DNA of 35,595 nt from an uncultured Bacilli bacterium (GTDB taxonomy: Bacteria; Bacillota_I; Bacilli_A; RF39; UBA660): contig CANPXR010000002.1 of the NCBI GenBank assembly GCA_947586655.1, positions 1 to 35,595 on the forward strand, given 5' to 3'. How positions within the stretch are numbered: position 1 is the stretch's first letter; every line of letters starts with the position of its first letter. The position numbers and the translations under genes are program-made. Below are positions 1-35,595 of this stretch, one piece after another. The notes beneath the pieces are model-generated. The model was not told the origin of the DNA, did no database searches, and worked only from the letters and a program-made list of their open reading frames with translations.

Positions 1-899
1 TCTAAAGTAAAATCATTCTTATATTTTTTATAATCAATTATTTGACCAATAATCGTAGATTTCCAACCTTTAAACTTATGAGACCAATCGGATAATTGCT
101 TTGGGGTTTTACCTTTTAATTTTTCTTTAACTCGTCTCATTATACTTATTTCATCTTCATTAAAGAAATTAGTATCATAATCACCATTAGATTCGAACAT
201 AATTTTTTCTTCATCTGTAGTTATCACTTTAAAATATCCATTATTTAATAAATAATTGATTACTTCATTATGATTATCTATTATTGGTCCATAAGGCGCT
301 TTAGCATATTTTAAAGTGGTAAGCGGTTTATTAAATATTTTATTATGCTCAAAATCAAGGGCAAACATATTTTTCATAAGACTAGTGCTATATAAACTAT
401 TATTACTTAACATGTATAAAAAGCAATTAATAGTTTTTACATGCTCATAAAGACCCATTTGTTTTAATAAAACATAATAATCATCCTGAAGACGATTTTT
501 ATTATAAAGCATTATTTTTAACATTTCTTCTTTTGAATCCTTTAACTTTTTATATGTATCCAAATATTCCTTTTGAGGAAATGATTCTTTATTTTCATAT
601 CTTATTATTGTTTTTTTTGACCAACCCAATATTTTAGAAAAGGATTCTTGAGATAAATTATATGAATTTCTTATTTTTTTAAAATCATCAAAAGTTAAAC
701 CATACATCTTTAAATACTCATCATATACGTTTTGTATTTGATCATATTCTGGTACATCAATTTCATTATCACAGCGTGAACATTTAAAAACATTCTCATC
801 AATTAAAACATATTCACCGTTAATTTTATATTTGTTTTTACATCTTACTTTTTTAGGAATAACCATTTTATCACAATTATAACAATAAGTTTTTTCCAT
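1..899 (-). CDS. Antitoxin-like protein, partial (C-terminus off window): MqsA/YgiT-type zinc ribbon + HTH fused to a DUF4065/SocA 'Panacea'-type domain
   Basis: Not in the supplied ORF track because it is open at the window edge. My translation from the ATG at 899 reads MEKTYCYNCDKMVIPKK...FKCSRCDNEIDVPEYDQ (CxxC...CxxC), then ...LSQESFSKILGWSKKTIIRYENKESFP (HTH), then ...NMFALDFEHNKIFNKPLTTLKYAKAPYGPIIDNH... (DUF4065-like). A GGAGA Shine-Dalgarno lies ~10 nt upstream. The start is 4 nt after the stop of the upstream toxin-like ORF. Confidence 0.65.
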   Translation of the reverse strand, partial: MEKTYCYNCDKMVIPKKVRCKNKYKINGEYVLIDENVFKCSRCDNEIDVPEYDQIQNVYDEYLKMYGLTFDDFKKIRNSYNLSQESFSKILGWSKKTIIRYENKESFPQKEYLDTYKKLKDSKEEMLKIMLYNKNRLQDDYYVLLKQMGLYEHVKTINCFLYMLSNNSLYSTSLMKNMFALDFEHNKIFNKPLTTLKYAKAPYGPIIDNHNEVINYLLNNGYFKVITTDEEKIMFESNGDYDTNFFNEDEISIMRRVKEKLKGKTPKQLSDWSHKFKGWKSTIIGQIIDYKKYKNDFTL

Positions 900-903
900 A
901 ATA

Positions 904-1284
904 TTATTTTCTCCTTTCCTTACTATCCTCATGAAAAGATAAACACACAACTAATCCTTGATTAGTTTCCCTATATGTTAATTTTATATATACATTCTTT
1001 TTATTAATCTCTTTTTTGAATTCAAAAATTTCTGAATTCGTATCTCTTCTTGTATCTCTATCGAATGATACGTCAAAACAATCTTCTTCTTTTAGTTCTA
1101 ATATGTATTTCCATATATCTTCTTTATTAATAATTCCTATATCAATAATAGCTTGTTTATAATTAACCTTTTTTCTATTTATATCATAAGTTCTAGGCTC
1201 TATATATCTTTTTTTTCTTCTTATTAAATCCTTGCTAATTTTTAAAAAACTTTTTACCGCAATTTCATCTTGGGTTGATAGCAC
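904..1284 (-). CDS. MqsR-like (RelE-superfamily) toxin candidate
   Basis: The C-terminal ...KNVYIKLTYRETNQGLVVCLSFHED resembles the MqsR ...VYLKITV..LIVSFKEK end, and AIIDIGI..EDIWKYILELKEEDCFDVS matches the MqsR central region. Toxin-first gene order matches mqsRA. I trimmed the start to the in-frame GTG at 1284, which has GAAAGGAG 7 nt upstream. The track's TTG start at 1365 sits inside a terminator palindrome. Confidence 0.5.
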   Translation of the reverse strand: MLSTQDEIAVKSFLKISKDLIRRKKRYIEPRTYDINRKKVNYKQAIIDIGIINKEDIWKYILELKEEDCFDVSFDRDTRRDTNSEIFEFKKEINKKNVYIKLTYRETNQGLVVCLSFHEDSKERRK

Positions 1285-1329
1285 ATAAAAACTCCTTTCA
1301 TAAAAATTTTTACTGCTATTATAACTATA

Positions 1330-1369
1330 ACAAAAAATATTGTTGGTGTCAATTGTCACCGACAATATT
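1330..1369 (-). terminator. 34-bp near-perfect palindrome + T-run: terminator of the glycan operon and/or operator of the TA module
   Basis: AATATTGTTGGTGTCAATTGTCACCGACAATATT (1336-1369) pairs at 15 of 17 positions. On the minus strand it is followed by TTTTTTG. It lies between the rmlB stop (1425) and the toxin start (1284). Confidence 0.6.
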
Positions 1370-1424
1370 TTTGGCTTATTTATTCTATAAAAATCTACAC
1401 TTATTAGGTGCAGATTTTTTTACT

Positions 1425-2450
1425 TTATCCCTTATAACTATTTTTGTATTCACCAGATTTTATATCATCAATCCAATCTTGATTATTAATATACCAGTCT
1501 ATTGTTTCTTTCATTCCAGAATCAAAATCGTAAGTTCTATCCCATCCTAATTCTTCTTCAACTTTAGTTGAATCAATAGCATATCTTCTATCGTGACCAG
1601 GCCTATCACTTACGAATGTTATCAAACTTTCTGGCTTGCCTAACTGCTTTAAAATAGTTTTTACAACCTCAAGATTGGTTCTTTCAGAATGTCCGCCTAA
1701 ATTATAAATTTCTCCTTCACGACCATTTCTAACAATTAAATCAACACCAACATTATGATCGTGAACATGAATCCAATCACGGACATTATCACCTTTACCA
1801 TATACAGGAATTGGTTCATCATTTAAAGCTTTGCTAATAACTACTGGTATTAATTTCTCAGGGAATTGATATGCACCATAATTGTTAGAACACCTTGATA
1901 TGGTTATAGGTAGTTTAAATGTTCTCGCATAAGCTAAAACTTGCAAATCGGCACCCGCTTTTGATGCTGAATAAGGGCTTGAAGTATGAATCGGGTTTTC
2001 CTCGGTAAATAATAAATCTGGTCTATCGAGTGGTAAATCACCATATACTTCATCCGTAGATACCTGATGATATCTTTTTACTGGGTGGTTGCCTTCATTT
2101 TTCATCATTTTTACCGCGTTTAGTAATGTCATTGTTCCAAGAATATTTGTATCTGCAAATAAATTAGGATTTTTTATTGAATTATCAACGTGTGATTCTG
2201 CTGCAAAATTTATAACATAGTCAAATTCTTCTTCTTTAAACAAGTCAAATACAAGTTCTTTATCTCTTATATCACCCTTAATAAATTTATAATTGGTTTT
2301 ACCTTCTAACGATTTAATATTATTATAGTTACCTGCATAAGTTAATGCATCCAAGCAAACAAAGTTATCTTCTGGATATTTATTTACTACATAATGTAAG
2401 TAATTACTTCCTATAAAACCAGCTCCGCCAGTTATTAAAAACTTACTCAT
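1425..2450 (-). CDS. rfbB: dTDP-glucose 4,6-dehydratase
   Basis: N-terminal [11 protein letters not shown] Rossmann motif, [10 protein letters not shown] catalytic YxxxK, and full-length RmlB-like sequence of 341 aa. Overlaps rmlA by 8 nt. Confidence 0.95.
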
Positions 2451-3324
2451 TATTTTCCTCCTTATCTAACAAAGATAATATGTATCTACCATATTCTGTT
2501 TGTTTTAAATTTTCACCCAAATTCTTTAGCTGTTCATCATTTATAAAACCTTGTCTCCAAGCAATTTCTTCAAGACAAGCTATATATAATCCTTGACGTG
2601 ATTGAACGGTTTCTACAAACATACCAGCCTTCATCATATTTGAGGGATTACCAGTGTCTAACCATGCCATTCCCCTTCTCATAAGTTTTACCTTTAATTT
2701 TCCACGATTTAAATATTCATTATTTATCGAGGTTATTTCTATTTCTCCCCTTGCGGATGGTTTAACACTCTTAGCTATTTCAACAACTTTATTGTCATAA
2801 AAATACAAACCTGGAACAGCATAATTTGATTTAGGGTTTTTGGGTTTCTCTTCAATTGATAAAACCTTACCATCACTATCAAATTCAACAACTCCAAATT
2901 CTCTTGGATTGCTAACAGGATATCCAAATATAGTAGCACCATTCTTATTATTTTTAGCTTGTTCTAATAAATCAGTTAATCCTTGTCCATAGAATATATT
3001 ATCTCCTAAAATAAGACATACATTTTCATTCCCAATAAATTCCTCTCCAAGAATAAATGCGTCTGCTAATCCCCTTGGCTTATCTTGAACTTTATATTCA
3101 AAATTAACGCCTATATTCTTACCATCACCTAATAATTTTTTGTATAAAGGTAAATCGTGTGGAGTAGATATTATTAATATATCTTTAATACCAGCTAACA
3201 TCAAAATTGATATTGGATAATAAATCATTGGTTTATCATATATAGGTAACAATTGCTTTGATACTGATATAGTTAGTGGATAAAGTCTAGTACCTTTTCC
3301 ACCTGCTAAAATAATTCCCTTCAT
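2443..3324 (-). CDS. rfbA: Glucose-1-phosphate thymidylyltransferase
   Basis: [18 protein letters not shown]...[16 protein letters not shown] is the canonical RmlA N-terminus; 293 aa. Confidence 0.95.
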
Positions 3325-3332
3325 AATACCTC

Positions 3333-4418
3333 CTAATACTTATTTATTATATCTATAACATAAGATACTTCATCATTCGTAATCCCATAATACATTGGTA
3401 AACTAATAACTTCATTAGCGTATTTTTCAGCTATAGGAAAACTTAAATTATTATACTCTGAATATGCTTTTTGCTTATGAATTGCTGTTGGATAATGAAT
3501 TAAAGTTTTTATTCCATTTTCACTTAAGTATTCTTGAAATTTTTTTCTATCTTCTACCCGAACAACAAATGAATGCCACACATGATAATTAGTTTTGGAA
3601 ACTATAGGAAGAATTATTTTTTTATTTTTAATTTCATTTAAATATCTATTTGCTACTCTATTTCTATATTCATTCCATTTATCTAACCTTTTTAATTTAA
3701 CGTTAAGTATAGCTGCTTGAATTTCATCTAATCTTGAATTAACTCCTTTTAATTCATGACAATATTTTTTAATGGAACCATAGTTACGTAGTTTTTTCAC
3801 TTCTTCTGCTATATTTTGATTATTTGTAACAACACAACCTCCATCTCCCATTGCTCCTAGATTTTTTCCGGGATAAAAACTAAACTCAGCTGCATCCGCC
3901 AAAGACCCTGCTTTTTTACCCTTATATGTTGCACCATGAGCTTGTGCTGCATCTTCTAAAACATATAAATTATGTTTTTTTGCAATTTTATTTATTTCAT
4001 CCATATCAGCGCATTGTCCATATAAATGAACTGCTATTATCACTTTTGTTTTATTTGTTAATTTCTCTTCAATTTTTGTTGGATCTATTGTATAGTCCTC
4101 TTTTACCTCTACAAAAACTGGTCTAGCCCCTATGTTAGAAACAGCTAATGCTGTTGCAATAAACGTATGTGACGGAATTATAACATCATCACCCGTTTGA
4201 ACTCCCATAGCTCTTAAGGCCAATGTTAAACCATCTAAGCCATTACCACAACCAACACAAAATTTAGTTTGACAATAATCAGCGAATTTCTTTTCAAAAT
4301 TTTCTAATTCTTTTCCATCTATAAACCAATTACTTTCTAATACTTTTGTTACTGCTACTTTTATATCTTCTTCAAGCTCATCATGCATATAATTAAATTT
4401 AGAAAAATCAACTTTCAT
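3333..4418 (-). CDS. DegT/DnrJ/EryC1-family PLP sugar aminotransferase (FdtB/QdtB-like, dTDP-3-keto-6-deoxyhexose 3-aminotransferase)
   Basis: DegT-family sequence of 361 aa (..EDAAQAHGA.., ..[10 protein letters not shown].. with the PLP lysine). Translationally coupled (ATGA overlap) to the FdtA-like isomerase upstream. Confidence 0.85.
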
Positions 4419-4834
4419 TTTCTCCTCCTAAAGTAAGTTTTAGCTTTATGTTCATATATATTATAATCCCTGATATAGTCTGATTCATCATACTCATGGC
4501 TTGCTAATACAAGTAGTACAGAATTCTCAGAAAAATCAAACATTTCTCTCCATACCATTGGGCCAATATAAAGTCCTTTAGAAGGATCATTTAATTCTAC
4601 TATTTCTTCTTCATATGGAGTCTTAACCAAAATTTTAACAGTACCATTAACAGCTATTAAAACTTGTTCTAAATCATTATGCGAATGAAATCCTCTTCTA
4701 ATTCCTTCTCCTACATCATATATGTAATATATTCTTTTAAGTGGAAATTCTAATTGCTTAGGATATTCAACTGGAATCATTTTTCCTCTATTATCCGTTA
4801 TTACGTTAAACTTTACTTCCCTTACGTTTCTCAT
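4415..4834 (-). CDS. dTDP-4-keto-6-deoxyglucose 3,4-ketoisomerase (FdtA/QdtA, WxcM-like cupin)
   Basis: 139 aa. [32 protein letters not shown]...[38 protein letters not shown] is close to FdtA (RVYYIFD..PRGFHAHKKLEQVLVCLNGS..GLYVGPAVWHEMHDFS..VLAS..YDETDYIR). Fuc3N versus Qui3N stereochemistry cannot be told by eye. Confidence 0.85.
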
Positions 4835-4836
4835 TA

Positions 4837-5352
4837 TTATTTTAATACTCCTTTATCAAATTCTTTTTTTAATATCCTATACCATTTTAAGTCTTCTAAA
4901 ATACCTTTAATATTAATTGCTTCTTTAAACTCTCCCTCATAAATGAATCCGAATTTTTGATAAAATTTATTTGCCCTTACATTTTTAGATAATACATTTA
5001 AATAAACTCTGTTTAAATTTAATTTATTAAAAGCAAAATCAAGAAGCTCATAAGTTGCCTCATAGGCTATATTTTTACCAATGCAACTATTTCTTAAGCA
5101 AATTGCATATTCTGCATTACTATCATCATAATTAATATTTTTTAAACTTATAGAACCCAAATATTCATCAGTTTCTTCATCAACAATCGCAAAATTTATA
5201 TTATTTTTTGTATAAGACTCATCTATAAAATTTTTTTGTGATTTTTCATCAGTTTTAGAAAAATCATATTTTAAATATTTTGTTATATTCTCATCATGCA
5301 TCCATTCCAACATATATGGAATATCTTTGTATGCTAATTTTCTAAGTTTCAT
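4837..5352 (-). CDS. GNAT (RimL/RimJ-like) N-acetyltransferase, probable sugar N-acetyltransferase
   Basis: 171 aa with a GNAT core (..IGKNIAYEATYELLDFAF..L.RVYLNV...N.RANKFYQKFGF..EG). It lies directly upstream of the fdtA-like and aminotransferase genes in the same operon. Confidence 0.7.
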   Translation of the reverse strand: MKLRKLAYKDIPYMLEWMHDENITKYLKYDFSKTDEKSQKNFIDESYTKNNINFAIVDEETDEYLGSISLKNINYDDSNAEYAICLRNSCIGKNIAYEATYELLDFAFNKLNLNRVYLNVLSKNVRANKFYQKFGFIYEGEFKEAINIKGILEDLKWYRILKKEFDKGVLK

Positions 5353-5353
5353 A

Positions 5354-6520
5354 TTATCTCCTAATGTTAATTATAACAATACCAATTAATATAATAATTG
5401 CCCCTATTATTCCATTAATAGTTAATTTTTCACCTAAAACCATTGCTGATAGTATAAAAATACTAATATAACTAATGGCAGAGGTTAATGGCATTATATA
5501 ACTAATATTAAACTTTGGTATAATAGTCATATAAAGTATAAAGCTAGCTAAATAACATAGCAAACCTAATATAGATATAAAACTAATTTTCAAATTAAAA
5601 ACACTATTAGTAAACGATATTGCAAAATTTTTATTTGCACCATATTTATATAATATCAATCCAGAAACAGTTAAAACTAAATATAAAATTACAGTTATTA
5701 TTTTAAACATATCTACTTTCTTACCTTTCTTTAACGTATTACTTTTCTCTGATTTTGAATATATTTTAACTAATTTTTTAGCTATCCAATCAGGCCAAAA
5801 CTTTTTAAACATAATGTAATCTTCTTTTTTCATAATATTATTAGCAATCACAGAAGTAGTTGTAGAATTTTCATGAATTCTATGTTCTAATAATGGTTTT
5901 TTAACATAAACAAAGCTCCCCTTTTGCTTTGCAAGTTCAATCCATGTATCCCAATCTATATTTGATTTTAAATCACTATGCTTTATCGGTTCTTTTACTA
6001 ATTCTTTATTATAAGTAACGCTAGGAGCACATATTGCATTTCCTAATGAAAGAGTAAATAATCTAACCTTTTTAAATTTACCCAAAAATATAAGTGGAAA
6101 ATTAATTAATCTTTTGATTAATAACAACGCATTTACCTTTTTAGTTTTTCCATCTCTTTTTTCATTATAGTTAGAAAATCCTATAATTACATCTTTTCTT
6201 CGCCTCATTTTAGTTAAAATTTTTTCTGCAAAATCTTTATAATATATATCATCTTGGTGACATAGCGTAACATACTTAGTATGTGCTTGCTCATAGGCAA
6301 AACAAAAATCATTTATGTGTCCTGTTGTTTTTTTATTTATAACCAATTTAACATCATTATTCTTTGCTATTTTTTTTATCATATTATTTGGAGTGGAAGT
6401 AGAAATAATAATTTCAGATTTTTTTGTCTGATTTTTTAATGACTTAACGCATTCATCTAGAAAAGGTTGCTGCTTATAAGCACATATCACAAAAGTATGA
6501 TCGATGTTATTTTTTTCCAT
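5354..6520 (-). CDS. Fusion protein: GT2-like glycosyltransferase domain + C-terminal 4-TM EamA/ArnE-like (small DMT/SMR) domain
   Basis: The N-terminal ~250 aa are GT-A-like (HTFVICAYKQQPFLDECVKSLKNQT...LCHQDDIY). The C-terminal ~120 aa form four hydrophobic helices ending ...LGEKLTINGIIGAIIILIGIVIINIRR, typical of ArnE/ArnF/EamA half-transporters. Confidence 0.55.
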   Translation of the reverse strand: MEKNNIDHTFVICAYKQQPFLDECVKSLKNQTKKSEIIISTSTPNNMIKKIAKNNDVKLVINKKTTGHINDFCFAYEQAHTKYVTLCHQDDIYYKDFAEKILTKMRRRKDVIIGFSNYNEKRDGKTKKVNALLLIKRLINFPLIFLGKFKKVRLFTLSLGNAICAPSVTYNKELVKEPIKHSDLKSNIDWDTWIELAKQKGSFVYVKKPLLEHRIHENSTTTSVIANNIMKKEDYIMFKKFWPDWIAKKLVKIYSKSEKSNTLKKGKKVDMFKIITVILYLVLTVSGLILYKYGANKNFAISFTNSVFNLKISFISILGLLCYLASFILYMTIIPKFNISYIMPLTSAISYISIFILSAMVLGEKLTINGIIGAIIILIGIVIINIRR

Positions 6521-6845
6521 TTTTCACCTTTGATTTTAATAACGTAACTTGCTGTGCCAACTCAATTATTTTTTCTTGTTGCTCAGCTATCTTTTTACTA
6601 TTTCTAAAATTAATAAATACTAAAAATATGATGCAAAATACAAAAAGTAAAGAAGGTGGGTATGCTATTCCAAAAACTTTAGCAAGCCAATTTATTGAGT
6701 ATGGAAAGATTGATAGAAAAAGCATTAAAATAAAAGCCATCATCCACCAAAAGCTTTCTTTTATAGAAAACTTTTTCTTTCTAACTTCTAAACTAACATA
6801 GATTATACATAACACCGATATAATTATAAAATATATATTATTCAT
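6507..6845 (-). CDS. Small 3-4 TM membrane protein with C-terminal coiled coil (DUF2304/GacJ-like partner of the upstream GT2)
   Basis: 112 aa: hydrophobic helices followed by KKIAEQQEKIIELAQQVTLLKSKV. Sits immediately downstream of the GtrB/GacI-like GT2 and overlaps the next gene by 14 nt. Confidence 0.5.
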   Translation of the reverse strand: MNNIYFIIISVLCIIYVSLEVRKKKFSIKESFWWMMAFILMLFLSIFPYSINWLAKVFGIAYPPSLLFVFCIIFLVFINFRNSKKIAEQQEKIIELAQQVTLLKSKVKNGKK

Positions 6846-6848
6846 TAT

Positions 6849-7574
6849 TTATTCACCTTCTTTTTTTTTATACGTAATTAACACGAAGAAAATCGTATAA
6901 AACATATTAACCATATATTTAATAGGTTTAATGATTCCGCCATGCATACTTTCTCCAGTTTCCCTAAGTCTCATTTTTACTGGAACTTCTTCTATGCTAT
7001 ATCCACTAAGAAGCATCTCTATAACAAGATTGGCATCCGGAAATTCTGGGTAAGCTCCCATTTTTGAATATCTTTCTATTACCCTTTTATTAAGGCACTG
7101 AAATCCTGACAACGGATCTGCAATTTTCTTTTTACAAAATAGTTTTACCAAAAAGGAAAACATTTTTGTTCCAATCTTTCTAAAGAAAGGGCATGGATAA
7201 CCCAAATCTTTTAAATACCTAGAGCCTATTACAATGTCACAATTATTTTTCTTAGCATGTTGGTATAATTTCTCAGCTTCTTTTGCTATGTGCTGCCCGT
7301 CTGCATCAAACTGTATTACATAATCGTAGCCATTATCAGCAGCATATTTAATTCCAGTTTGCACTGCCATAGCATATTTCATATTAAATATGTTACTAAT
7401 ACATTTAACGTTATTTGCTTCAACGATTTCCTTTGTATTATCTTTAGAACAGTCATTTATAACTAAAATATCGGCATAATCAACGTCTTTTTTTATTTCT
7501 TTTAAAACCTTTTCTATATTTTCAGCTTCATTATAAGCTGGAATTACAAATAATATTTTGTCTTTTTTTGTCAT
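6849..7574 (-). CDS. GT2 polyprenyl-phosphate glycosyltransferase (GtrB/CsbB/GacI-like)
   Basis: KILFVIPAYNEAENIEKVL...ILVINDCSKDNT...VIQFDADGQH...IVIGSRY plus a C-terminal TM helix. I trimmed the start to MTKKDK (ATG at 7574), because the track's N-terminal 19 aa overlap a terminator hairpin. Confidence 0.75.
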   Translation of the reverse strand: MTKKDKILFVIPAYNEAENIEKVLKEIKKDVDYADILVINDCSKDNTKEIVEANNVKCISNIFNMKYAMAVQTGIKYAADNGYDYVIQFDADGQHIAKEAEKLYQHAKKNNCDIVIGSRYLKDLGYPCPFFRKIGTKMFSFLVKLFCKKKIADPLSGFQCLNKRVIERYSKMGAYPEFPDANLVIEMLLSGYSIEEVPVKMRLRETGESMHGGIIKPIKYMVNMFYTIFFVLITYKKKEGE

Positions 7575-7596
7575 ACTATCACCAATAAAATTATAC

Positions 7597-7626
7597 AATA
7601 AAAAAAGCCTCTTTACAAGAAGCTTT
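7597..7626 (-). terminator. Intra-locus rho-independent terminator followed by an extended -10-like TTGTATAAT
   Basis: Minus strand reads AAAGCTTCTTGTAAAGAGGCTTT + TTTTTTT, then ATTGTATAATT. It shares an identical 18-mer with the site at 10424-10441. Confidence 0.55.
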
Positions 7627-7695
7627 AACAATCACTCGTATTAGCTTTAAATATAACAAATTAAGTTATTCTATCTTTTATAGATAAAGATACTT

Positions 7696-8817
7696 TTATT
7701 TATTTTCAATCAATTTAATCCATTGTTCCTTTATTTTTTTAATATCATAATTTTTTACGTGCTCTTTTGATTTTTTTTGTAATTCTAGAAGTCTTTGTTT
7801 GTCATTTAAAAGTTCTAATATCTTATTTGCCATTTTATTTATGTTTCTATCCTTTATTAAAACGCCACCAGAATCTTTAAGTACTTCACAAGCTCCCTTT
7901 GCACTATCAAATGCAACACACACAACGCCATAATTCATAGCCTCTAATAAAACTATTCCAAAAGCTTCACTATAAGATGTCATAACGTATAATGAACTAT
8001 CTAAATAATATTTTTTTAGTTCTTCTTGCGTCTTATATCCTAACATAACTACGCTATCGTTTAATTTTAATTCATTAATTAAATTAATAATTTCCTGTTT
8101 TTGATAACCATCTCCTGCTAGGTATAATTTTATCTTGCTATTTCTTTTTACTAATAGATCAATAACTCTAATCAAGTCTAAAAATCCCTTTTCCTTAGAT
8201 AATCTTCCAACTGAAATTAAATTTAATGAATCAAGTTTACTAACTTTGTTTGATATTTCATCCATAACATTAGGAATATAAATGCATCTATCAAATAATT
8301 CATCATAATGTTTTTTTTGTTGTTTTGATACTAATACCAAATAGTTAAAATTACTTACTGACTTACATATTTTTTTATCATATCCTAATTCTATGTCATA
8401 GGAGTTATGCTCAGTTGCAATTTTTAGCACGTCATCACGTTTTAAATACTTATTTACTATTTTATTATGGCTTAATCTTGTGGTAATTATGACGTCATAC
8501 TTTTCTTGCTTAATTTTCTTTTTAATTAACTTTGTTTCGATTAATTTCATTTTAGCCCTGCTAATAATTTCATTAGCAATCTTAAATATTTTCCCATTTA
8601 CTAATAAATCTTTAATGGACTCAAGCCTAAACTTATGGTCAAATATATATTCTATTTTAGCATCATAATAATTAAATGCCGGCTTATCTAACTCCTTATA
8701 ATTACATATTATTTTTACTTCATAATTTTCTTTAAACATCTTACATAGCGAAGAAATATATTTTTCTATTCCACCATATCCTAACGTTAATGAAAGTATT
8801 AATATTTTCTTTTTCAT
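7696..8817 (-). CDS. GT4 (GT-B, retaining) glycosyltransferase
   Basis: 373 aa with C-terminal ...TSYSEAFGIVLLEAMNYGVVCVAFD..., the E-x7-E region typical of GT4. Confidence 0.85.
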   Translation of the reverse strand: MKKKILILSLTLGYGGIEKYISSLCKMFKENYEVKIICNYKELDKPAFNYYDAKIEYIFDHKFRLESIKDLLVNGKIFKIANEIISRAKMKLIETKLIKKKIKQEKYDVIITTRLSHNKIVNKYLKRDDVLKIATEHNSYDIELGYDKKICKSVSNFNYLVLVSKQQKKHYDELFDRCIYIPNVMDEISNKVSKLDSLNLISVGRLSKEKGFLDLIRVIDLLVKRNSKIKLYLAGDGYQKQEIINLINELKLNDSVVMLGYKTQEELKKYYLDSSLYVMTSYSEAFGIVLLEAMNYGVVCVAFDSAKGACEVLKDSGGVLIKDRNINKMANKILELLNDKQRLLELQKKSKEHVKNYDIKKIKEQWIKLIENK

Positions 8818-8818
8818 A

Positions 8819-10351
8819 TTATTTATTCCTTTTAATAAAGTTTATTATTTTATTATACAAATGCCATGATCTACTATAACTTAAAGCATTATACTTATCA
8901 CAAGTTTCATAAAAACTAACTTTTTTATTGCCGGTTTCATTACTTTCTTTGTTGTTGATAACCGCTACTTGATAACATAAGCTCGCAATAGAATCACTAG
9001 GTAAATTTTCTTTTAACGCACTTTTCAAAACTTCTTTCATCTCATAATCAGTAATAGTATATTTATTTTTCTTATACTTATTTAAAACAATGTTTCCGCC
9101 ATGAAAGGCCTTTATGTACATTAAAAACTTATCATTTGTATCACTTATTTTTATTCCATAATTCTTAATTATAATACTATTATAATCAAGGTTAATAAAC
9201 TTAGAATACTTATCTAAACCAACTATGTTTTCATCTTCTAACAAGTAATTTGCTATTATTGATGCATCTGATACTTCTAGTATCTTCATCATTTTTTCAA
9301 AATCCATAACATCATTTTCTAAATAAATATATTTATACTCTATTGCTTTAACTTTTTCTTCCTGTGAAAAATATTTAAATCCATTTAATTTTTTATTATA
9401 GGTTCCTATTTCTACTATTTTTGTATCAACCTTTTTTGATATGTTTTGTATTTCCTTTATTCCTTTTTTTTCAGCATCTACTAACCAAAGAAGTTTATGA
9501 TTATTATTAGTTTTATAATCAGATAATATTTCATTCATTTTTTCTTTTACGTAACAAGCTGCCTTTATGTAATTAGAATTATACCTTAATTTTTTCTCAA
9601 GATTGTCTAAGAATAAATACTCAGAACCCTCATACATAATCTTTGTTTTTAAATCAATTTTAGAAACAAGATCCATATAAAATTGATTACCTTCAGTAAT
9701 AACTTTCTCACTTACGTTACTTACTTGTTTAGCATGAGCCCTTGATGATGCCAAAATTTCTTTCATGTGAATAAACTTATATTTTTTCATCATTTTAATC
9801 CATAAGTCATAATCTTGAACACACCTTAAGTTTTCATCAAATATAGAGCAATCTAAAAATGCTTTTTTAGGAATAAGAAGTGTAATACCATTAATATCCA
9901 TGTTTATTATTGAATTTAAGGGCTTTAACATGTATTCGTCATGATCTAAGATAACGTTTTTTATAAAATTATTATTTTCATCAATAACTTTATAATTAGA
10001 ATATAAAATAGTATTTTCATCATACTTCTTTAATTCGTTAATCTGTTTTAAAACCTTATCAGGTTCGTATAAATCATCATGACTAAGCCATGAAAAATAC
10101 TCTCCAGTCATGCTTTTAATACCCATGTTTAAAGCAGAAGATACGCCATTATTTTCCTTTTCAATATACTTTATTTTATTACCATAGGATAAAGCTATAT
10201 TTTTTGTTTTACCGCCATCATTAGAGCCATCATTAACTACTAAAACTTCAATATTATTATAAGTTTGATTAAGGGCACTATCAATGGCTTGTTTTAAATA
10301 ATTAGAACCATTATATACTGGAATTATTATGGACACTTTGAGATTTTTCAT
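8819..10351 (-). CDS. GT2 glycosyltransferase with ~280-aa C-terminal extension of unknown function
   Basis: KVSIIIPVYNGSNYLKQAIDSALNQTYNNIEVLVVNDGSNDGG...GEYFSWLSHDDLY. Paralogous to the N-terminal domains of 12336-14153 and 16357-17430. Its C-terminal YSRSWHLYNK resembles the SKSWKITKPLRW tail of 12336-14153. Confidence 0.8.
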   Translation of the reverse strand: MKNLKVSIIIPVYNGSNYLKQAIDSALNQTYNNIEVLVVNDGSNDGGKTKNIALSYGNKIKYIEKENNGVSSALNMGIKSMTGEYFSWLSHDDLYEPDKVLKQINELKKYDENTILYSNYKVIDENNNFIKNVILDHDEYMLKPLNSIINMDINGITLLIPKKAFLDCSIFDENLRCVQDYDLWIKMMKKYKFIHMKEILASSRAHAKQVSNVSEKVITEGNQFYMDLVSKIDLKTKIMYEGSEYLFLDNLEKKLRYNSNYIKAACYVKEKMNEILSDYKTNNNHKLLWLVDAEKKGIKEIQNISKKVDTKIVEIGTYNKKLNGFKYFSQEEKVKAIEYKYIYLENDVMDFEKMMKILEVSDASIIANYLLEDENIVGLDKYSKFINLDYNSIIIKNYGIKISDTNDKFLMYIKAFHGGNIVLNKYKKNKYTITDYEMKEVLKSALKENLPSDSIASLCYQVAVINNKESNETGNKKVSFYETCDKYNALSYSRSWHLYNKIINFIKRNK

Positions 10352-10431
10352 GTTTATCTACCTTCCTTATGAGCTAATCACCATACCAAGTAATTTTTTT
10401 CTTTATAATCATTTATTTAAACCAATTATAC

Positions 10432-10464
10432 AATAAAAAAAAAGGTATATCAACATACCTTTTT
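10432..10464 (-). terminator. Intra-locus rho-independent terminator + extended -10-like motif
   Basis: Minus strand reads AAAGGTATGTTGATATACCTTT followed by a T9 run, then ATTGTATAATTGG. The stem overlaps the stop codon of 10463-12334. Confidence 0.65.
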
Positions 10465-12334
10465 ACTCAACAAACTCAAGAATTGCATACGAGTCACTTT
10501 TTACTACCTTATACAACTGATTATCTTTTATATCACCATTTATAAATAATTTATTATATTGCTCTATAAATTGTTCATCAATATCAAATAAATAAACATA
10601 GTCATAATCTTTTATTAATTCTTGACGCCATGTATCACTTGTTTTATAAACGGTCCAAATATCTTCTTTAGAATAAGGTACTCCTATACTCCAAGCAAAA
10701 TTTTTATTCATTTTATAAGGCGTCAGTTCGTATTTTGCTATGTAATAATCTATTCCATTATCATTAGTAGATATGAAATATAAATAATCATTTTTCTTTA
10801 TGTACTTTTTAGATTTTTTACGAAACTCTTTATATGGTTCCCTAACATCTTTTGTTATATTAGAGTTTGCGGATGCAAAAACCGTTAAATTTAAAAACGT
10901 ACTAAAGCTAAAGTTTATGGTAAAGAACGCTAATAATAGCATTGTAAACACACCAAGATTTTTTTCATTTGAATGTGTGCAATCAACATAAAGGGCTATT
11001 ACTATGTATAATAATCCAAGCGCATAAGTTCCCATGTACCTAGTAAATGATGCTAGTCTAGCAGCTTCATACTCACTAAATATTGCTAAGTATGCTACTA
11101 ATAGTAAACCCGCGTAAGCTATTGCGCCCAATATACTAAATATAACTAAAACTTTATTAGTATTTTTACTTTCCTTTTTCGTATTTCGAATCAAAAAATA
11201 TCCAATTATGATTGTTATTATTAGAATAGTAACGTAAGATAGCGGAATAAAGGTACTTGTTAAGCTAGTATTAAAGGTAGCATCCGCAAAAGATGTTATA
11301 ACACCAGTTTGATAATCCATAAGGTTTAAAGTTATTAAATTTTTAACCGTGTTAATTATACTAGACCCACTACTTGAGCTATTAACGTTATTTAATGTTA
11401 ACGTAATAATCCAAACTATTTTAATTAAAAGAGCTGGAAGGATAGTTATAAATAACAAATAATTATCCTTTATGATATTTTTAATGTTAAATGTATTTCT
11501 AATAAACATGTTATCAATTAATATGATAGCAAAGGCTATTAGCATTAATACCAATCCAAAATCCTTTATTAAAATAAGCATCGAAAATGAAGCAATTAAA
11601 TTAATTATATCAAACTTATCTAGGCTTTTTTTACGATTAGAAAAATATGAATATAAACTATAGGCAAAAGCTAAACCTAAAACCGCATCAACGTATAACG
11701 TTTGATATACGGTAGGATAAAAGAACGTTGGAAGAAAAAGCAAGATGAAATATAAAACATAACTTAAAAAATTATTTTTCTTTTTGAAAGTTTTAAAGAT
11801 AGGAACAATAAGTGATATTATAATTAAATCCATCCCTACATAAAGCATTGATTCTCTAAATTCTCCGCATAGTTTTGTACAGAAATATTGAAATAAAGAA
11901 GTTCCAGAAAGATAAGTTTTTATCATAACCGTTGAGTCGCTACCCAAACCTAAATTTCCTAATCCATACATGTTTTTTACAACTAAAGCCCAATGCGAAA
12001 ACTCATCCCATGAATTAGCCAATTTACCAAATGACTGCCATACTATAATTAAATAACTAATTATAAATAAGATTAATCCAGTCGTTAAAACATTTTTATT
12101 CAAATCAATTTTTCTTTTAATAAATGAGTATACATTAATTATAAACAAAATCCAATTTAATATTAAAATAGTAATAAATCCAACATTTAATATAGAAAAA
12201 ACACCAAAAACAAACAAAATAAATATATATGAAAATATACTTAAGAATATTGTTTGTTCTATTTTCTTATTAAAAATAGTTGAATAAAATAATGACGTAT
12301 TTAATAATAAAAATATTAATAAAATATATTCCAT
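10463..12334 (-). CDS. Polytopic membrane protein (>10 TM) with C-terminal soluble domain; candidate GT-C-type extracytoplasmic glycosyltransferase; paralog of 20234-22111
   Basis: 623 aa. Shares SLFQYFCTKLCGEFRE (versus QLFQYFCMKILGNFQE in the paralog), the same topology and a C-terminal YDYVYLF-type domain. The family assignment is an inference. Confidence 0.45.
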   Translation of the reverse strand: MEYILLIFLLLNTSLFYSTIFNKKIEQTIFLSIFSYIFILFVFGVFSILNVGFITILILNWILFIINVYSFIKRKIDLNKNVLTTGLILFIISYLIIVWQSFGKLANSWDEFSHWALVVKNMYGLGNLGLGSDSTVMIKTYLSGTSLFQYFCTKLCGEFRESMLYVGMDLIIISLIVPIFKTFKKKNNFLSYVLYFILLFLPTFFYPTVYQTLYVDAVLGLAFAYSLYSYFSNRKKSLDKFDIINLIASFSMLILIKDFGLVLMLIAFAIILIDNMFIRNTFNIKNIIKDNYLLFITILPALLIKIVWIITLTLNNVNSSSSGSSIINTVKNLITLNLMDYQTGVITSFADATFNTSLTSTFIPLSYVTILIITIIIGYFLIRNTKKESKNTNKVLVIFSILGAIAYAGLLLVAYLAIFSEYEAARLASFTRYMGTYALGLLYIVIALYVDCTHSNEKNLGVFTMLLLAFFTINFSFSTFLNLTVFASANSNITKDVREPYKEFRKKSKKYIKKNDYLYFISTNDNGIDYYIAKYELTPYKMNKNFAWSIGVPYSKEDIWTVYKTSDTWRQELIKDYDYVYLFDIDEQFIEQYNKLFINGDIKDNQLYKVVKSDSYAILEFVE

Positions 12335-12335
12335 G

Positions 12336-14153
12336 TTATTTTCCTACCTTATTCTTTATTTTTTTTAATACTTTTTGGACGGTTACCTTAATTCCATTAG
12401 TTTTAAGAGAATAAATAAATAAACTAAACCATCTTAAAGGCTTTGTTATTTTCCATGATTTACTATTCAACATTGCCTGGCAGTTAGGACACGTAACAAA
12501 AGAAGTATTCAAACTTAATTTATTAGAACTACTAAGTTCACTAACAAAATTCACGTAATAACTTGCAAGAATTGCTGTTTCATAATCATACTTTTGTAAC
12601 TCAGGCTCATTTAAGACAAATTTTAAAATTGTCTTCATTCCAATTACCTGCTTTTTAGAATCATATGCTGAACTTTTTTCATTAGAATATACCGTCGATA
12701 ATGGAATATCTATCCCTAATAAGTTTTGATGCATTAAAATAGTAATCCAAAAACAAGTATCTTCTCCAATTACTAACTCTGGGTTAAACCTAAAGTTATT
12801 TTTATTTAAAAATTCTTTTTTTATCATAACCGTTGGGGTTGCAATTTGACAAGACCAAATGAGAGTTGGAATCATGTTACCCGTTTGCTTTCCACTATTA
12901 AATAATACCGTTTTATTAAAACCTTTTCTATAATACGACGTATGACTTACTAAAGATTTTGCTGCCACCATTTTTAAAAGCTGAATTTCTAACTTTTTTG
13001 GTTCAAAAACATCATCAGAGTCTAAAAAAGCAACGTAACTACCAGTAGCATTATCAATTCCTACGTTTCTAGCATTTGCCGCACCTTTATTTGGTTTGAC
13101 ATTTATTAATTTTATTTTTTTATTTTCTTTAGCTATTTTTTTTACTTCAGTAATATCGTCAGTAGAACCATCATTAATAACTAAAATTTCATAATTTTTA
13201 TGAGTTTGCTTTAACACTGATTTAATTGCTCTTATAACAATTTTACTTCTATTATAAAAAGGAATTATTACGGAAACTTTTATATCTTTAATAGAAGGTT
13301 CTATATCCTTTTCTATTTTTTGATACTTTTTCTTGCAGTGTTCTTCTGCAATATGATACGGAGTATCTTTTAAAAATTGTTCCATTTGAAAATAATAATT
13401 ATATTCACTACCCTCTAATTTTATTTTGGTTTTTAATGGTATGTCATCAATCATTTTTATCCAAAAAGAATTCCCTTCCGTTTCAACCCTAGGATTAGTA
13501 TTGCTTACTTGCTTATTATGATACCTAGACTTTGCTAAAACCTTAGGTATATGAATGAAAGAATACCCTTTCTTCATCATTTTATACCACAAATCATAAT
13601 CCTGTGCACACCTTAATGATTCATCAAAATCTCCGCACTCTTCAAAGGCTATTTTAGGAATTAACAAAGTTATACCATTTACCGTACCTCTTAAGAGTGC
13701 GTACTCTGGCTTTTCTTCTAGCATTTTATGGTCTTTTATTGCTTTTGATATTAATTTTCCTTCTACATCTATTAAATCATAATCAGAATATAATATAACT
13801 TTTTTTCCAAGTAATTTATTATCAATCAAGTAATTAATTTCTTCTTCTACTTTTTCAGGATAATATACGTCATCATGACTAAGCCATGAGAAATATTCTC
13901 CATTCATTTCTTTTAAAGCTAAGTTAAGAACCGTTGATACTCCACCATTTTCTTTTTTTATGTACCTTATTTTATTTCCATAAGATTTTGCAATTTTATC
14001 GGTTGCACCATGGTCAGGACTACCATCATTAATTACTAATATTTCTATGTTACTATAAGTTTGATTAAGAGCGCTGTCGATCGCTTCTTTCATGTATTTT
14101 TTACCCTTGTACACAGGAATTATTATTGTTACTTTTGGCTTTTTAATGTTCAC
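12336..14153 (-). CDS. Bifunctional glycosyltransferase with two GT2 domains
   Basis: Domain 1: KVTIIIPVYKGKKYMKEAIDSALNQTYSNIEILVINDGSPD...GEYFSWLSHDDVY. Domain 2: KVSVIIPFYNRSKIVIRAIKSVLKQTHKNYEILVINDGSTDD...AFLDSDDVF. C-terminal tail SKSWKITKPLRWF. Confidence 0.85.
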   Translation of the reverse strand: MNIKKPKVTIIIPVYKGKKYMKEAIDSALNQTYSNIEILVINDGSPDHGATDKIAKSYGNKIRYIKKENGGVSTVLNLALKEMNGEYFSWLSHDDVYYPEKVEEEINYLIDNKLLGKKVILYSDYDLIDVEGKLISKAIKDHKMLEEKPEYALLRGTVNGITLLIPKIAFEECGDFDESLRCAQDYDLWYKMMKKGYSFIHIPKVLAKSRYHNKQVSNTNPRVETEGNSFWIKMIDDIPLKTKIKLEGSEYNYYFQMEQFLKDTPYHIAEEHCKKKYQKIEKDIEPSIKDIKVSVIIPFYNRSKIVIRAIKSVLKQTHKNYEILVINDGSTDDITEVKKIAKENKKIKLINVKPNKGAANARNVGIDNATGSYVAFLDSDDVFEPKKLEIQLLKMVAAKSLVSHTSYYRKGFNKTVLFNSGKQTGNMIPTLIWSCQIATPTVMIKKEFLNKNNFRFNPELVIGEDTCFWITILMHQNLLGIDIPLSTVYSNEKSSAYDSKKQVIGMKTILKFVLNEPELQKYDYETAILASYYVNFVSELSSSNKLSLNTSFVTCPNCQAMLNSKSWKITKPLRWFSLFIYSLKTNGIKVTVQKVLKKIKNKVGK

Positions 14154-14893
14154 CTTTCATCACTCTCTTTACGACTTTTTAATATGTTCTCAACCCTAAT
14201 TAGATCCTTAGGAGTATCTACAGACATTGAATCAGAATCAACCTTAACTACTTTTACACTTTTTTTATTTTCAATAAATCTTAACATTTCTAATCCCTCA
14301 GCCAATTCTATATTACCCGGCTTAGTTTTTATAAAAAAGTTAAGGGCTTTTTTAGTATAGGCATATAATCCAATATTTTTATAAAAATTATATGATAAAA
14401 TTTCTTTAGGGTAAGGAATTGGAGATCTAGACATAAAAATCAAATCATCATTATCGTTTATTGCTAACTTTATAGTTGTACTATTAACGACATCTATAGG
14501 ATTTTTAAATTTTGTTGCGAGCATACAAGTAGATATTTTATTATCATTTAACATAGCATTTATAACTAGTGATACTTCCTCTGGTTTTATAAGAGGTTCA
14601 TCTCCCATTAAAACAGCATAAATATCTCCTTTTATTTTTCTTGAAACTTCACCAACTCGATCTGTACCAGTTAAATGCTTATCGGATGTCATTATAACAT
14701 TTATCCCTAGTTCATTACATTTTTTTACAATCAAATCACTTTCTGTTGCAACATACACCTCATCAAGTTCCTTTACTTTTTTTGCATTATTATATACCCA
14801 CCATATCATTGGTTTTCCTAAAATATTCATTAGTGGTTTTCCAAGAAACCTAGAAGATTTATATCTTGCTGGAATTATTCCTATTATTTTCAT
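14150..14893 (-). CDS. kdsB: KdsB-type cytidylyltransferase (CMP-Kdo synthetase family, CTP_transf_3)
   Basis: IIPARYKSSRFLGKPLMNILGKPMIWWV, HLTGTDRVGEV, MGDEPLI, MSRSPIPY and GLYAY match the E. coli KdsB blocks IIPARYASTRLPGKPL..INGKPMI, HQSGTERLAEV, QGDEP.I, FSRATIP and GIYGY. NeuA/PseF-type enzymes have PARGGSK instead. Confidence 0.75.
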   Translation of the reverse strand: MKIIGIIPARYKSSRFLGKPLMNILGKPMIWWVYNNAKKVKELDEVYVATESDLIVKKCNELGINVIMTSDKHLTGTDRVGEVSRKIKGDIYAVLMGDEPLIKPEEVSLVINAMLNDNKISTCMLATKFKNPIDVVNSTTIKLAINDNDDLIFMSRSPIPYPKEILSYNFYKNIGLYAYTKKALNFFIKTKPGNIELAEGLEMLRFIENKKSVKVVKVDSDSMSVDTPKDLIRVENILKSRKESDER

Positions 14894-14894
14894 A

Positions 14895-16226
14895 TTACTT
14901 ACTTCCTTTCACTCCAAGAATTTTATGTTTTAGATTCCTAATACGATTTATAAATTTATTAATAATATTAAAGTTTTTCGTGTTTTCATCACCTTTTATA
15001 TATTTTTGCTCAATTTCTGTTAACCTATTAGATAATAGTTTTTCCCTTTGTTGTAACAAAGTAATTTCATCTTCTAAGTGCTGTTTAATAGCTACGTTTT
15101 CATAATATATACTTAACATTCCACTAGCGAGTTTTTGTGAAAGTTCGATGTCATAAACTTTAGAATGAAACTTCTTATTTTTATCTAACAACTCTGAAAA
15201 ACCAATTTTCTCACCAAAGAAAAATTTAGTTCTTAAAGGGTTAATCATACTATTAACCGAACTGCAAAACCCTCCAATTAATAAATTCTTATTATCCCAT
15301 AATAATGGTTCTAACGGAGTTTTTTCAGGAATTATTGCTATATTATGATTTTTTAAGTAATCTTCTAAATATTTATTATCAGAAACTGGAAATAAAGGGT
15401 GTGCCTTAAATATAAATGTGTAATCTTCACCATAATCGCGTAAGACTTGATTAATCAAATTTTCATATATTATTGACGTAAGATGTTTAGTGCCAAAATC
15501 ATAAGTGCCAATAATAATTATATAATTATTATTAAGATTGGATACAATCTTAATGTCCCCGAATATACATTTTTTATATTTATCAGATAATTTAGAGTAC
15601 ATTTCCTCTATATTTAAATTTTTTAAATTCATTTCATTTTTGTATTCAGCGGATACATTTTTATTATATAGCAAATTTATAAAAGGAATTAAATATTCTA
15701 CATTTTTTTGAGTAGACAACCAAAAACAATAATTCTCTATTTTCAATAAATCATTGTCGTTATTTCCGTTTTTTATACCATTAATTAAATTTTCCCATCT
15801 AGATTTTTGATAATTTTTATCATCTTTTTTTATGTCATTATACATATACTGTGAAATATTTCCTTCACTTAACAAAATAATATTATTTATATCTTTAATT
15901 GAATTAGATAAAATAAATGGTTTTAAATAGAATTGTACCCTACTATCATCAATAAAAATATTAAATTTAGCTTTTTTATCATTTTTCTTTATTTCCTCTA
16001 TATTTAATTTTATATTATCGCATGTATTTTTTAAAAATTCAGTATCAAATCCTTTTGTTTGATAATAAAGTTTTAAATTTTTAGGACAATATTTACTATT
16101 TATATCGAAAAAATTATCTCTATAATACCAAATATAGCTAGGAGTATTATCTAAAAATACGTTTATTTGTGCATACATAGTTGGAACACTACCAAACACA
16201 ATGTAAAAATTATAGTTATTTGCCAT
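14895..16226 (-). CDS. Putative ulosonic-acid (sialyl-/Kdo-type) transferase-like protein with C-terminal coiled coil
   Basis: ~443 aa. Contains ..LLSEGNIS.. and ..FIFKAHPLFP.. about 155 residues apart, resembling the D/E-D/E-G and HP motifs of bacterial sialyl-/polysialyl-/beta-Kdo transferases. The C-terminal HLEDEITLLQQREKLLSNRLTEIEQKY is coiled-coil-like. It lies immediately upstream of the kdsB-type gene. I set the start at the ATG at 16226 (AAGGAG 8 nt upstream). The call is weak. Confidence 0.35.
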   Translation of the reverse strand: MANNYNFYIVFGSVPTMYAQINVFLDNTPSYIWYYRDNFFDINSKYCPKNLKLYYQTKGFDTEFLKNTCDNIKLNIEEIKKNDKKAKFNIFIDDSRVQFYLKPFILSNSIKDINNIILLSEGNISQYMYNDIKKDDKNYQKSRWENLINGIKNGNNDNDLLKIENYCFWLSTQKNVEYLIPFINLLYNKNVSAEYKNEMNLKNLNIEEMYSKLSDKYKKCIFGDIKIVSNLNNNYIIIIGTYDFGTKHLTSIIYENLINQVLRDYGEDYTFIFKAHPLFPVSDNKYLEDYLKNHNIAIIPEKTPLEPLLWDNKNLLIGGFCSSVNSMINPLRTKFFFGEKIGFSELLDKNKKFHSKVYDIELSQKLASGMLSIYYENVAIKQHLEDEITLLQQREKLLSNRLTEIEQKYIKGDENTKNFNIINKFINRIRNLKHKILGVKGSK

Positions 16227-16356
16227 TTTCACGTCTCCTTACTTAAATCTATTAATAAATAATTTAATTACCTAGTACCTTACGTTTCTCAAAATATTTT
16301 CAGAATTTTCTTAAATAAAACAAATTATATACATTTCAACTATTTTTATTAAACTC

Positions 16357-17430
16357 TTATTTTTTTGTCCTTAAAGCTTTCATTTTTTCTTCCATATAAA
16401 CATTATTATTATTTTTATAAAAGTTTTCCATAACCGAATAAAATGAAGCCTCATTACTTTCTAATCTATTAATAACTTCTTTAGAAAGATTTTTTATTAT
16501 TTCTAAATTTTTTTCATCAGTTTCTATTTTTATTTTTGGATTAGTATTAGTAACTTGCTTTGAATGACTCCTTATTATAGCGGTATCATATGGTATGTTA
16601 ATAAATTTATATTCTTTTATCAACCTGGCCCACATATCTCTTTCTTGGGTAATCCTTTGAGTTTCGGAAAACAATCCGTACTTATCAAACGCTATTTTTG
16701 GTATTAATACTGAACCTCCATTTATTTCACCTTGAAGAAGTGTATATTCATTTTTTAAAACAGATGTCTTATAATCAAAGCAATGTAACTCAGCAATTAT
16801 TGTTTCATTAACCTTAAGTGTACCATTTTCATCTACTATTTTAAAAGATGAAAAAGGAATACATTTATCATTTCCTTCTATAGATATAAAGTCTACTAAA
16901 TTTTGAATATGAGTTGGCGCAATCAAATCATCATGACTAAGCCAAGCAAAATATTCACCTTTCATCTTTGAAATACCATAATTAAGTGCAGAGGACACGC
17001 CCCCATTTTCCTTTTCATAGTATCTTATTTTCTTTTTAAAACCATCTGCTACTTTTTTCGTTAGTCCGTTATCATTTGATCCATCATTAACCACGATTAC
17101 TTCTATGTTTTTGTAAGTTTGCTTTAAGGCACTTTCAATTGCTTCTTTAAGATAATTACTTCCGTTATAAACTGGAATTATTATCGATACTAAAGGATTA
17201 AAATTTTTCTTTTTCTTTTTACTATTAAAATACATATCATATAAAAGTTGATTCGTATAATTATTAAATTCACAAACTTTACACTCTAAGGCCTTATAAG
17301 TTGCGAACAAATCTCTTTCAACCATATAATTTTTATTTATAACCTCACTAAGTTCTTCCCCACTTACTAAATCTAATTTTTTAAAAATTTTCTTTAAGAA
17401 CCTTTTTATCAACTTTTTCAAAATTATCAC
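16357..17430 (-). CDS. GT2 glycosyltransferase (third member of the GEYF[SA]WLSHDD paralog set)
   Basis: VSIIIPVYNGSNYLKEAIESALKQTYKNIEVIVVNDGSNDNG...GEYFAWLSHDDL. The true start is uncertain, since the ~80-aa N-terminal extension has no clear SD. Confidence 0.8.
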   Translation of the reverse strand: MIILKKLIKRFLKKIFKKLDLVSGEELSEVINKNYMVERDLFATYKALECKVCEFNNYTNQLLYDMYFNSKKKKKNFNPLVSIIIPVYNGSNYLKEAIESALKQTYKNIEVIVVNDGSNDNGLTKKVADGFKKKIRYYEKENGGVSSALNYGISKMKGEYFAWLSHDDLIAPTHIQNLVDFISIEGNDKCIPFSSFKIVDENGTLKVNETIIAELHCFDYKTSVLKNEYTLLQGEINGGSVLIPKIAFDKYGLFSETQRITQERDMWARLIKEYKFINIPYDTAIIRSHSKQVTNTNPKIKIETDEKNLEIIKNLSKEVINRLESNEASFYSVMENFYKNNNNVYMEEKMKALRTKK

Positions 17431-17470
17431 CTAAAATAATTATATAATATATGAGTTTTTTATTCAAGAC

Positions 17471-17497
17471 AAATAAAAACAGCAAATTATTGCTGTT
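17471..17497 (-). terminator. Rho-independent terminator after the capG-like gene
   Basis: Minus strand reads AACAGCAATAATTTGCTGTT + TTTATTTG, and the stem includes the stop codon. It is followed by TTGAAT-17 nt-TATAAT (17467-17439). Confidence 0.6.
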
Positions 17498-18614
17498 TTT
17501 TCCACGTTCTACTATTAACGATGTTATAATAACTTTGAATTATTTTTACAACTTTAAGTGATACGTTAGTATCCTTATAATCTCTTACTAAGTTATCTTT
17601 TCTTTCTTCCCTTGAATTAACCGCAAGTTCAATCGAATTTAGTATATCTCTTTCATTTATTCCACCTAAAACAATACTTCCAGCATCCAAAGCTTCCGGT
17701 CTTTCAGTACTTGTTCTTAATGAAATTCCTGGGAAGTTTAGTATATCGCTTTCTTCTGGAATAGTACCGCTATCTGATAAAACACAATATGAATGTTTTT
17801 GCAAATTAACATAGTCAAAAAATCCTAATGGTTCCAAATTCTTTATTAGAGGATTTAATTTTACGTTACTTTCCTTTATTTTTTTAGCAGTTCTTGGATG
17901 AGTTGAAAATATAATTGGCATATCATAAGTTTCGGCTACTTTATTTAAACTATTCATTAAACTTTCAAAGTTCTTTTTGATATCTATATTTTCTTCTCTA
18001 TGTGCACTAACTACAAAATATTTTTTATCCTCTAAATTTAAACGCGTTAGCACATCTGAAGAATCTATACTTTTCATATTTTTATATAAAACTTCCTTCA
18101 TAGGAGAACCAGTTACGTATAAAAAATCATTTTTTATACCTTCATTAATTAAATATCTTCTAGCATTTTCTGTATAAGCTAAATTAACATCACTTACATG
18201 GTCTACTATTCTTCTGTTAATTTCTTCAGGCACATTAAAATCAAAGCACCTGTTACCCGCTTCCATATGAAAAATAGGAACTTTTAATCTTTTTGCAGAA
18301 TAAGCCGCTAAACAACTATTAGTATCCCCTAAAACTAATAAAGCATCTGGTTTTTCTTTATCTATTACTTCATATGTTTTTGCAATTATATTTCCTACTG
18401 TTTCTCCTAAATTTTTACCAGGAGCATCTAAATAATAGTCTGGGTTTTTAAGACCAAACTCCTTAAAGAATATTTCATTTAAAGTATAGTCATAATTTTG
18501 ACCCGTATGAACTAATACCAAGTCAAAATATTTATCAATTGCCTTTATTGTTTCTGATAATCTAATTATTTCAGGTCTTGTACCAACAACAACCATAACT
18601 TTTAATTTTTTCAT
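17487..18614 (-). CDS. fnlC: UDP-2-acetamido-2,6-dideoxy-L-talose 2-epimerase (CapG/FnlC; non-hydrolysing UDP-GlcNAc 2-epimerase family)
   Basis: MKKLKVMVVVGTRPEIIRLSETIKAIDKYFDLVLVHTGQNYDYTLNEIFF...LGDTNSCLAAYSAKRLKVPIFHMEAGNRCFDFNVPEEINRRIVDHVSDVNL is nearly colinear with S. aureus Cap5G. I set the start at the second ATG (GAAGGA SD). Confidence 0.85.
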   Translation of the reverse strand: MKKLKVMVVVGTRPEIIRLSETIKAIDKYFDLVLVHTGQNYDYTLNEIFFKEFGLKNPDYYLDAPGKNLGETVGNIIAKTYEVIDKEKPDALLVLGDTNSCLAAYSAKRLKVPIFHMEAGNRCFDFNVPEEINRRIVDHVSDVNLAYTENARRYLINEGIKNDFLYVTGSPMKEVLYKNMKSIDSSDVLTRLNLEDKKYFVVSAHREENIDIKKNFESLMNSLNKVAETYDMPIIFSTHPRTAKKIKESNVKLNPLIKNLEPLGFFDYVNLQKHSYCVLSDSGTIPEESDILNFPGISLRTSTERPEALDAGSIVLGGINERDILNSIELAVNSREERKDNLVRDYKDTNVSLKVVKIIQSYYNIVNSRTWKKQQ

Positions 18615-18633
18615 ATTATTTCCTTCTTTCATA

Positions 18634-20232
18634 CTATATTACTTTTTTTAAATCACTATTTTTAATAGGATACAAACATTTTCCGGTAATAATGATTTTT
18701 TCATTTTCACTTTTTAATGGTACTTTTATCCACTCCTTATCTATAAATATATTATTTTTAGGTATACCACTTATATTTTTTACTCTTTTCTTTTTTTGAT
18801 TATTTAATACACAATAAATCCTTAAACTTTTTATTTTATATCCCGCTGAAAAAGATGGACTCCATAACATATAAGATGCGTTTTTAATTAACTCATACTC
18901 ATATCTAAAAGCACCCTTTTTAAATACCCTATTATCAACAAATGATTTAATGAGCTTATCTTTAGAATCCAAAAATTTTATTTCTGGTTTTATACATATA
19001 TGTATCACTTTTTCTTTTGATATTATTTTTTCAAGATTTATCTTTCTTTCTAACTCCTTATAATAATCACTTTTAGGTATGGTTTTTTTCCTGTAAGATA
19101 ATTTCAACAACTTAGAATCACTAGGCAAAAATAAATTTCCACTTATGTTTATTTTTTTTAGTATTTTACCTGGTTTTGTTGGAATGTACATGGTTGGACA
19201 CTCACCATTAAAGAAGAAAGTTCCATCTTTATTTAAAAATGAACCAAAAGCTAAGCCTAAATCAATTATTTCATTACTTTTATCTTTATAAGTAACACTT
19301 ACTTCTAAATTATTTATCGCAAAGCCCCACAAAATAGAAGGTTCCCAGCAAATTACGTCTCTTGCTCCAGTTACTTCATAAGTTTGTGAAAAATTACCTG
19401 GTTTAAATTTTTTATCATACAATTTATAAGATGAGCCTTTATGTTCTAACTCATAATTAGCTATTATAGCAGATTCCATTTCAAACGATGATATTATAGA
19501 TTGAGAAAGAGCACGCTCCCACTCATTATAAAATCCTCTTTTTGAAAAATCAAACTTTATGTTATTATCGTCAAAAATCTCTTTGGTTGCTTTCAACCAT
19601 TTTCCAGAGAACAAACCGTACTTCGTAAGGTCATAAGGAAATATTTGCGATTGATCATTTAGCATTATATAAAATTCGTCTTTTTTATATAACGTATTAC
19701 TTCGCTTAGTAGCATTAATTTCCCATTCCCAAATGTTTTCCTTGTAACCTTCGGTGTATTTTAACAACTGTTTTTTATTCCAAATTCCCGCTATGGCAGC
19801 TACTTTAGAATTAGAAACCGAAGACCTTTTCGCAAAGCCATCGTACATACAATTTTTAGAATCTGAGTATACTGGCCAAAACGTAAATGTAGCTATTTTT
19901 TCATCTTGTTTTAACCAATTTAAACAATCATTAATTTTATTAGAATTAACATAATCATAAAGGAAAAAATCATCTAACATTAAAATAACATAATCAGAAC
20001 TGATTTTTTTAAGAACGTCCGTTATACGTTCGGTCCAGGAACAATTAGGATTATCGGGATGAATATTTTTAATTTTAAAATATTTATTTTTATAATTTGT
20101 TGATTCTGTACTTAAGACTATATCATAAGGTAAGTCTTTCCAATATTTATTAAGCAACTTAAAAAATGGTTCTAATATATCAACATAAGAATCACAACTA
20201 TTTATTAGTAACGTACAAGAATTGCTAGCCAT
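18634..20232 (-). CDS. Unknown protein: GT-A-like N-terminal domain (DDF motif) + internally duplicated C-terminal beta-rich domain
   Basis: 532 aa with LLINSCDSYVDILEPFF...YVILMLDDFFLY. Two C-terminal segments share a pattern: Y.V.....V.CWEPS...GF.I..L.V.V versus YEYEL....YMLWSPSFSAGYKIKSLRIYCV. I recognise no family. Confidence 0.3.
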   Translation of the reverse strand: MASNSCTLLINSCDSYVDILEPFFKLLNKYWKDLPYDIVLSTESTNYKNKYFKIKNIHPDNPNCSWTERITDVLKKISSDYVILMLDDFFLYDYVNSNKINDCLNWLKQDEKIATFTFWPVYSDSKNCMYDGFAKRSSVSNSKVAAIAGIWNKKQLLKYTEGYKENIWEWEINATKRSNTLYKKDEFYIMLNDQSQIFPYDLTKYGLFSGKWLKATKEIFDDNNIKFDFSKRGFYNEWERALSQSIISSFEMESAIIANYELEHKGSSYKLYDKKFKPGNFSQTYEVTGARDVICWEPSILWGFAINNLEVSVTYKDKSNEIIDLGLAFGSFLNKDGTFFFNGECPTMYIPTKPGKILKKINISGNLFLPSDSKLLKLSYRKKTIPKSDYYKELERKINLEKIISKEKVIHICIKPEIKFLDSKDKLIKSFVDNRVFKKGAFRYEYELIKNASYMLWSPSFSAGYKIKSLRIYCVLNNQKKKRVKNISGIPKNNIFIDKEWIKVPLKSENEKIIITGKCLYPIKNSDLKKVI

Positions 20233-20233
20233 T

Positions 20234-22111
20234 TTATAACTCCTTCAGAATTATTTTATTTTCGCCTATGATTTCATATAGTGTTTCTTCTTTAATAGTA
20301 GTATCAAAAGCACTTTCTAAAAAAGTTTTCATTTTATCATCGTAGTTATAGACAAAAACATAATCATAATTTTCTTTTAATAAATATTTTACGAATTCTT
20401 CTTTATCCTGATAATTATTTACACTACCAAAGTAATTTTTAATTTTAATGTTATTATCTATAAGTAAATTATACAATCTATGATGCATAATAGGAAAATC
20501 TTCATAAGTAGCAAAAAATATATTAACCCCGTCTTTAGAAGGTTTAACTTTTGATAATATTTTTTTCTCATCTTTCATAGTCTCATTTAGTATTTTTTTA
20601 TTATAGTCATAAGAATAGTCGTTACCCTGCAACAGAGTTGAGTCTCCAATGCTTCTAAAAGGAATAAAAACTATAATTGATACTAAAACAATGGCTAATT
20701 TCATAAACTTTTTATCATGCTTTAATACGTTTTCAATAATTACCAAACCCAAGAACATAAAAATTGCTAAAAGGGTTGTGTTATTATAACGTTCAAAACA
20801 CAATACGTCACCATACTTTAAGGCATACAAAAATATAAGAGCAAACCAATAAGCAAAACTTGAACCAATTATTCCTACGGACGGAAACAAATATTTCAAG
20901 CGCTGTTTTTTAGAAGACAAAATAATTATCACAATTGCCGTTAGAACATAAAATAAAATAATATTTATATATGTTAGATATTTATTTATTTCTATTATGC
21001 TGGAGCCAACCATACTCCTAGTGTAAGAAGTGTATAAGTCATCTTTAATAATTCTTTTCTGTTCATCAGTTGGTTTAGTAATTAACTGAGTCATTTTACT
21101 AGGAGTAAACACGGAAGAAACACTACCAGCTTTATCATAAGTTCTTAAGCTTAAGCTCCAACTAAACATTAAAAACAATAAAAATATTATCGGAATAACT
21201 ATGAGTTTATAATTTTTTATCTTTCGATAGTCTTTATTTTTATAATAAAGTATTTCCGTTACGATGGAAACAAATATAGAAATCAAGCAAAAAATTATTC
21301 CGTTTTCTTTTAATAAATATACTAATGCTATTGATAATAAATAATTAATTAAATTAAATTTATTTTTATATGGATTCTTTGTTAATAAATAAAAATTATA
21401 TCCAATTGCTAAACCTAAAATAGAATCTACATATAAACTTTTATAATAAAAACCCCAATCAAGTCCGTTATTATAAAATATCATCGGTGTAAAAATAACA
21501 AATATCATGTATGGGATAATAACATAAAAATTTTTCCATTTTATATTTTTTAATAAAGGTAAAAATAATACGGCTCCTAATAAGCAAAAGGAAAAATGCA
21601 AATAATTTTCTTGAAAATTTCCCAAGATTTTCATACAAAAGTACTGAAATAGTTGAATTCCTGGTAAATATGTATCCATTCCTTTAATAGCGTATAATAA
21701 AGTGTCATTACCAAATTGAATATTATCAGTGTAATACAATGCTTTAGGATATGCACCCCATAGCCTTAATTCGTCAAATAAATATAATAAGGAATCTTTT
21801 GTTAAATACCATATTATTAAATATAATAATGTAAAGCATAAAGCTCCAGGAGTAATTAATCTTTTTAAGGCTTCTTTAACGTTCTTTTTCCTTACTAAAT
21901 AGAATGCTGATGTAGCATAGAGTAAAAAAGATATAAAAAGAGCTAAAAATAATCCTATTTTTAAAAGGTCAATAATATAAAATAAATATAAAAAGAATAT
22001 AACTCCTAAGAAATATAAGGGAATACCTTCTTCAAAATTTTTATCTAAAACACAGGCGCAAAAAACTCCAAAGGATGAAAGAACTATAAATAAAAGTATA
22101 AAACCTAACAT
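20234..22111 (-). CDS. Polytopic membrane protein, paralog of 10463-12334 (candidate GT-C-type transferase)
   Basis: 625 aa with >10 hydrophobic helices, the QLFQYFCMKILGNFQE block and a C-terminal soluble domain ending ..NYDYVFVYNYDD... Confidence 0.45.
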   Translation of the reverse strand: MLGFILLFIVLSSFGVFCACVLDKNFEEGIPLYFLGVIFFLYLFYIIDLLKIGLFLALFISFLLYATSAFYLVRKKNVKEALKRLITPGALCFTLLYLIIWYLTKDSLLYLFDELRLWGAYPKALYYTDNIQFGNDTLLYAIKGMDTYLPGIQLFQYFCMKILGNFQENYLHFSFCLLGAVLFLPLLKNIKWKNFYVIIPYMIFVIFTPMIFYNNGLDWGFYYKSLYVDSILGLAIGYNFYLLTKNPYKNKFNLINYLLSIALVYLLKENGIIFCLISIFVSIVTEILYYKNKDYRKIKNYKLIVIPIIFLLFLMFSWSLSLRTYDKAGSVSSVFTPSKMTQLITKPTDEQKRIIKDDLYTSYTRSMVGSSIIEINKYLTYINIILFYVLTAIVIIILSSKKQRLKYLFPSVGIIGSSFAYWFALIFLYALKYGDVLCFERYNNTTLLAIFMFLGLVIIENVLKHDKKFMKLAIVLVSIIVFIPFRSIGDSTLLQGNDYSYDYNKKILNETMKDEKKILSKVKPSKDGVNIFFATYEDFPIMHHRLYNLLIDNNIKIKNYFGSVNNYQDKEEFVKYLLKENYDYVFVYNYDDKMKTFLESAFDTTIKEETLYEIIGENKIILKEL

Positions 22112-22156
22112 AATAACTCCTTCCTTTATTTAATTTTAAGTATTTTCTAGTTAGTA

Positions 22157-23257
22157 TTATACCTCCATATAATACGTATCTGGTTTATCTTTATCAAATA
22201 TTTCATTACACCATAAGAATAAAATCATTGGTGTATCTCCTACGTTTTCTATTTTATGTGTGTATCCCGGTGGGATTGTAATTATTTGAATGTTACTTTC
22301 GTCAACATCATAAGTGTATATTTCATCACTAAATATATGTCTAAAGCTTATTTTAGCTTTTCCTTGTACAACAATAAACCTTTCCATTTTAGTATGATGA
22401 TAGTGATTACCTCTTACTACTCCTGGTTTTGATGTGGAAACAGAAAACTGCCCACATCCTTTTGTATGAACTAATTCAGTAAAGCTGCCCCTATCATCAA
22501 TGTTCATCTTTGATTGTGCGCTCATTTTTGATATGTCAATGTAACTTACATAAGTAGCAAACAATTTCTTAATGAAATCATCTCCTGTTTCTGGAATACT
22601 TATGCTTTCCATATCAACTTTAAAAGAACGAATTAATGAAGCTATTTCGCCAAGTGTTTTCTTATATCTTGGGTTTATATAACATATTCTACCTTCTTTT
22701 TCACTAGGTTCTTTACCTTTCATAACGCTTATAAATTCTTCTACTATGTCATCTATATAAATAAGTTCTAGCTCAGTATTTTCGTCATTTACTGTAATAT
22801 CAAGATTATTTGCAACATTATAACAAAAAGTTGCAATAACAGAATTATAATTTGGTCTGCACCATTTTCCAAATACGTTATGTAATCTAAATATTATTGA
22901 GTTTTTATAACTTAATAAAATATCTTCAGCCTGTTTTTTACTTTTACCATAATCATTATCCATTATGGCCTGTATGCTAGAAGTAAATATAATTGGTGTA
23001 TTTAAATTATTAGTTTTTAATAAGTTTAAGATGTTAGAAGTTAAATCAGTATTCCCACTATAAAATTCTTTTACGTCCTTTGGCCTATTTATTCCTGCTA
23101 AATGAAATATAAAATCAAAATCTTTAATTTTATTTTTTAAATCATCAATGCTATCATTAACGTCAAATTCAGTTACCTCAACACCATCTTCAGTTTTTAA
23201 TCTTGCTACTAAATTTTTTCCTATAAAACCTTTAGCTCCTGTTACTAATACTTTCAT
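22157..23257 (-). CDS. fnlB: UDP-2-acetamido-2,6-dideoxy-L-lyxo-4-hexulose reductase (CapF/FnlB): SDR + C-terminal cupin
   Basis: MKVLVTGAKGFIGKNL Rossmann N-terminus and a C-terminal cupin (..RGNHYHHTKMERFIVVQGKA..). The 366-aa length and two-domain architecture are typical of Cap5F. Adjacent to the capE-like gene. Confidence 0.85.
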   Translation of the reverse strand: MKVLVTGAKGFIGKNLVARLKTEDGVEVTEFDVNDSIDDLKNKIKDFDFIFHLAGINRPKDVKEFYSGNTDLTSNILNLLKTNNLNTPIIFTSSIQAIMDNDYGKSKKQAEDILLSYKNSIIFRLHNVFGKWCRPNYNSVIATFCYNVANNLDITVNDENTELELIYIDDIVEEFISVMKGKEPSEKEGRICYINPRYKKTLGEIASLIRSFKVDMESISIPETGDDFIKKLFATYVSYIDISKMSAQSKMNIDDRGSFTELVHTKGCGQFSVSTSKPGVVRGNHYHHTKMERFIVVQGKAKISFRHIFSDEIYTYDVDESNIQIITIPPGYTHKIENVGDTPMILFLWCNEIFDKDKPDTYYMEV

Positions 23258-23278
23258 AAAACTATCCTTTCTACCAAA

Positions 23279-23304
23279 TTAGCCTTAGTTTAATCTAAGG
23301 CTAA
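23279..23304 (-). promoter_or_regulatory. Perfect 10-bp-stem intercistronic hairpin between the capE-like and capF-like genes
   Basis: TTAGCCTTAG-TTTAAT-CTAAGGCTAA. Only a weak U-tract follows (TTTGG) on the minus strand, so it is more likely an mRNA stability or processing element than a full terminator. Confidence 0.4.
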
Positions 23305-23311
23305 TACATCA

Positions 23312-24307
23312 TTATTTAAATAAATCTAATTTTAATAATAATTTTTTCATACCTTCAACATCTAAACGTTTTGTATTATGAGAGTTGTATTCTTCTACTT
23401 CTTCTAATTTACTATTACCGTCTGATGTATATCTTTCATAATTTAAATCCCTATTATCTGCTGGAACACAGAAATAGTCACCTAAATCAATAGCATTAAC
23501 CATTTCTTCTTTAGTAACTAAAACCTCATATAACTTTTCTCCATGGCGAGTTCCTATATTTCTTACACCATTACCCTGTCCTTTTAACTCTAATACAGCT
23601 TTAGCTAAAACGTCTATGGTTGCGGCAGGTGCTTTTTGAACAAACAAATCACCTTGTTTACCATTTTCAAATGCATAGATTACCAAATCAACTGCATCTT
23701 CTAACGTCATCATAAACCTTGTCATTTCTGGATTAGTAATGGTTAAATCCTTTCCTTCTTTTATTTGATCTAAAAATAAAGGAATTACAGAACCACGTGA
23801 CGCCATAACGTTACCATATCTTGTTCTACATATTACGGTTTCATCTTCTTTTAAATTTCTTCCCTTTGCAATGGCTACTTTTTCCATCATAGCCTTACTC
23901 ATTCCCATTGCGTTAATTGGGTATGCTGCTTTATCAGTACTTAGTACAATAACTTTTTTTACTTTATTTTTTATTGCGGCATCCAAAACGTTATTAGTTC
24001 CTAATACGTTTGTTTTAACTGCTTCTATTGGGAAAAATTCACATGATGGCACTTGTTTTAAAGCTGCTGCATGAAATACATAATCAACACCTTTCATGGC
24101 ATCATCGATACTACGTGCATCTCTTACGTCTCCAATATAAAACTTTAATTTTGGGTTATTATAGATTTTCCTCATATCATCTTGTTTTTTTTCATCCCTA
24201 GAGAAAACCCTTATTTCTTTTAAATCTGAATCTAAGAATCTTTTTAGTACTGCGTTTCCAAAAGATCCTGTTCCTCCTGTTATTAATAATATTTTGTCTT
24301 TAAACAT
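23312..24307 (-). CDS. fnlA: UDP-N-acetylglucosamine 4,6-dehydratase/5-epimerase (CapE/FnlA/WbjB)
   Basis: MFKDKILLITGGTGSFGNAVLKRFLDSDLKEIRVFSRDEKKQDDMRKIYNNPKLKFYIGDVRD...FHAAALKQVPSCEFFPIEAVKTNVLGT...LSTDKAAYPINAMGMSKAMMEK is almost identical in pattern to S. aureus Cap5E. Confidence 0.92.
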   Translation of the reverse strand: MFKDKILLITGGTGSFGNAVLKRFLDSDLKEIRVFSRDEKKQDDMRKIYNNPKLKFYIGDVRDARSIDDAMKGVDYVFHAAALKQVPSCEFFPIEAVKTNVLGTNNVLDAAIKNKVKKVIVLSTDKAAYPINAMGMSKAMMEKVAIAKGRNLKEDETVICRTRYGNVMASRGSVIPLFLDQIKEGKDLTITNPEMTRFMMTLEDAVDLVIYAFENGKQGDLFVQKAPAATIDVLAKAVLELKGQGNGVRNIGTRHGEKLYEVLVTKEEMVNAIDLGDYFCVPADNRDLNYERYTSDGNSKLEEVEEYNSHNTKRLDVEGMKKLLLKLDLFK

Positions 24308-24324
24308 AATTGATACCTTCCTTT

Positions 24325-25059
24325 CTACTTCATTTGAGCTTTATAATAGGCTTCACAAACTTTTTTTGTATCACCCATCATTACTATTTTACCATGTTCA
24401 AGCCAAATAACTTTAGTACATATTTCTTTTATTGCATCTAAAGAATGAGATACGTATAACACGGTGGTCCCTCCACCTATCATACTTTCCATTTTCTTTT
24501 TACTCTTTTCTTGAAATTTAATATCACCAACTGATAATATTTCATCAACTATTAATATTTCTGGATCAACTATGGTTGCGATTGAAAAAGCAAGTTTTGC
24601 GGTCATACCAGAAGAAAAGTTTTTAACCGGAACGTCTAAAAATTCTCTCAGCTCTGAAAATTCCACTATTTCCTCAAACTTTTTTTCCAAAAAACCTTTA
24701 GAATATCCAAGAATTGCACCATTTAAGTATATGTTTTCTCTTGCGGTAAGTTCCAAATCAAATCCCGCTCCTAATTCTATCATTGGGGATATAACACCAT
24801 TTACGGTTACTTTTCCTTTAGTAGGTTTCATAACTCCACTTACTACTTTAAGAAGAGTTGATTTGCCCGCCCCATTACTACCTATAAGTCCAACTACTTC
24901 ACCTTTATCAACATTAAAAGAAATATCTTTTAATGCCCAAAAGTCTGTTTTTCTTTTCCTTTTTTTCTTGCTGAAAATTGATATAAGTAATTCTTTTAAT
25001 GAGAAATTTTTTTCAATACCTAAATCAAATTTCATCGATACATTTTCTATTCTTATCAT
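24325..25059 (-). CDS. ABC transporter ATP-binding protein, TagH/Wzt/RgpD-type, no C-terminal carbohydrate-binding extension
   Basis: Walker A GSNGAGKST, signature FSSGMTAKL, Walker B ILIVDE. At 244 aa it contains the NBD only. Confidence 0.9.
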   Translation of the reverse strand: MIRIENVSMKFDLGIEKNFSLKELLISIFSKKKRKRKTDFWALKDISFNVDKGEVVGLIGSNGAGKSTLLKVVSGVMKPTKGKVTVNGVISPMIELGAGFDLELTARENIYLNGAILGYSKGFLEKKFEEIVEFSELREFLDVPVKNFSSGMTAKLAFSIATIVDPEILIVDEILSVGDIKFQEKSKKKMESMIGGGTTVLYVSHSLDAIKEICTKVIWLEHGKIVMMGDTKKVCEAYYKAQMK

Positions 25060-25068
25060 CTTACCCTC

Positions 25069-25875
25069 CTACGCATAATAAACAAATTTATCTTGGTTCT
25101 TCTTAAATACTAAAGCTCCAATAGCAAGGGTAACAACTCCAATTACACCAATTATTAGAAGAGTTAGTGCAGAAGGACATTTTCCGTATAGCACGATGCT
25201 TCTTGCTGAAGATAAAAATTGATAAAGTGGATTAAGTTCAAATAGTGCTTGCAATTTTTTTGGAAGTATTTCAATACTATAAAATACCGGCGTTAAATAG
25301 TTCCATAATGTTATTACTATACCATATATGTGAAGCATATCTCTAAAAAATACCGAAATACACGATAATAACAAACTAATACCAACAGTAAATAAAAACA
25401 TGCAAAAGAAAATATAAGGTAGTAATAAATAATACCAATTTATGTGACAAGTATACTCACCTAATCCAACGTATGATAAAAGAATTATTCCAATCCAAGG
25501 AATTAAAGTTAATACGAAATTTATTCCTACAAACATGCATTTTGCTATTGGAAAAATATACTTAGGAATATATACTTTGTTTATCAAAGTAAAATTAGTT
25601 ATGACAGAAGACATTGCCGTAGTTGATGCCTCATTAAAATAGTTAAACATTATAAGACCTGTCATTAAATACACTAAATAATTTATGCCTTCCACTTTAA
25701 ACCTAAACATTTGGGAAAAAACAACCGCCATAACGCTCATCATTAAAATAGGATATAACAAACTCCAAACAACACCTAAAACGGATCTTTTGTACTTAAC
25801 CTTAAAATCTCTAGAAATTAACTGAGTTAATAAAAACCAATATTTTTTAAAATTTATAAAAATACTTTTCACCAT
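25069..25875 (-). CDS. ABC-2 type polysaccharide/teichoic-acid export permease (TagG/Wzm/RgpC-type)
   Basis: 268 aa, six hydrophobic helices, N-terminal ..LISRDFKVKYKRSVLGVVWSLLYP.. typical of the ABC-2 family. Adjacent to the ATPase gene. Confidence 0.85.
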   Translation of the reverse strand: MVKSIFINFKKYWFLLTQLISRDFKVKYKRSVLGVVWSLLYPILMMSVMAVVFSQMFRFKVEGINYLVYLMTGLIMFNYFNEASTTAMSSVITNFTLINKVYIPKYIFPIAKCMFVGINFVLTLIPWIGIILLSYVGLGEYTCHINWYYLLLPYIFFCMFLFTVGISLLLSCISVFFRDMLHIYGIVITLWNYLTPVFYSIEILPKKLQALFELNPLYQFLSSARSIVLYGKCPSALTLLIIGVIGVVTLAIGALVFKKNQDKFVYYA

Positions 25876-25925
25876 ATTATTTACCTCTGTATACGTATTT
25901 TATTATAACATACTTTTATCTATTT

Positions 25926-26855
25926 TCAATTATAAATAAACCAACATAAGCGAATTAATAACTTATGAGTCTTAATAATTCGTTTAAATATAGGCTCCTT
26001 TTTAAAATATATGTTTTTTCTCCAATTAGGAAAATTATCATTCAAAAAAGAAAATGATTCATTTAAAAATTTTATTTTTAATTCTTTTTTCTTTTGCTTA
26101 CCTTGTTGAAGATTATACCTTGATAGCAAAACGATGTTTAAATATTCTGTTTCTTCTTTTAAAAACGAATGTTTACTTAAACTAGAATTTGCCATACGTA
26201 GTATTTTTAGTATGTCAAAGACCCTCTCATCCATTGAGGTTGTTTCGCTTCTATCATGAATTATGTAATAATAAAGGTATTCATTTAATTTAATCGTATT
26301 TTTAGAATTTAATAGTGCACTAACCACGAAAGGCACATCCTCATACTTTAAATTTTCTGCAAACAAAGAAGTTAATATAGTTTTTGAAAATAATTTACCA
26401 CATGGTCCAAGTGGTATATTAATAAGCTGCTCTTTATTATCCTTAATATTACCATTTTTAAACGTTATTTTATTATCTTTTAACGTGTCAGCGTCAAAAA
26501 CTTTATACATATCACAAATAACAATATCAGCATTTTTACTAGTTGCGGTATTTAACATTTTTTCTAAAAATAAAGAAGAAACATAATCATCTGAATCAAC
26601 GAATACAACGTACTTTCCTTTTGCATGTTTTAGTCCCGTATTCCTAGCCACTCCTATTCCATTATTTTTAGTTGATATAATCTTAATGTTATTATTTTTA
26701 TATTTTTTAATTAAGTTTAATGAGCCATCAGTTGAACCATCGTTAACTATAATAATTTCATAAGATTTTATCGTTTGTGATACTAAACTATCAAGGCATT
26801 TTTCTATGTATTTTTCGGAATTATATACTGGTACTATTACTGATATATCAAGCAT
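25926..26855 (-). CDS. GT2 glycosyltransferase (first gene of the locus)
   Basis: ISVIVPVYNSEKYIEKCLDSLVSQTIKSYEIIIVNDGSTDGS...VVFVDSDDYV. Confidence 0.85.
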   Translation of the reverse strand: MLDISVIVPVYNSEKYIEKCLDSLVSQTIKSYEIIIVNDGSTDGSLNLIKKYKNNNIKIISTKNNGIGVARNTGLKHAKGKYVVFVDSDDYVSSLFLEKMLNTATSKNADIVICDMYKVFDADTLKDNKITFKNGNIKDNKEQLINIPLGPCGKLFSKTILTSLFAENLKYEDVPFVVSALLNSKNTIKLNEYLYYYIIHDRSETTSMDERVFDILKILRMANSSLSKHSFLKEETEYLNIVLLSRYNLQQGKQKKKELKIKFLNESFSFLNDNFPNWRKNIYFKKEPIFKRIIKTHKLLIRLCWFIYN

Positions 26856-26920
26856 GTTATATTTCCTTTCTATTAGTTATCCTATATTTAATTATATTAT
26901 ATATTTAATAATTTTACAAT

Positions 26921-26948
26921 TTAAAAAATATTGGTTTAAAAACCAATA
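26921..26948 (-). terminator. Rho-independent terminator insulating the glycan locus from the upstream ORF
   Basis: Minus strand reads TATTGGTTTTTAAACCAATA + TTTTTTAAATTG. A TTGTAA-17 nt-TATAAT candidate promoter follows within 26860-26920. Confidence 0.6.
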
Positions 26949-26962
26949 CTTTTAATTTATTT

Positions 26963-27424
26963 TTACCTAAAATTCTTACACTTTCTAACAACAAATCTTT
27001 CTATTCTTAAATTGTTATGTCTTGCTGTTCTTTCGTATTCACATGATTCCTCTAAATCACTATACTTTAAATCTGATTCATTTTGATATACGTCTTGTAT
27101 TTGATAACCTTCCGTAATAAAAGGATAATCAAATATCATCTTTTTTGATATATCTCCCATCTTCTCACAGTCCAATGGTCCCCTAGAACATTCCCAACAT
27201 AAGCAATCTTCAGGAAGGTGTAAAACGGTTTTTTCATAATGTCTTATCGCTGCCGACCTAACGCCTGACTTACTAATGTCCTTTGGAGTTTGTATTGATT
27301 CATGTTTTGTTGTTACTTCGCCATCTTTCAACATGGTAACAACTATTGGAAACGTATTCATAACTGATTCATTATTAGTTTTTTTACCCATATCTTTTGT
27401 GTTAAATGCATCTTGTACCTTCAT
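26963..27424 (-). CDS. Hypothetical Cys-rich protein, no recognisable family
   Basis: Long ORF with an AAGGAG SD ~10 nt upstream of the ATG at 27424. Contains PEDCLCWECSRGPLDCEKM and a further ..CEYE...RKCKNFR. It has its own terminator. Confidence 0.4.
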   Translation of the reverse strand: MKVQDAFNTKDMGKKTNNESVMNTFPIVVTMLKDGEVTTKHESIQTPKDISKSGVRSAAIRHYEKTVLHLPEDCLCWECSRGPLDCEKMGDISKKMIFDYPFITEGYQIQDVYQNESDLKYSDLEESCEYERTARHNNLRIERFVVRKCKNFR

Positions 27425-27796
27425 TTTTTTCATACTCCTTAAAAATGTTTTTTATTTATTATATCATTATTATAAAAAAACTCAATATCTAAAATACACA
27501 TAATTTTACTTAAAATTCAGTTAAAAATATGATAAATTTTCTTACGTATGTGAAAAATAGTTCTTCTCATATTAAATTTTGCTTGTAATACTTGATACGT
27601 TAGCATCATTAGAAACTCTAGTTTTTCCTACCAAATTATCAGTTATTTTATTGATAATTACTTTTATAATTAAATTAGTTTATAAAAGGAGGCAGGGTAA
27701 TATTAGTAATAACAAAGATAGGGAAAGCTACGTTTCTGTTTGTAGGCAAATCTAGTTATTTTTTCTAATGAAAGTATTAAGTTTTACATAGACGTA

Positions 27797-27826
27797 GCAG
27801 AGGTTCAAATCCTCTTACCTACACCA
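27797..27826 (+). other. tRNA-like 3' fragment (T-arm + 3' acceptor strand + CCA); degenerate tRNA or att-site remnant
   Basis: AGAGG-TTCAAAT-CCTCT is a canonical T-stem/T-loop, followed by TACCTAC-A-CCA. A possible 5' acceptor strand (GTAGGCA, 27742) pairs at 6 of 7 positions, but the 50 nt between them give no D-arm or anticodon arm. A hairpin at 27839-27861 follows. Confidence 0.4.
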
Positions 27827-28333
27827 GATAGATACTAAACTCGGACTTTTATAGTTCGAGTCTTAAAATGTTTGAATTTATGATATTATTTTTATAGGTT
27901 GAATTGATATATTTGTTAATTAAGAAAACACACTTGCATATTATCAATAACAATATGCTATGTAGAGAGAAATATTATGTTGTTAAAAAATTGTATTTAT
28001 TTTATCATAATAATGGTTAGTTTACTTTCAATACTAATATTAATTTATTCAATAAAAAACAAATTAATCCAAATTATTACAACATTAGCTTTGATGGAGG
28101 TTTTTATATAAACAATAATTAAAGGTATAATTTGGTTATATTATTGTTATATTTTAAAAATGTTGTCATACTCCTTCCTTTAGGGCACCAGTCAGGTTTT
28201 TCCTGATTTTTTCTGTGTCATAACTTTAATGCATTATATTTATTAATTTAAACAATTACATCTTCTAGATATTTCAAGATAGTCACTAGATCAAAGTTAG
28301 TGATTATTTAAAAGTTGATTTTTTATATTATGT

Positions 28334-29512
28334 ATGATAACATATACTTCCGTAAAGGAGAATATAAGTAAGATGACTCAAATAAATCAGAAAATTGTTG
28401 ATATGATTATGCAGAAAAAAACAATTGAAGAAATATCACAGGAATTAAATTTAAGTTATAAGCAAATCTTTAATAGAGTTTCTTTTTTAGAAAATTATGG
28501 ATATGTTGTAAAAAGGAAGTATAATACTAATGGTATTATATCTTATACACTAGGTAATGATAACTGTTATCATTTGGATAATTTATTTGAATTACAAAAT
28601 AATAATAATACTTTTAAAATAATAGTAATTTCAGATTTACACCTGGGAAATATAATAAGTGATGAAGAAGCACTAAATACAATTTTTGACTATTGCAGTA
28701 AAAATTCAATTCACGTAATTATAAACTGTGGAGACATAATAGATGGGGTTTTTTCTAGCACACAGTGTATTATACCTCCAGAAGAACAAGTAGAATACTT
28801 GATAAAAAGGTATCCTTTTGATAAAAATATTTTTACTTTGTATACTCTTGGTGATCATGATAATTCATTATATACAAGTAAAAAAATTTCTCTTACTTAT
28901 GCATTAAAAAGAAGAAGGCATGACATATGCTCTATTTCTCCTTATGCTACGCCAACGCAAAACTACGTTATAAAGTTAAATAATAATCATATTATGGTTT
29001 CTCATCAAGCATCGATTTTTGAAGAAAATAACCTACAAAACATAAAATTACATTTAGTAGGACATAATCACACCTCTAAAACATTATTAGAAATTAATAA
29101 TTCAAGAAATACGACGCCAAGAATATATGTACCACCGCTTTGCAAAGCAAGTAATAGTGGGCAAATAAATACACCAAGGGCTTTAGAACTTACTATATAC
29201 ACGGACGAAAAATTTAATTTTAAGCATATTTCAAAAAAAGACTTGATTATTTTAGAAAATATGGTTTTAAATACAGGAGAAACAATAATAAATTATAGCA
29301 AAAATGAATTAAATCCTTTCGATTTAGATAATAGGAAGCACTACGTTGATGATAAAGTAAATCCTAAAAATATGTCAGAAAAAAAAGAAATTGGTGATCT
29401 AAATGATGAACAAAGGCAAAAATTAAAAGATTTCTTTAAAGGTAGCGAAAGCTCTAAAAAATTAGAGAGCATGATAAAAAAAGCAAGGAAAGGAAAACAT
29501 AAATGGCAATAA
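28334..29512 (+). CDS. Winged-HTH + calcineurin-like metallophosphoesterase fusion with Lys-rich C-terminal tail
   Basis: N-terminal ..IVDMIMQKKTIEEISQELNLSYKQIFNRVSFLENYGYVVKR (wHTH). MPE motifs are intact: ISDLHLGN, CGDIIDG, LGDHDN, VGHNHT. The true start may be the internal MTQINQK. Confidence 0.7.
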   Translation: MITYTSVKENISKMTQINQKIVDMIMQKKTIEEISQELNLSYKQIFNRVSFLENYGYVVKRKYNTNGIISYTLGNDNCYHLDNLFELQNNNNTFKIIVISDLHLGNIISDEEALNTIFDYCSKNSIHVIINCGDIIDGVFSSTQCIIPPEEQVEYLIKRYPFDKNIFTLYTLGDHDNSLYTSKKISLTYALKRRRHDICSISPYATPTQNYVIKLNNNHIMVSHQASIFEENNLQNIKLHLVGHNHTSKTLLEINNSRNTTPRIYVPPLCKASNSGQINTPRALELTIYTDEKFNFKHISKKDLIILENMVLNTGETIINYSKNELNPFDLDNRKHYVDDKVNPKNMSEKKEIGDLNDEQRQKLKDFFKGSESSKKLESMIKKARKGKHKWQ

Positions 29513-29552
29513 AAAAAGCAAATCACTCCAATTTGAAGTGGTTTGTTTTTTT
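29512..29552. terminator. Bidirectional terminator between convergent genes
   Basis: AAAAAAAG-CAAATCAC-tccaatttgaa-GTGGTTTG-TTTTTTTAT: an 8-bp stem with one G.U, with an A-run on one side and a T-run on the other. Confidence 0.7.
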
Positions 29553-30666
29553 ATATTACTATAGCTATCATGTTATTAGAACCTTTATTAACAACCTTAG
29601 TTAAGGTGGTTTGCAGTTTATGCCTTATATTGTCTGGCATAAGTGATAATTTACCCCTTATACCTTCTTGTACGATTACGTCTAGACTTCTTCCAAACAT
29701 CTCACTTTTCCATACGCTATCCGGGTCCGTATCATAATTTTTCATCAAATTATCGATAAGTTCCTTACTTTGTGTTTCAGAACCAATAATAGGTTCAAAC
29801 GTTGACTCAACGTCTACTCTTATCATATGAATAGAAGGGGCGACAGCCTTTAATTTAACACCATACCTCGTTCCTTGTTTTATTATCTCTGGAGTATCTA
29901 ATTTCATGTCTTTAATGGTTGGAAATGAAGTCCCATATCCTGTTTGTTTTACCATTTTTAAGGCTTCCTTAAACTGTCCATACTCTTCTTTGGTTTCGTT
30001 AAATTCTTGGAATAAGGAAATTAGTTTTGCTTTAGAATCTATATTAGTTCCAATTATTTCATTTAATACATCATTATACAATCCATCTGGAGCTTCTAAG
30101 TTAATTGTTATTTCTCCAGTTGCGGTATTAACCTCAGATAAATAAGCCTTCGATATGTGTTCTGTTCCTTGGAAATGTCCAATTATGGTGTCAACGTCCC
30201 TTACTTTATCCACGTCAATAACGCTTTCTTTTATCTTCTCAACATATTCCTTTTTTAAATAATGTTTATGAGATAAACAAGCTATCCAATCTGGCATTTT
30301 AACGTTTACGCTTAAAACTGGGAACTCAAATAATGCTTCTTTTAATATGTTATATATTTCTTTTTCACTCATTGCCTCGACACTAACTGGTATTACCGGA
30401 ACATTGTGTTCGGTTCTTAAACTCTCTGCTAATTTTTCCGTATCAGGATGATTAGGATGAACAGAGTTTAAAACAACTATAAATGGTTTACCTATTTCCT
30501 TTAATTCACTTATTACCTGATTTTCAGCTTGAACGTAGTCTTTTCTTTCAATTTCTCCAATACTACCATCGGTAGTAACCACAATACCAATCGTAGAATG
30601 ATCCCTAATTACCTTTTCAGTTCCTATTTCCGCTGCTTCAACAAAAGGAATTTCCTCATCATACCA
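29551..30666 (-). pseudogene. spoIVA: spoIVA 3' segment only (about codons 122-492): gene split by an inserted element
   Basis: The frame reads WYDEEIPFVEAAEIGTEKVIRDHSTIGIVVTTDGSIGEIERKDY...KLKAVAPSIHMIRVDVES...VVNKGSNNMIAIVI*, colinear with SpoIVA from the TPWY(E/D)E motif to the C-terminus. Upstream of the Trp codon the frame is unrelated (..KNRSY) and hits a stop 27 codons up. No Walker A segment (GxxRTGKST) occurs anywhere in the window. The track's GTG 'start' at 30582 is an internal Val. Confidence 0.9.
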
Positions 30667-30672
30667 GTATGA
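30659..30672. repeat. Putative hybrid attachment site (attL/attR) of the serine recombinase
   Basis: TCATAC-CA-GTATGA: perfect 6-bp inverted arms around a non-palindromic central dinucleotide. The centre (30665-30666) falls in the Trp codon, where SpoIVA homology ends. Confidence 0.6.
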
Positions 30673-30698
30673 CCTGTTTTTGTGATACCTAATTTTAT

Positions 30699-30721
30699 TT
30701 TTAAAAATTGCTTGGAAGCAA
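30699..30721 (-). terminator. Terminator after the recombinase gene, before the att junction
   Basis: Minus strand reads TTGCTTCCAAGCAA + TTTTTAAAAATAAAATT. The stem is short. Confidence 0.45.
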
Positions 30722-30734
30722 CTCGTATTTTTAC

Positions 30735-32321
30735 CTATATTAATACTTCACTTTTTTTAATTCTATAATGAATTTCTAGTTTTTTATCTTTCGTTACATA
30801 TATTTTATCTATTAATCTATTCATGATTTCTCTTGTTGGATTTTTCATATCTAGAAAACTTTTAATAATATCTAAATATTCTACATAACAAGAAGAATCA
30901 TCATTAATACTAGATATTTCATTTTGTAATTGTTCTAGTTTATCTTTTGCAGTTTTAATATCTTCTTCAGTAGCATTAAATAATCTTTGATAAGTTTCTA
31001 CACTTATAACATTATTAAATTTATCATCATATAAAGAGTCTTGTTTTCTTTTTAAATCATTTATTGTATGATTTAATTCTTCTATCTTTTTTAGTTTATC
31101 TGCTTTTGGATCAACATATTGGCTTTTAATAATATTTTCAAATTCTTCTTTATCATTAATATATTGATTAGCCATAGTACTTAACTTGTCATAGACTGTG
31201 TTTTCTAGTTTTGTATAGTTAATATAGTGAGAAAAGCATATATCATACTTACTAAACTTACGATAGTTATTACAATTCATTGTGACTCTATCTCTTTTCT
31301 TATCATAACTAATACTCATTCTAGCACCACAATCTTTACAAAATACTAAATCAGATAAAACATAATCAACATTTCTTCGTTCAGGATTATAATTATTTGA
31401 TGAATCTTTAATAGATTGTGCGATTTCAAATGTTTTCCTATCTACAAGTGGTTCGTGTGCATTTTCTTTAATACACCATTCACTTTCAGGAACACTTTTT
31501 CTTTTCTTAATCTTATAATTCACTTTTTGAAATCTGTGTTGAATTAAATCTCCAATATAAACTCTATTTTTGATGATATTACTGACAGATGTGTGTTTCC
31601 ATATTTCAGGATGGTCAAATCTATTTAATTTTGAATCAGAGTATTTATACATAACTGGTGTAGGTAATTCTTCTCTTGTTAGTATTTCAGCAATTTGTGA
31701 GCTACCATAACCTGCAACATATAAATCAAAAATTCTTTTTACTACAGGAGCAGTTTCTGGATCAGGTACTAGTTTGTGTTTGTCTAAAGGATCTCTCATA
31801 TAACCATAAGGTGCAGAACTTCCACAAAACTTTCCATCTTTTTTCATTTGAAGTAAGTTTGAACGAACTTTTTTAGAAATATCTTTTGCATACATATCAT
31901 TCATACTTAATCTAAATGGCATCATATCAGAGCCACTTGTTTCAAAAAAAGTATCTATATCATCGTTTACGGCAACATATCTAACATCGTTTTCTGGGAA
32001 AAATGTTTCAACATAATAACCAGTCATTATATGGTCACGACCTAATCTTGATAAATCTTTAGTAATAACCATGTTTATTTTTCCATTTTCAATGTCATTT
32101 AACATTCTCTTAAACTCTGGGCGTTCAAAATTTGTTCCTGTATAACCATCATCTACATAAATATCAACTGCAACTAATCCTTGTGCTTTTAAATAACCAA
32201 TTAATAAACTTCTTTGATTAGTGACACTTTCTGATTCCATATCATCACCATCTTCACGAGATAGTCTTATATAAATGGCTATTTTAAAAATCGTATTGTC
32301 TATTGCATACCTACTATACAT
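30735..32321 (-). CDS. Large serine recombinase (SpoIVCA/SprA/TnpX class)
   Basis: 528 aa. The resolvase catalytic domain has IAIYIRLSREDGD..SESVTNQR and VITKDLSRLGRD. There is a recombinase domain, a zinc ribbon (CKDCGARMS...NCNNYRK....CFSH) and a C-terminal coiled coil (KLKKIEELNHTINDLKRKQDSL). The SD GAAAGGAG lies inside the end of the upstream small ORF. Confidence 0.92.
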   Translation of the reverse strand: MYSRYAIDNTIFKIAIYIRLSREDGDDMESESVTNQRSLLIGYLKAQGLVAVDIYVDDGYTGTNFERPEFKRMLNDIENGKINMVITKDLSRLGRDHIMTGYYVETFFPENDVRYVAVNDDIDTFFETSGSDMMPFRLSMNDMYAKDISKKVRSNLLQMKKDGKFCGSSAPYGYMRDPLDKHKLVPDPETAPVVKRIFDLYVAGYGSSQIAEILTREELPTPVMYKYSDSKLNRFDHPEIWKHTSVSNIIKNRVYIGDLIQHRFQKVNYKIKKRKSVPESEWCIKENAHEPLVDRKTFEIAQSIKDSSNNYNPERRNVDYVLSDLVFCKDCGARMSISYDKKRDRVTMNCNNYRKFSKYDICFSHYINYTKLENTVYDKLSTMANQYINDKEEFENIIKSQYVDPKADKLKKIEELNHTINDLKRKQDSLYDDKFNNVISVETYQRLFNATEEDIKTAKDKLEQLQNEISSINDDSSCYVEYLDIIKSFLDMKNPTREIMNRLIDKIYVTKDKKLEIHYRIKKSEVLI

Positions 32322-32324
32322 TTT

Positions 32325-32507
32325 TTATCTCCTTTCAGTAGACAACACATTCACTTTATTAGTTGAATTAATTATACTATTTTTTGCGTTCGATTTAAAT
32401 ACTTTTGATGAATTTTTATAAGCCATATAATATTTATATATACAACTTTTTAAGACTTCTTTTAAATCACAACCATTACTATCATAAAATTCTAGTGTTT
32501 CATACAT
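32325..32507 (-). CDS. 60-aa protein translationally linked to the recombinase; candidate accessory/directionality factor
   Basis: GGAGGA SD 7 nt upstream of the ATG. Its stop codon lies 1 nt before the recombinase ATG, and its last codons (GAA AGG AGA TAA) form the recombinase SD. No family recognised. Confidence 0.4.
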   Translation of the reverse strand: MYETLEFYDSNGCDLKEVLKSCIYKYYMAYKNSSKVFKSNAKNSIINSTNKVNVLSTERR

Positions 32508-32582
32508 GATTATTCCTCCACAATGAATTTTATGTGTAATAGTTTATAAAAATTACTATTCTTCATAAATTATCACACCTTT

Positions 32583-33002
32583 CTATTGATATTCTTTTAG
32601 CATATCTTCCATTTCTTTAAGTTCTTCTTCAGTGGGTGGAATTGCTTCACATCTTTTTCCATCCCAAACTTCAACACCGTCTGAATCAAGTCTTATATGA
32701 GGACCTTTTCTTCCGTTCATCATTTCATCTTTATTGTCTGATATATCAGTCACAGTAATAAAACTTTGTATTCTTTCATTTGTAATATAAGAATTAAGAT
32801 AACCTTTAACAAAAACTCTTGTTCCTTTAACAAAAAAATCTTTATATATTTCATAAAGATTTCGGTTAATATTAAAACTAGCATAAACTTTCCTTTTATC
32901 ATATTTAAGAGTGGTTAAACCAAACTTAATATAATCTTTATTATTATCTGTCACATTATTAATAGTTCCAGATATTATAATTTCGTTTAAATCAATTTCC
33001 AT
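32583..33002 (-). CDS. OB-fold single-stranded-DNA-binding-like protein with acidic C-terminal tail
   Basis: 139 aa. LNEIIISGTINNV...KFGLTT....KVYASFNI.R.LYEIYKDFFVKGTRVFVKGYL has the pattern of SSB beta-strands. The tail reads PTEEELKEMEDMLKEYQ, and there is no canonical DDDIPF. Confidence 0.4.
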   Translation of the reverse strand: MEIDLNEIIISGTINNVTDNNKDYIKFGLTTLKYDKRKVYASFNINRNLYEIYKDFFVKGTRVFVKGYLNSYITNERIQSFITVTDISDNKDEMMNGRKGPHIRLDSDGVEVWDGKRCEAIPPTEEELKEMEDMLKEYQ

Positions 33003-33152
33003 TTTTATAACTTCCTTTCTTTTTAATCTTTTTAAAGATTTAAATTATTAAAATAATTTTAAATTTATATTATCTATTAATATTATTTATTATATTATTT
33101 ATTCTGTTAGAAGATACTTGCTATACTCACTAGCAGTATCTTGCTATTACAT

Positions 33153-33434
33153 CTAGCAGAAATCTGCTAAATAGATTCTTCTTATATTAGGTTCATTTTC
33201 AACTCTAATATATTTTTTTGTTCTTAATGATGTTATGCAACTAGTAATCGTTCTTTTAGATACTTTTAAAAGATTACTTAAATACTTATTACTTGCATAA
33301 CAAAATCCCTCTTGCATAGATAGGGTATTAATTAAACCCATTAATAGTTTAGTAGTAGAAGATAGTTCTTCATCTAATAAAACTATTGTAGGCACCTCTA
33401 TATGCTTTAATTTAGTAATATCGCTATTATTCAT
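33153..33434 (-). CDS. Small winged-HTH protein (phage/plasmid regulator or replication-organiser-like)
   Basis: ..FCYASNKYLSNLLKVSKRTITSCITSLRTKKYIRV... I set the start at MNNSDI (GGAAAGGAG 9 nt upstream), because the track's TTG start overlaps a terminator T-run. Paralog-like to 33722-33988. Confidence 0.5.
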   Translation of the reverse strand: MNNSDITKLKHIEVPTIVLLDEELSSTTKLLMGLINTLSMQEGFCYASNKYLSNLLKVSKRTITSCITSLRTKKYIRVENEPNIRRIYLADFC

Positions 33435-33465
33435 ATTATCAATCTCCTTTCCTTTAAATTTAGGC

Positions 33466-33497
33466 AATAAAAAAACTTGTAAACACTACTTACAAGT
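33466..33497 (-). terminator. Rho-independent terminator/attenuator inside the leftward operon
   Basis: Minus strand reads ACTTGTAA-GTAGTGT-TTACAAGT + TTTTTTATTG, sitting immediately upstream of the SD of 33153-33434. Confidence 0.6.
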
Positions 33498-33554
33498 CAT
33501 ACTAATAATGACAATAAAATCCCTGTGTGAGATAAATCTCACTAAATAGGTTGC

Positions 33555-33631
33555 TTGAAGTAAAACATACATAACATATTTCAATCCCTTTTATTCTTTT
33601 ATTTCGTTCTTTGAAATATGTTTTACTTCAA
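33555..33631. repeat. Long interrupted inverted repeat (12 + 9 bp arms, 9-nt bulge, 26-nt loop)
   Basis: TTGAAGTAAAAC[ATACATAAC]ATATTTCAA - 26 nt - TTGAAATATGTTTTACTTCAA. A second perfect palindrome, GTGAGAT-AA-ATCTCAC, lies nearby at ~33524-33539. Confidence 0.7.
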
Positions 33632-33721
33632 ACTAGTTCATCTTATATTTCTATAAGATAGGTTCTAATATAAATCTACGAACATTTACTGAACCTTTAT
33701 TTGTTAGTGATTTAATCTTTT

Positions 33722-33988
33722 CTAACAAATCTCGTATGTGTATAATCCTCGGTCGTATTCATTGAACCTTATATATTTGTTATCTTCTAATATTTTTAGG
33801 TTCTTCTTGAATCCAACATTTGTTATACTCAATTTCTTTTGAACTCTCCCGATACTTATACTTGTGAATTCACATCTTTGGGATTGTTCCGCACAGAGTA
33901 TTTTGTATATCAGCTTCGTTTCAAACTTGATATTTTTATCTCTCCATACTCTTGGATCAATTAATTCTAGTTGTTTTTTTAATCTCAT
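33722..33988 (-). CDS. Small winged-HTH protein, first gene of the leftward operon
   Basis: 88 aa with ..FTSISIGRVQKKLSITNVGFKKNLKILEDNKYIRF.., the same layout as 33153-33434 (..KYIR..). AAGGAGG SD upstream. Confidence 0.45.
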   Translation of the reverse strand: MRLKKQLELIDPRVWRDKNIKFETKLIYKILCAEQSQRCEFTSISIGRVQKKLSITNVGFKKNLKILEDNKYIRFNEYDRGLYTYEIC

Positions 33989-34018
33989 ACATTTGATTTC
34001 CTCCTTTCTTTTTCTATG

Positions 34019-34149
34019 TTACCCATTTAATTTAAAAGTGGGTTCATTTGGAAACATATTTAATATATCATGCTAATTACTATATTGTCAACACTTTTTT
34101 ACCCATTTATTGAAATTATGTTGACTTTTTTACCCACTGGGTGTATTAT
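34019..34149. promoter_or_regulatory. Divergent promoter/operator region (lysogeny-switch-like)
   Basis: Rightward promoter: TTGACT (34121) - 17 nt - TATTAT (34144), then GAGGTGA SD and the ATG at 34171. Leftward promoter: TTGACA (34091-34086) - 18 nt - TATATT. The repeated ACCCA/TGGGT motif occurs as TTACCCATTTAA (34019), AAGTGGGT (34036-43), TTACCCATTTAT (34099) and the palindrome ACCCA-C-TGGGT (34132-34142), which lies inside the rightward promoter spacer. Confidence 0.65.
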
Positions 34150-34170
34150 TATGGTGTGAGGTGAATTTCT

Positions 34171-34674
34171 ATGCTAGAAAAAAATATCGGCGAAGTTATT
34201 GCTGAAGCTAGAGAAAAGAAAGGTTTATCGCAAAGACAACTTGCGAAACTTGCAAAGATTAATAACTCTGAACTTTCTAAAATAGAATCAGGTATAAGAA
34301 AAGATCCTAGTCCTAAAATATTAAGAAAGATAAGTAATATAATAGATGTTAATTATAGTGACTTAATGTATATGATAGGTTTAGGATTAGAAGTGACACA
34401 ACTTAATTATTTTGTTAAGAGTCATTATGCTAGTTTAAATCTAGAACAATTAGATACTGCTGAAATAAATGTTTTAGGAAGTATAGAAAATTCTGAAAGT
34501 ATAGTTTCTACATGTAAAAAAGAATTAGAAAAAGATGATTTACCAGAAGAACAAAAAGAGTTATTAATACATACTATCGAAGATCATACATATCAAATTA
34601 ATTCATCAAAAGAAATAATCAAACTTATTCAAAGTTTAAAAGTAAAGGGGAGAAATAAAAATGCTAAAAAGTAA
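34171..34674 (+). CDS. XRE-family HTH repressor-like protein with non-peptidase C-terminal domain
   Basis: IGEVIAEAREKKGLSQRQLAKLAKINNSELSKIESGIRKDPSPKILRKIS is a classic HTH_3. The C-terminal ~95 aa are helical with no S24 Ser/Lys motif visible. Confidence 0.85.
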   Translation: MLEKNIGEVIAEAREKKGLSQRQLAKLAKINNSELSKIESGIRKDPSPKILRKISNIIDVNYSDLMYMIGLGLEVTQLNYFVKSHYASLNLEQLDTAEINVLGSIENSESIVSTCKKELEKDDLPEEQKELLIHTIEDHTYQINSSKEIIKLIQSLKVKGRNKNAKK

Positions 34675-35089
34675 TATAATTAAAAAATTATTAGTAGTAG
34701 TGAATTTTATTGTAGGATTATTTTTAATACTAACTATCATATTTAATAATAAACTTACTTATTCTTTATATTGGATTTTAATTCCTATTTTAATATTTTT
34801 AATTGTAATGTTTATATATGAGGTAGATAAAGGGTTAATTGAAATAAATCAAAACGAGGGCAAGTCAATTAGAAGATCATATAATGATATAACAGTTGTA
34901 TCTACTGTATTCTATGGATTAATATATTTAGGAATAGAGTTTATTGATATGATAAATAGTGATGTTAGAAATAATATTTATTTAGTATGTGGTTTCTTTG
35001 CAATTACACTTTTATATGAATTATTTGTATTCATGGCAATTAAGAGTGCTAAAAAAGAAACATCGGAATTACTAAATAAGAAAAAATAA
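34661..35089 (+). CDS. Small 4-TM membrane protein co-transcribed with the repressor
   Basis: 142 aa with four hydrophobic segments. It overlaps the XRE gene by 14 nt. A branched hairpin + T-run at ~35139-35187 follows. Confidence 0.5.
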   Translation: MLKSNIIKKLLVVVNFIVGLFLILTIIFNNKLTYSLYWILIPILIFLIVMFIYEVDKGLIEINQNEGKSIRRSYNDITVVSTVFYGLIYLGIEFIDMINSDVRNNIYLVCGFFAITLLYELFVFMAIKSAKKETSELLNKKK

Positions 35090-35278
35090 ATTTATGAAGT
35101 AAATTTATAATCCTTACTTTTGCATAGCAAAAGAAAAAAATAACCTTTTACCCTTTCGTTAGATTAGGTATTAGGTTATTTTTATTTAAAGAATACGTGG
35201 CACGTTTTGTTGCTTTAGCAATGAAAGTGGCGATAGTATTCTTTCTTTTTTATGTAGTCGCAAGACAAAATAAAAAAG

Positions 35279-35458
35279 AGCAACATTCACTTACGATAGT
35301 TTGTGAAATGTTGCTTATTGGGTTTCAAAAGGGTGTCCCTTTGCACACTATTCCTAGTTGGCAAAATGCCGACTTGGTAGTGTGTTACTATCTTGTCTTA
35401 AAGATAGTCTTTCACGAAAATCCATTAGTTATGTAATTTCTTTTGGATTTTCGTTTTC
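35279..35458 (+). ncRNA. Candidate structured RNA (five consecutive hairpins, last one terminator-like); class unknown
   Basis: The hairpins are: AGCAACATTCAC/GTGAAATGTTGCT (35279-35315); AAAGGG-TGT-CCCTTT (35328-35342); CACACTA..CCTAGTTGGC-AAAAT-GCCGACTTGG-TAGTGTG (35344-35384); ACTATCT/AGATAGT (35387-35408); and CGAAAATCCA/TGGATTTTCG + TTTTC (35415-35458). The region is locally more G+C-rich than its flanks. Confidence 0.35.
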
Positions 35459-35595
35459 AATAGGTTTTGATTTTTATATTTAATTTATTCAGAATATCTT
35501 AATATTACGATTTAATCGATAAATTGTAATTTGTACTAATAATTTTCTTTGTTTATTATACTTAATAAAGAATAAAAAGTCATTAATAAACCACT

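Follow-up and report, generated by a model that had tools for sequence, protein, structure and literature searches.

The analysis of a 35,595-nucleotide stretch of DNA from an uncultured Bacilli bacterium (referred to here as the window) led us to propose, with an estimated probability of roughly 60%, that two adjacent genes act together, one supplying the activated donor of an acidic 2-ulosonic sugar and the other transferring this sugar during the assembly of an ABC-exported cell-wall heteroglycan. Both genes lie on the minus strand. The first (14895..16226) encodes a sialyltransferase-like GT-B glycosyltransferase, recognized by means of an AlphaFold model, Foldseek and a family profile, and the second (14150..14893) encodes a KdsB-family CTP:ulosonate cytidylyltransferase (CT) of 247 aa, which belongs to a divergent M96/N173/M203 subfamily. 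The TAA stop codon of the transferase gene is separated by 1 nt from the ATG of the CT gene, in agreement with the translational coupling described in an earlier note on this DNA. The mechanically derived transferase ORF extends to a GTG at position 16232 (445 aa; the transferase residue numbers refer to this frame), and an AAGGAG box is located 9 nt upstream of the ATG at 16226. This ATG is almost certainly the start of the gene, giving the 443 aa originally reported. The locus is a cell-wall sugar locus and its host has been termed a gut spore-former; the closest genomes are MAGs of uncultured gut Bacilli and not of Clostridium, and the term clostridial, applied to the polymer in the earlier note, is not supported.

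The CT contains the blocks IIPARYKSSRFLGKPL (residues 6-21), TGTDRV (residues 75-80) and GDEPLI (residues 97-102), and matches Pfam CTP_transf_3 (9.6e-44). It scored above the cutoffs of two NCBIfam KdsB subfamily models, NF009905 (261.4 bits, cutoff 255) and NF003952 (246 bits, cutoff 193), and reached only 39 bits with the PseF model. The blocks and the NF009905 score, as compared with that of PseF, place the protein in the KdsB family and not with the NeuA/PseF type, as had been suggested. Among solved structures, KpsU of E. coli, a capsule CMP-Kdo synthetase, is its best relative (1gq9; 2.4e-46, 36.6% identity), and the CT shares with the KdsB/KpsU enzymes the fold and the CTP/Mg2+ residues (R10, R15, K19, GDEP and D226). 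However, the CT fell below the cutoffs of the kdsB equivalog models (147 bits versus 155 for TIGR00466, and 153 versus 281 for NF003948), and it never adjoins kdsA.

Additional differences were observed in the sugar pocket, which was analyzed by an alignment with five solved KdsBs and, as a separate set, in the 120 nearest CT homologues. The motifs QGDEP, [KR]HxGxY and LEQLR are present in all five solved KdsBs, whereas in the window CT the Q of QGDEP is replaced by M96 (codon 14606-14608, minus strand), the H of RHxGxY by N173 (14375-14377, minus strand) and the Q of LEQLR by M203 (14285-14287, minus strand), three polar residues common to the solved enzymes thus being changed to M, N and M. 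M, N and L/M also occupy these positions in 118-120 of the 120 nearest homologues. Q98 of E. coli KdsB forms a hydrogen bond with the C5-OH of Kdo (PMC12199768), and RHIGVYAY has been termed a substrate-binding motif (PMC7717453). As judged from these replacements, we infer that the pocket has been remodelled and made more hydrophobic than that of KdsB, which suggests that the acid is probably a relative of Kdo and not Kdo itself. Together with the failed equivalog cutoffs, the replacements leave Kdo not established as the substrate. The CT probably activates an acidic sugar related to Kdo; Kdo itself, the sugar named in the earlier note, is improbable. The original reading takes the donor to be true CMP-Kdo, from which a WbbB-like Kdo cap (beta-Kdo, formed with retention) would be made. 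It is consistent with the two subfamily models passed by the CT and with KpsU as its best solved relative, but we consider it unlikely, given the equivalog failures, the loss of the Q, H and Q of the Kdo-contact motifs, and the absence of kdsA, kdsC and kdsD from every locus examined.

Domain searches of the window ORFs of at least 100 aa detected no DAHP_synth_1/KdsA, NeuB, SIS or KdsC-type domains. The sole Epimerase_2 gene of the window (17487..18632, minus strand) encodes a non-hydrolysing UDP-HexNAc 2-epimerase (FnlC/CapG-like), which is of the wecB type (270 bits, cutoff 210) and not of the NeuC type (90 bits, cutoff 236). The searches bear out the reported absence of kdsA/kdsC/kdsD and neuB/neuC from the window. 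An acid-making enzyme (KdsA, NeuB or an aldolase) was found neither in the window nor in most of the related loci; the source of the acid is not encoded in the locus, and the pathway as seen is incomplete. Same-subfamily CTs of four further loci that were examined adjoin DmpG-like aldolase-domain proteins, not kdsA, and in three of these four loci HAD phosphatase genes adjoin the CTs as well. A HAD enzyme of the KdsC/Kdn-9-P-phosphatase type, located beside a same-subfamily CT in relatives, scored 115 bits with TIGR01670 (cutoff 107). Such HAD and pyruvate-aldolase-like neighbours of related CTs support a substrate of the ulosonate type.

The AlphaFold model of the transferase (pLDDT 89) has a GT-B fold. 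The best Foldseek match was the GT80 structure 2zwi (4.8e-11), followed by PmST1 (2ex0, 1.7e-9) and the GT38 structure 5wcn (3.4e-7), and inverting GT52 enzymes were also among the matches; the TM-scores of the GT80 structural matches were 0.56-0.65 at an identity of only ~15%. The sialyltransferase-like GT-B fold expected for the 443-aa protein was thus found, and of the families named for comparison, GT80, GT38 and GT52 were recovered, whereas GT99 and GT107 structures were missing from the 50 best matches. A Pfam/NCBIfam search with the window transferase matched no model, PF11477 included, and its sequence ties to GT80 and GT38 come through its relatives and the family profile only: the GT38 model PF07388 was matched by 4 of 21 close and 14 of 88 distant homologues, the GT80 Pfam model by 20 of the 88 distant family members, and the profile aligned with the Photobacterium GT80 enzyme 4r9v (5e-4) across the HP/E/SS region.

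The SEG and AHP motifs correspond to residues 122-124 and 277-279, and the predicted catalytic and CMP-binding residues span positions 15258..15866 (minus strand), on the basis of conservation in 88 relatives and of the spacing in MhPST. E123, the candidate base in the S-E-G loop (15864-15866, minus strand), is D/E in 82 of the 88 aligned sequences, and G124 is present in 87. H278-P279 (15396-15401, minus strand) is found in 86, as is E308 (15309-15311, minus strand), with D in the other two; in the S324-S325 pair (15258-15263, minus strand), S324 is kept in 74 sequences and S/T325 in 87. Conservation of this base/HP/E/SS set argues that the motifs picked out earlier are not due to chance. In the model, E123 lies between strand 115-121 and helix 125-132, like the loop of E153 in MhPST, where E153 is the loop base and the other equivalents are H291, E323 and S339-T340; the roles of the motifs were transferred from MhPST and PmST1 (PMC5517516). 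The spacing from H to E is 30 and from E to SS 16, as compared with 32 and 16 in MhPST.

The GT80 enzymes (PmST1 of Pasteurella multocida and the Photobacterium alpha-2,3/2,6-sialyltransferases) are not only the best structural matches of the window transferase but also have a similarly spaced N-domain acidic base loop, HP His, ribose-binding Glu and Ser-Ser phosphate clamp. Besides the low identity and the missing PF11477 match, the window transferase differs from them in its partner, a KdsB-type CT and not NeuA, and in its C-terminal coiled coil and amphipathic helix; moreover, GT80 enzymes act in lipooligosaccharide sialylation, whereas the window transferase is found in a Gram-positive ABC-transporter wall-glycan locus. 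With GT38 (MhPST of Mannheimia haemolytica; NeuS/SiaD) it shares the D/E-D/E-G base loop, HP, E and S/T (PMC5517516), the spacings, ABC-transporter export and the PF07388 matches of close homologues, but the first position of its loop motif is Ser, and the structural match is weaker than that with GT80. We infer from the fold and the motifs that the transferase represents a rare unclassified family between CAZy GT80 and GT38, and an inverting reaction with an alpha linkage is predicted from the model.

These relationships bear on two other readings. The transferase could be a processive polymerase making an acid homopolymer for export by the ABC transporter, as do GT38 polysialyltransferases, which also serve ABC-dependent systems. 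Although the PF07388 matches and the 5wcn match point in this direction, the structure is better matched by monofunctional GT80 enzymes, and besides the transferase the locus encodes six or more glycosyltransferases along with two nucleotide-sugar pathways, which imply a heteropolymer; processive polymerisation is not indicated and we regard this reading as highly unlikely. As for the proposed WbbB kind of product, the HP motif is common to the transferase and the beta-Kdo transferases (PMC5517516), and the N-terminal domain of WbbB (GT99) and KpsC/KpsS (GT107) also use a CMP-activated ulosonic acid, WbbB being in addition a terminator with a coiled-coil ruler. However, the 50 best fold matches include inverting families and no GT99 or GT107 structure, no Capsule_synth Pfam match was found, and GT99/GT107 enzymes retain configuration via an Asp nucleophile, whereas the window transferase keeps the inverting-type base loop. 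A retaining beta-Kdo mechanism is therefore unlikely, and the analogy with WbbB as a beta-Kdo transferase is not sustained.

Around eight lineages share this type of neighbourhood, in which the pair lies in an ABC-transporter glycan locus together with FnlA/B/C-like genes; each locus contains the pair only once. A CTP_transf_3 gene is located directly downstream of the transferase gene in the window and in the related loci L003, L004, L007, L016 and L017, and two genes from it in L005 and L008/L009. This adjacency holds down to 37% transferase identity, which supports a CMP donor. In L004, where the transferase is 52% identical, the partner is a PseF-like and not a KdsB-like CT, indicating that the identity of the donor is not fixed within the transferase family.

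The stop codon of the CT gene overlaps the GTG start of the next gene (GTGA), which encodes a 605-aa glycosyltransferase with two GT2 domains (12336..14153, minus strand), a likely polymerising enzyme; L003, L004 and L017 retain it downstream of the pair, and it also occurs in L005 and L007. One nucleotide past its stop begins the gene of a 623-aa polytopic membrane protein (10463..12334, minus strand), for which a family search gave no match. This protein, which has orthologues in L003, L004 and L017, is a candidate extracytoplasmic GT-C-type decorating enzyme; YfhO-family GT-C proteins are encoded downstream in L007 and L008. A PpgS-like GT2 (polyprenyl-phosphate sugar synthase-like, 91 bits; 6849-7631, minus strand) and a DUF2304 small membrane protein (6507-6845, minus strand) are putative components for post-export decoration. 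Directly upstream of the pair lies a 357-aa GT2 glycosyltransferase (16357..17430, minus strand), conserved in L003 and L005. Further upstream, an FnlB/CapF/WbcJ-like reductase (22157-23257, minus strand; WbcJ-type reductase, 425 bits) and an FnlA/CapE-like 4,6-dehydratase/5-epimerase (23312-24307, minus strand; FnlA, 586 bits), both below the equivalog cutoffs, would constitute with the FnlC-like epimerase a pathway to UDP-2-acetamido-2,6-dideoxy-L-hexose (L-FucNAc type). FnlA/FnlB-like genes always adjoin the pair in related loci. The exporter consists of a Wzt/TagH-type ABC ATPase (24325-25059, minus strand) and a Wzm-type ABC-2 permease (25069-25875, minus strand); the ATPase, with 244 aa, comprises the ABC domain only and has no C-terminal module, and the earlier observation that it lacks a cap-binding domain was correct.

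According to the mechanism that we propose, the substrates of the CT would be CTP and a free 3-deoxy-2-ulosonic acid (most likely one related to Kdo), which it would condense to the predicted donor CMP-beta-ulosonate, as suggested by its family, its conserved catalytic residues and a CTP/Mg2+ machinery that is that of KdsB. The fold and motifs of the transferase suggest that it would bind this donor via H278/P279, E308 and S324/S325 and, with E123 as the base, transfer the acid with inversion, the predicted product being an alpha-ketoside. The predicted acceptor is an undecaprenyl-linked glycan, which would contain the L-FucNAc-type sugar and whose assembly at the cytoplasmic face would be carried out by the GT2 and GT4 enzymes encoded nearby. 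The coiled-coil and basic amphipathic helices may anchor the transferase, probably as an oligomer, to the membrane close to the polymerase and the Wzm/Wzt exporter, membrane binding likewise being a prediction.

The C-terminal tail of the transferase (residues 366-445; 14898..15137, minus strand) was analyzed in the AlphaFold model and by a heptad scan. Residues 366-439 form a single long helix, in which a heptad-like stretch of only ~40 residues (~375-412) is followed by a KGDEN break and a basic amphipathic helix (residues 421-438; 14919-14972, minus strand) with a hydrophobic moment of 0.62 and a net charge of +5. The helical tail described in the earlier note is thus present in the model. 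Among homologues the tail is 61-111 aa long, with a K/R-rich amphipathic end in all, and the sizes of the indels are not heptad multiples.

Where the acid resides in the polymer may be read in two ways, which we consider about equally likely. The acid may possibly occur in stoichiometric amount in the repeat unit, either internally or as a side branch, and a phosphate-free wall polymer would then owe its negative charge to this acid, in a teichulosonic-acid-like role. TagF/TagB-type glycerol- or ribitol-phosphate genes were not found in the locus, and nothing else in it stood out as a source of negative charge. The two genes lie amid polymerising GT2 genes, with coupling to the one that encodes the double-GT2 enzyme, and a Wzt that has no cap-reading module is consistent with export independent of a terminal mark. 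Kdn-containing teichulosonic acids of Gram-positive Actinobacteria provide a precedent. However, a conserved coiled coil and a membrane helix are features that typify terminators more than repeat-unit transferases (PMC11231755).

Alternatively, and just as tentatively, the acid may be a non-reducing terminal cap added once per chain, which would stop polymerisation, chain length being set by the coiled coil as a spacer or ruler. A cap is plausible given the resemblance of the layout to known coiled-coil terminators: the order of catalytic domain, coiled coil and C-terminal amphipathic membrane helix is that of WbdD, and K. pneumoniae O4 ORF7 (GT137) is a precedent for a stand-alone coiled-coil, CMP-Kdo-dependent alpha-Kdo chain terminator (PMC11231755). 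Like ORF7, the window transferase is a single-function enzyme with a C-terminal coiled coil in an ABC-dependent locus; membrane association and an alpha product have been shown for ORF7 (PMC11231755) and are predicted here, as is the use of a CMP-ulosonate. The O4 system draws on the normal Kdo supply of the cell. The single copy of the pair per locus and the variable tail lengths of homologues also fit a cap. On the other hand, the Wzt of all proven terminator systems, including that of O4, carries a cap-reading carbohydrate-binding module (PMC11231755), absent from the window ATPase; the heptad region falls far short of the extended rulers in the same work, and the indels do not follow the heptad. 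Sequence data cannot tell a cap from a repeat-unit residue. GT137 itself was rejected as the family of the window transferase, since the GT137 model resembles no known glycosyltransferase and has a methyltransferase-like strand order (PMC11231755), whereas the window transferase is a canonical GT-B enzyme matching GT80. If the acid is indeed a terminal cap, such a system would be the equivalent, in a Gram-positive bacterium, of WbdD, WbbB and K. pneumoniae O4 ORF7.

The G+C content of the window is low (about 23-31%), and nearly all genes lie on the minus strand. One base separates the TAA stop codon of the sialyltransferase-like protein (transferase; 14895-16226(-), 443 aa) from the start of the KdsB-family cytidylyltransferase (CT; 14150-14893(-), 247 aa). 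The stop codon of the CT in turn overlaps the GTG start of a 605-aa double GT2 protein, and a 623-aa membrane protein starts 1 nt later. Owing to these stop/start overlaps and 1-nt gaps, the four genes are considered to be translationally coupled, as the earlier note had claimed for the CT and the 443-aa protein. A scan for promoters and terminators was uninformative in this AT-rich window (56 sites, compared with 44 +/- 6 expected). The glycosyltransferase genes around the pair comprise six GT2 and one GT4. The locus also contains a gene set for an L-FucNAc-type sugar (FnlA/CapE-, FnlB/CapF- and FnlC/CapG-like), a polyprenyl-phosphate sugar synthase with its DUF2304 partner, and a Wzm-type ABC-2 permease with a Wzt/TagH-type ATPase. 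The latter was said to be devoid of a cap-binding domain, and its 244 residues indeed comprise an ABC domain (residues 43-174) with nothing beyond it.

Wherever a related locus is covered by sufficient sequence (L003, L004, L005, L007, L008/L009, L016 and L017), the transferase is again paired with a CT and accompanied by the Fnl-like genes, and this arrangement is kept down to a transferase identity of 37%. In L004 (1466-3459), a 52%-identical transferase is paired with a PseF-like CT (76 bits, under the cutoff), the downstream genes being otherwise the same. Because of this exchanged partner, the comparison supports a constant CMP donor and a variable sugar within the transferase family. The carriers are uncultured gut "Bacilli" metagenome-assembled genomes (MAGs) of rabbit, mouse and other origin, including a closed chromosome of 1.31 Mb, and one "uncultured Clostridium sp." MAG. 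Over positions 6507-26230, the window shares 98.6% identity with a rabbit MAG, which then continues with different genes (a GT4 and a GFO_IDH_MocA oxidoreductase). Strain variability is thus confined here to the distal part (1-6506), where RmlA, RmlB, FdtA, a DegT aminotransferase, a GNAT protein and a GT2-EamA fusion are encoded.

Several other features of the region were also recorded. For two paralogous polytopic membrane proteins of 623 and 625 aa (10463-12334 and 18634-22111), Pfam and NCBIfam gave no family assignment at accepted thresholds. The sole match of a 532-aa soluble protein (also 18634-22111) is a faint, glycosyltransferase-like one to TIGR04440. The genes of the 625-aa and 532-aa proteins are missing from the otherwise collinear L003, and L007 and L008, two related loci, have YfhO-type GT-C proteins downstream. 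Within 29554-35595, the spoIVA gene is split: residues 118-491 alone are encoded (29554-30675), with 95% identity to the intact 491-aa gene of L003, and codons 1-117 are absent from the whole window. The break is followed directly by genes for a large serine recombinase (30735-32321), an HTH_36 protein (33153-33467) and a cI-like HTH_3 repressor (34171-34674). The arrangement has the appearance of a phage-like or skin-like element, at least 4.9 kb long, that has entered the sporulation gene spoIVA.

The CT matched the Pfam family CTP_transf_3 (PF02348) at 9.6e-44. Among solved structures, the best match was KpsU, a capsule enzyme of E. coli (2.4e-46, 36.6% identity), and the alignment to KpsU showed that the CTP/Mg2+ residues R10, R15, K19, G97-D98-E99-P100 and D226 are kept. 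The hallmarks of the KdsB fold, namely the N-terminal PxRxxSxRxxGK loop, GDEP and a C-terminal Asp for two Mg2+ ions, are all present, as are the KdsB blocks quoted in the earlier note. The CT passed the looser NCBIfam KdsB subfamily models (NF009905, 261.4 bits, cutoff 255; NF003952, 246.4 bits, cutoff 193), and it scored 39 bits with the PseF model; its earlier assignment to the KdsB type rather than to the NeuA/PseF type is thus borne out. It fell below the cutoffs of the curated kdsB equivalogs (TIGR00466, 147.3 versus 155.2 bits; NF003948, 152.8 versus 281 bits).

The sugar pocket was analyzed by aligning the CT with five solved KdsBs (E. coli KpsU, Acinetobacter 4fcu and 3pol, and the Vibrio and Aquifex enzymes). 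The motifs QGDEP, [KR]HxGxY and LEQLR are present in all five, and their counterparts in the CT are MGDEP, KNIGLY and LEMLR, with M96, N173 and M203 in place of Q, H and Q. The glutamine of LEQLR is presumably a Kdo-contact residue of KdsB. The replacements are highly conserved among the 120 nearest CT homologues, which carry M in 119, N in 118 and L or M in all 120 at the three positions. In E. coli KdsB, the glutamine of QGDEP forms a hydrogen bond with the C5 hydroxyl of Kdo (PMC12199768), and RHIGVYAY has been described as a substrate-binding motif of KdsB (PMC7717453). Because the Q/H/Q pocket residues are replaced and the equivalog cutoffs are failed, the CT is, as judged from its sequence, a distinct KdsB-like subfamily, and Kdo is an unproven and rather unlikely substrate. 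KdsD, KdsA and KdsC were not found in the window or in the 18 related loci, and the reported absence of kdsA, kdsC, kdsD and a NeuB-type synthase from the window was confirmed.

The open reading frame of the transferase extends from a GTG start (14895-16232(-), 445 aa; residues are numbered in this frame). An AAGGAG box is located 9 nt before the ATG at 16226, and therefore the 443-aa product is likely to be the form of the enzyme, in agreement with the length originally assigned; a public-data protein of the same length is 99% identical to it. The transferase itself had no Pfam or NCBIfam match and no PDB sequence match at E <= 10. In particular, it did not match PF11477 (PM0188, GT80) even at E <= 1, PF07388 (GT38), or PF05159 (Capsule_synth, GT107) at E <= 1. 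As the direct family searches were empty, the link to sialyltransferases rests on homologues, a family profile and structure prediction. The family is rare: a search of 5.8 billion proteins gave 21 close homologues, none of which is named in any source, and the family profile detected 345 representatives in 1.84 billion proteins. PF07388 was matched by 4 of the 21 close homologues (best 1.4e-10) and by 14 of 88 distant relatives, and PF11477 by 20 of the latter (best 1.5e-10). Moreover, the profile aligned over KxHP...PxE...GGxxSS with a GT80 enzyme of Photobacterium (5e-4). Profile similarity to the GT52/polyST-like enzyme of L013 was not significant (probability 0.7%), the alignment covering solely the HP...PxE stretch.

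The AlphaFold model of the transferase (pLDDT 89, pTM 0.80) has a GT-B fold with two Rossmann domains. The top 13 Foldseek matches in the PDB are all GT80 sialyltransferases (E from 4.8e-11 to 2.9e-8, with target-normalised TM <= 0.65), followed by the GT38 polysialyltransferase 5wcn (3.4e-7), generic GT-B enzymes and then the GT52 enzyme NST. The fold is therefore closest to solved GT80 structures. The transferase matches neither the GT80 nor the GT38 sequence model, and it shares the motif set of the inverting GT38/GT52/GT80 clan. Of the families with which the earlier note had suggested a comparison, GT80, GT38 and, at a greater distance, GT52 were recovered by structure and none by Pfam. 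The retaining beta-Kdo transferases of GT99 and GT107, with the modified GT-B fold of WbbB and KpsC, are absent from the 50 best matches. Given also the lack of a PF05159 match, a WbbB-like beta-Kdo cap is unsupported. The model of GT137 (ORF7 of Klebsiella pneumoniae O4) was described as having its strands in a methyltransferase-like order and as resembling no known glycosyltransferase (PMC11231755), a published fold description that sets it apart from the transferase, whose model matches canonical GT-B sialyltransferases.

Candidate catalytic residues could be assigned as E123, in an S122-E123-G124 loop modelled between strand 115-121 and helix 125-132, H278-P279, E308 and S324-S325. In MhPST and PmST1, the corresponding elements are the D/E-D/E-G base, the HP histidine and a Ser/Thr pair, both acting on the phosphate, and a Glu that binds the ribose hydroxyls (PMC5517516). 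The first position of the D/E-D/E-G motif is Ser in the transferase, not Asp/Glu. Among the 88 relatives, the base, G124, HP, Glu and S/T325 positions are conserved in 82-87 and S324 in 74, and the H-to-E and E-to-S spacings are 30 and 16, compared with 32 and 16 in MhPST. The sialyltransferase-like spacing noticed at first reading is therefore well founded. Taken with the model, these residues predict a CMP-dependent, inverting enzyme with an alpha-ketoside product. It should be mentioned that distant members of the family (P0148-P0274 in alignment A2) carry BACON (9), SLH (5), Flg_new (3), cadherin-like (3) and dockerin (1) domains. Such domains normally belong to extracellular or surface proteins, which is surprising because the CMP-sugar used by these enzymes should be cytoplasmic.

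At the end of the transferase, to which the earlier note had attributed a coiled coil, residues 366-439 are modelled as a single helix, with confidence dropping toward the end, and contain a heptad-like stretch of about 40 residues (~375-412). A break at KGDEN separates this stretch from the final helix (421-438), whose hydrophobic moment (0.62) and net charge (+5) are typical of peripheral membrane anchors. The basic amphipathic C-terminal ending is common to all clade members, with tail lengths of 61-111 residues, and some homologues have a P-L/I-x-W/F-I/L-K/R version of this stretch. Similar C-terminal ends are encoded at 8819-8875, 12336-12470 and 14898-14972. The 510-aa GT2 ends in ...SRSWHLYNKIINFIKRNK and the 605-aa double GT2 in ...SKSWKITKPLRWF...KVLKKIKNKVGK, both resembling the ending of the transferase. 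The similar ends may represent a shared membrane or complex-docking signal, which fits a shared membrane location of the transferase and the two GT2 proteins.

The predicted order of catalytic domain, coiled coil and C-terminal amphipathic helix is also the layout of the terminator WbdD (PMC11231755), and ORF7, a stand-alone alpha-Kdo terminator, likewise ends in a coiled coil and is recovered in membrane fractions; a coiled coil was called a consistent marker of terminators by the same authors (PMC11231755). An acid acting as a chain-terminating cap would be in line with these similarities, and an ABC-2 permease and ATPase are present in the locus. However, a cap-reading carbohydrate-binding module is found on Wzt in every proven terminator system (PMC11231755) and is missing from the window ATPase, and the heptad stretch falls far short of the extended rulers in that paper, so that we regard a cap as a tentative and somewhat doubtful reading. 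Sequence gives no distinction between a terminal and a repeat-unit residue, and an internal or branch residue providing charge is about as likely as the cap.

As to the origin of the acid, two routes were considered and rejected. A nonulosonic-acid route from the FnlA/B/C-like genes and the epimerase, via a hydrolysing NeuC-type step, was discarded because the epimerase is of the wecB type (270 bits, versus 90 bits for NeuC) and a NeuB-type synthase is absent. A pseudaminic-acid route via the aminotransferase and the GNAT protein (3333-5352), whose best NCBIfam matches are PseC and PseH, was discarded because these scores are far under the cutoff and the genes sit with RmlA, RmlB and FdtA, that is, with a dTDP-3-acetamido-sugar pathway, at the end of the locus that varies between strains.

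Additional information was obtained from four loci of other Firmicutes in which a CT of the same subfamily (M/N/L at the pocket positions) occurs outside the transferase clade: L011/L012 (L011 7510-10410), L013/L014 from an Anaeroplasmataceae MAG (L013 10001-12962), L015 from a Ruminococcus MAG (10001-15122) and L018 (10001-12347). In all four, the CT adjoins a protein of ~520-530 aa with an HMGL-like domain, and a HAD phosphatase is present in three, none being seen in L018. The N-terminal half of the ~520-530-aa protein is DmpG-like, resembling 4-hydroxy-2-oxovalerate (pyruvate) aldolases, and matches the "putative aldolase" structure PDB 3dxi at 2.5e-31, and its C-terminal half has weak, sub-threshold matches to MptE-like and CST-I sialyltransferase-like models. 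The L013 phosphatase passes the KdsC-subfamily model (115 bits, cutoff 107). Within the transferase clade, L007 from a mouse-gut Bacilli MAG has an HpcH/HpaI class II pyruvate aldolase (12119-12883, 3.9e-32) directly after the transferase-CT pair and before the ABC transporter genes; its CT is of a different subtype, with Q/Q/I at the three pocket positions. L007 is the only one of the transferase loci checked that has an aldolase. Using tblastn, the aldolase-like and phosphatase genes of the related CT loci were found neither in the window nor in L001-L010, and an acid-making enzyme of the aldolase kind is absent both from the window and from the majority of similar loci. The aldolase-like genes beside the related CTs and the CT of L007 suggest 3-deoxy-2-ulosonic acids formed via aldolase routes, not by KdsA or NeuB, and the aldolase-CT module may be an undescribed ulosonic-acid route that proceeds independently of both. 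In our literature search, we found neither a KdsB-type enzyme described for the wall-polysaccharide pathway of a Gram-positive bacterium nor any account of an aldolase-CT module.

Overall, the observation made in the earlier note is real and its family-level reading was good. The pair is best regarded as a module, in a Gram-positive setting, that combines donor formation and transfer of an acidic ulosonic sugar, both enzymes being outside characterised families; we assign a probability of roughly 60% to the core enzymology, in which a CMP-ulosonate would be made and then transferred with inversion. A much broader proposal is that gut Bacilli cap or decorate an ABC-exported wall polysaccharide with a new 3-deoxy-2-ulosonic acid, which would be made by a pyruvate-aldolase route or salvage instead of KdsA/NeuB and activated by the M/N/M KdsB-like enzyme. 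The transferase would then be a third structurally independent family of coiled-coil terminators (GT80/GT38-like), with length control that dispenses with a cap-reading transporter module. We consider this whole scheme unlikely and speculative.

To our knowledge, the control of length and end chemistry of ABC-exported wall polysaccharides in Gram-positive bacteria is poorly understood, and we know of no mechanistic model of such control that does not derive from Gram-negative O antigens. The pair provides a concrete candidate, a predicted membrane-tethered sialyltransferase-like enzyme with a coiled coil and its own donor-activating enzyme. In addition, many Firmicutes proteins that annotation pipelines would name "CMP-Kdo synthetase" have a sugar pocket unlike that of true KdsB; because of this difference, and because their neighbours are aldolase-like and not KdsA, Kdo is probably the wrong substrate name for this KdsB-like group. 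An uncharacterised acidic sugar may thus be common on the surfaces of gut Gram-positive bacteria, and such acidic sugars bear on host recognition, phage receptors and metabolic labelling.

What the first reader, a model, noticed from the sequence alone, without database searches (positions are those of the whole stretch)
29551..35595. spoIVA is split by a serine-recombinase element: a candidate sporulation gene-intervening ('skin-like') element in a morphogenetic ATPase gene
**Seen in sequence.**
- The minus-strand frame 29551-30666 encodes 371 codons colinear with SpoIVA, from the conserved TPWY(D/E)E block to the C-terminus (WYDEEIPFVEAAEIGT...SIHMIRVDVES...NMIAIVI).
- The ~120 N-terminal codons, including the Walker A ATPase motif, are absent from the window. 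The frame upstream of the Trp codon is unrelated and closed by a stop.
- 65 bp beyond the break, in the same orientation, a 528-aa large serine recombinase gene ends. Phage-like genes fill the remaining ~5 kb.

**Established knowledge.**
- Mother-cell-specific sporulation genes are known to be interrupted by elements that a large serine recombinase excises in the terminally differentiated mother cell. Examples are sigK/skin with SpoIVCA in B. subtilis, skinCd in C. difficile, and spsM/SPbeta with SprA-SprB.
- spoIVA is a sigmaE-dependent mother-cell gene essential for coat and cortex assembly.

**Inference.** This element is probably excised during sporulation to rebuild spoIVA. I do not recall spoIVA being a described target. 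It would place a developmental DNA rearrangement at the basement layer of the coat rather than at a sigma factor.
Basis: partly seen in the sequence, partly recalled or inferred. Interest (0 to 1): 0.9.

Follow-up and report, generated by a model that had tools for sequence, protein, structure and literature searches.

The report
Mobile element splits sporulation gene spoIVA
A small mobile DNA element with its own serine recombinase sits exactly inside codon 121 of spoIVA, the universal spore-coat assembly gene, in an uncultured gut bacterium; relatives of the element occupy the same codon in dozens of related species, so spoIVA is a new candidate for a gene that must be rebuilt by DNA excision before a spore can form.

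Summary
Window 29551-30666 (-) encodes SpoIVA residues 122-492 only. A 528-aa large serine recombinase (LSR) ends 68 nt beyond the break.

The element is not a phage. It is the right arm of a ~10-kb integrative mobilizable element (MobV-type relaxase, variable cargo including van, tet and aph genes) found in uncultured RF39-order gut Bacilli.

The identical LSR is listed in 3182 blocks of the assembly collection. In 77 fetched loci (59 distinct host alleles), LSRs of 53-100% identity all join the same TG in the Trp121 codon (TPW|Y). LSRs of 40-44% identity do not.

In-silico excision rebuilds 489-492-aa SpoIVA. Two rebuilt proteins are identical to natural intact alleles, so insertion is precise, recent and polymorphic.

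A conserved 54-64-aa ORF always precedes the LSR and is a candidate directionality factor. Its upstream motif resembles the hosts' own spoIVA promoters.

Mother-cell excision is plausible, but the evidence is analogy, this weak promoter match, and LSR conservation in 3.3-4.2-kb relaxase-less derivatives. No circular junction was found.

I found no paper describing spoIVA as a target. Verdict: a new member of a known kind.

The parts
29551..30666 (-). 3' segment of spoIVA (residues 122-492 of the family model; 371 aa plus stop), beginning at the Trp codon of TPW|YDEE
   Evidence: TIGR02836 positions 122-492, 491.6 bits. Closest intact 491-aa SpoIVA is 91-92% identical and includes Candidatus Aphodocola, order RF39.
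30640..30689 (-). attR: element arm GGTATCAC-N15, then TG (30666-30665), then the host B' arm. TCATAC-TG-GTATGA is palindromic around the core.
   Evidence: The junction is identical in 77 loci. TG as the central dinucleotide is inferred from arm symmetry.
30735..32321 (-). Large serine recombinase, 528 aa (catalytic motif YIRLSRED, Ser21 by family alignment)
   Evidence: Pfam Resolvase + Recombinase + Zn_ribbon_recom. PHROG 95 integrase, E 2e-107. Best PDB sequence matches are TnpX (3e-27) and SprA/YokA (6e-23). dN/dS 0.10-0.19 within the clade.
32371..32399 (-). Sigma-A-like promoter TTTAAA-N17-TATAAT inside the 3' tail of the small ORF, upstream of the recombinase gene
   Evidence: The TATAAT is conserved in the 84-100% LSR group and is [AG]TATAAT in the 65-70% groups. 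Consensus match only.
32325..32507 (-). Conserved small ORF (60 aa; core EFYDxNGxDLKEVLKSCIYKYY), 3 nt upstream of the recombinase gene; candidate recombination directionality factor
   Evidence: Present upstream of the LSR in L001-L044 and absent from the 40-44% LSR loci. 249 database clusters, all unannotated, no Pfam. AF2 predicts one helix, residues 15-37. The RDF role is inferred.
32527..32555 (-). Sigma-E-like motif TAATTTT-N14-CATAAAAT, followed by GGAGG and the ATG of the small ORF
   Evidence: Resembles the hosts' own spoIVA promoters, kmATAww-N13/14-CATAnnnT. The CATA box is conserved across diverged elements. Such motifs are common in this AT-rich DNA: 30 observed in the window against 25 +/- 5 expected.
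32583..33002 (-). 139-aa ORF of the conserved backbone, function unknown
   Evidence: No Pfam, PHROGs or NCBIfam match. Present in L001-L012 and truncated in L042.
33153..33467 (-). HTH_36 protein (93-104 aa), similar to the N-terminal HTH of replication initiators
33722..33988 (-). 88-aa ORF, first gene of the leftward operon
   Evidence: No family match.
33989..34170 (.). Divergent control region: TTGACA-N18-TATATT with TG (34091 to 34062, -), TTGACT-N17-TATTAT (34121-34149, +), and three (A/G)TGGGTAA repeats
   Evidence: repeat family D15. Operator function is inferred.
34171..34674 (+). Cro/CI-type HTH_3 repressor-like protein, 167 aa
34661..35089 (+). 142-aa hydrophobic protein co-transcribed with the repressor
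   Evidence: No family match.
35090..35595 (.). Start of the variable cargo region. The window ends here, where element variants diverge.
   Evidence: identity to L001-L012 stops between 35212 and 35595, depending on the variant.

Best explanation
The window holds the right-hand 4.9 kb of a site-specific integrative mobilizable element. Its large serine recombinase has inserted it into the TG of the Trp121 codon of spoIVA in an RF39-order gut bacterium related to genus CAG-594 / Candidatus Aphodocola.

Shown:
- The insertion is conservative and exact. Removing the element at TG restores an intact Walker-A-containing SpoIVA.
- The att sites have canonical LSR geometry: inverted GGTATCAC/GTGATACC arms in attP, with the ATACC motif 5 bp nearer the core in attB.
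- Target choice is absolute within the LSR clade.
- The recombination unit is a conserved small ORF plus the LSR.

Inferred:
- The LSR is made constitutively from a sigma-A-type promoter inside the small ORF.
- The small ORF is the directionality factor that converts the LSR from integrase to excisionase.
- The small ORF is switched on in two situations. One is de-repression of the element's CI-like switch, for transfer (read-through from the upstream operon). The other is in the mother cell, from its own sigma-E-type promoter and/or by read-through from the co-oriented spoIVA promoter.
- The terminally differentiated mother cell would then rebuild spoIVA, while the forespore genome keeps the element.

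This is the SprA/SprB and CD1231/CD1234 logic applied to a non-phage element and a new gene.
For: Structure and precision:
- Junction and domains.
- The 5' fragment lies at the far end in L004, L011, L022, L031-34 and L042-44. Joins at nine of the ten loci give intact 489-492-aa proteins; the L044 join, built from a mis-set attR coordinate, reads TPWWY and was not corrected.
- The joined L004 and L011 proteins exist exactly as natural intact genes, on >=1000 and 209 contigs.

Specificity:
- 77 of 77 right ends are joined to Trp121, across 59 distinct host alleles. This includes 33 of 33 hits in an unbiased metagenome pattern scan.
- LSRs down to 53% identity keep the site; those at 40-44% do not.

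Recombination unit:
- The small ORF is always adjacent to the LSR and restricted to this clade.
- LSR dN/dS is 0.10-0.19, including between 3.3-4.2-kb elements that carry no relaxase.

Timing hints:
- The CATA-type -10 box before the small ORF is conserved and resembles 12 host spoIVA promoters.
- Host spoIVA is under strong purifying selection, dN/dS 0.03-0.07, so these lineages need the gene.
- Every previously tested element of this kind (sigK, spsM, spoVFB, spoVR, gerE, yabG) excises during sporulation (PMC4191935, PMC5595907, PMC10747680).
Against: - No attP (circular) junction was found in JGI metagenome contigs or IMG/VR, although 33 integrated copies were found in the same metagenome collection.
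- The sigma-E-like motif is not statistically distinctive in 26% GC DNA. Its -35 half is not conserved in the 65-70% LSR group.
- The insertions examined are recent polymorphisms. Backbones identical at 99.5-100% nt sit in hosts whose SpoIVA differ by 25-45%, and empty-site alleles are in the majority in two species. Intact spoIVA halves therefore do not prove selection after insertion.
- The closest solved relative by sequence is TnpX, which needs no directionality factor.
- The hosts are uncultured. [quoted passage not shown]
Confidence: 0.55

Rival explanations
1. Plain insertional inactivation. The element is an integrative mobilizable element that uses a highly conserved stretch of spoIVA only as a broad-host-range landing pad. 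It excises only for horizontal transfer, under its CI-like switch. Carrier cells are asporogenous, and the element persists through frequent mobilization rather than through host fitness.
For: - Relaxase and antibiotic-resistance cargo, with near-identical backbones in very different hosts, indicate intense horizontal spread.
- Empty sites are the majority allele in two species.
- No attP was found in assemblies.
- One 3' fragment (L102) looks frameshifted and truncated.
- RF39 includes lineages that are losing sporulation (PMC10868615).
Against: - Host spoIVA is strongly constrained, dN/dS 0.03-0.07. An element family whose only site destroys the gene would be counter-selected, yet the LSR clade has kept this one site down to 53% identity.
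- Mini-elements of 3.3-4.2 kb without a relaxase still keep an intact, constrained LSR and small ORF, and both spoIVA halves are intact.
- About 70 fetched 3' fragments are full-length. The exceptions are L102, which may be decayed, and two very low-coverage contigs.
Confidence: 0.25
2. Stochastic, recombinase-only excision as in Tn4451/TnpX. The LSR catalyses both directions without a directionality factor. A small fraction of vegetative cells lose the element and regain spoIVA, so sporulation competence behaves as a phase-variable or bet-hedging trait rather than a programmed mother-cell event. The small ORF has another role.
For: - The best solved-structure sequence match is the TnpX catalytic domain.
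- LSR plus Mob_Pre relaxase is the Tn4451 architecture (my own knowledge of Tn4451).
- The LSR has its own sigma-A-like promoter.
Against: - Strict single-site specificity, and asymmetric attP/attB geometry with a 5-bp shift of the outer motif, are typical of directional integrases rather than TnpX-type transposases.
- The small ORF co-inherited with the LSR is most simply explained as a cognate directionality factor.
- No attP was seen among 33 metagenome copies.
Confidence: 0.15

Closest known systems
skin element / SpoIVCA in sigK (B. subtilis); skinCd with CD1231 + RDF CD1234 (C. difficile)
   Same: An LSR gene next to the att site; insertion inside the coding sequence of a mother-cell sporulation gene; precise join restores the ORF; small RDF under sigma-E control in skinCd (PMC5025042).
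   Different: The target is spoIVA, not sigK. The element is not prophage-derived; it carries a relaxase and resistance cargo. It is spreading horizontally across many species. Excision timing is untested.
SPbeta SprA/SprB in spsM (B. subtilis)
   Same: Proposed logic: LSR constitutive, small RDF with two inputs (element induction and sporulation sigma factors) (PMC4191935, PMC5499854). SprA is the second-best solved relative by sequence.
   Different: SPbeta is an active 134-kb phage. spsM is a late, non-essential gene. The small ORF here has no detectable sequence similarity to any solved protein.
gin element in gerE (B. cereus ATCC 10987)
   Same: A precedent for a non-prophage gene-intervening element with a serine recombinase, excised during sporulation (PMC5595907).
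   Different: gin is 28.6 kb with three recombinases and no described mobilization module. The target gene and host lineage differ.
yin element in yabG (C. botulinum V73); vfbin in spoVFB; vrin in spoVR
   Same: LSR-bearing elements interrupting conserved sporulation genes. For yin, excision as a circle was shown (PMC10747680); vfbin and vrin are cited in PMC4191935.
   Different: yin is unique to one strain. The spoIVA elements are found in dozens of species and thousands of assemblies.
Tn4451/Tn4453 mobilizable transposons (TnpX + TnpZ)
   Same: Large serine recombinase plus Mob/Pre-family relaxase plus resistance cargo in low-GC anaerobes. The TnpX catalytic domain is the best PDB sequence match.
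   Different: TnpX is ~700 aa, uses many target sites with a GA core and needs no RDF (my own knowledge). Here there is one site, a TG core and a conserved accessory ORF.
XisF / fdxN element of Anabaena heterocysts
   Same: An LSR that removes an intervening element from a gene in a terminally differentiated cell. Best NCBIfam match, but far below its cut-off (112 vs 375 bits).
   Different: Cyanobacterial, with a different developmental programme. Not a member of that equivalog.

Membership tests
SpoIVA (TIGR02836 / PF09547 + PF20438 + PF20439) | Full-length match to the equivalog model above its curated cut-off | tested here: met
   491.6 bits against a cut-off of 459.9, but only model positions 122-492 are present.
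SpoIVA (TIGR02836 / PF09547 + PF20438 + PF20439) | N-terminal Walker A ATPase motif | tested here: not met
   Absent from the window. Present on the separate 5' fragment in sister loci, e.g. GAVRTGKST in L004.
Large serine recombinase | Resolvase catalytic domain + Recombinase domain + zinc beta-ribbon | tested here: met
   PF00239 (1.4e-21), PF07508 (4.4e-25), PF13408 (4.1e-11).
Large serine recombinase | Short att sites (~50 bp) with imperfect inverted arms around a 2-bp crossover; attP and attB differ in the spacing of the outer motif | tested here: met
   attP is GGTATCAC-N15-TG-N15-GTGATACC. ATACC lies at +19 in attP and ATwCC at +14 in attB. TG as the crossover is inferred, not measured.
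Sporulation gene-intervening (skin-like) element | Lies inside the coding sequence of a mother-cell sporulation gene | tested here: met
   Inside spoIVA codon 121. Sigma-E dependence in this host is inferred from promoter motifs and from B. subtilis.
Sporulation gene-intervening (skin-like) element | Precise excision restores one functional ORF | tested here: met
   In silico only. Nine of ten joins are intact; the tenth (L044) used a mis-set attR coordinate and was not corrected. Two joins are identical to natural intact alleles.
Sporulation gene-intervening (skin-like) element | [quoted passage not shown] | not testable with these tools
   The hosts are uncultured. No attP was found in assemblies.
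Sporulation gene-intervening (skin-like) element | Recombinase or RDF under a sporulation sigma factor | tested here: inconclusive
   TAATTTT-N14-CATAAAAT precedes the small ORF, and its CATA box is conserved. Motif frequency equals chance in this DNA.
Prophage / prophage remnant | Capsid, tail, terminase or lysis genes | tested here: not met
   PHROGs hits only integrase, repressor and rep-initiator-like HTH. Complete elements of 10.2 kb show none. No megablast match in 50,697 phage records.
Integrative mobilizable element | Integration module plus relaxase, without a conjugation apparatus | tested here: met
   A Mob_Pre 430-aa relaxase is present in L001-L004 and L008-L010, which share the window's backbone at 99.5-100% nt. 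The relaxase end lies outside the window. oriT was not sought.
Tn4451/Tn4453 family | TnpX-type recombinase acting at multiple GA-core targets without an RDF | tested here: not met
   Single target and TG core in 77 of 77 loci. Independence from an RDF was not testable.

The most novel reading that the evidence does not exclude
spoIVA is a developmentally rearranged gene in part of the uncultured RF39 gut Bacilli. In this reading, a promiscuous, resistance-gene-carrying mobilizable element uses the doomed mother cell as the compartment where it can leave the chromosome at no cost to its host. Excision would be timed by a sigma-E-type promoter (or spoIVA read-through) on a new family of ~60-aa directionality factors. 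spoIVA would also be a recurrent hot spot, with at least two independent recombinase lineages at two codons, so that some genomes must perform two excisions to build one coat-morphogenesis ATPase.
Probability: 0.45. Interest if true: 0.8.

Novelty: new member of a known kind. Interest (0 to 1): 0.66.

Why it matters
- SpoIVA is the one coat-morphogenetic protein universal to endospore formers. An intervening element there would extend programmed DNA rearrangement from sigma and late-coat genes to the base of coat and cortex assembly.
- It would also extend it from cultured Bacillus and Clostridium to an uncultured, genome-reduced gut lineage.
- The element family is abundant in human and animal gut metagenomes. 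It carries van-, tet- and aph-type cargo, so its biology bears on resistance-gene flow among spore-forming commensals.
- Split spoIVA is called as two or three short or "hypothetical" genes. This can mislead MAG-based predictions of sporulation capacity.
- The strictly site-specific LSR, its ~50-bp att sites and its candidate small RDF may be a useful genome-engineering pair.

Tried and rejected
1. **Prophage reading.** Rejected: no match in the phage collection, and no structural PHROGs.
2. **Assembly chimera.** Rejected: 77 concordant junctions.
3. **attP / circular form.** An exact-pattern scan of JGI metagenome contigs and IMG/VR found none. The positive control found 33 integrated copies. 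Absence in assemblies does not exclude rare circles.
4. **Using intact spoIVA halves or dN/dS as proof of post-insertion selection.** Rejected as uninformative. Host dS (>1) far exceeds element dS (~0.48), and joined proteins equal extant intact alleles, so the insertions are recent.
5. **SpoIVA residues 93-121 apparently duplicated at the right end of the 92%-type elements.** This is only a weak in-frame similarity inside the attP arm. It lets gene callers extend the 3' fragment to 390-392 aa.
6. **N-terminal fragments with tails such as VSLNMWYP.** Considered as possible excision scars. They are left-end variants that lack the stop codon.
7. **Similarity of the small ORF to solved RDFs.** None found. 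The AF2 model is a single helix and too simple for a meaningful fold search, so none was run.
9. **Rfam.** No RNA family in the window.
10. **Repeat search.** Only the operator-like repeats.
Full report
**1. The observation**

The minus strand of window 29551-30666 is an open frame of 371 codons.
- It matches SpoIVA from profile position 122 to the C-terminus. Pfam gives SpoIVA_ATPase 122-237 of 237, then the middle and C domains. NCBIfam TIGR02836 gives positions 122-492 at 491.6 bits, above its cut-off.
- A full-length SpoIVA query finds nothing for residues 1-120 anywhere in the window.
- The frame changes character exactly at the TGG of TPW|YDEE.
- Sixty-eight nucleotides further on, in the same orientation, a 528-aa protein ends. 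It has Resolvase, Recombinase and zinc-ribbon domains, so it is a large serine recombinase (LSR).

**2. What the element is**

It is not a prophage.
- There is no megablast match among 50,697 phage records.
- PHROGs recognises only an integrase, a Cro/CI-type regulator and a replication-initiator-like HTH.

An exact-sequence look-up of the LSR shows the identical protein listed in 3182 blocks of the assembly collection, mostly gut metagenomes. In all ten places returned it is followed by a SpoIVA 3' fragment, but the host flanks differ.

Locus L004 lies on a 1.37-Mb contig and contains the whole element. Its order is:
- SpoIVA 5' fragment (126 aa)
- a 327-aa ORF
- a Mob_Pre relaxase
- small regulators and cargo
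- the backbone seen in the window
- the LSR
- the SpoIVA 3' fragment

Cargo varies between copies: a vanG-like D-Ala-D-Ser cluster (L005), a tet ribosomal-protection protein (L010, L012), APH plus an acetyltransferase (L003), and a P-type ATPase (L001, L006, L009), with IS elements in several.

Window 30667-35595 is 99.5-100% identical at nucleotide level to L001-L012. Identity ends where the cargo begins, which also explains why the contig stops there. The element is thus a ~10-kb integrative mobilizable element.

Window 1-27 kb is an ordinary host polysaccharide-synthesis cluster.

**3. Host**

The closest intact SpoIVA proteins (491 aa, 91-92% identity) include Candidatus Aphodocola excrementigallinarum. 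That genus is GTDB CAG-594, family CAG-433, order RF39 (PMC8035907).

The genome scan returned only metagenome-assembled genomes. Most are labelled uncultured Tenericutes, Mollicutes or Bacilli; a few carry other bin labels, probably mis-binned. RF39 is predicted from genomes to contain both sporulating and non-sporulating species (PMC10868615).

**4. Site specificity and att sites**

A scan of one genome per species with the LSR gave 80 loci.
- Every LSR of 53-100% identity with enough 3' flank is followed at once by spoIVA from residue ~121.
- None of the 40-44% identity LSRs is.
- An independent exact-pattern scan for the element's right end in JGI metagenomes gave 33 hits. All 33 were joined to W(Y/F)x(E/D)..PF.EAAEIGT.
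- In total, 77 loci with 59 different host arms share the junction.

Comparing attL and attR gives:
- attP = GGTATCAC-N15-TG-N15-GTGATACC, with inverted outer arms
- attB = ..GGTTAAAACTCCA-TG-GTATGATGAAGAAATACC..
- attR reads TCATAC-TG-GTATGA, a palindrome around TG

The outer ATACC motif lies 19 nt from the core in attP and 14 nt in attB. That 5-bp offset is the known signature of LSR attP versus attB half-sites (my recollection of the LI integrase structural work). The central dinucleotide TG is inferred from this symmetry.

**5. Reconstitution**

- Removing the 10,166-bp element from L004 at TG gives a 489-aa SpoIVA with GAVRTGKST.
- Ten loci with both ends were joined. Nine give intact 489-492-aa proteins. 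The tenth (L044) reads TPWWY because the attR coordinate used for it was off; this was not corrected.
- Element lengths in these ten loci range from 3,507 to 11,102 bp.
- The joined L004 and L011 proteins are present letter for letter in the protein collection as intact genes, on at least 1000 and on 209 contigs.
- Insertion is therefore conservative and recent. In those two species the empty site is the common allele.
- Among the 120 best database matches to a SpoIVA N-terminus, about 70 are 121-130-aa fragments ending TPW plus a short element-encoded tail such as VMLNK, VRLNK, VLLNK or EVP. Split alleles are thus very numerous.
- For the window's own strain (six contigs, 99.9% identical) every contig breaks inside the element. 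Its 5' fragment could not be identified.
- Alleles at >=93% identity to the window's fragment are all interrupted.

**6. The recombination unit**

A 54-64-aa ORF (window 32325-32507, core EFYDxNGxDLKEVLKSCIYKYY) lies immediately upstream of the LSR in every spoIVA-clade locus where that region is present. It is absent from the 40-44% LSR loci.
- It defines an unannotated family of 249 clusters with no Pfam domain.
- It has no similarity to solved proteins.
- AlphaFold predicts one confident helix.

Mini-elements of 3.3-4.2 kb (L021, L022, L031, L032, L042) consist of one cargo gene, this ORF and the LSR, with no relaxase. The cargo is a Fic-like ORF by my reading of its sequence, or an AAA-type ATPase. 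The LSR is under purifying selection throughout, dN/dS 0.10-0.19, including between mini-elements. I interpret the small ORF as the cognate recombination directionality factor. This is inference.

**7. Timing**

- Inside the 3' tail of the small ORF is a conserved TTTAAA-N17-TATAAT. This is a plausible constitutive promoter for the LSR.
- Upstream of the small ORF is TAATTTT-N14-CATAAAAT, then GGAGG and ATG.
- Twelve host spoIVA genes carry kmATAww-N13/14-CATAnnnT at the expected distance, the classical sigma-E pattern.
- The CATA box before the small ORF is kept in all diverged element groups.
- However, such motifs occur 30 times in the window against 25 +/- 5 expected. A stricter pattern occurs once against 0.64 expected. 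The -35 half is not kept in the 65-70% LSR group.
- The match is therefore suggestive only.
- The LSR and small ORF are co-oriented with spoIVA, so read-through from the spoIVA promoter is a second possible trigger, especially in the mini-elements.
- A divergent promoter/operator region with a CI-like repressor (33989-34674) probably controls activation for transfer.

**8. Weighing the explanations**

For programmed mother-cell excision:
- the precedents, all of which excise during sporulation (sigK, spsM, spoVFB, spoVR, gerE, yabG)
- the strong constraint on host spoIVA, dN/dS 0.03-0.07
- long-term fidelity of a whole LSR clade to this one codon
- maintenance of the excision module in non-mobilizable mini-elements
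- the promoter resemblance

Against:
- no attP in assemblies
- recent, polymorphic insertions, so intact halves prove nothing
- the IME life style
- a TnpX-like catalytic domain
- one apparently decayed copy, L102

I put programmed excision at about 0.55, simple knock-out at 0.25 and stochastic recombinase-only excision at 0.15.

**9. Novelty**

Full-text searches combined spoIVA with intervening element, serine recombinase, prophage/excision, attB/integrative, active lysogeny and RF39. None found a description of spoIVA as an insertion target.

Recent papers list only sigK, spsM, spoVFB, gerE and yabG, and earlier vrin in spoVR. Galperin's surveys mention split sigK only.

It is a new target and a new element family within the known class of LSR-mediated gene-intervening elements. 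Its non-phage, resistance-carrying, horizontally spreading character is closest to gin and to Tn4451.

Noticed in passing
L008:12440-19700; L010 and L012 around 12480-12520: A second insertion hot spot in spoIVA at SIH|MI(K/R)VDVES (codon ~403). In L008 an unrelated 546-aa LSR (29% identical to the window's) precedes the last 91 aa, so spoIVA is in three pieces. L010 and L012 carry a different element at the same codon, containing a Type ISP restriction enzyme.
   Followed up: partly
L068, L072, L077, L081, L083, L087, L088, L089 (immediately 3' of the LSR match): A subclade of LSRs 40-41% identical to the window's abuts a gene made of LysM repeats (YIKIVSGDSLW...), with the junction at the start of a repeat. 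NCBIfam hits include the SafA/ExsA and SpoVID LysM models but also many cell-wall hydrolases, so whether this is another sporulation-gene target is open.
   Followed up: partly
L005:1-6740; L010:4854-6776; L003:4459-5665: Cargo of otherwise identical element backbones includes a vanG-like cluster (sensor kinase, VanW, D-Ala-D-Ala ligase family, VanY, acyltransferase, alanine racemase), a tet ribosomal-protection-type protein, and APH plus an acetyltransferase. Uncultured RF39 bacteria thus carry a shared resistance-gene vehicle.
   Followed up: no
L014:3148-3213, L027, L021:3357-3419 (right end of the 92%- and 85%-type elements): The last ~70 nt of the element are in frame with spoIVA and start with ATG, giving MIHCLIAIFKNIKGYHENRSYW fused to the 3' fragment. 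Gene callers therefore report 390-392-aa 'SpoIVA' proteins. The peptide weakly resembles SpoIVA residues 97-121 (I.C....KNAKGY). Origin unexplained.
   Followed up: partly
L102:2773-3189: One spoIVA 3' fragment next to the element shows three frame changes and stops aligning at residue ~260. It may be a decayed copy or a poor assembly.
   Followed up: no
window 33989-34170: Three (A/G)TGGGTAA repeats are interleaved with divergent TTGACA-type promoters between the CI-like repressor gene and the 88-aa ORF. This looks like a phage-style genetic switch in a non-phage element.
   Followed up: partly
window 28334-29512 (+): The gene convergent with spoIVA encodes a 392-aa protein with an N-terminal HTH-like region and a calcineurin-like phosphoesterase domain. 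In other hosts the usual downstream neighbour is hbs (HU), as in B. subtilis.
   Followed up: no
window 18634-22111 and 10463-12334 (-): Three large ORFs (625, 532 and 623 aa) inside the polysaccharide cluster have no Pfam match.
   Followed up: no

Follow-up and report, generated by a model that had tools for sequence, protein, structure and literature searches.

The minus strand of our window, the whole 35,595-nucleotide stretch of DNA analysed here, carries a long same-strand chromosomal gene cluster for surface polysaccharide between positions 900 and 27433, a context that confirms the low-coordinate side of the junction described below as host DNA. The cluster genes encode an RmlA-like nucleotidyltransferase, a dehydratase, an FdtA-like isomerase, a DegT aminotransferase, a GNAT acetyltransferase, a CMP-sugar cytidylyltransferase, a UDP-GlcNAc 2-epimerase and many glycosyltransferases, while four large open reading frames of the cluster (10463-12334, 14895-16232, 18634-20232 and 20234-22111) had no Pfam match. 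A 392-residue protein with a calcineurin-like phosphoesterase domain is encoded on the plus strand at 28334-29512, convergent to the 3' segment of spoIVA, the gene for the spore coat base layer. The gene found downstream of spoIVA varies by host species and may encode HU, an AI-2E transporter, an SNF2 helicase or glycosyltransferases. The spoIVA segment borders an inserted element with a large serine recombinase gene, and the features at this junction and beyond it are as follows.

29551-30666, minus strand: spoIVA 3' segment from the Trp codon to the stop, 371 codons plus stop, without frameshift
30640-30664, minus strand: B' half-site, the host arm of the hybrid site, of approximate extent; it varies with the host allele while the junction is fixed
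30659-30672, no strand: 14-bp palindrome, of which 30659-30664 is host spoIVA and 30667-30672 the inner element end (P arm)
30664-30666, minus strand: TGG Trp codon, the sole sequence common to attL, attR, attB and attP
30665-30666, minus strand: favoured crossover dinucleotide, coding-strand TG and plus-strand CA; attP dyad centre, inside the 3-bp identity of attL and attR
30667-30691, minus strand: P half-site, the element arm, with the outer motif GGTATCAC at 30682-30689 (GTGATACC on the plus strand)
30667-35595, minus strand: recombinase-proximal 4.9 kb of the inserted element, which runs past the window end
30735-32321, minus strand: large serine recombinase of 528 residues with Resolvase, Recombinase and Zn-ribbon domains and the N-terminal sequence IYIRLSRED
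32325-32507, minus strand: 60-residue open reading frame, a candidate directionality factor, ending 3 nt before the recombinase start codon
32526-32556, minus strand: conserved promoter-like motif in two blocks, GTAATTTT-N14-CATAAAATT, located 5' of the small open reading frame

We compared the spoIVA segment with intact genes and proteins. From the Trp codon on, the 371-residue product matches all three SpoIVA Pfam domains, the ATPase profile being covered at 122-237 (its last 116 positions) and the middle and C-terminal domains being complete. Intact 491-residue SpoIVA proteins from metagenomes, one of which is named as Candidatus Aphodocola, align with the product over 100% of its length at 92% identity. 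At the nucleotide level, identity to the intact spoIVA genes of the closest relatives (L021-L024) is 82% over 1110 bases downstream from the TGG, and 32-35%, which is background, over the 60 bases upstream of it. This fall places the break in homology exactly where the initial annotation had put it, with SpoIVA kept on the WYDE side and lost on the SY side. The minus-strand frame reads ...K N R S Y W Y D E E I P F V E A A E I G... (KNRSY-WYDEEIPFVEAAEIG), with TCA TAC (SY) directly 5' of TGG TAT GAT GAG (WYDE). Intact relatives read ...ACACCT TGG TATGATGA..., the insertion is accompanied by no target duplication, and spoIVA is split at codon 120.

In some hosts (L008, L010 and L025) we found spoIVA split a second time, farther downstream, by a different element. 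The second element of L008 (12546-19605) has its own 546-residue serine recombinase, and GAAGTTGAAAGT is common to both of its junctions, near SpoIVA residue 405. The second element in L010 and L025, located downstream of the first, contains a Type ISP restriction enzyme gene. The spoIVA gene looks like a hot spot of several recombinase systems.

The element part in the window encodes, in addition to the genes listed above, a 139-residue protein, an HTH_36 protein, an 88-residue protein, an HTH_3 repressor-like protein and a 142-residue protein, the last of which matched no family. Copies in other host species match the whole of 30667-35595 at 99.7-99.98% identity. Full copies measure 10.2-13.3 kb and consist of a spoIVA 5' fragment (about 126 residues), a gene for a 327-residue protein, a MobV relaxase gene and a variable cargo module, followed by the conserved block that the window covers, then the recombinase gene and the spoIVA 3' fragment. 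The MobV relaxase, which lies beyond the part covered by the window and was scored in other copies, reaches 113 bits against a cutoff of 100, and the gene lists of the full copies contain no type IV secretion system genes. Judged by its gene content, the element is an integrative mobilizable element of the MobV type with swappable cargo. Because a near-identical element adjoins differing host spoIVA sequences, it must have spread recently across species, and its near-identity in these species is indirect evidence of transfer between hosts.

The cargo was seen in other copies, that of the window's copy being located beyond 35595. It comprises a TetM/W/O/S-family ribosomal protection protein in L025 (10886-12808), a VanG-type D-Ala-D-Ser ligase together with a VanT racemase and VanW-, VanY- and two-component-system-like genes in L029 (10924-18544), an APH(3') phosphotransferase in L003 (4459-5665) and an ABC-F ribosomal protection-like protein in L027 (12450-13952), and in additional copies we found a P-type ATPase, a cation efflux protein or IS elements. 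On the contig shared by L033 and L009, a Fic-domain gene replaces the gene for the 327-residue protein upstream of the relaxase and is followed by a second Mob_Pre relaxase gene; we found no P' arm within this locus, which may represent two mobilizable elements in tandem. Several of the carriers L011-L020 are labelled 'Tenericutes', 'Mollicutes' or 'Mycoplasmatota' yet encode spoIVA, and related loci encode SpoVIF and a SASP too. Such labels probably reflect an older taxonomy of uncultured low-GC Bacilli, not wall-less non-sporulators.

The recombinase contains the domains PF00239 (14-164), PF07508 (188-306) and PF13408 (322-380), all scoring above the Pfam thresholds, and an RLSRED serine motif is visible in its sequence. 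Among proteins of solved structure, it is nearest to the TnpX catalytic domain (E 3e-27, the best PDB match) and to SprA/YokA of SPbeta (E 6e-23, the closest full-length one). We found the identical recombinase indexed in 3182 blocks of public assemblies. It is located directly upstream of a spoIVA 3' fragment in 10 of the 10 loci listed of these 3182, with the genes beyond varying, and it adjoins 13 distinct spoIVA alleles at the same base. A spoIVA 3' fragment at the same TGG also accompanies relatives with 88% (L035), 79% (L036), 74% (L039), 70% (L038), 68% (L042) and 60% (L040 and L041) identity. The elements with these 60-88% relatives are of different types, among them a conjugative one with VirD4- and VirB4-like genes (L038) and a prophage-like one (L036); that of L039 is minimal, with 5.9 kb and a single surface-protein gene. 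Our search of an annotated plasmid collection returned no match, and the best recombinases in an annotated phage collection were at most 35% identical.

At the other end of the element, the initial annotation had predicted a partner site with the same core and with ACN CCN on the spoIVA side. Such a junction, ...ACN CCN TGG followed by GTGTTGTTGAATAAGTGATACC (TGG, then GTGTTG...), is present in 17 loci with 13 distinct host arms, all from other copies of the element. The far arm GTGTTGTTGAATAAGTGATACC occurs in 10 species-representative genomes, always after ACN CCN TGG, the codons for T-P-W; all of them are MAGs of uncultured gut bacteria, with the labels Bacilli, Firmicutes, Clostridium sp., Tenericutes or Mollicutes. 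In L025 the attL (minus strand, about 1787-1808) reads TGG TTGTTGTTG in place of TGG GTGTTGTTG, a single-base variant at the second base after the TG, and this position thus tolerates change. Removal of the element at the TGG in silico yields a single open SpoIVA frame of about 490 residues, ...TPWY/F..., in all 7 loci for which both ends are available, so that joining at this position does not lead to the frameshift that would have spoken against the proposed site. These 7 loci again hold other element copies, the rebuilt gene of the window not being among them, and the junction sequences of L035, L039 and L041 likewise read in frame. We looked for a copy of the P' arm in the window and found none; the partner site of this insertion is located outside the window, as the element extends past the last base, 35595.

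Serine-recombinase att sites are imperfect inverted repeats around a 2-bp crossover dinucleotide, the asymmetry of which sets polarity. The attL of the other copies reads ...CCN TGG G... and attR ...TAC TGG T..., leaving TGG as the only common core, with a mismatch on either side. We rebuilt attP in four variants (window/L004, L035, L039 and L041), and all of them follow the pattern GGTATCAC-N15-TG-N15-GTGATACC, with the attP junction of our element being ...ACAGGTCATAC TG GGTGTTGTTGAA.... The locus thus combines the domains of a large serine recombinase, a very short core without duplication and an attP that forms an imperfect repeat on a non-palindromic dinucleotide. The earlier reading of the junction as a hybrid attachment site is borne out by the adjacent recombinase, the TGG-only core, the partner site and the symmetric attP. 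Positions 30659-30672 are very probably the centre of a hybrid attR, so named by the orientation of spoIVA, with the P arm first, then the core and the B' arm. It would have been left by a large serine recombinase when a mobile element was inserted at the Trp codon of the spoIVA TPWY motif.

We next consider the sequences flanking the recombinase gene. In every variant, a small open reading frame of 45-70 residues (MYE..EFY...DLK..LK.CI..YY) ends just before the recombinase start or overlaps it. Its identity among variants is 47-78%, and comparison with Pfam, with PHROGs and with PDB profiles, including the entries that contain SprB, gave no meaningful match. Upstream of it, the motif GTwmTTTT-N14-CATAAnATT is kept with both blocks and their spacing in 5 of 6 variants. 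The -10-like word CATAANATT is not rare when taken alone (10 found against 7.8 expected), and a scan of the element half for sigma-70 promoters and terminators gave no more sites than shuffled sequence. A CATA-type -10 is the consensus of mother-cell sigma factors, which the second block of our motif resembles in its letters. On the other side of the gene, a hairpin followed by a T-run (GAGTTGCTTCCAAGCAATTTTT, 30705-30724, minus strand) is located between the recombinase stop and the attachment site. The hairpin is weak by itself (-6.5 kcal/mol, z = -1.3), and its stem is kept with altered bases in L035 (ATTGCTTGATAGCAAT), L036 (GTTGCTTTAGAGCAAT) and L038 (GTTGCTAAAATTAGCAAC). It is probably the recombinase terminator and would shield the spoIVA 3' segment from read-through.

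Elements in sigK, spsM, spoVFB, spoVR, gerE and yabG are excised to rebuild the interrupted gene (PMC4191935, PMC5595907, PMC10747680, PMC5025042), and spoIVA has been used as a sigma-E target (PMC5025042). Our element shares structural features with skin, as it interrupts the coding sequence of a sporulation gene expressed in the mother cell and as its removal in silico restores the frame in the 7 loci described above. We infer that spoIVA may be rebuilt by excision in the mother cell during sporulation, since the target is kept down to 60% recombinase identity across element types and since both the small open reading frame and the CATA-type motif are conserved. In the mechanism that we propose, integration by the large serine recombinase at the Trp codon within the conserved T-P-W-Y motif splits spoIVA, and excision in the sporulating mother cell would rebuild the gene. 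The small open reading frame upstream of the recombinase would be transcribed from a sigma-E/sigma-K-like promoter and would act as a directionality factor aiding excision. Taken further, the two genes may form a module that is specialised on the spoIVA Trp codon and switched by mother-cell sigma factors, so that the element would leave only the terminal mother-cell chromosome and would be inherited by the spore. This module would carry mobilizable resistance, conjugative, prophage-like and minimal single-cargo elements among uncultured gut Bacilli. We put this extended reading forward as plausible, but tentatively.

The main alternative is that the insertion represents a dead end, with spoIVA merely providing a conserved landing pad. 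The gene would then stay split, the carriers would be asporogenous and no developmental excision would take place. The element is near-identical across species, and the intact halves of spoIVA could thus simply mean that it arrived recently. In addition, the excised circular attP junction ACAGGTCATACTGGGTGTTGTTGAA was found in neither the viral nor the JGI metagenome contigs scanned, collections that may not hold the element, and nothing in the sequence proves sporulation-specific control. However, all members of the recombinase family, including those with 60% identity, use this one codon, whatever the type of element, and this family-wide constancy speaks for long-term tolerance by the hosts. 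The elements described as splitting sporulation genes are excised to rebuild them (PMC4191935, PMC5595907, PMC10747680), and in our case a conserved small open reading frame and a CATA-type box precede the recombinase. We regard a dead-end insertion as somewhat less likely than not, but as a serious alternative to mother-cell excision.

Which two bases are exchanged within the TGG was a second point of our analysis. The initial annotation had placed the crossover at 30665-30666, and this position remains the favoured one. However, attL, attR and every recovered attP carry TGG, and the identity at the junctions can thus not separate TG (30665-30666) from GG (30664-30665). The rebuilt attP sites are more informative. 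Characterised serine-integrase attP sites are symmetric about their crossover dinucleotide. Centred on TG, our four attP variants show 13, 15, 19 and 13 dyad matches of 25, and the other centres tried reach at most 9. L039 contains a perfect inner repeat, TTATCC-TG-GGATAA, and the outer motif GGTATCAC is located exactly 15 nt from the TG in six recombinase variants, in which the intervening 15 nt differ. Together with the symmetry rule, this dyad peak makes TG the best assignment, and on the pattern of the rebuilt sites we consider it highly likely that TG (30665-30666) is the crossover dinucleotide, where the recombinase would make its usual 2-bp staggered cut at the centre of attP. By comparison, symmetry is low in attB (5/28). 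In structural work on LI integrase, the zinc-ribbon motif of attB is reportedly located about 5 bp nearer to the centre than in attP. In the B' arm, a 5-bp shift gave the best, though weak, agreement with the outer motif (4-6 of 9) in 6 out of 6 alleles tried; in the B arm, agreement was best at an 11-bp shift.

A hybrid serine-recombinase site with its crossover at GG, bases 2-3 of the Trp codon, is formally allowed, because attL and attR share the TGG and a G follows the TG in all four rebuilt attP variants; GG is also non-palindromic. We sought a relative with A, C or T as the first base of the P' arm, but the four recovered attP variants all have G at this position. A scan of JGI metagenomes for attR followed by a non-G base (off-target) and a plain attR scan of viral contigs gave no match, in collections that may not hold the element. 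Yet a GG centre would leave the outer motifs unevenly spaced, at 16 nt and 14 nt, in all four attP variants and would lower the dyad matches to 6-9 of 25 as compared with 13-19 for TG, and the inner repeat of L039 is centred on TG. A crossover at GG is thus unlikely.

The palindrome that first drew attention to the junction reads TCATACCAGTATGA, or TCATAC-CA-GTATGA, at 30659-30672, with perfect 6-bp inverted arms and CA between them, just as had been reported. Its position on the junction stands, but its perfect arms are not a property of the system. This AT-rich window contains 38 perfect 6-2-6 inverted repeats where a first-order model predicts 30 +/- 5, and the palindrome by itself therefore carries no meaning. 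Next to the same element, the perfect arms measure 6 bp in 5/13 distinct host alleles, 4 bp in 6/13, 3 bp in 1/13 and 2 bp in 1/13, and the 6-bp arms are confined to hosts with SpoIVA Trp-Tyr-Asp. The element arm ..GGTCATAC is invariant and adjoins 13 differing host arms, so that ATAC-TG-GTAT is the only general part of the palindrome. As arm length varies with the host allele, we consider the 14-bp palindrome a host-specific by-product that is not required. It arises as the inner element end (..TCATAC) happens to complement, in inverted orientation, the host G of Trp, the TAT of Tyr and the GA of Asp, and extension to 6-bp arms requires a host Asp after Tyr. That the perfect palindrome is instead the recognised core, needed for recombination, is most improbable: although serine-recombinase sites are inverted repeats, if imperfect ones, and a 6-2-6 repeat is centred on an independently defined junction with a chance of only about 8e-4 per position, the identical recombinase is found at the same codon with perfect arms of only 2-4 bp in 8/13 host alleles, the attR of L038 (recombinase 70% identical; ..TTCACGG TGG TTCCCC) is by reading without inner symmetry, the host arm is set by the Trp-Tyr-Asp codons, and natural insertions suggest equal integration into attB with Ser or Gln after Tyr.

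Our analysis provides a base-precise, testable definition of the sites, with attP as GGTATCAC-N15-TG-N15-GTGATACC and attB as the T-P-W-Y codons of spoIVA, and with six natural recombinase variants open to comparison. Because the same element is found essentially unchanged, with resistance cargo, across many uncultured gut species, the attachment site can serve as a marker for tracking resistance genes (tetracycline, VanG-type, aminoglycoside and ABC-F) among spore-forming gut bacteria. Before a split spoIVA in such genomes is taken to mean that sporulation has been lost, the element should be checked for. If mother-cell excision holds true, spoIVA would be a new addition to the genes known to be rearranged in development, and the first of them tied to widely spread, resistance-carrying mobilizable elements.

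We finally compared our element to systems described previously. A literature search linked spoIVA to no recombinase-mediated insertion; spoIVA is a new target, and the recombinases form a well-defined, widely spread family with the standard mechanism. With its insertion, spoIVA joins sigK, spsM, spoVFB, spoVR, gerE and yabG as a sporulation gene split by recombinase-bearing elements. Among mobile elements, the clostridial mobilisable transposons Tn4451/Tn4453 are similar in that TnpX is the best PDB match of our catalytic domain (E 3e-27), and Tn4451 combines a large serine recombinase with a Mob/Pre-type relaxase and a resistance gene. TnpX has about 700 residues and uses many insertion sites centred on a GA dinucleotide, whereas our recombinase has 528 residues and targets one codon of one gene. 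In the skin system, sigK of Bacillus subtilis and Clostridioides difficile is split by an element encoding SpoIVCA (PMC5025042; 10.1101/2022.02.25.481979). As in skin, a large serine recombinase gene is found at the element edge beside the 3' gene segment, the insertion is located inside a mother-cell sporulation gene and precise joining restores the frame (PMC5025042; 10.1101/2022.02.25.481979). In contrast to skin, a prophage remnant, our element targets spoIVA rather than sigK, is near-identical across many species and is a MobV mobilizable element with resistance cargo, for which developmental excision is proposed. The SPbeta prophage splits spsM, and its small directionality factor SprB controls SprA-mediated excision in sporulation (PMC5499854, PMC4191935). 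SprA (YokA) is the closest full-length solved relative of our recombinase (E 6e-23), but our small open reading frame has no detectable similarity to known proteins and, unlike the separately placed SPbeta factor, ends 3 nt before the recombinase gene or overlaps it. The intervening elements gin (gerE), vfbin (spoVFB), vrin (spoVR) and yin (yabG) are of the same general kind, and gin shows that such an element need not be a prophage (PMC5595907, PMC10747680). The junction overlap of gin is 9 bp (PMC5595907) as compared with 3 bp here, and none of these four elements targets spoIVA or has been reported as part of a family serving several element types.
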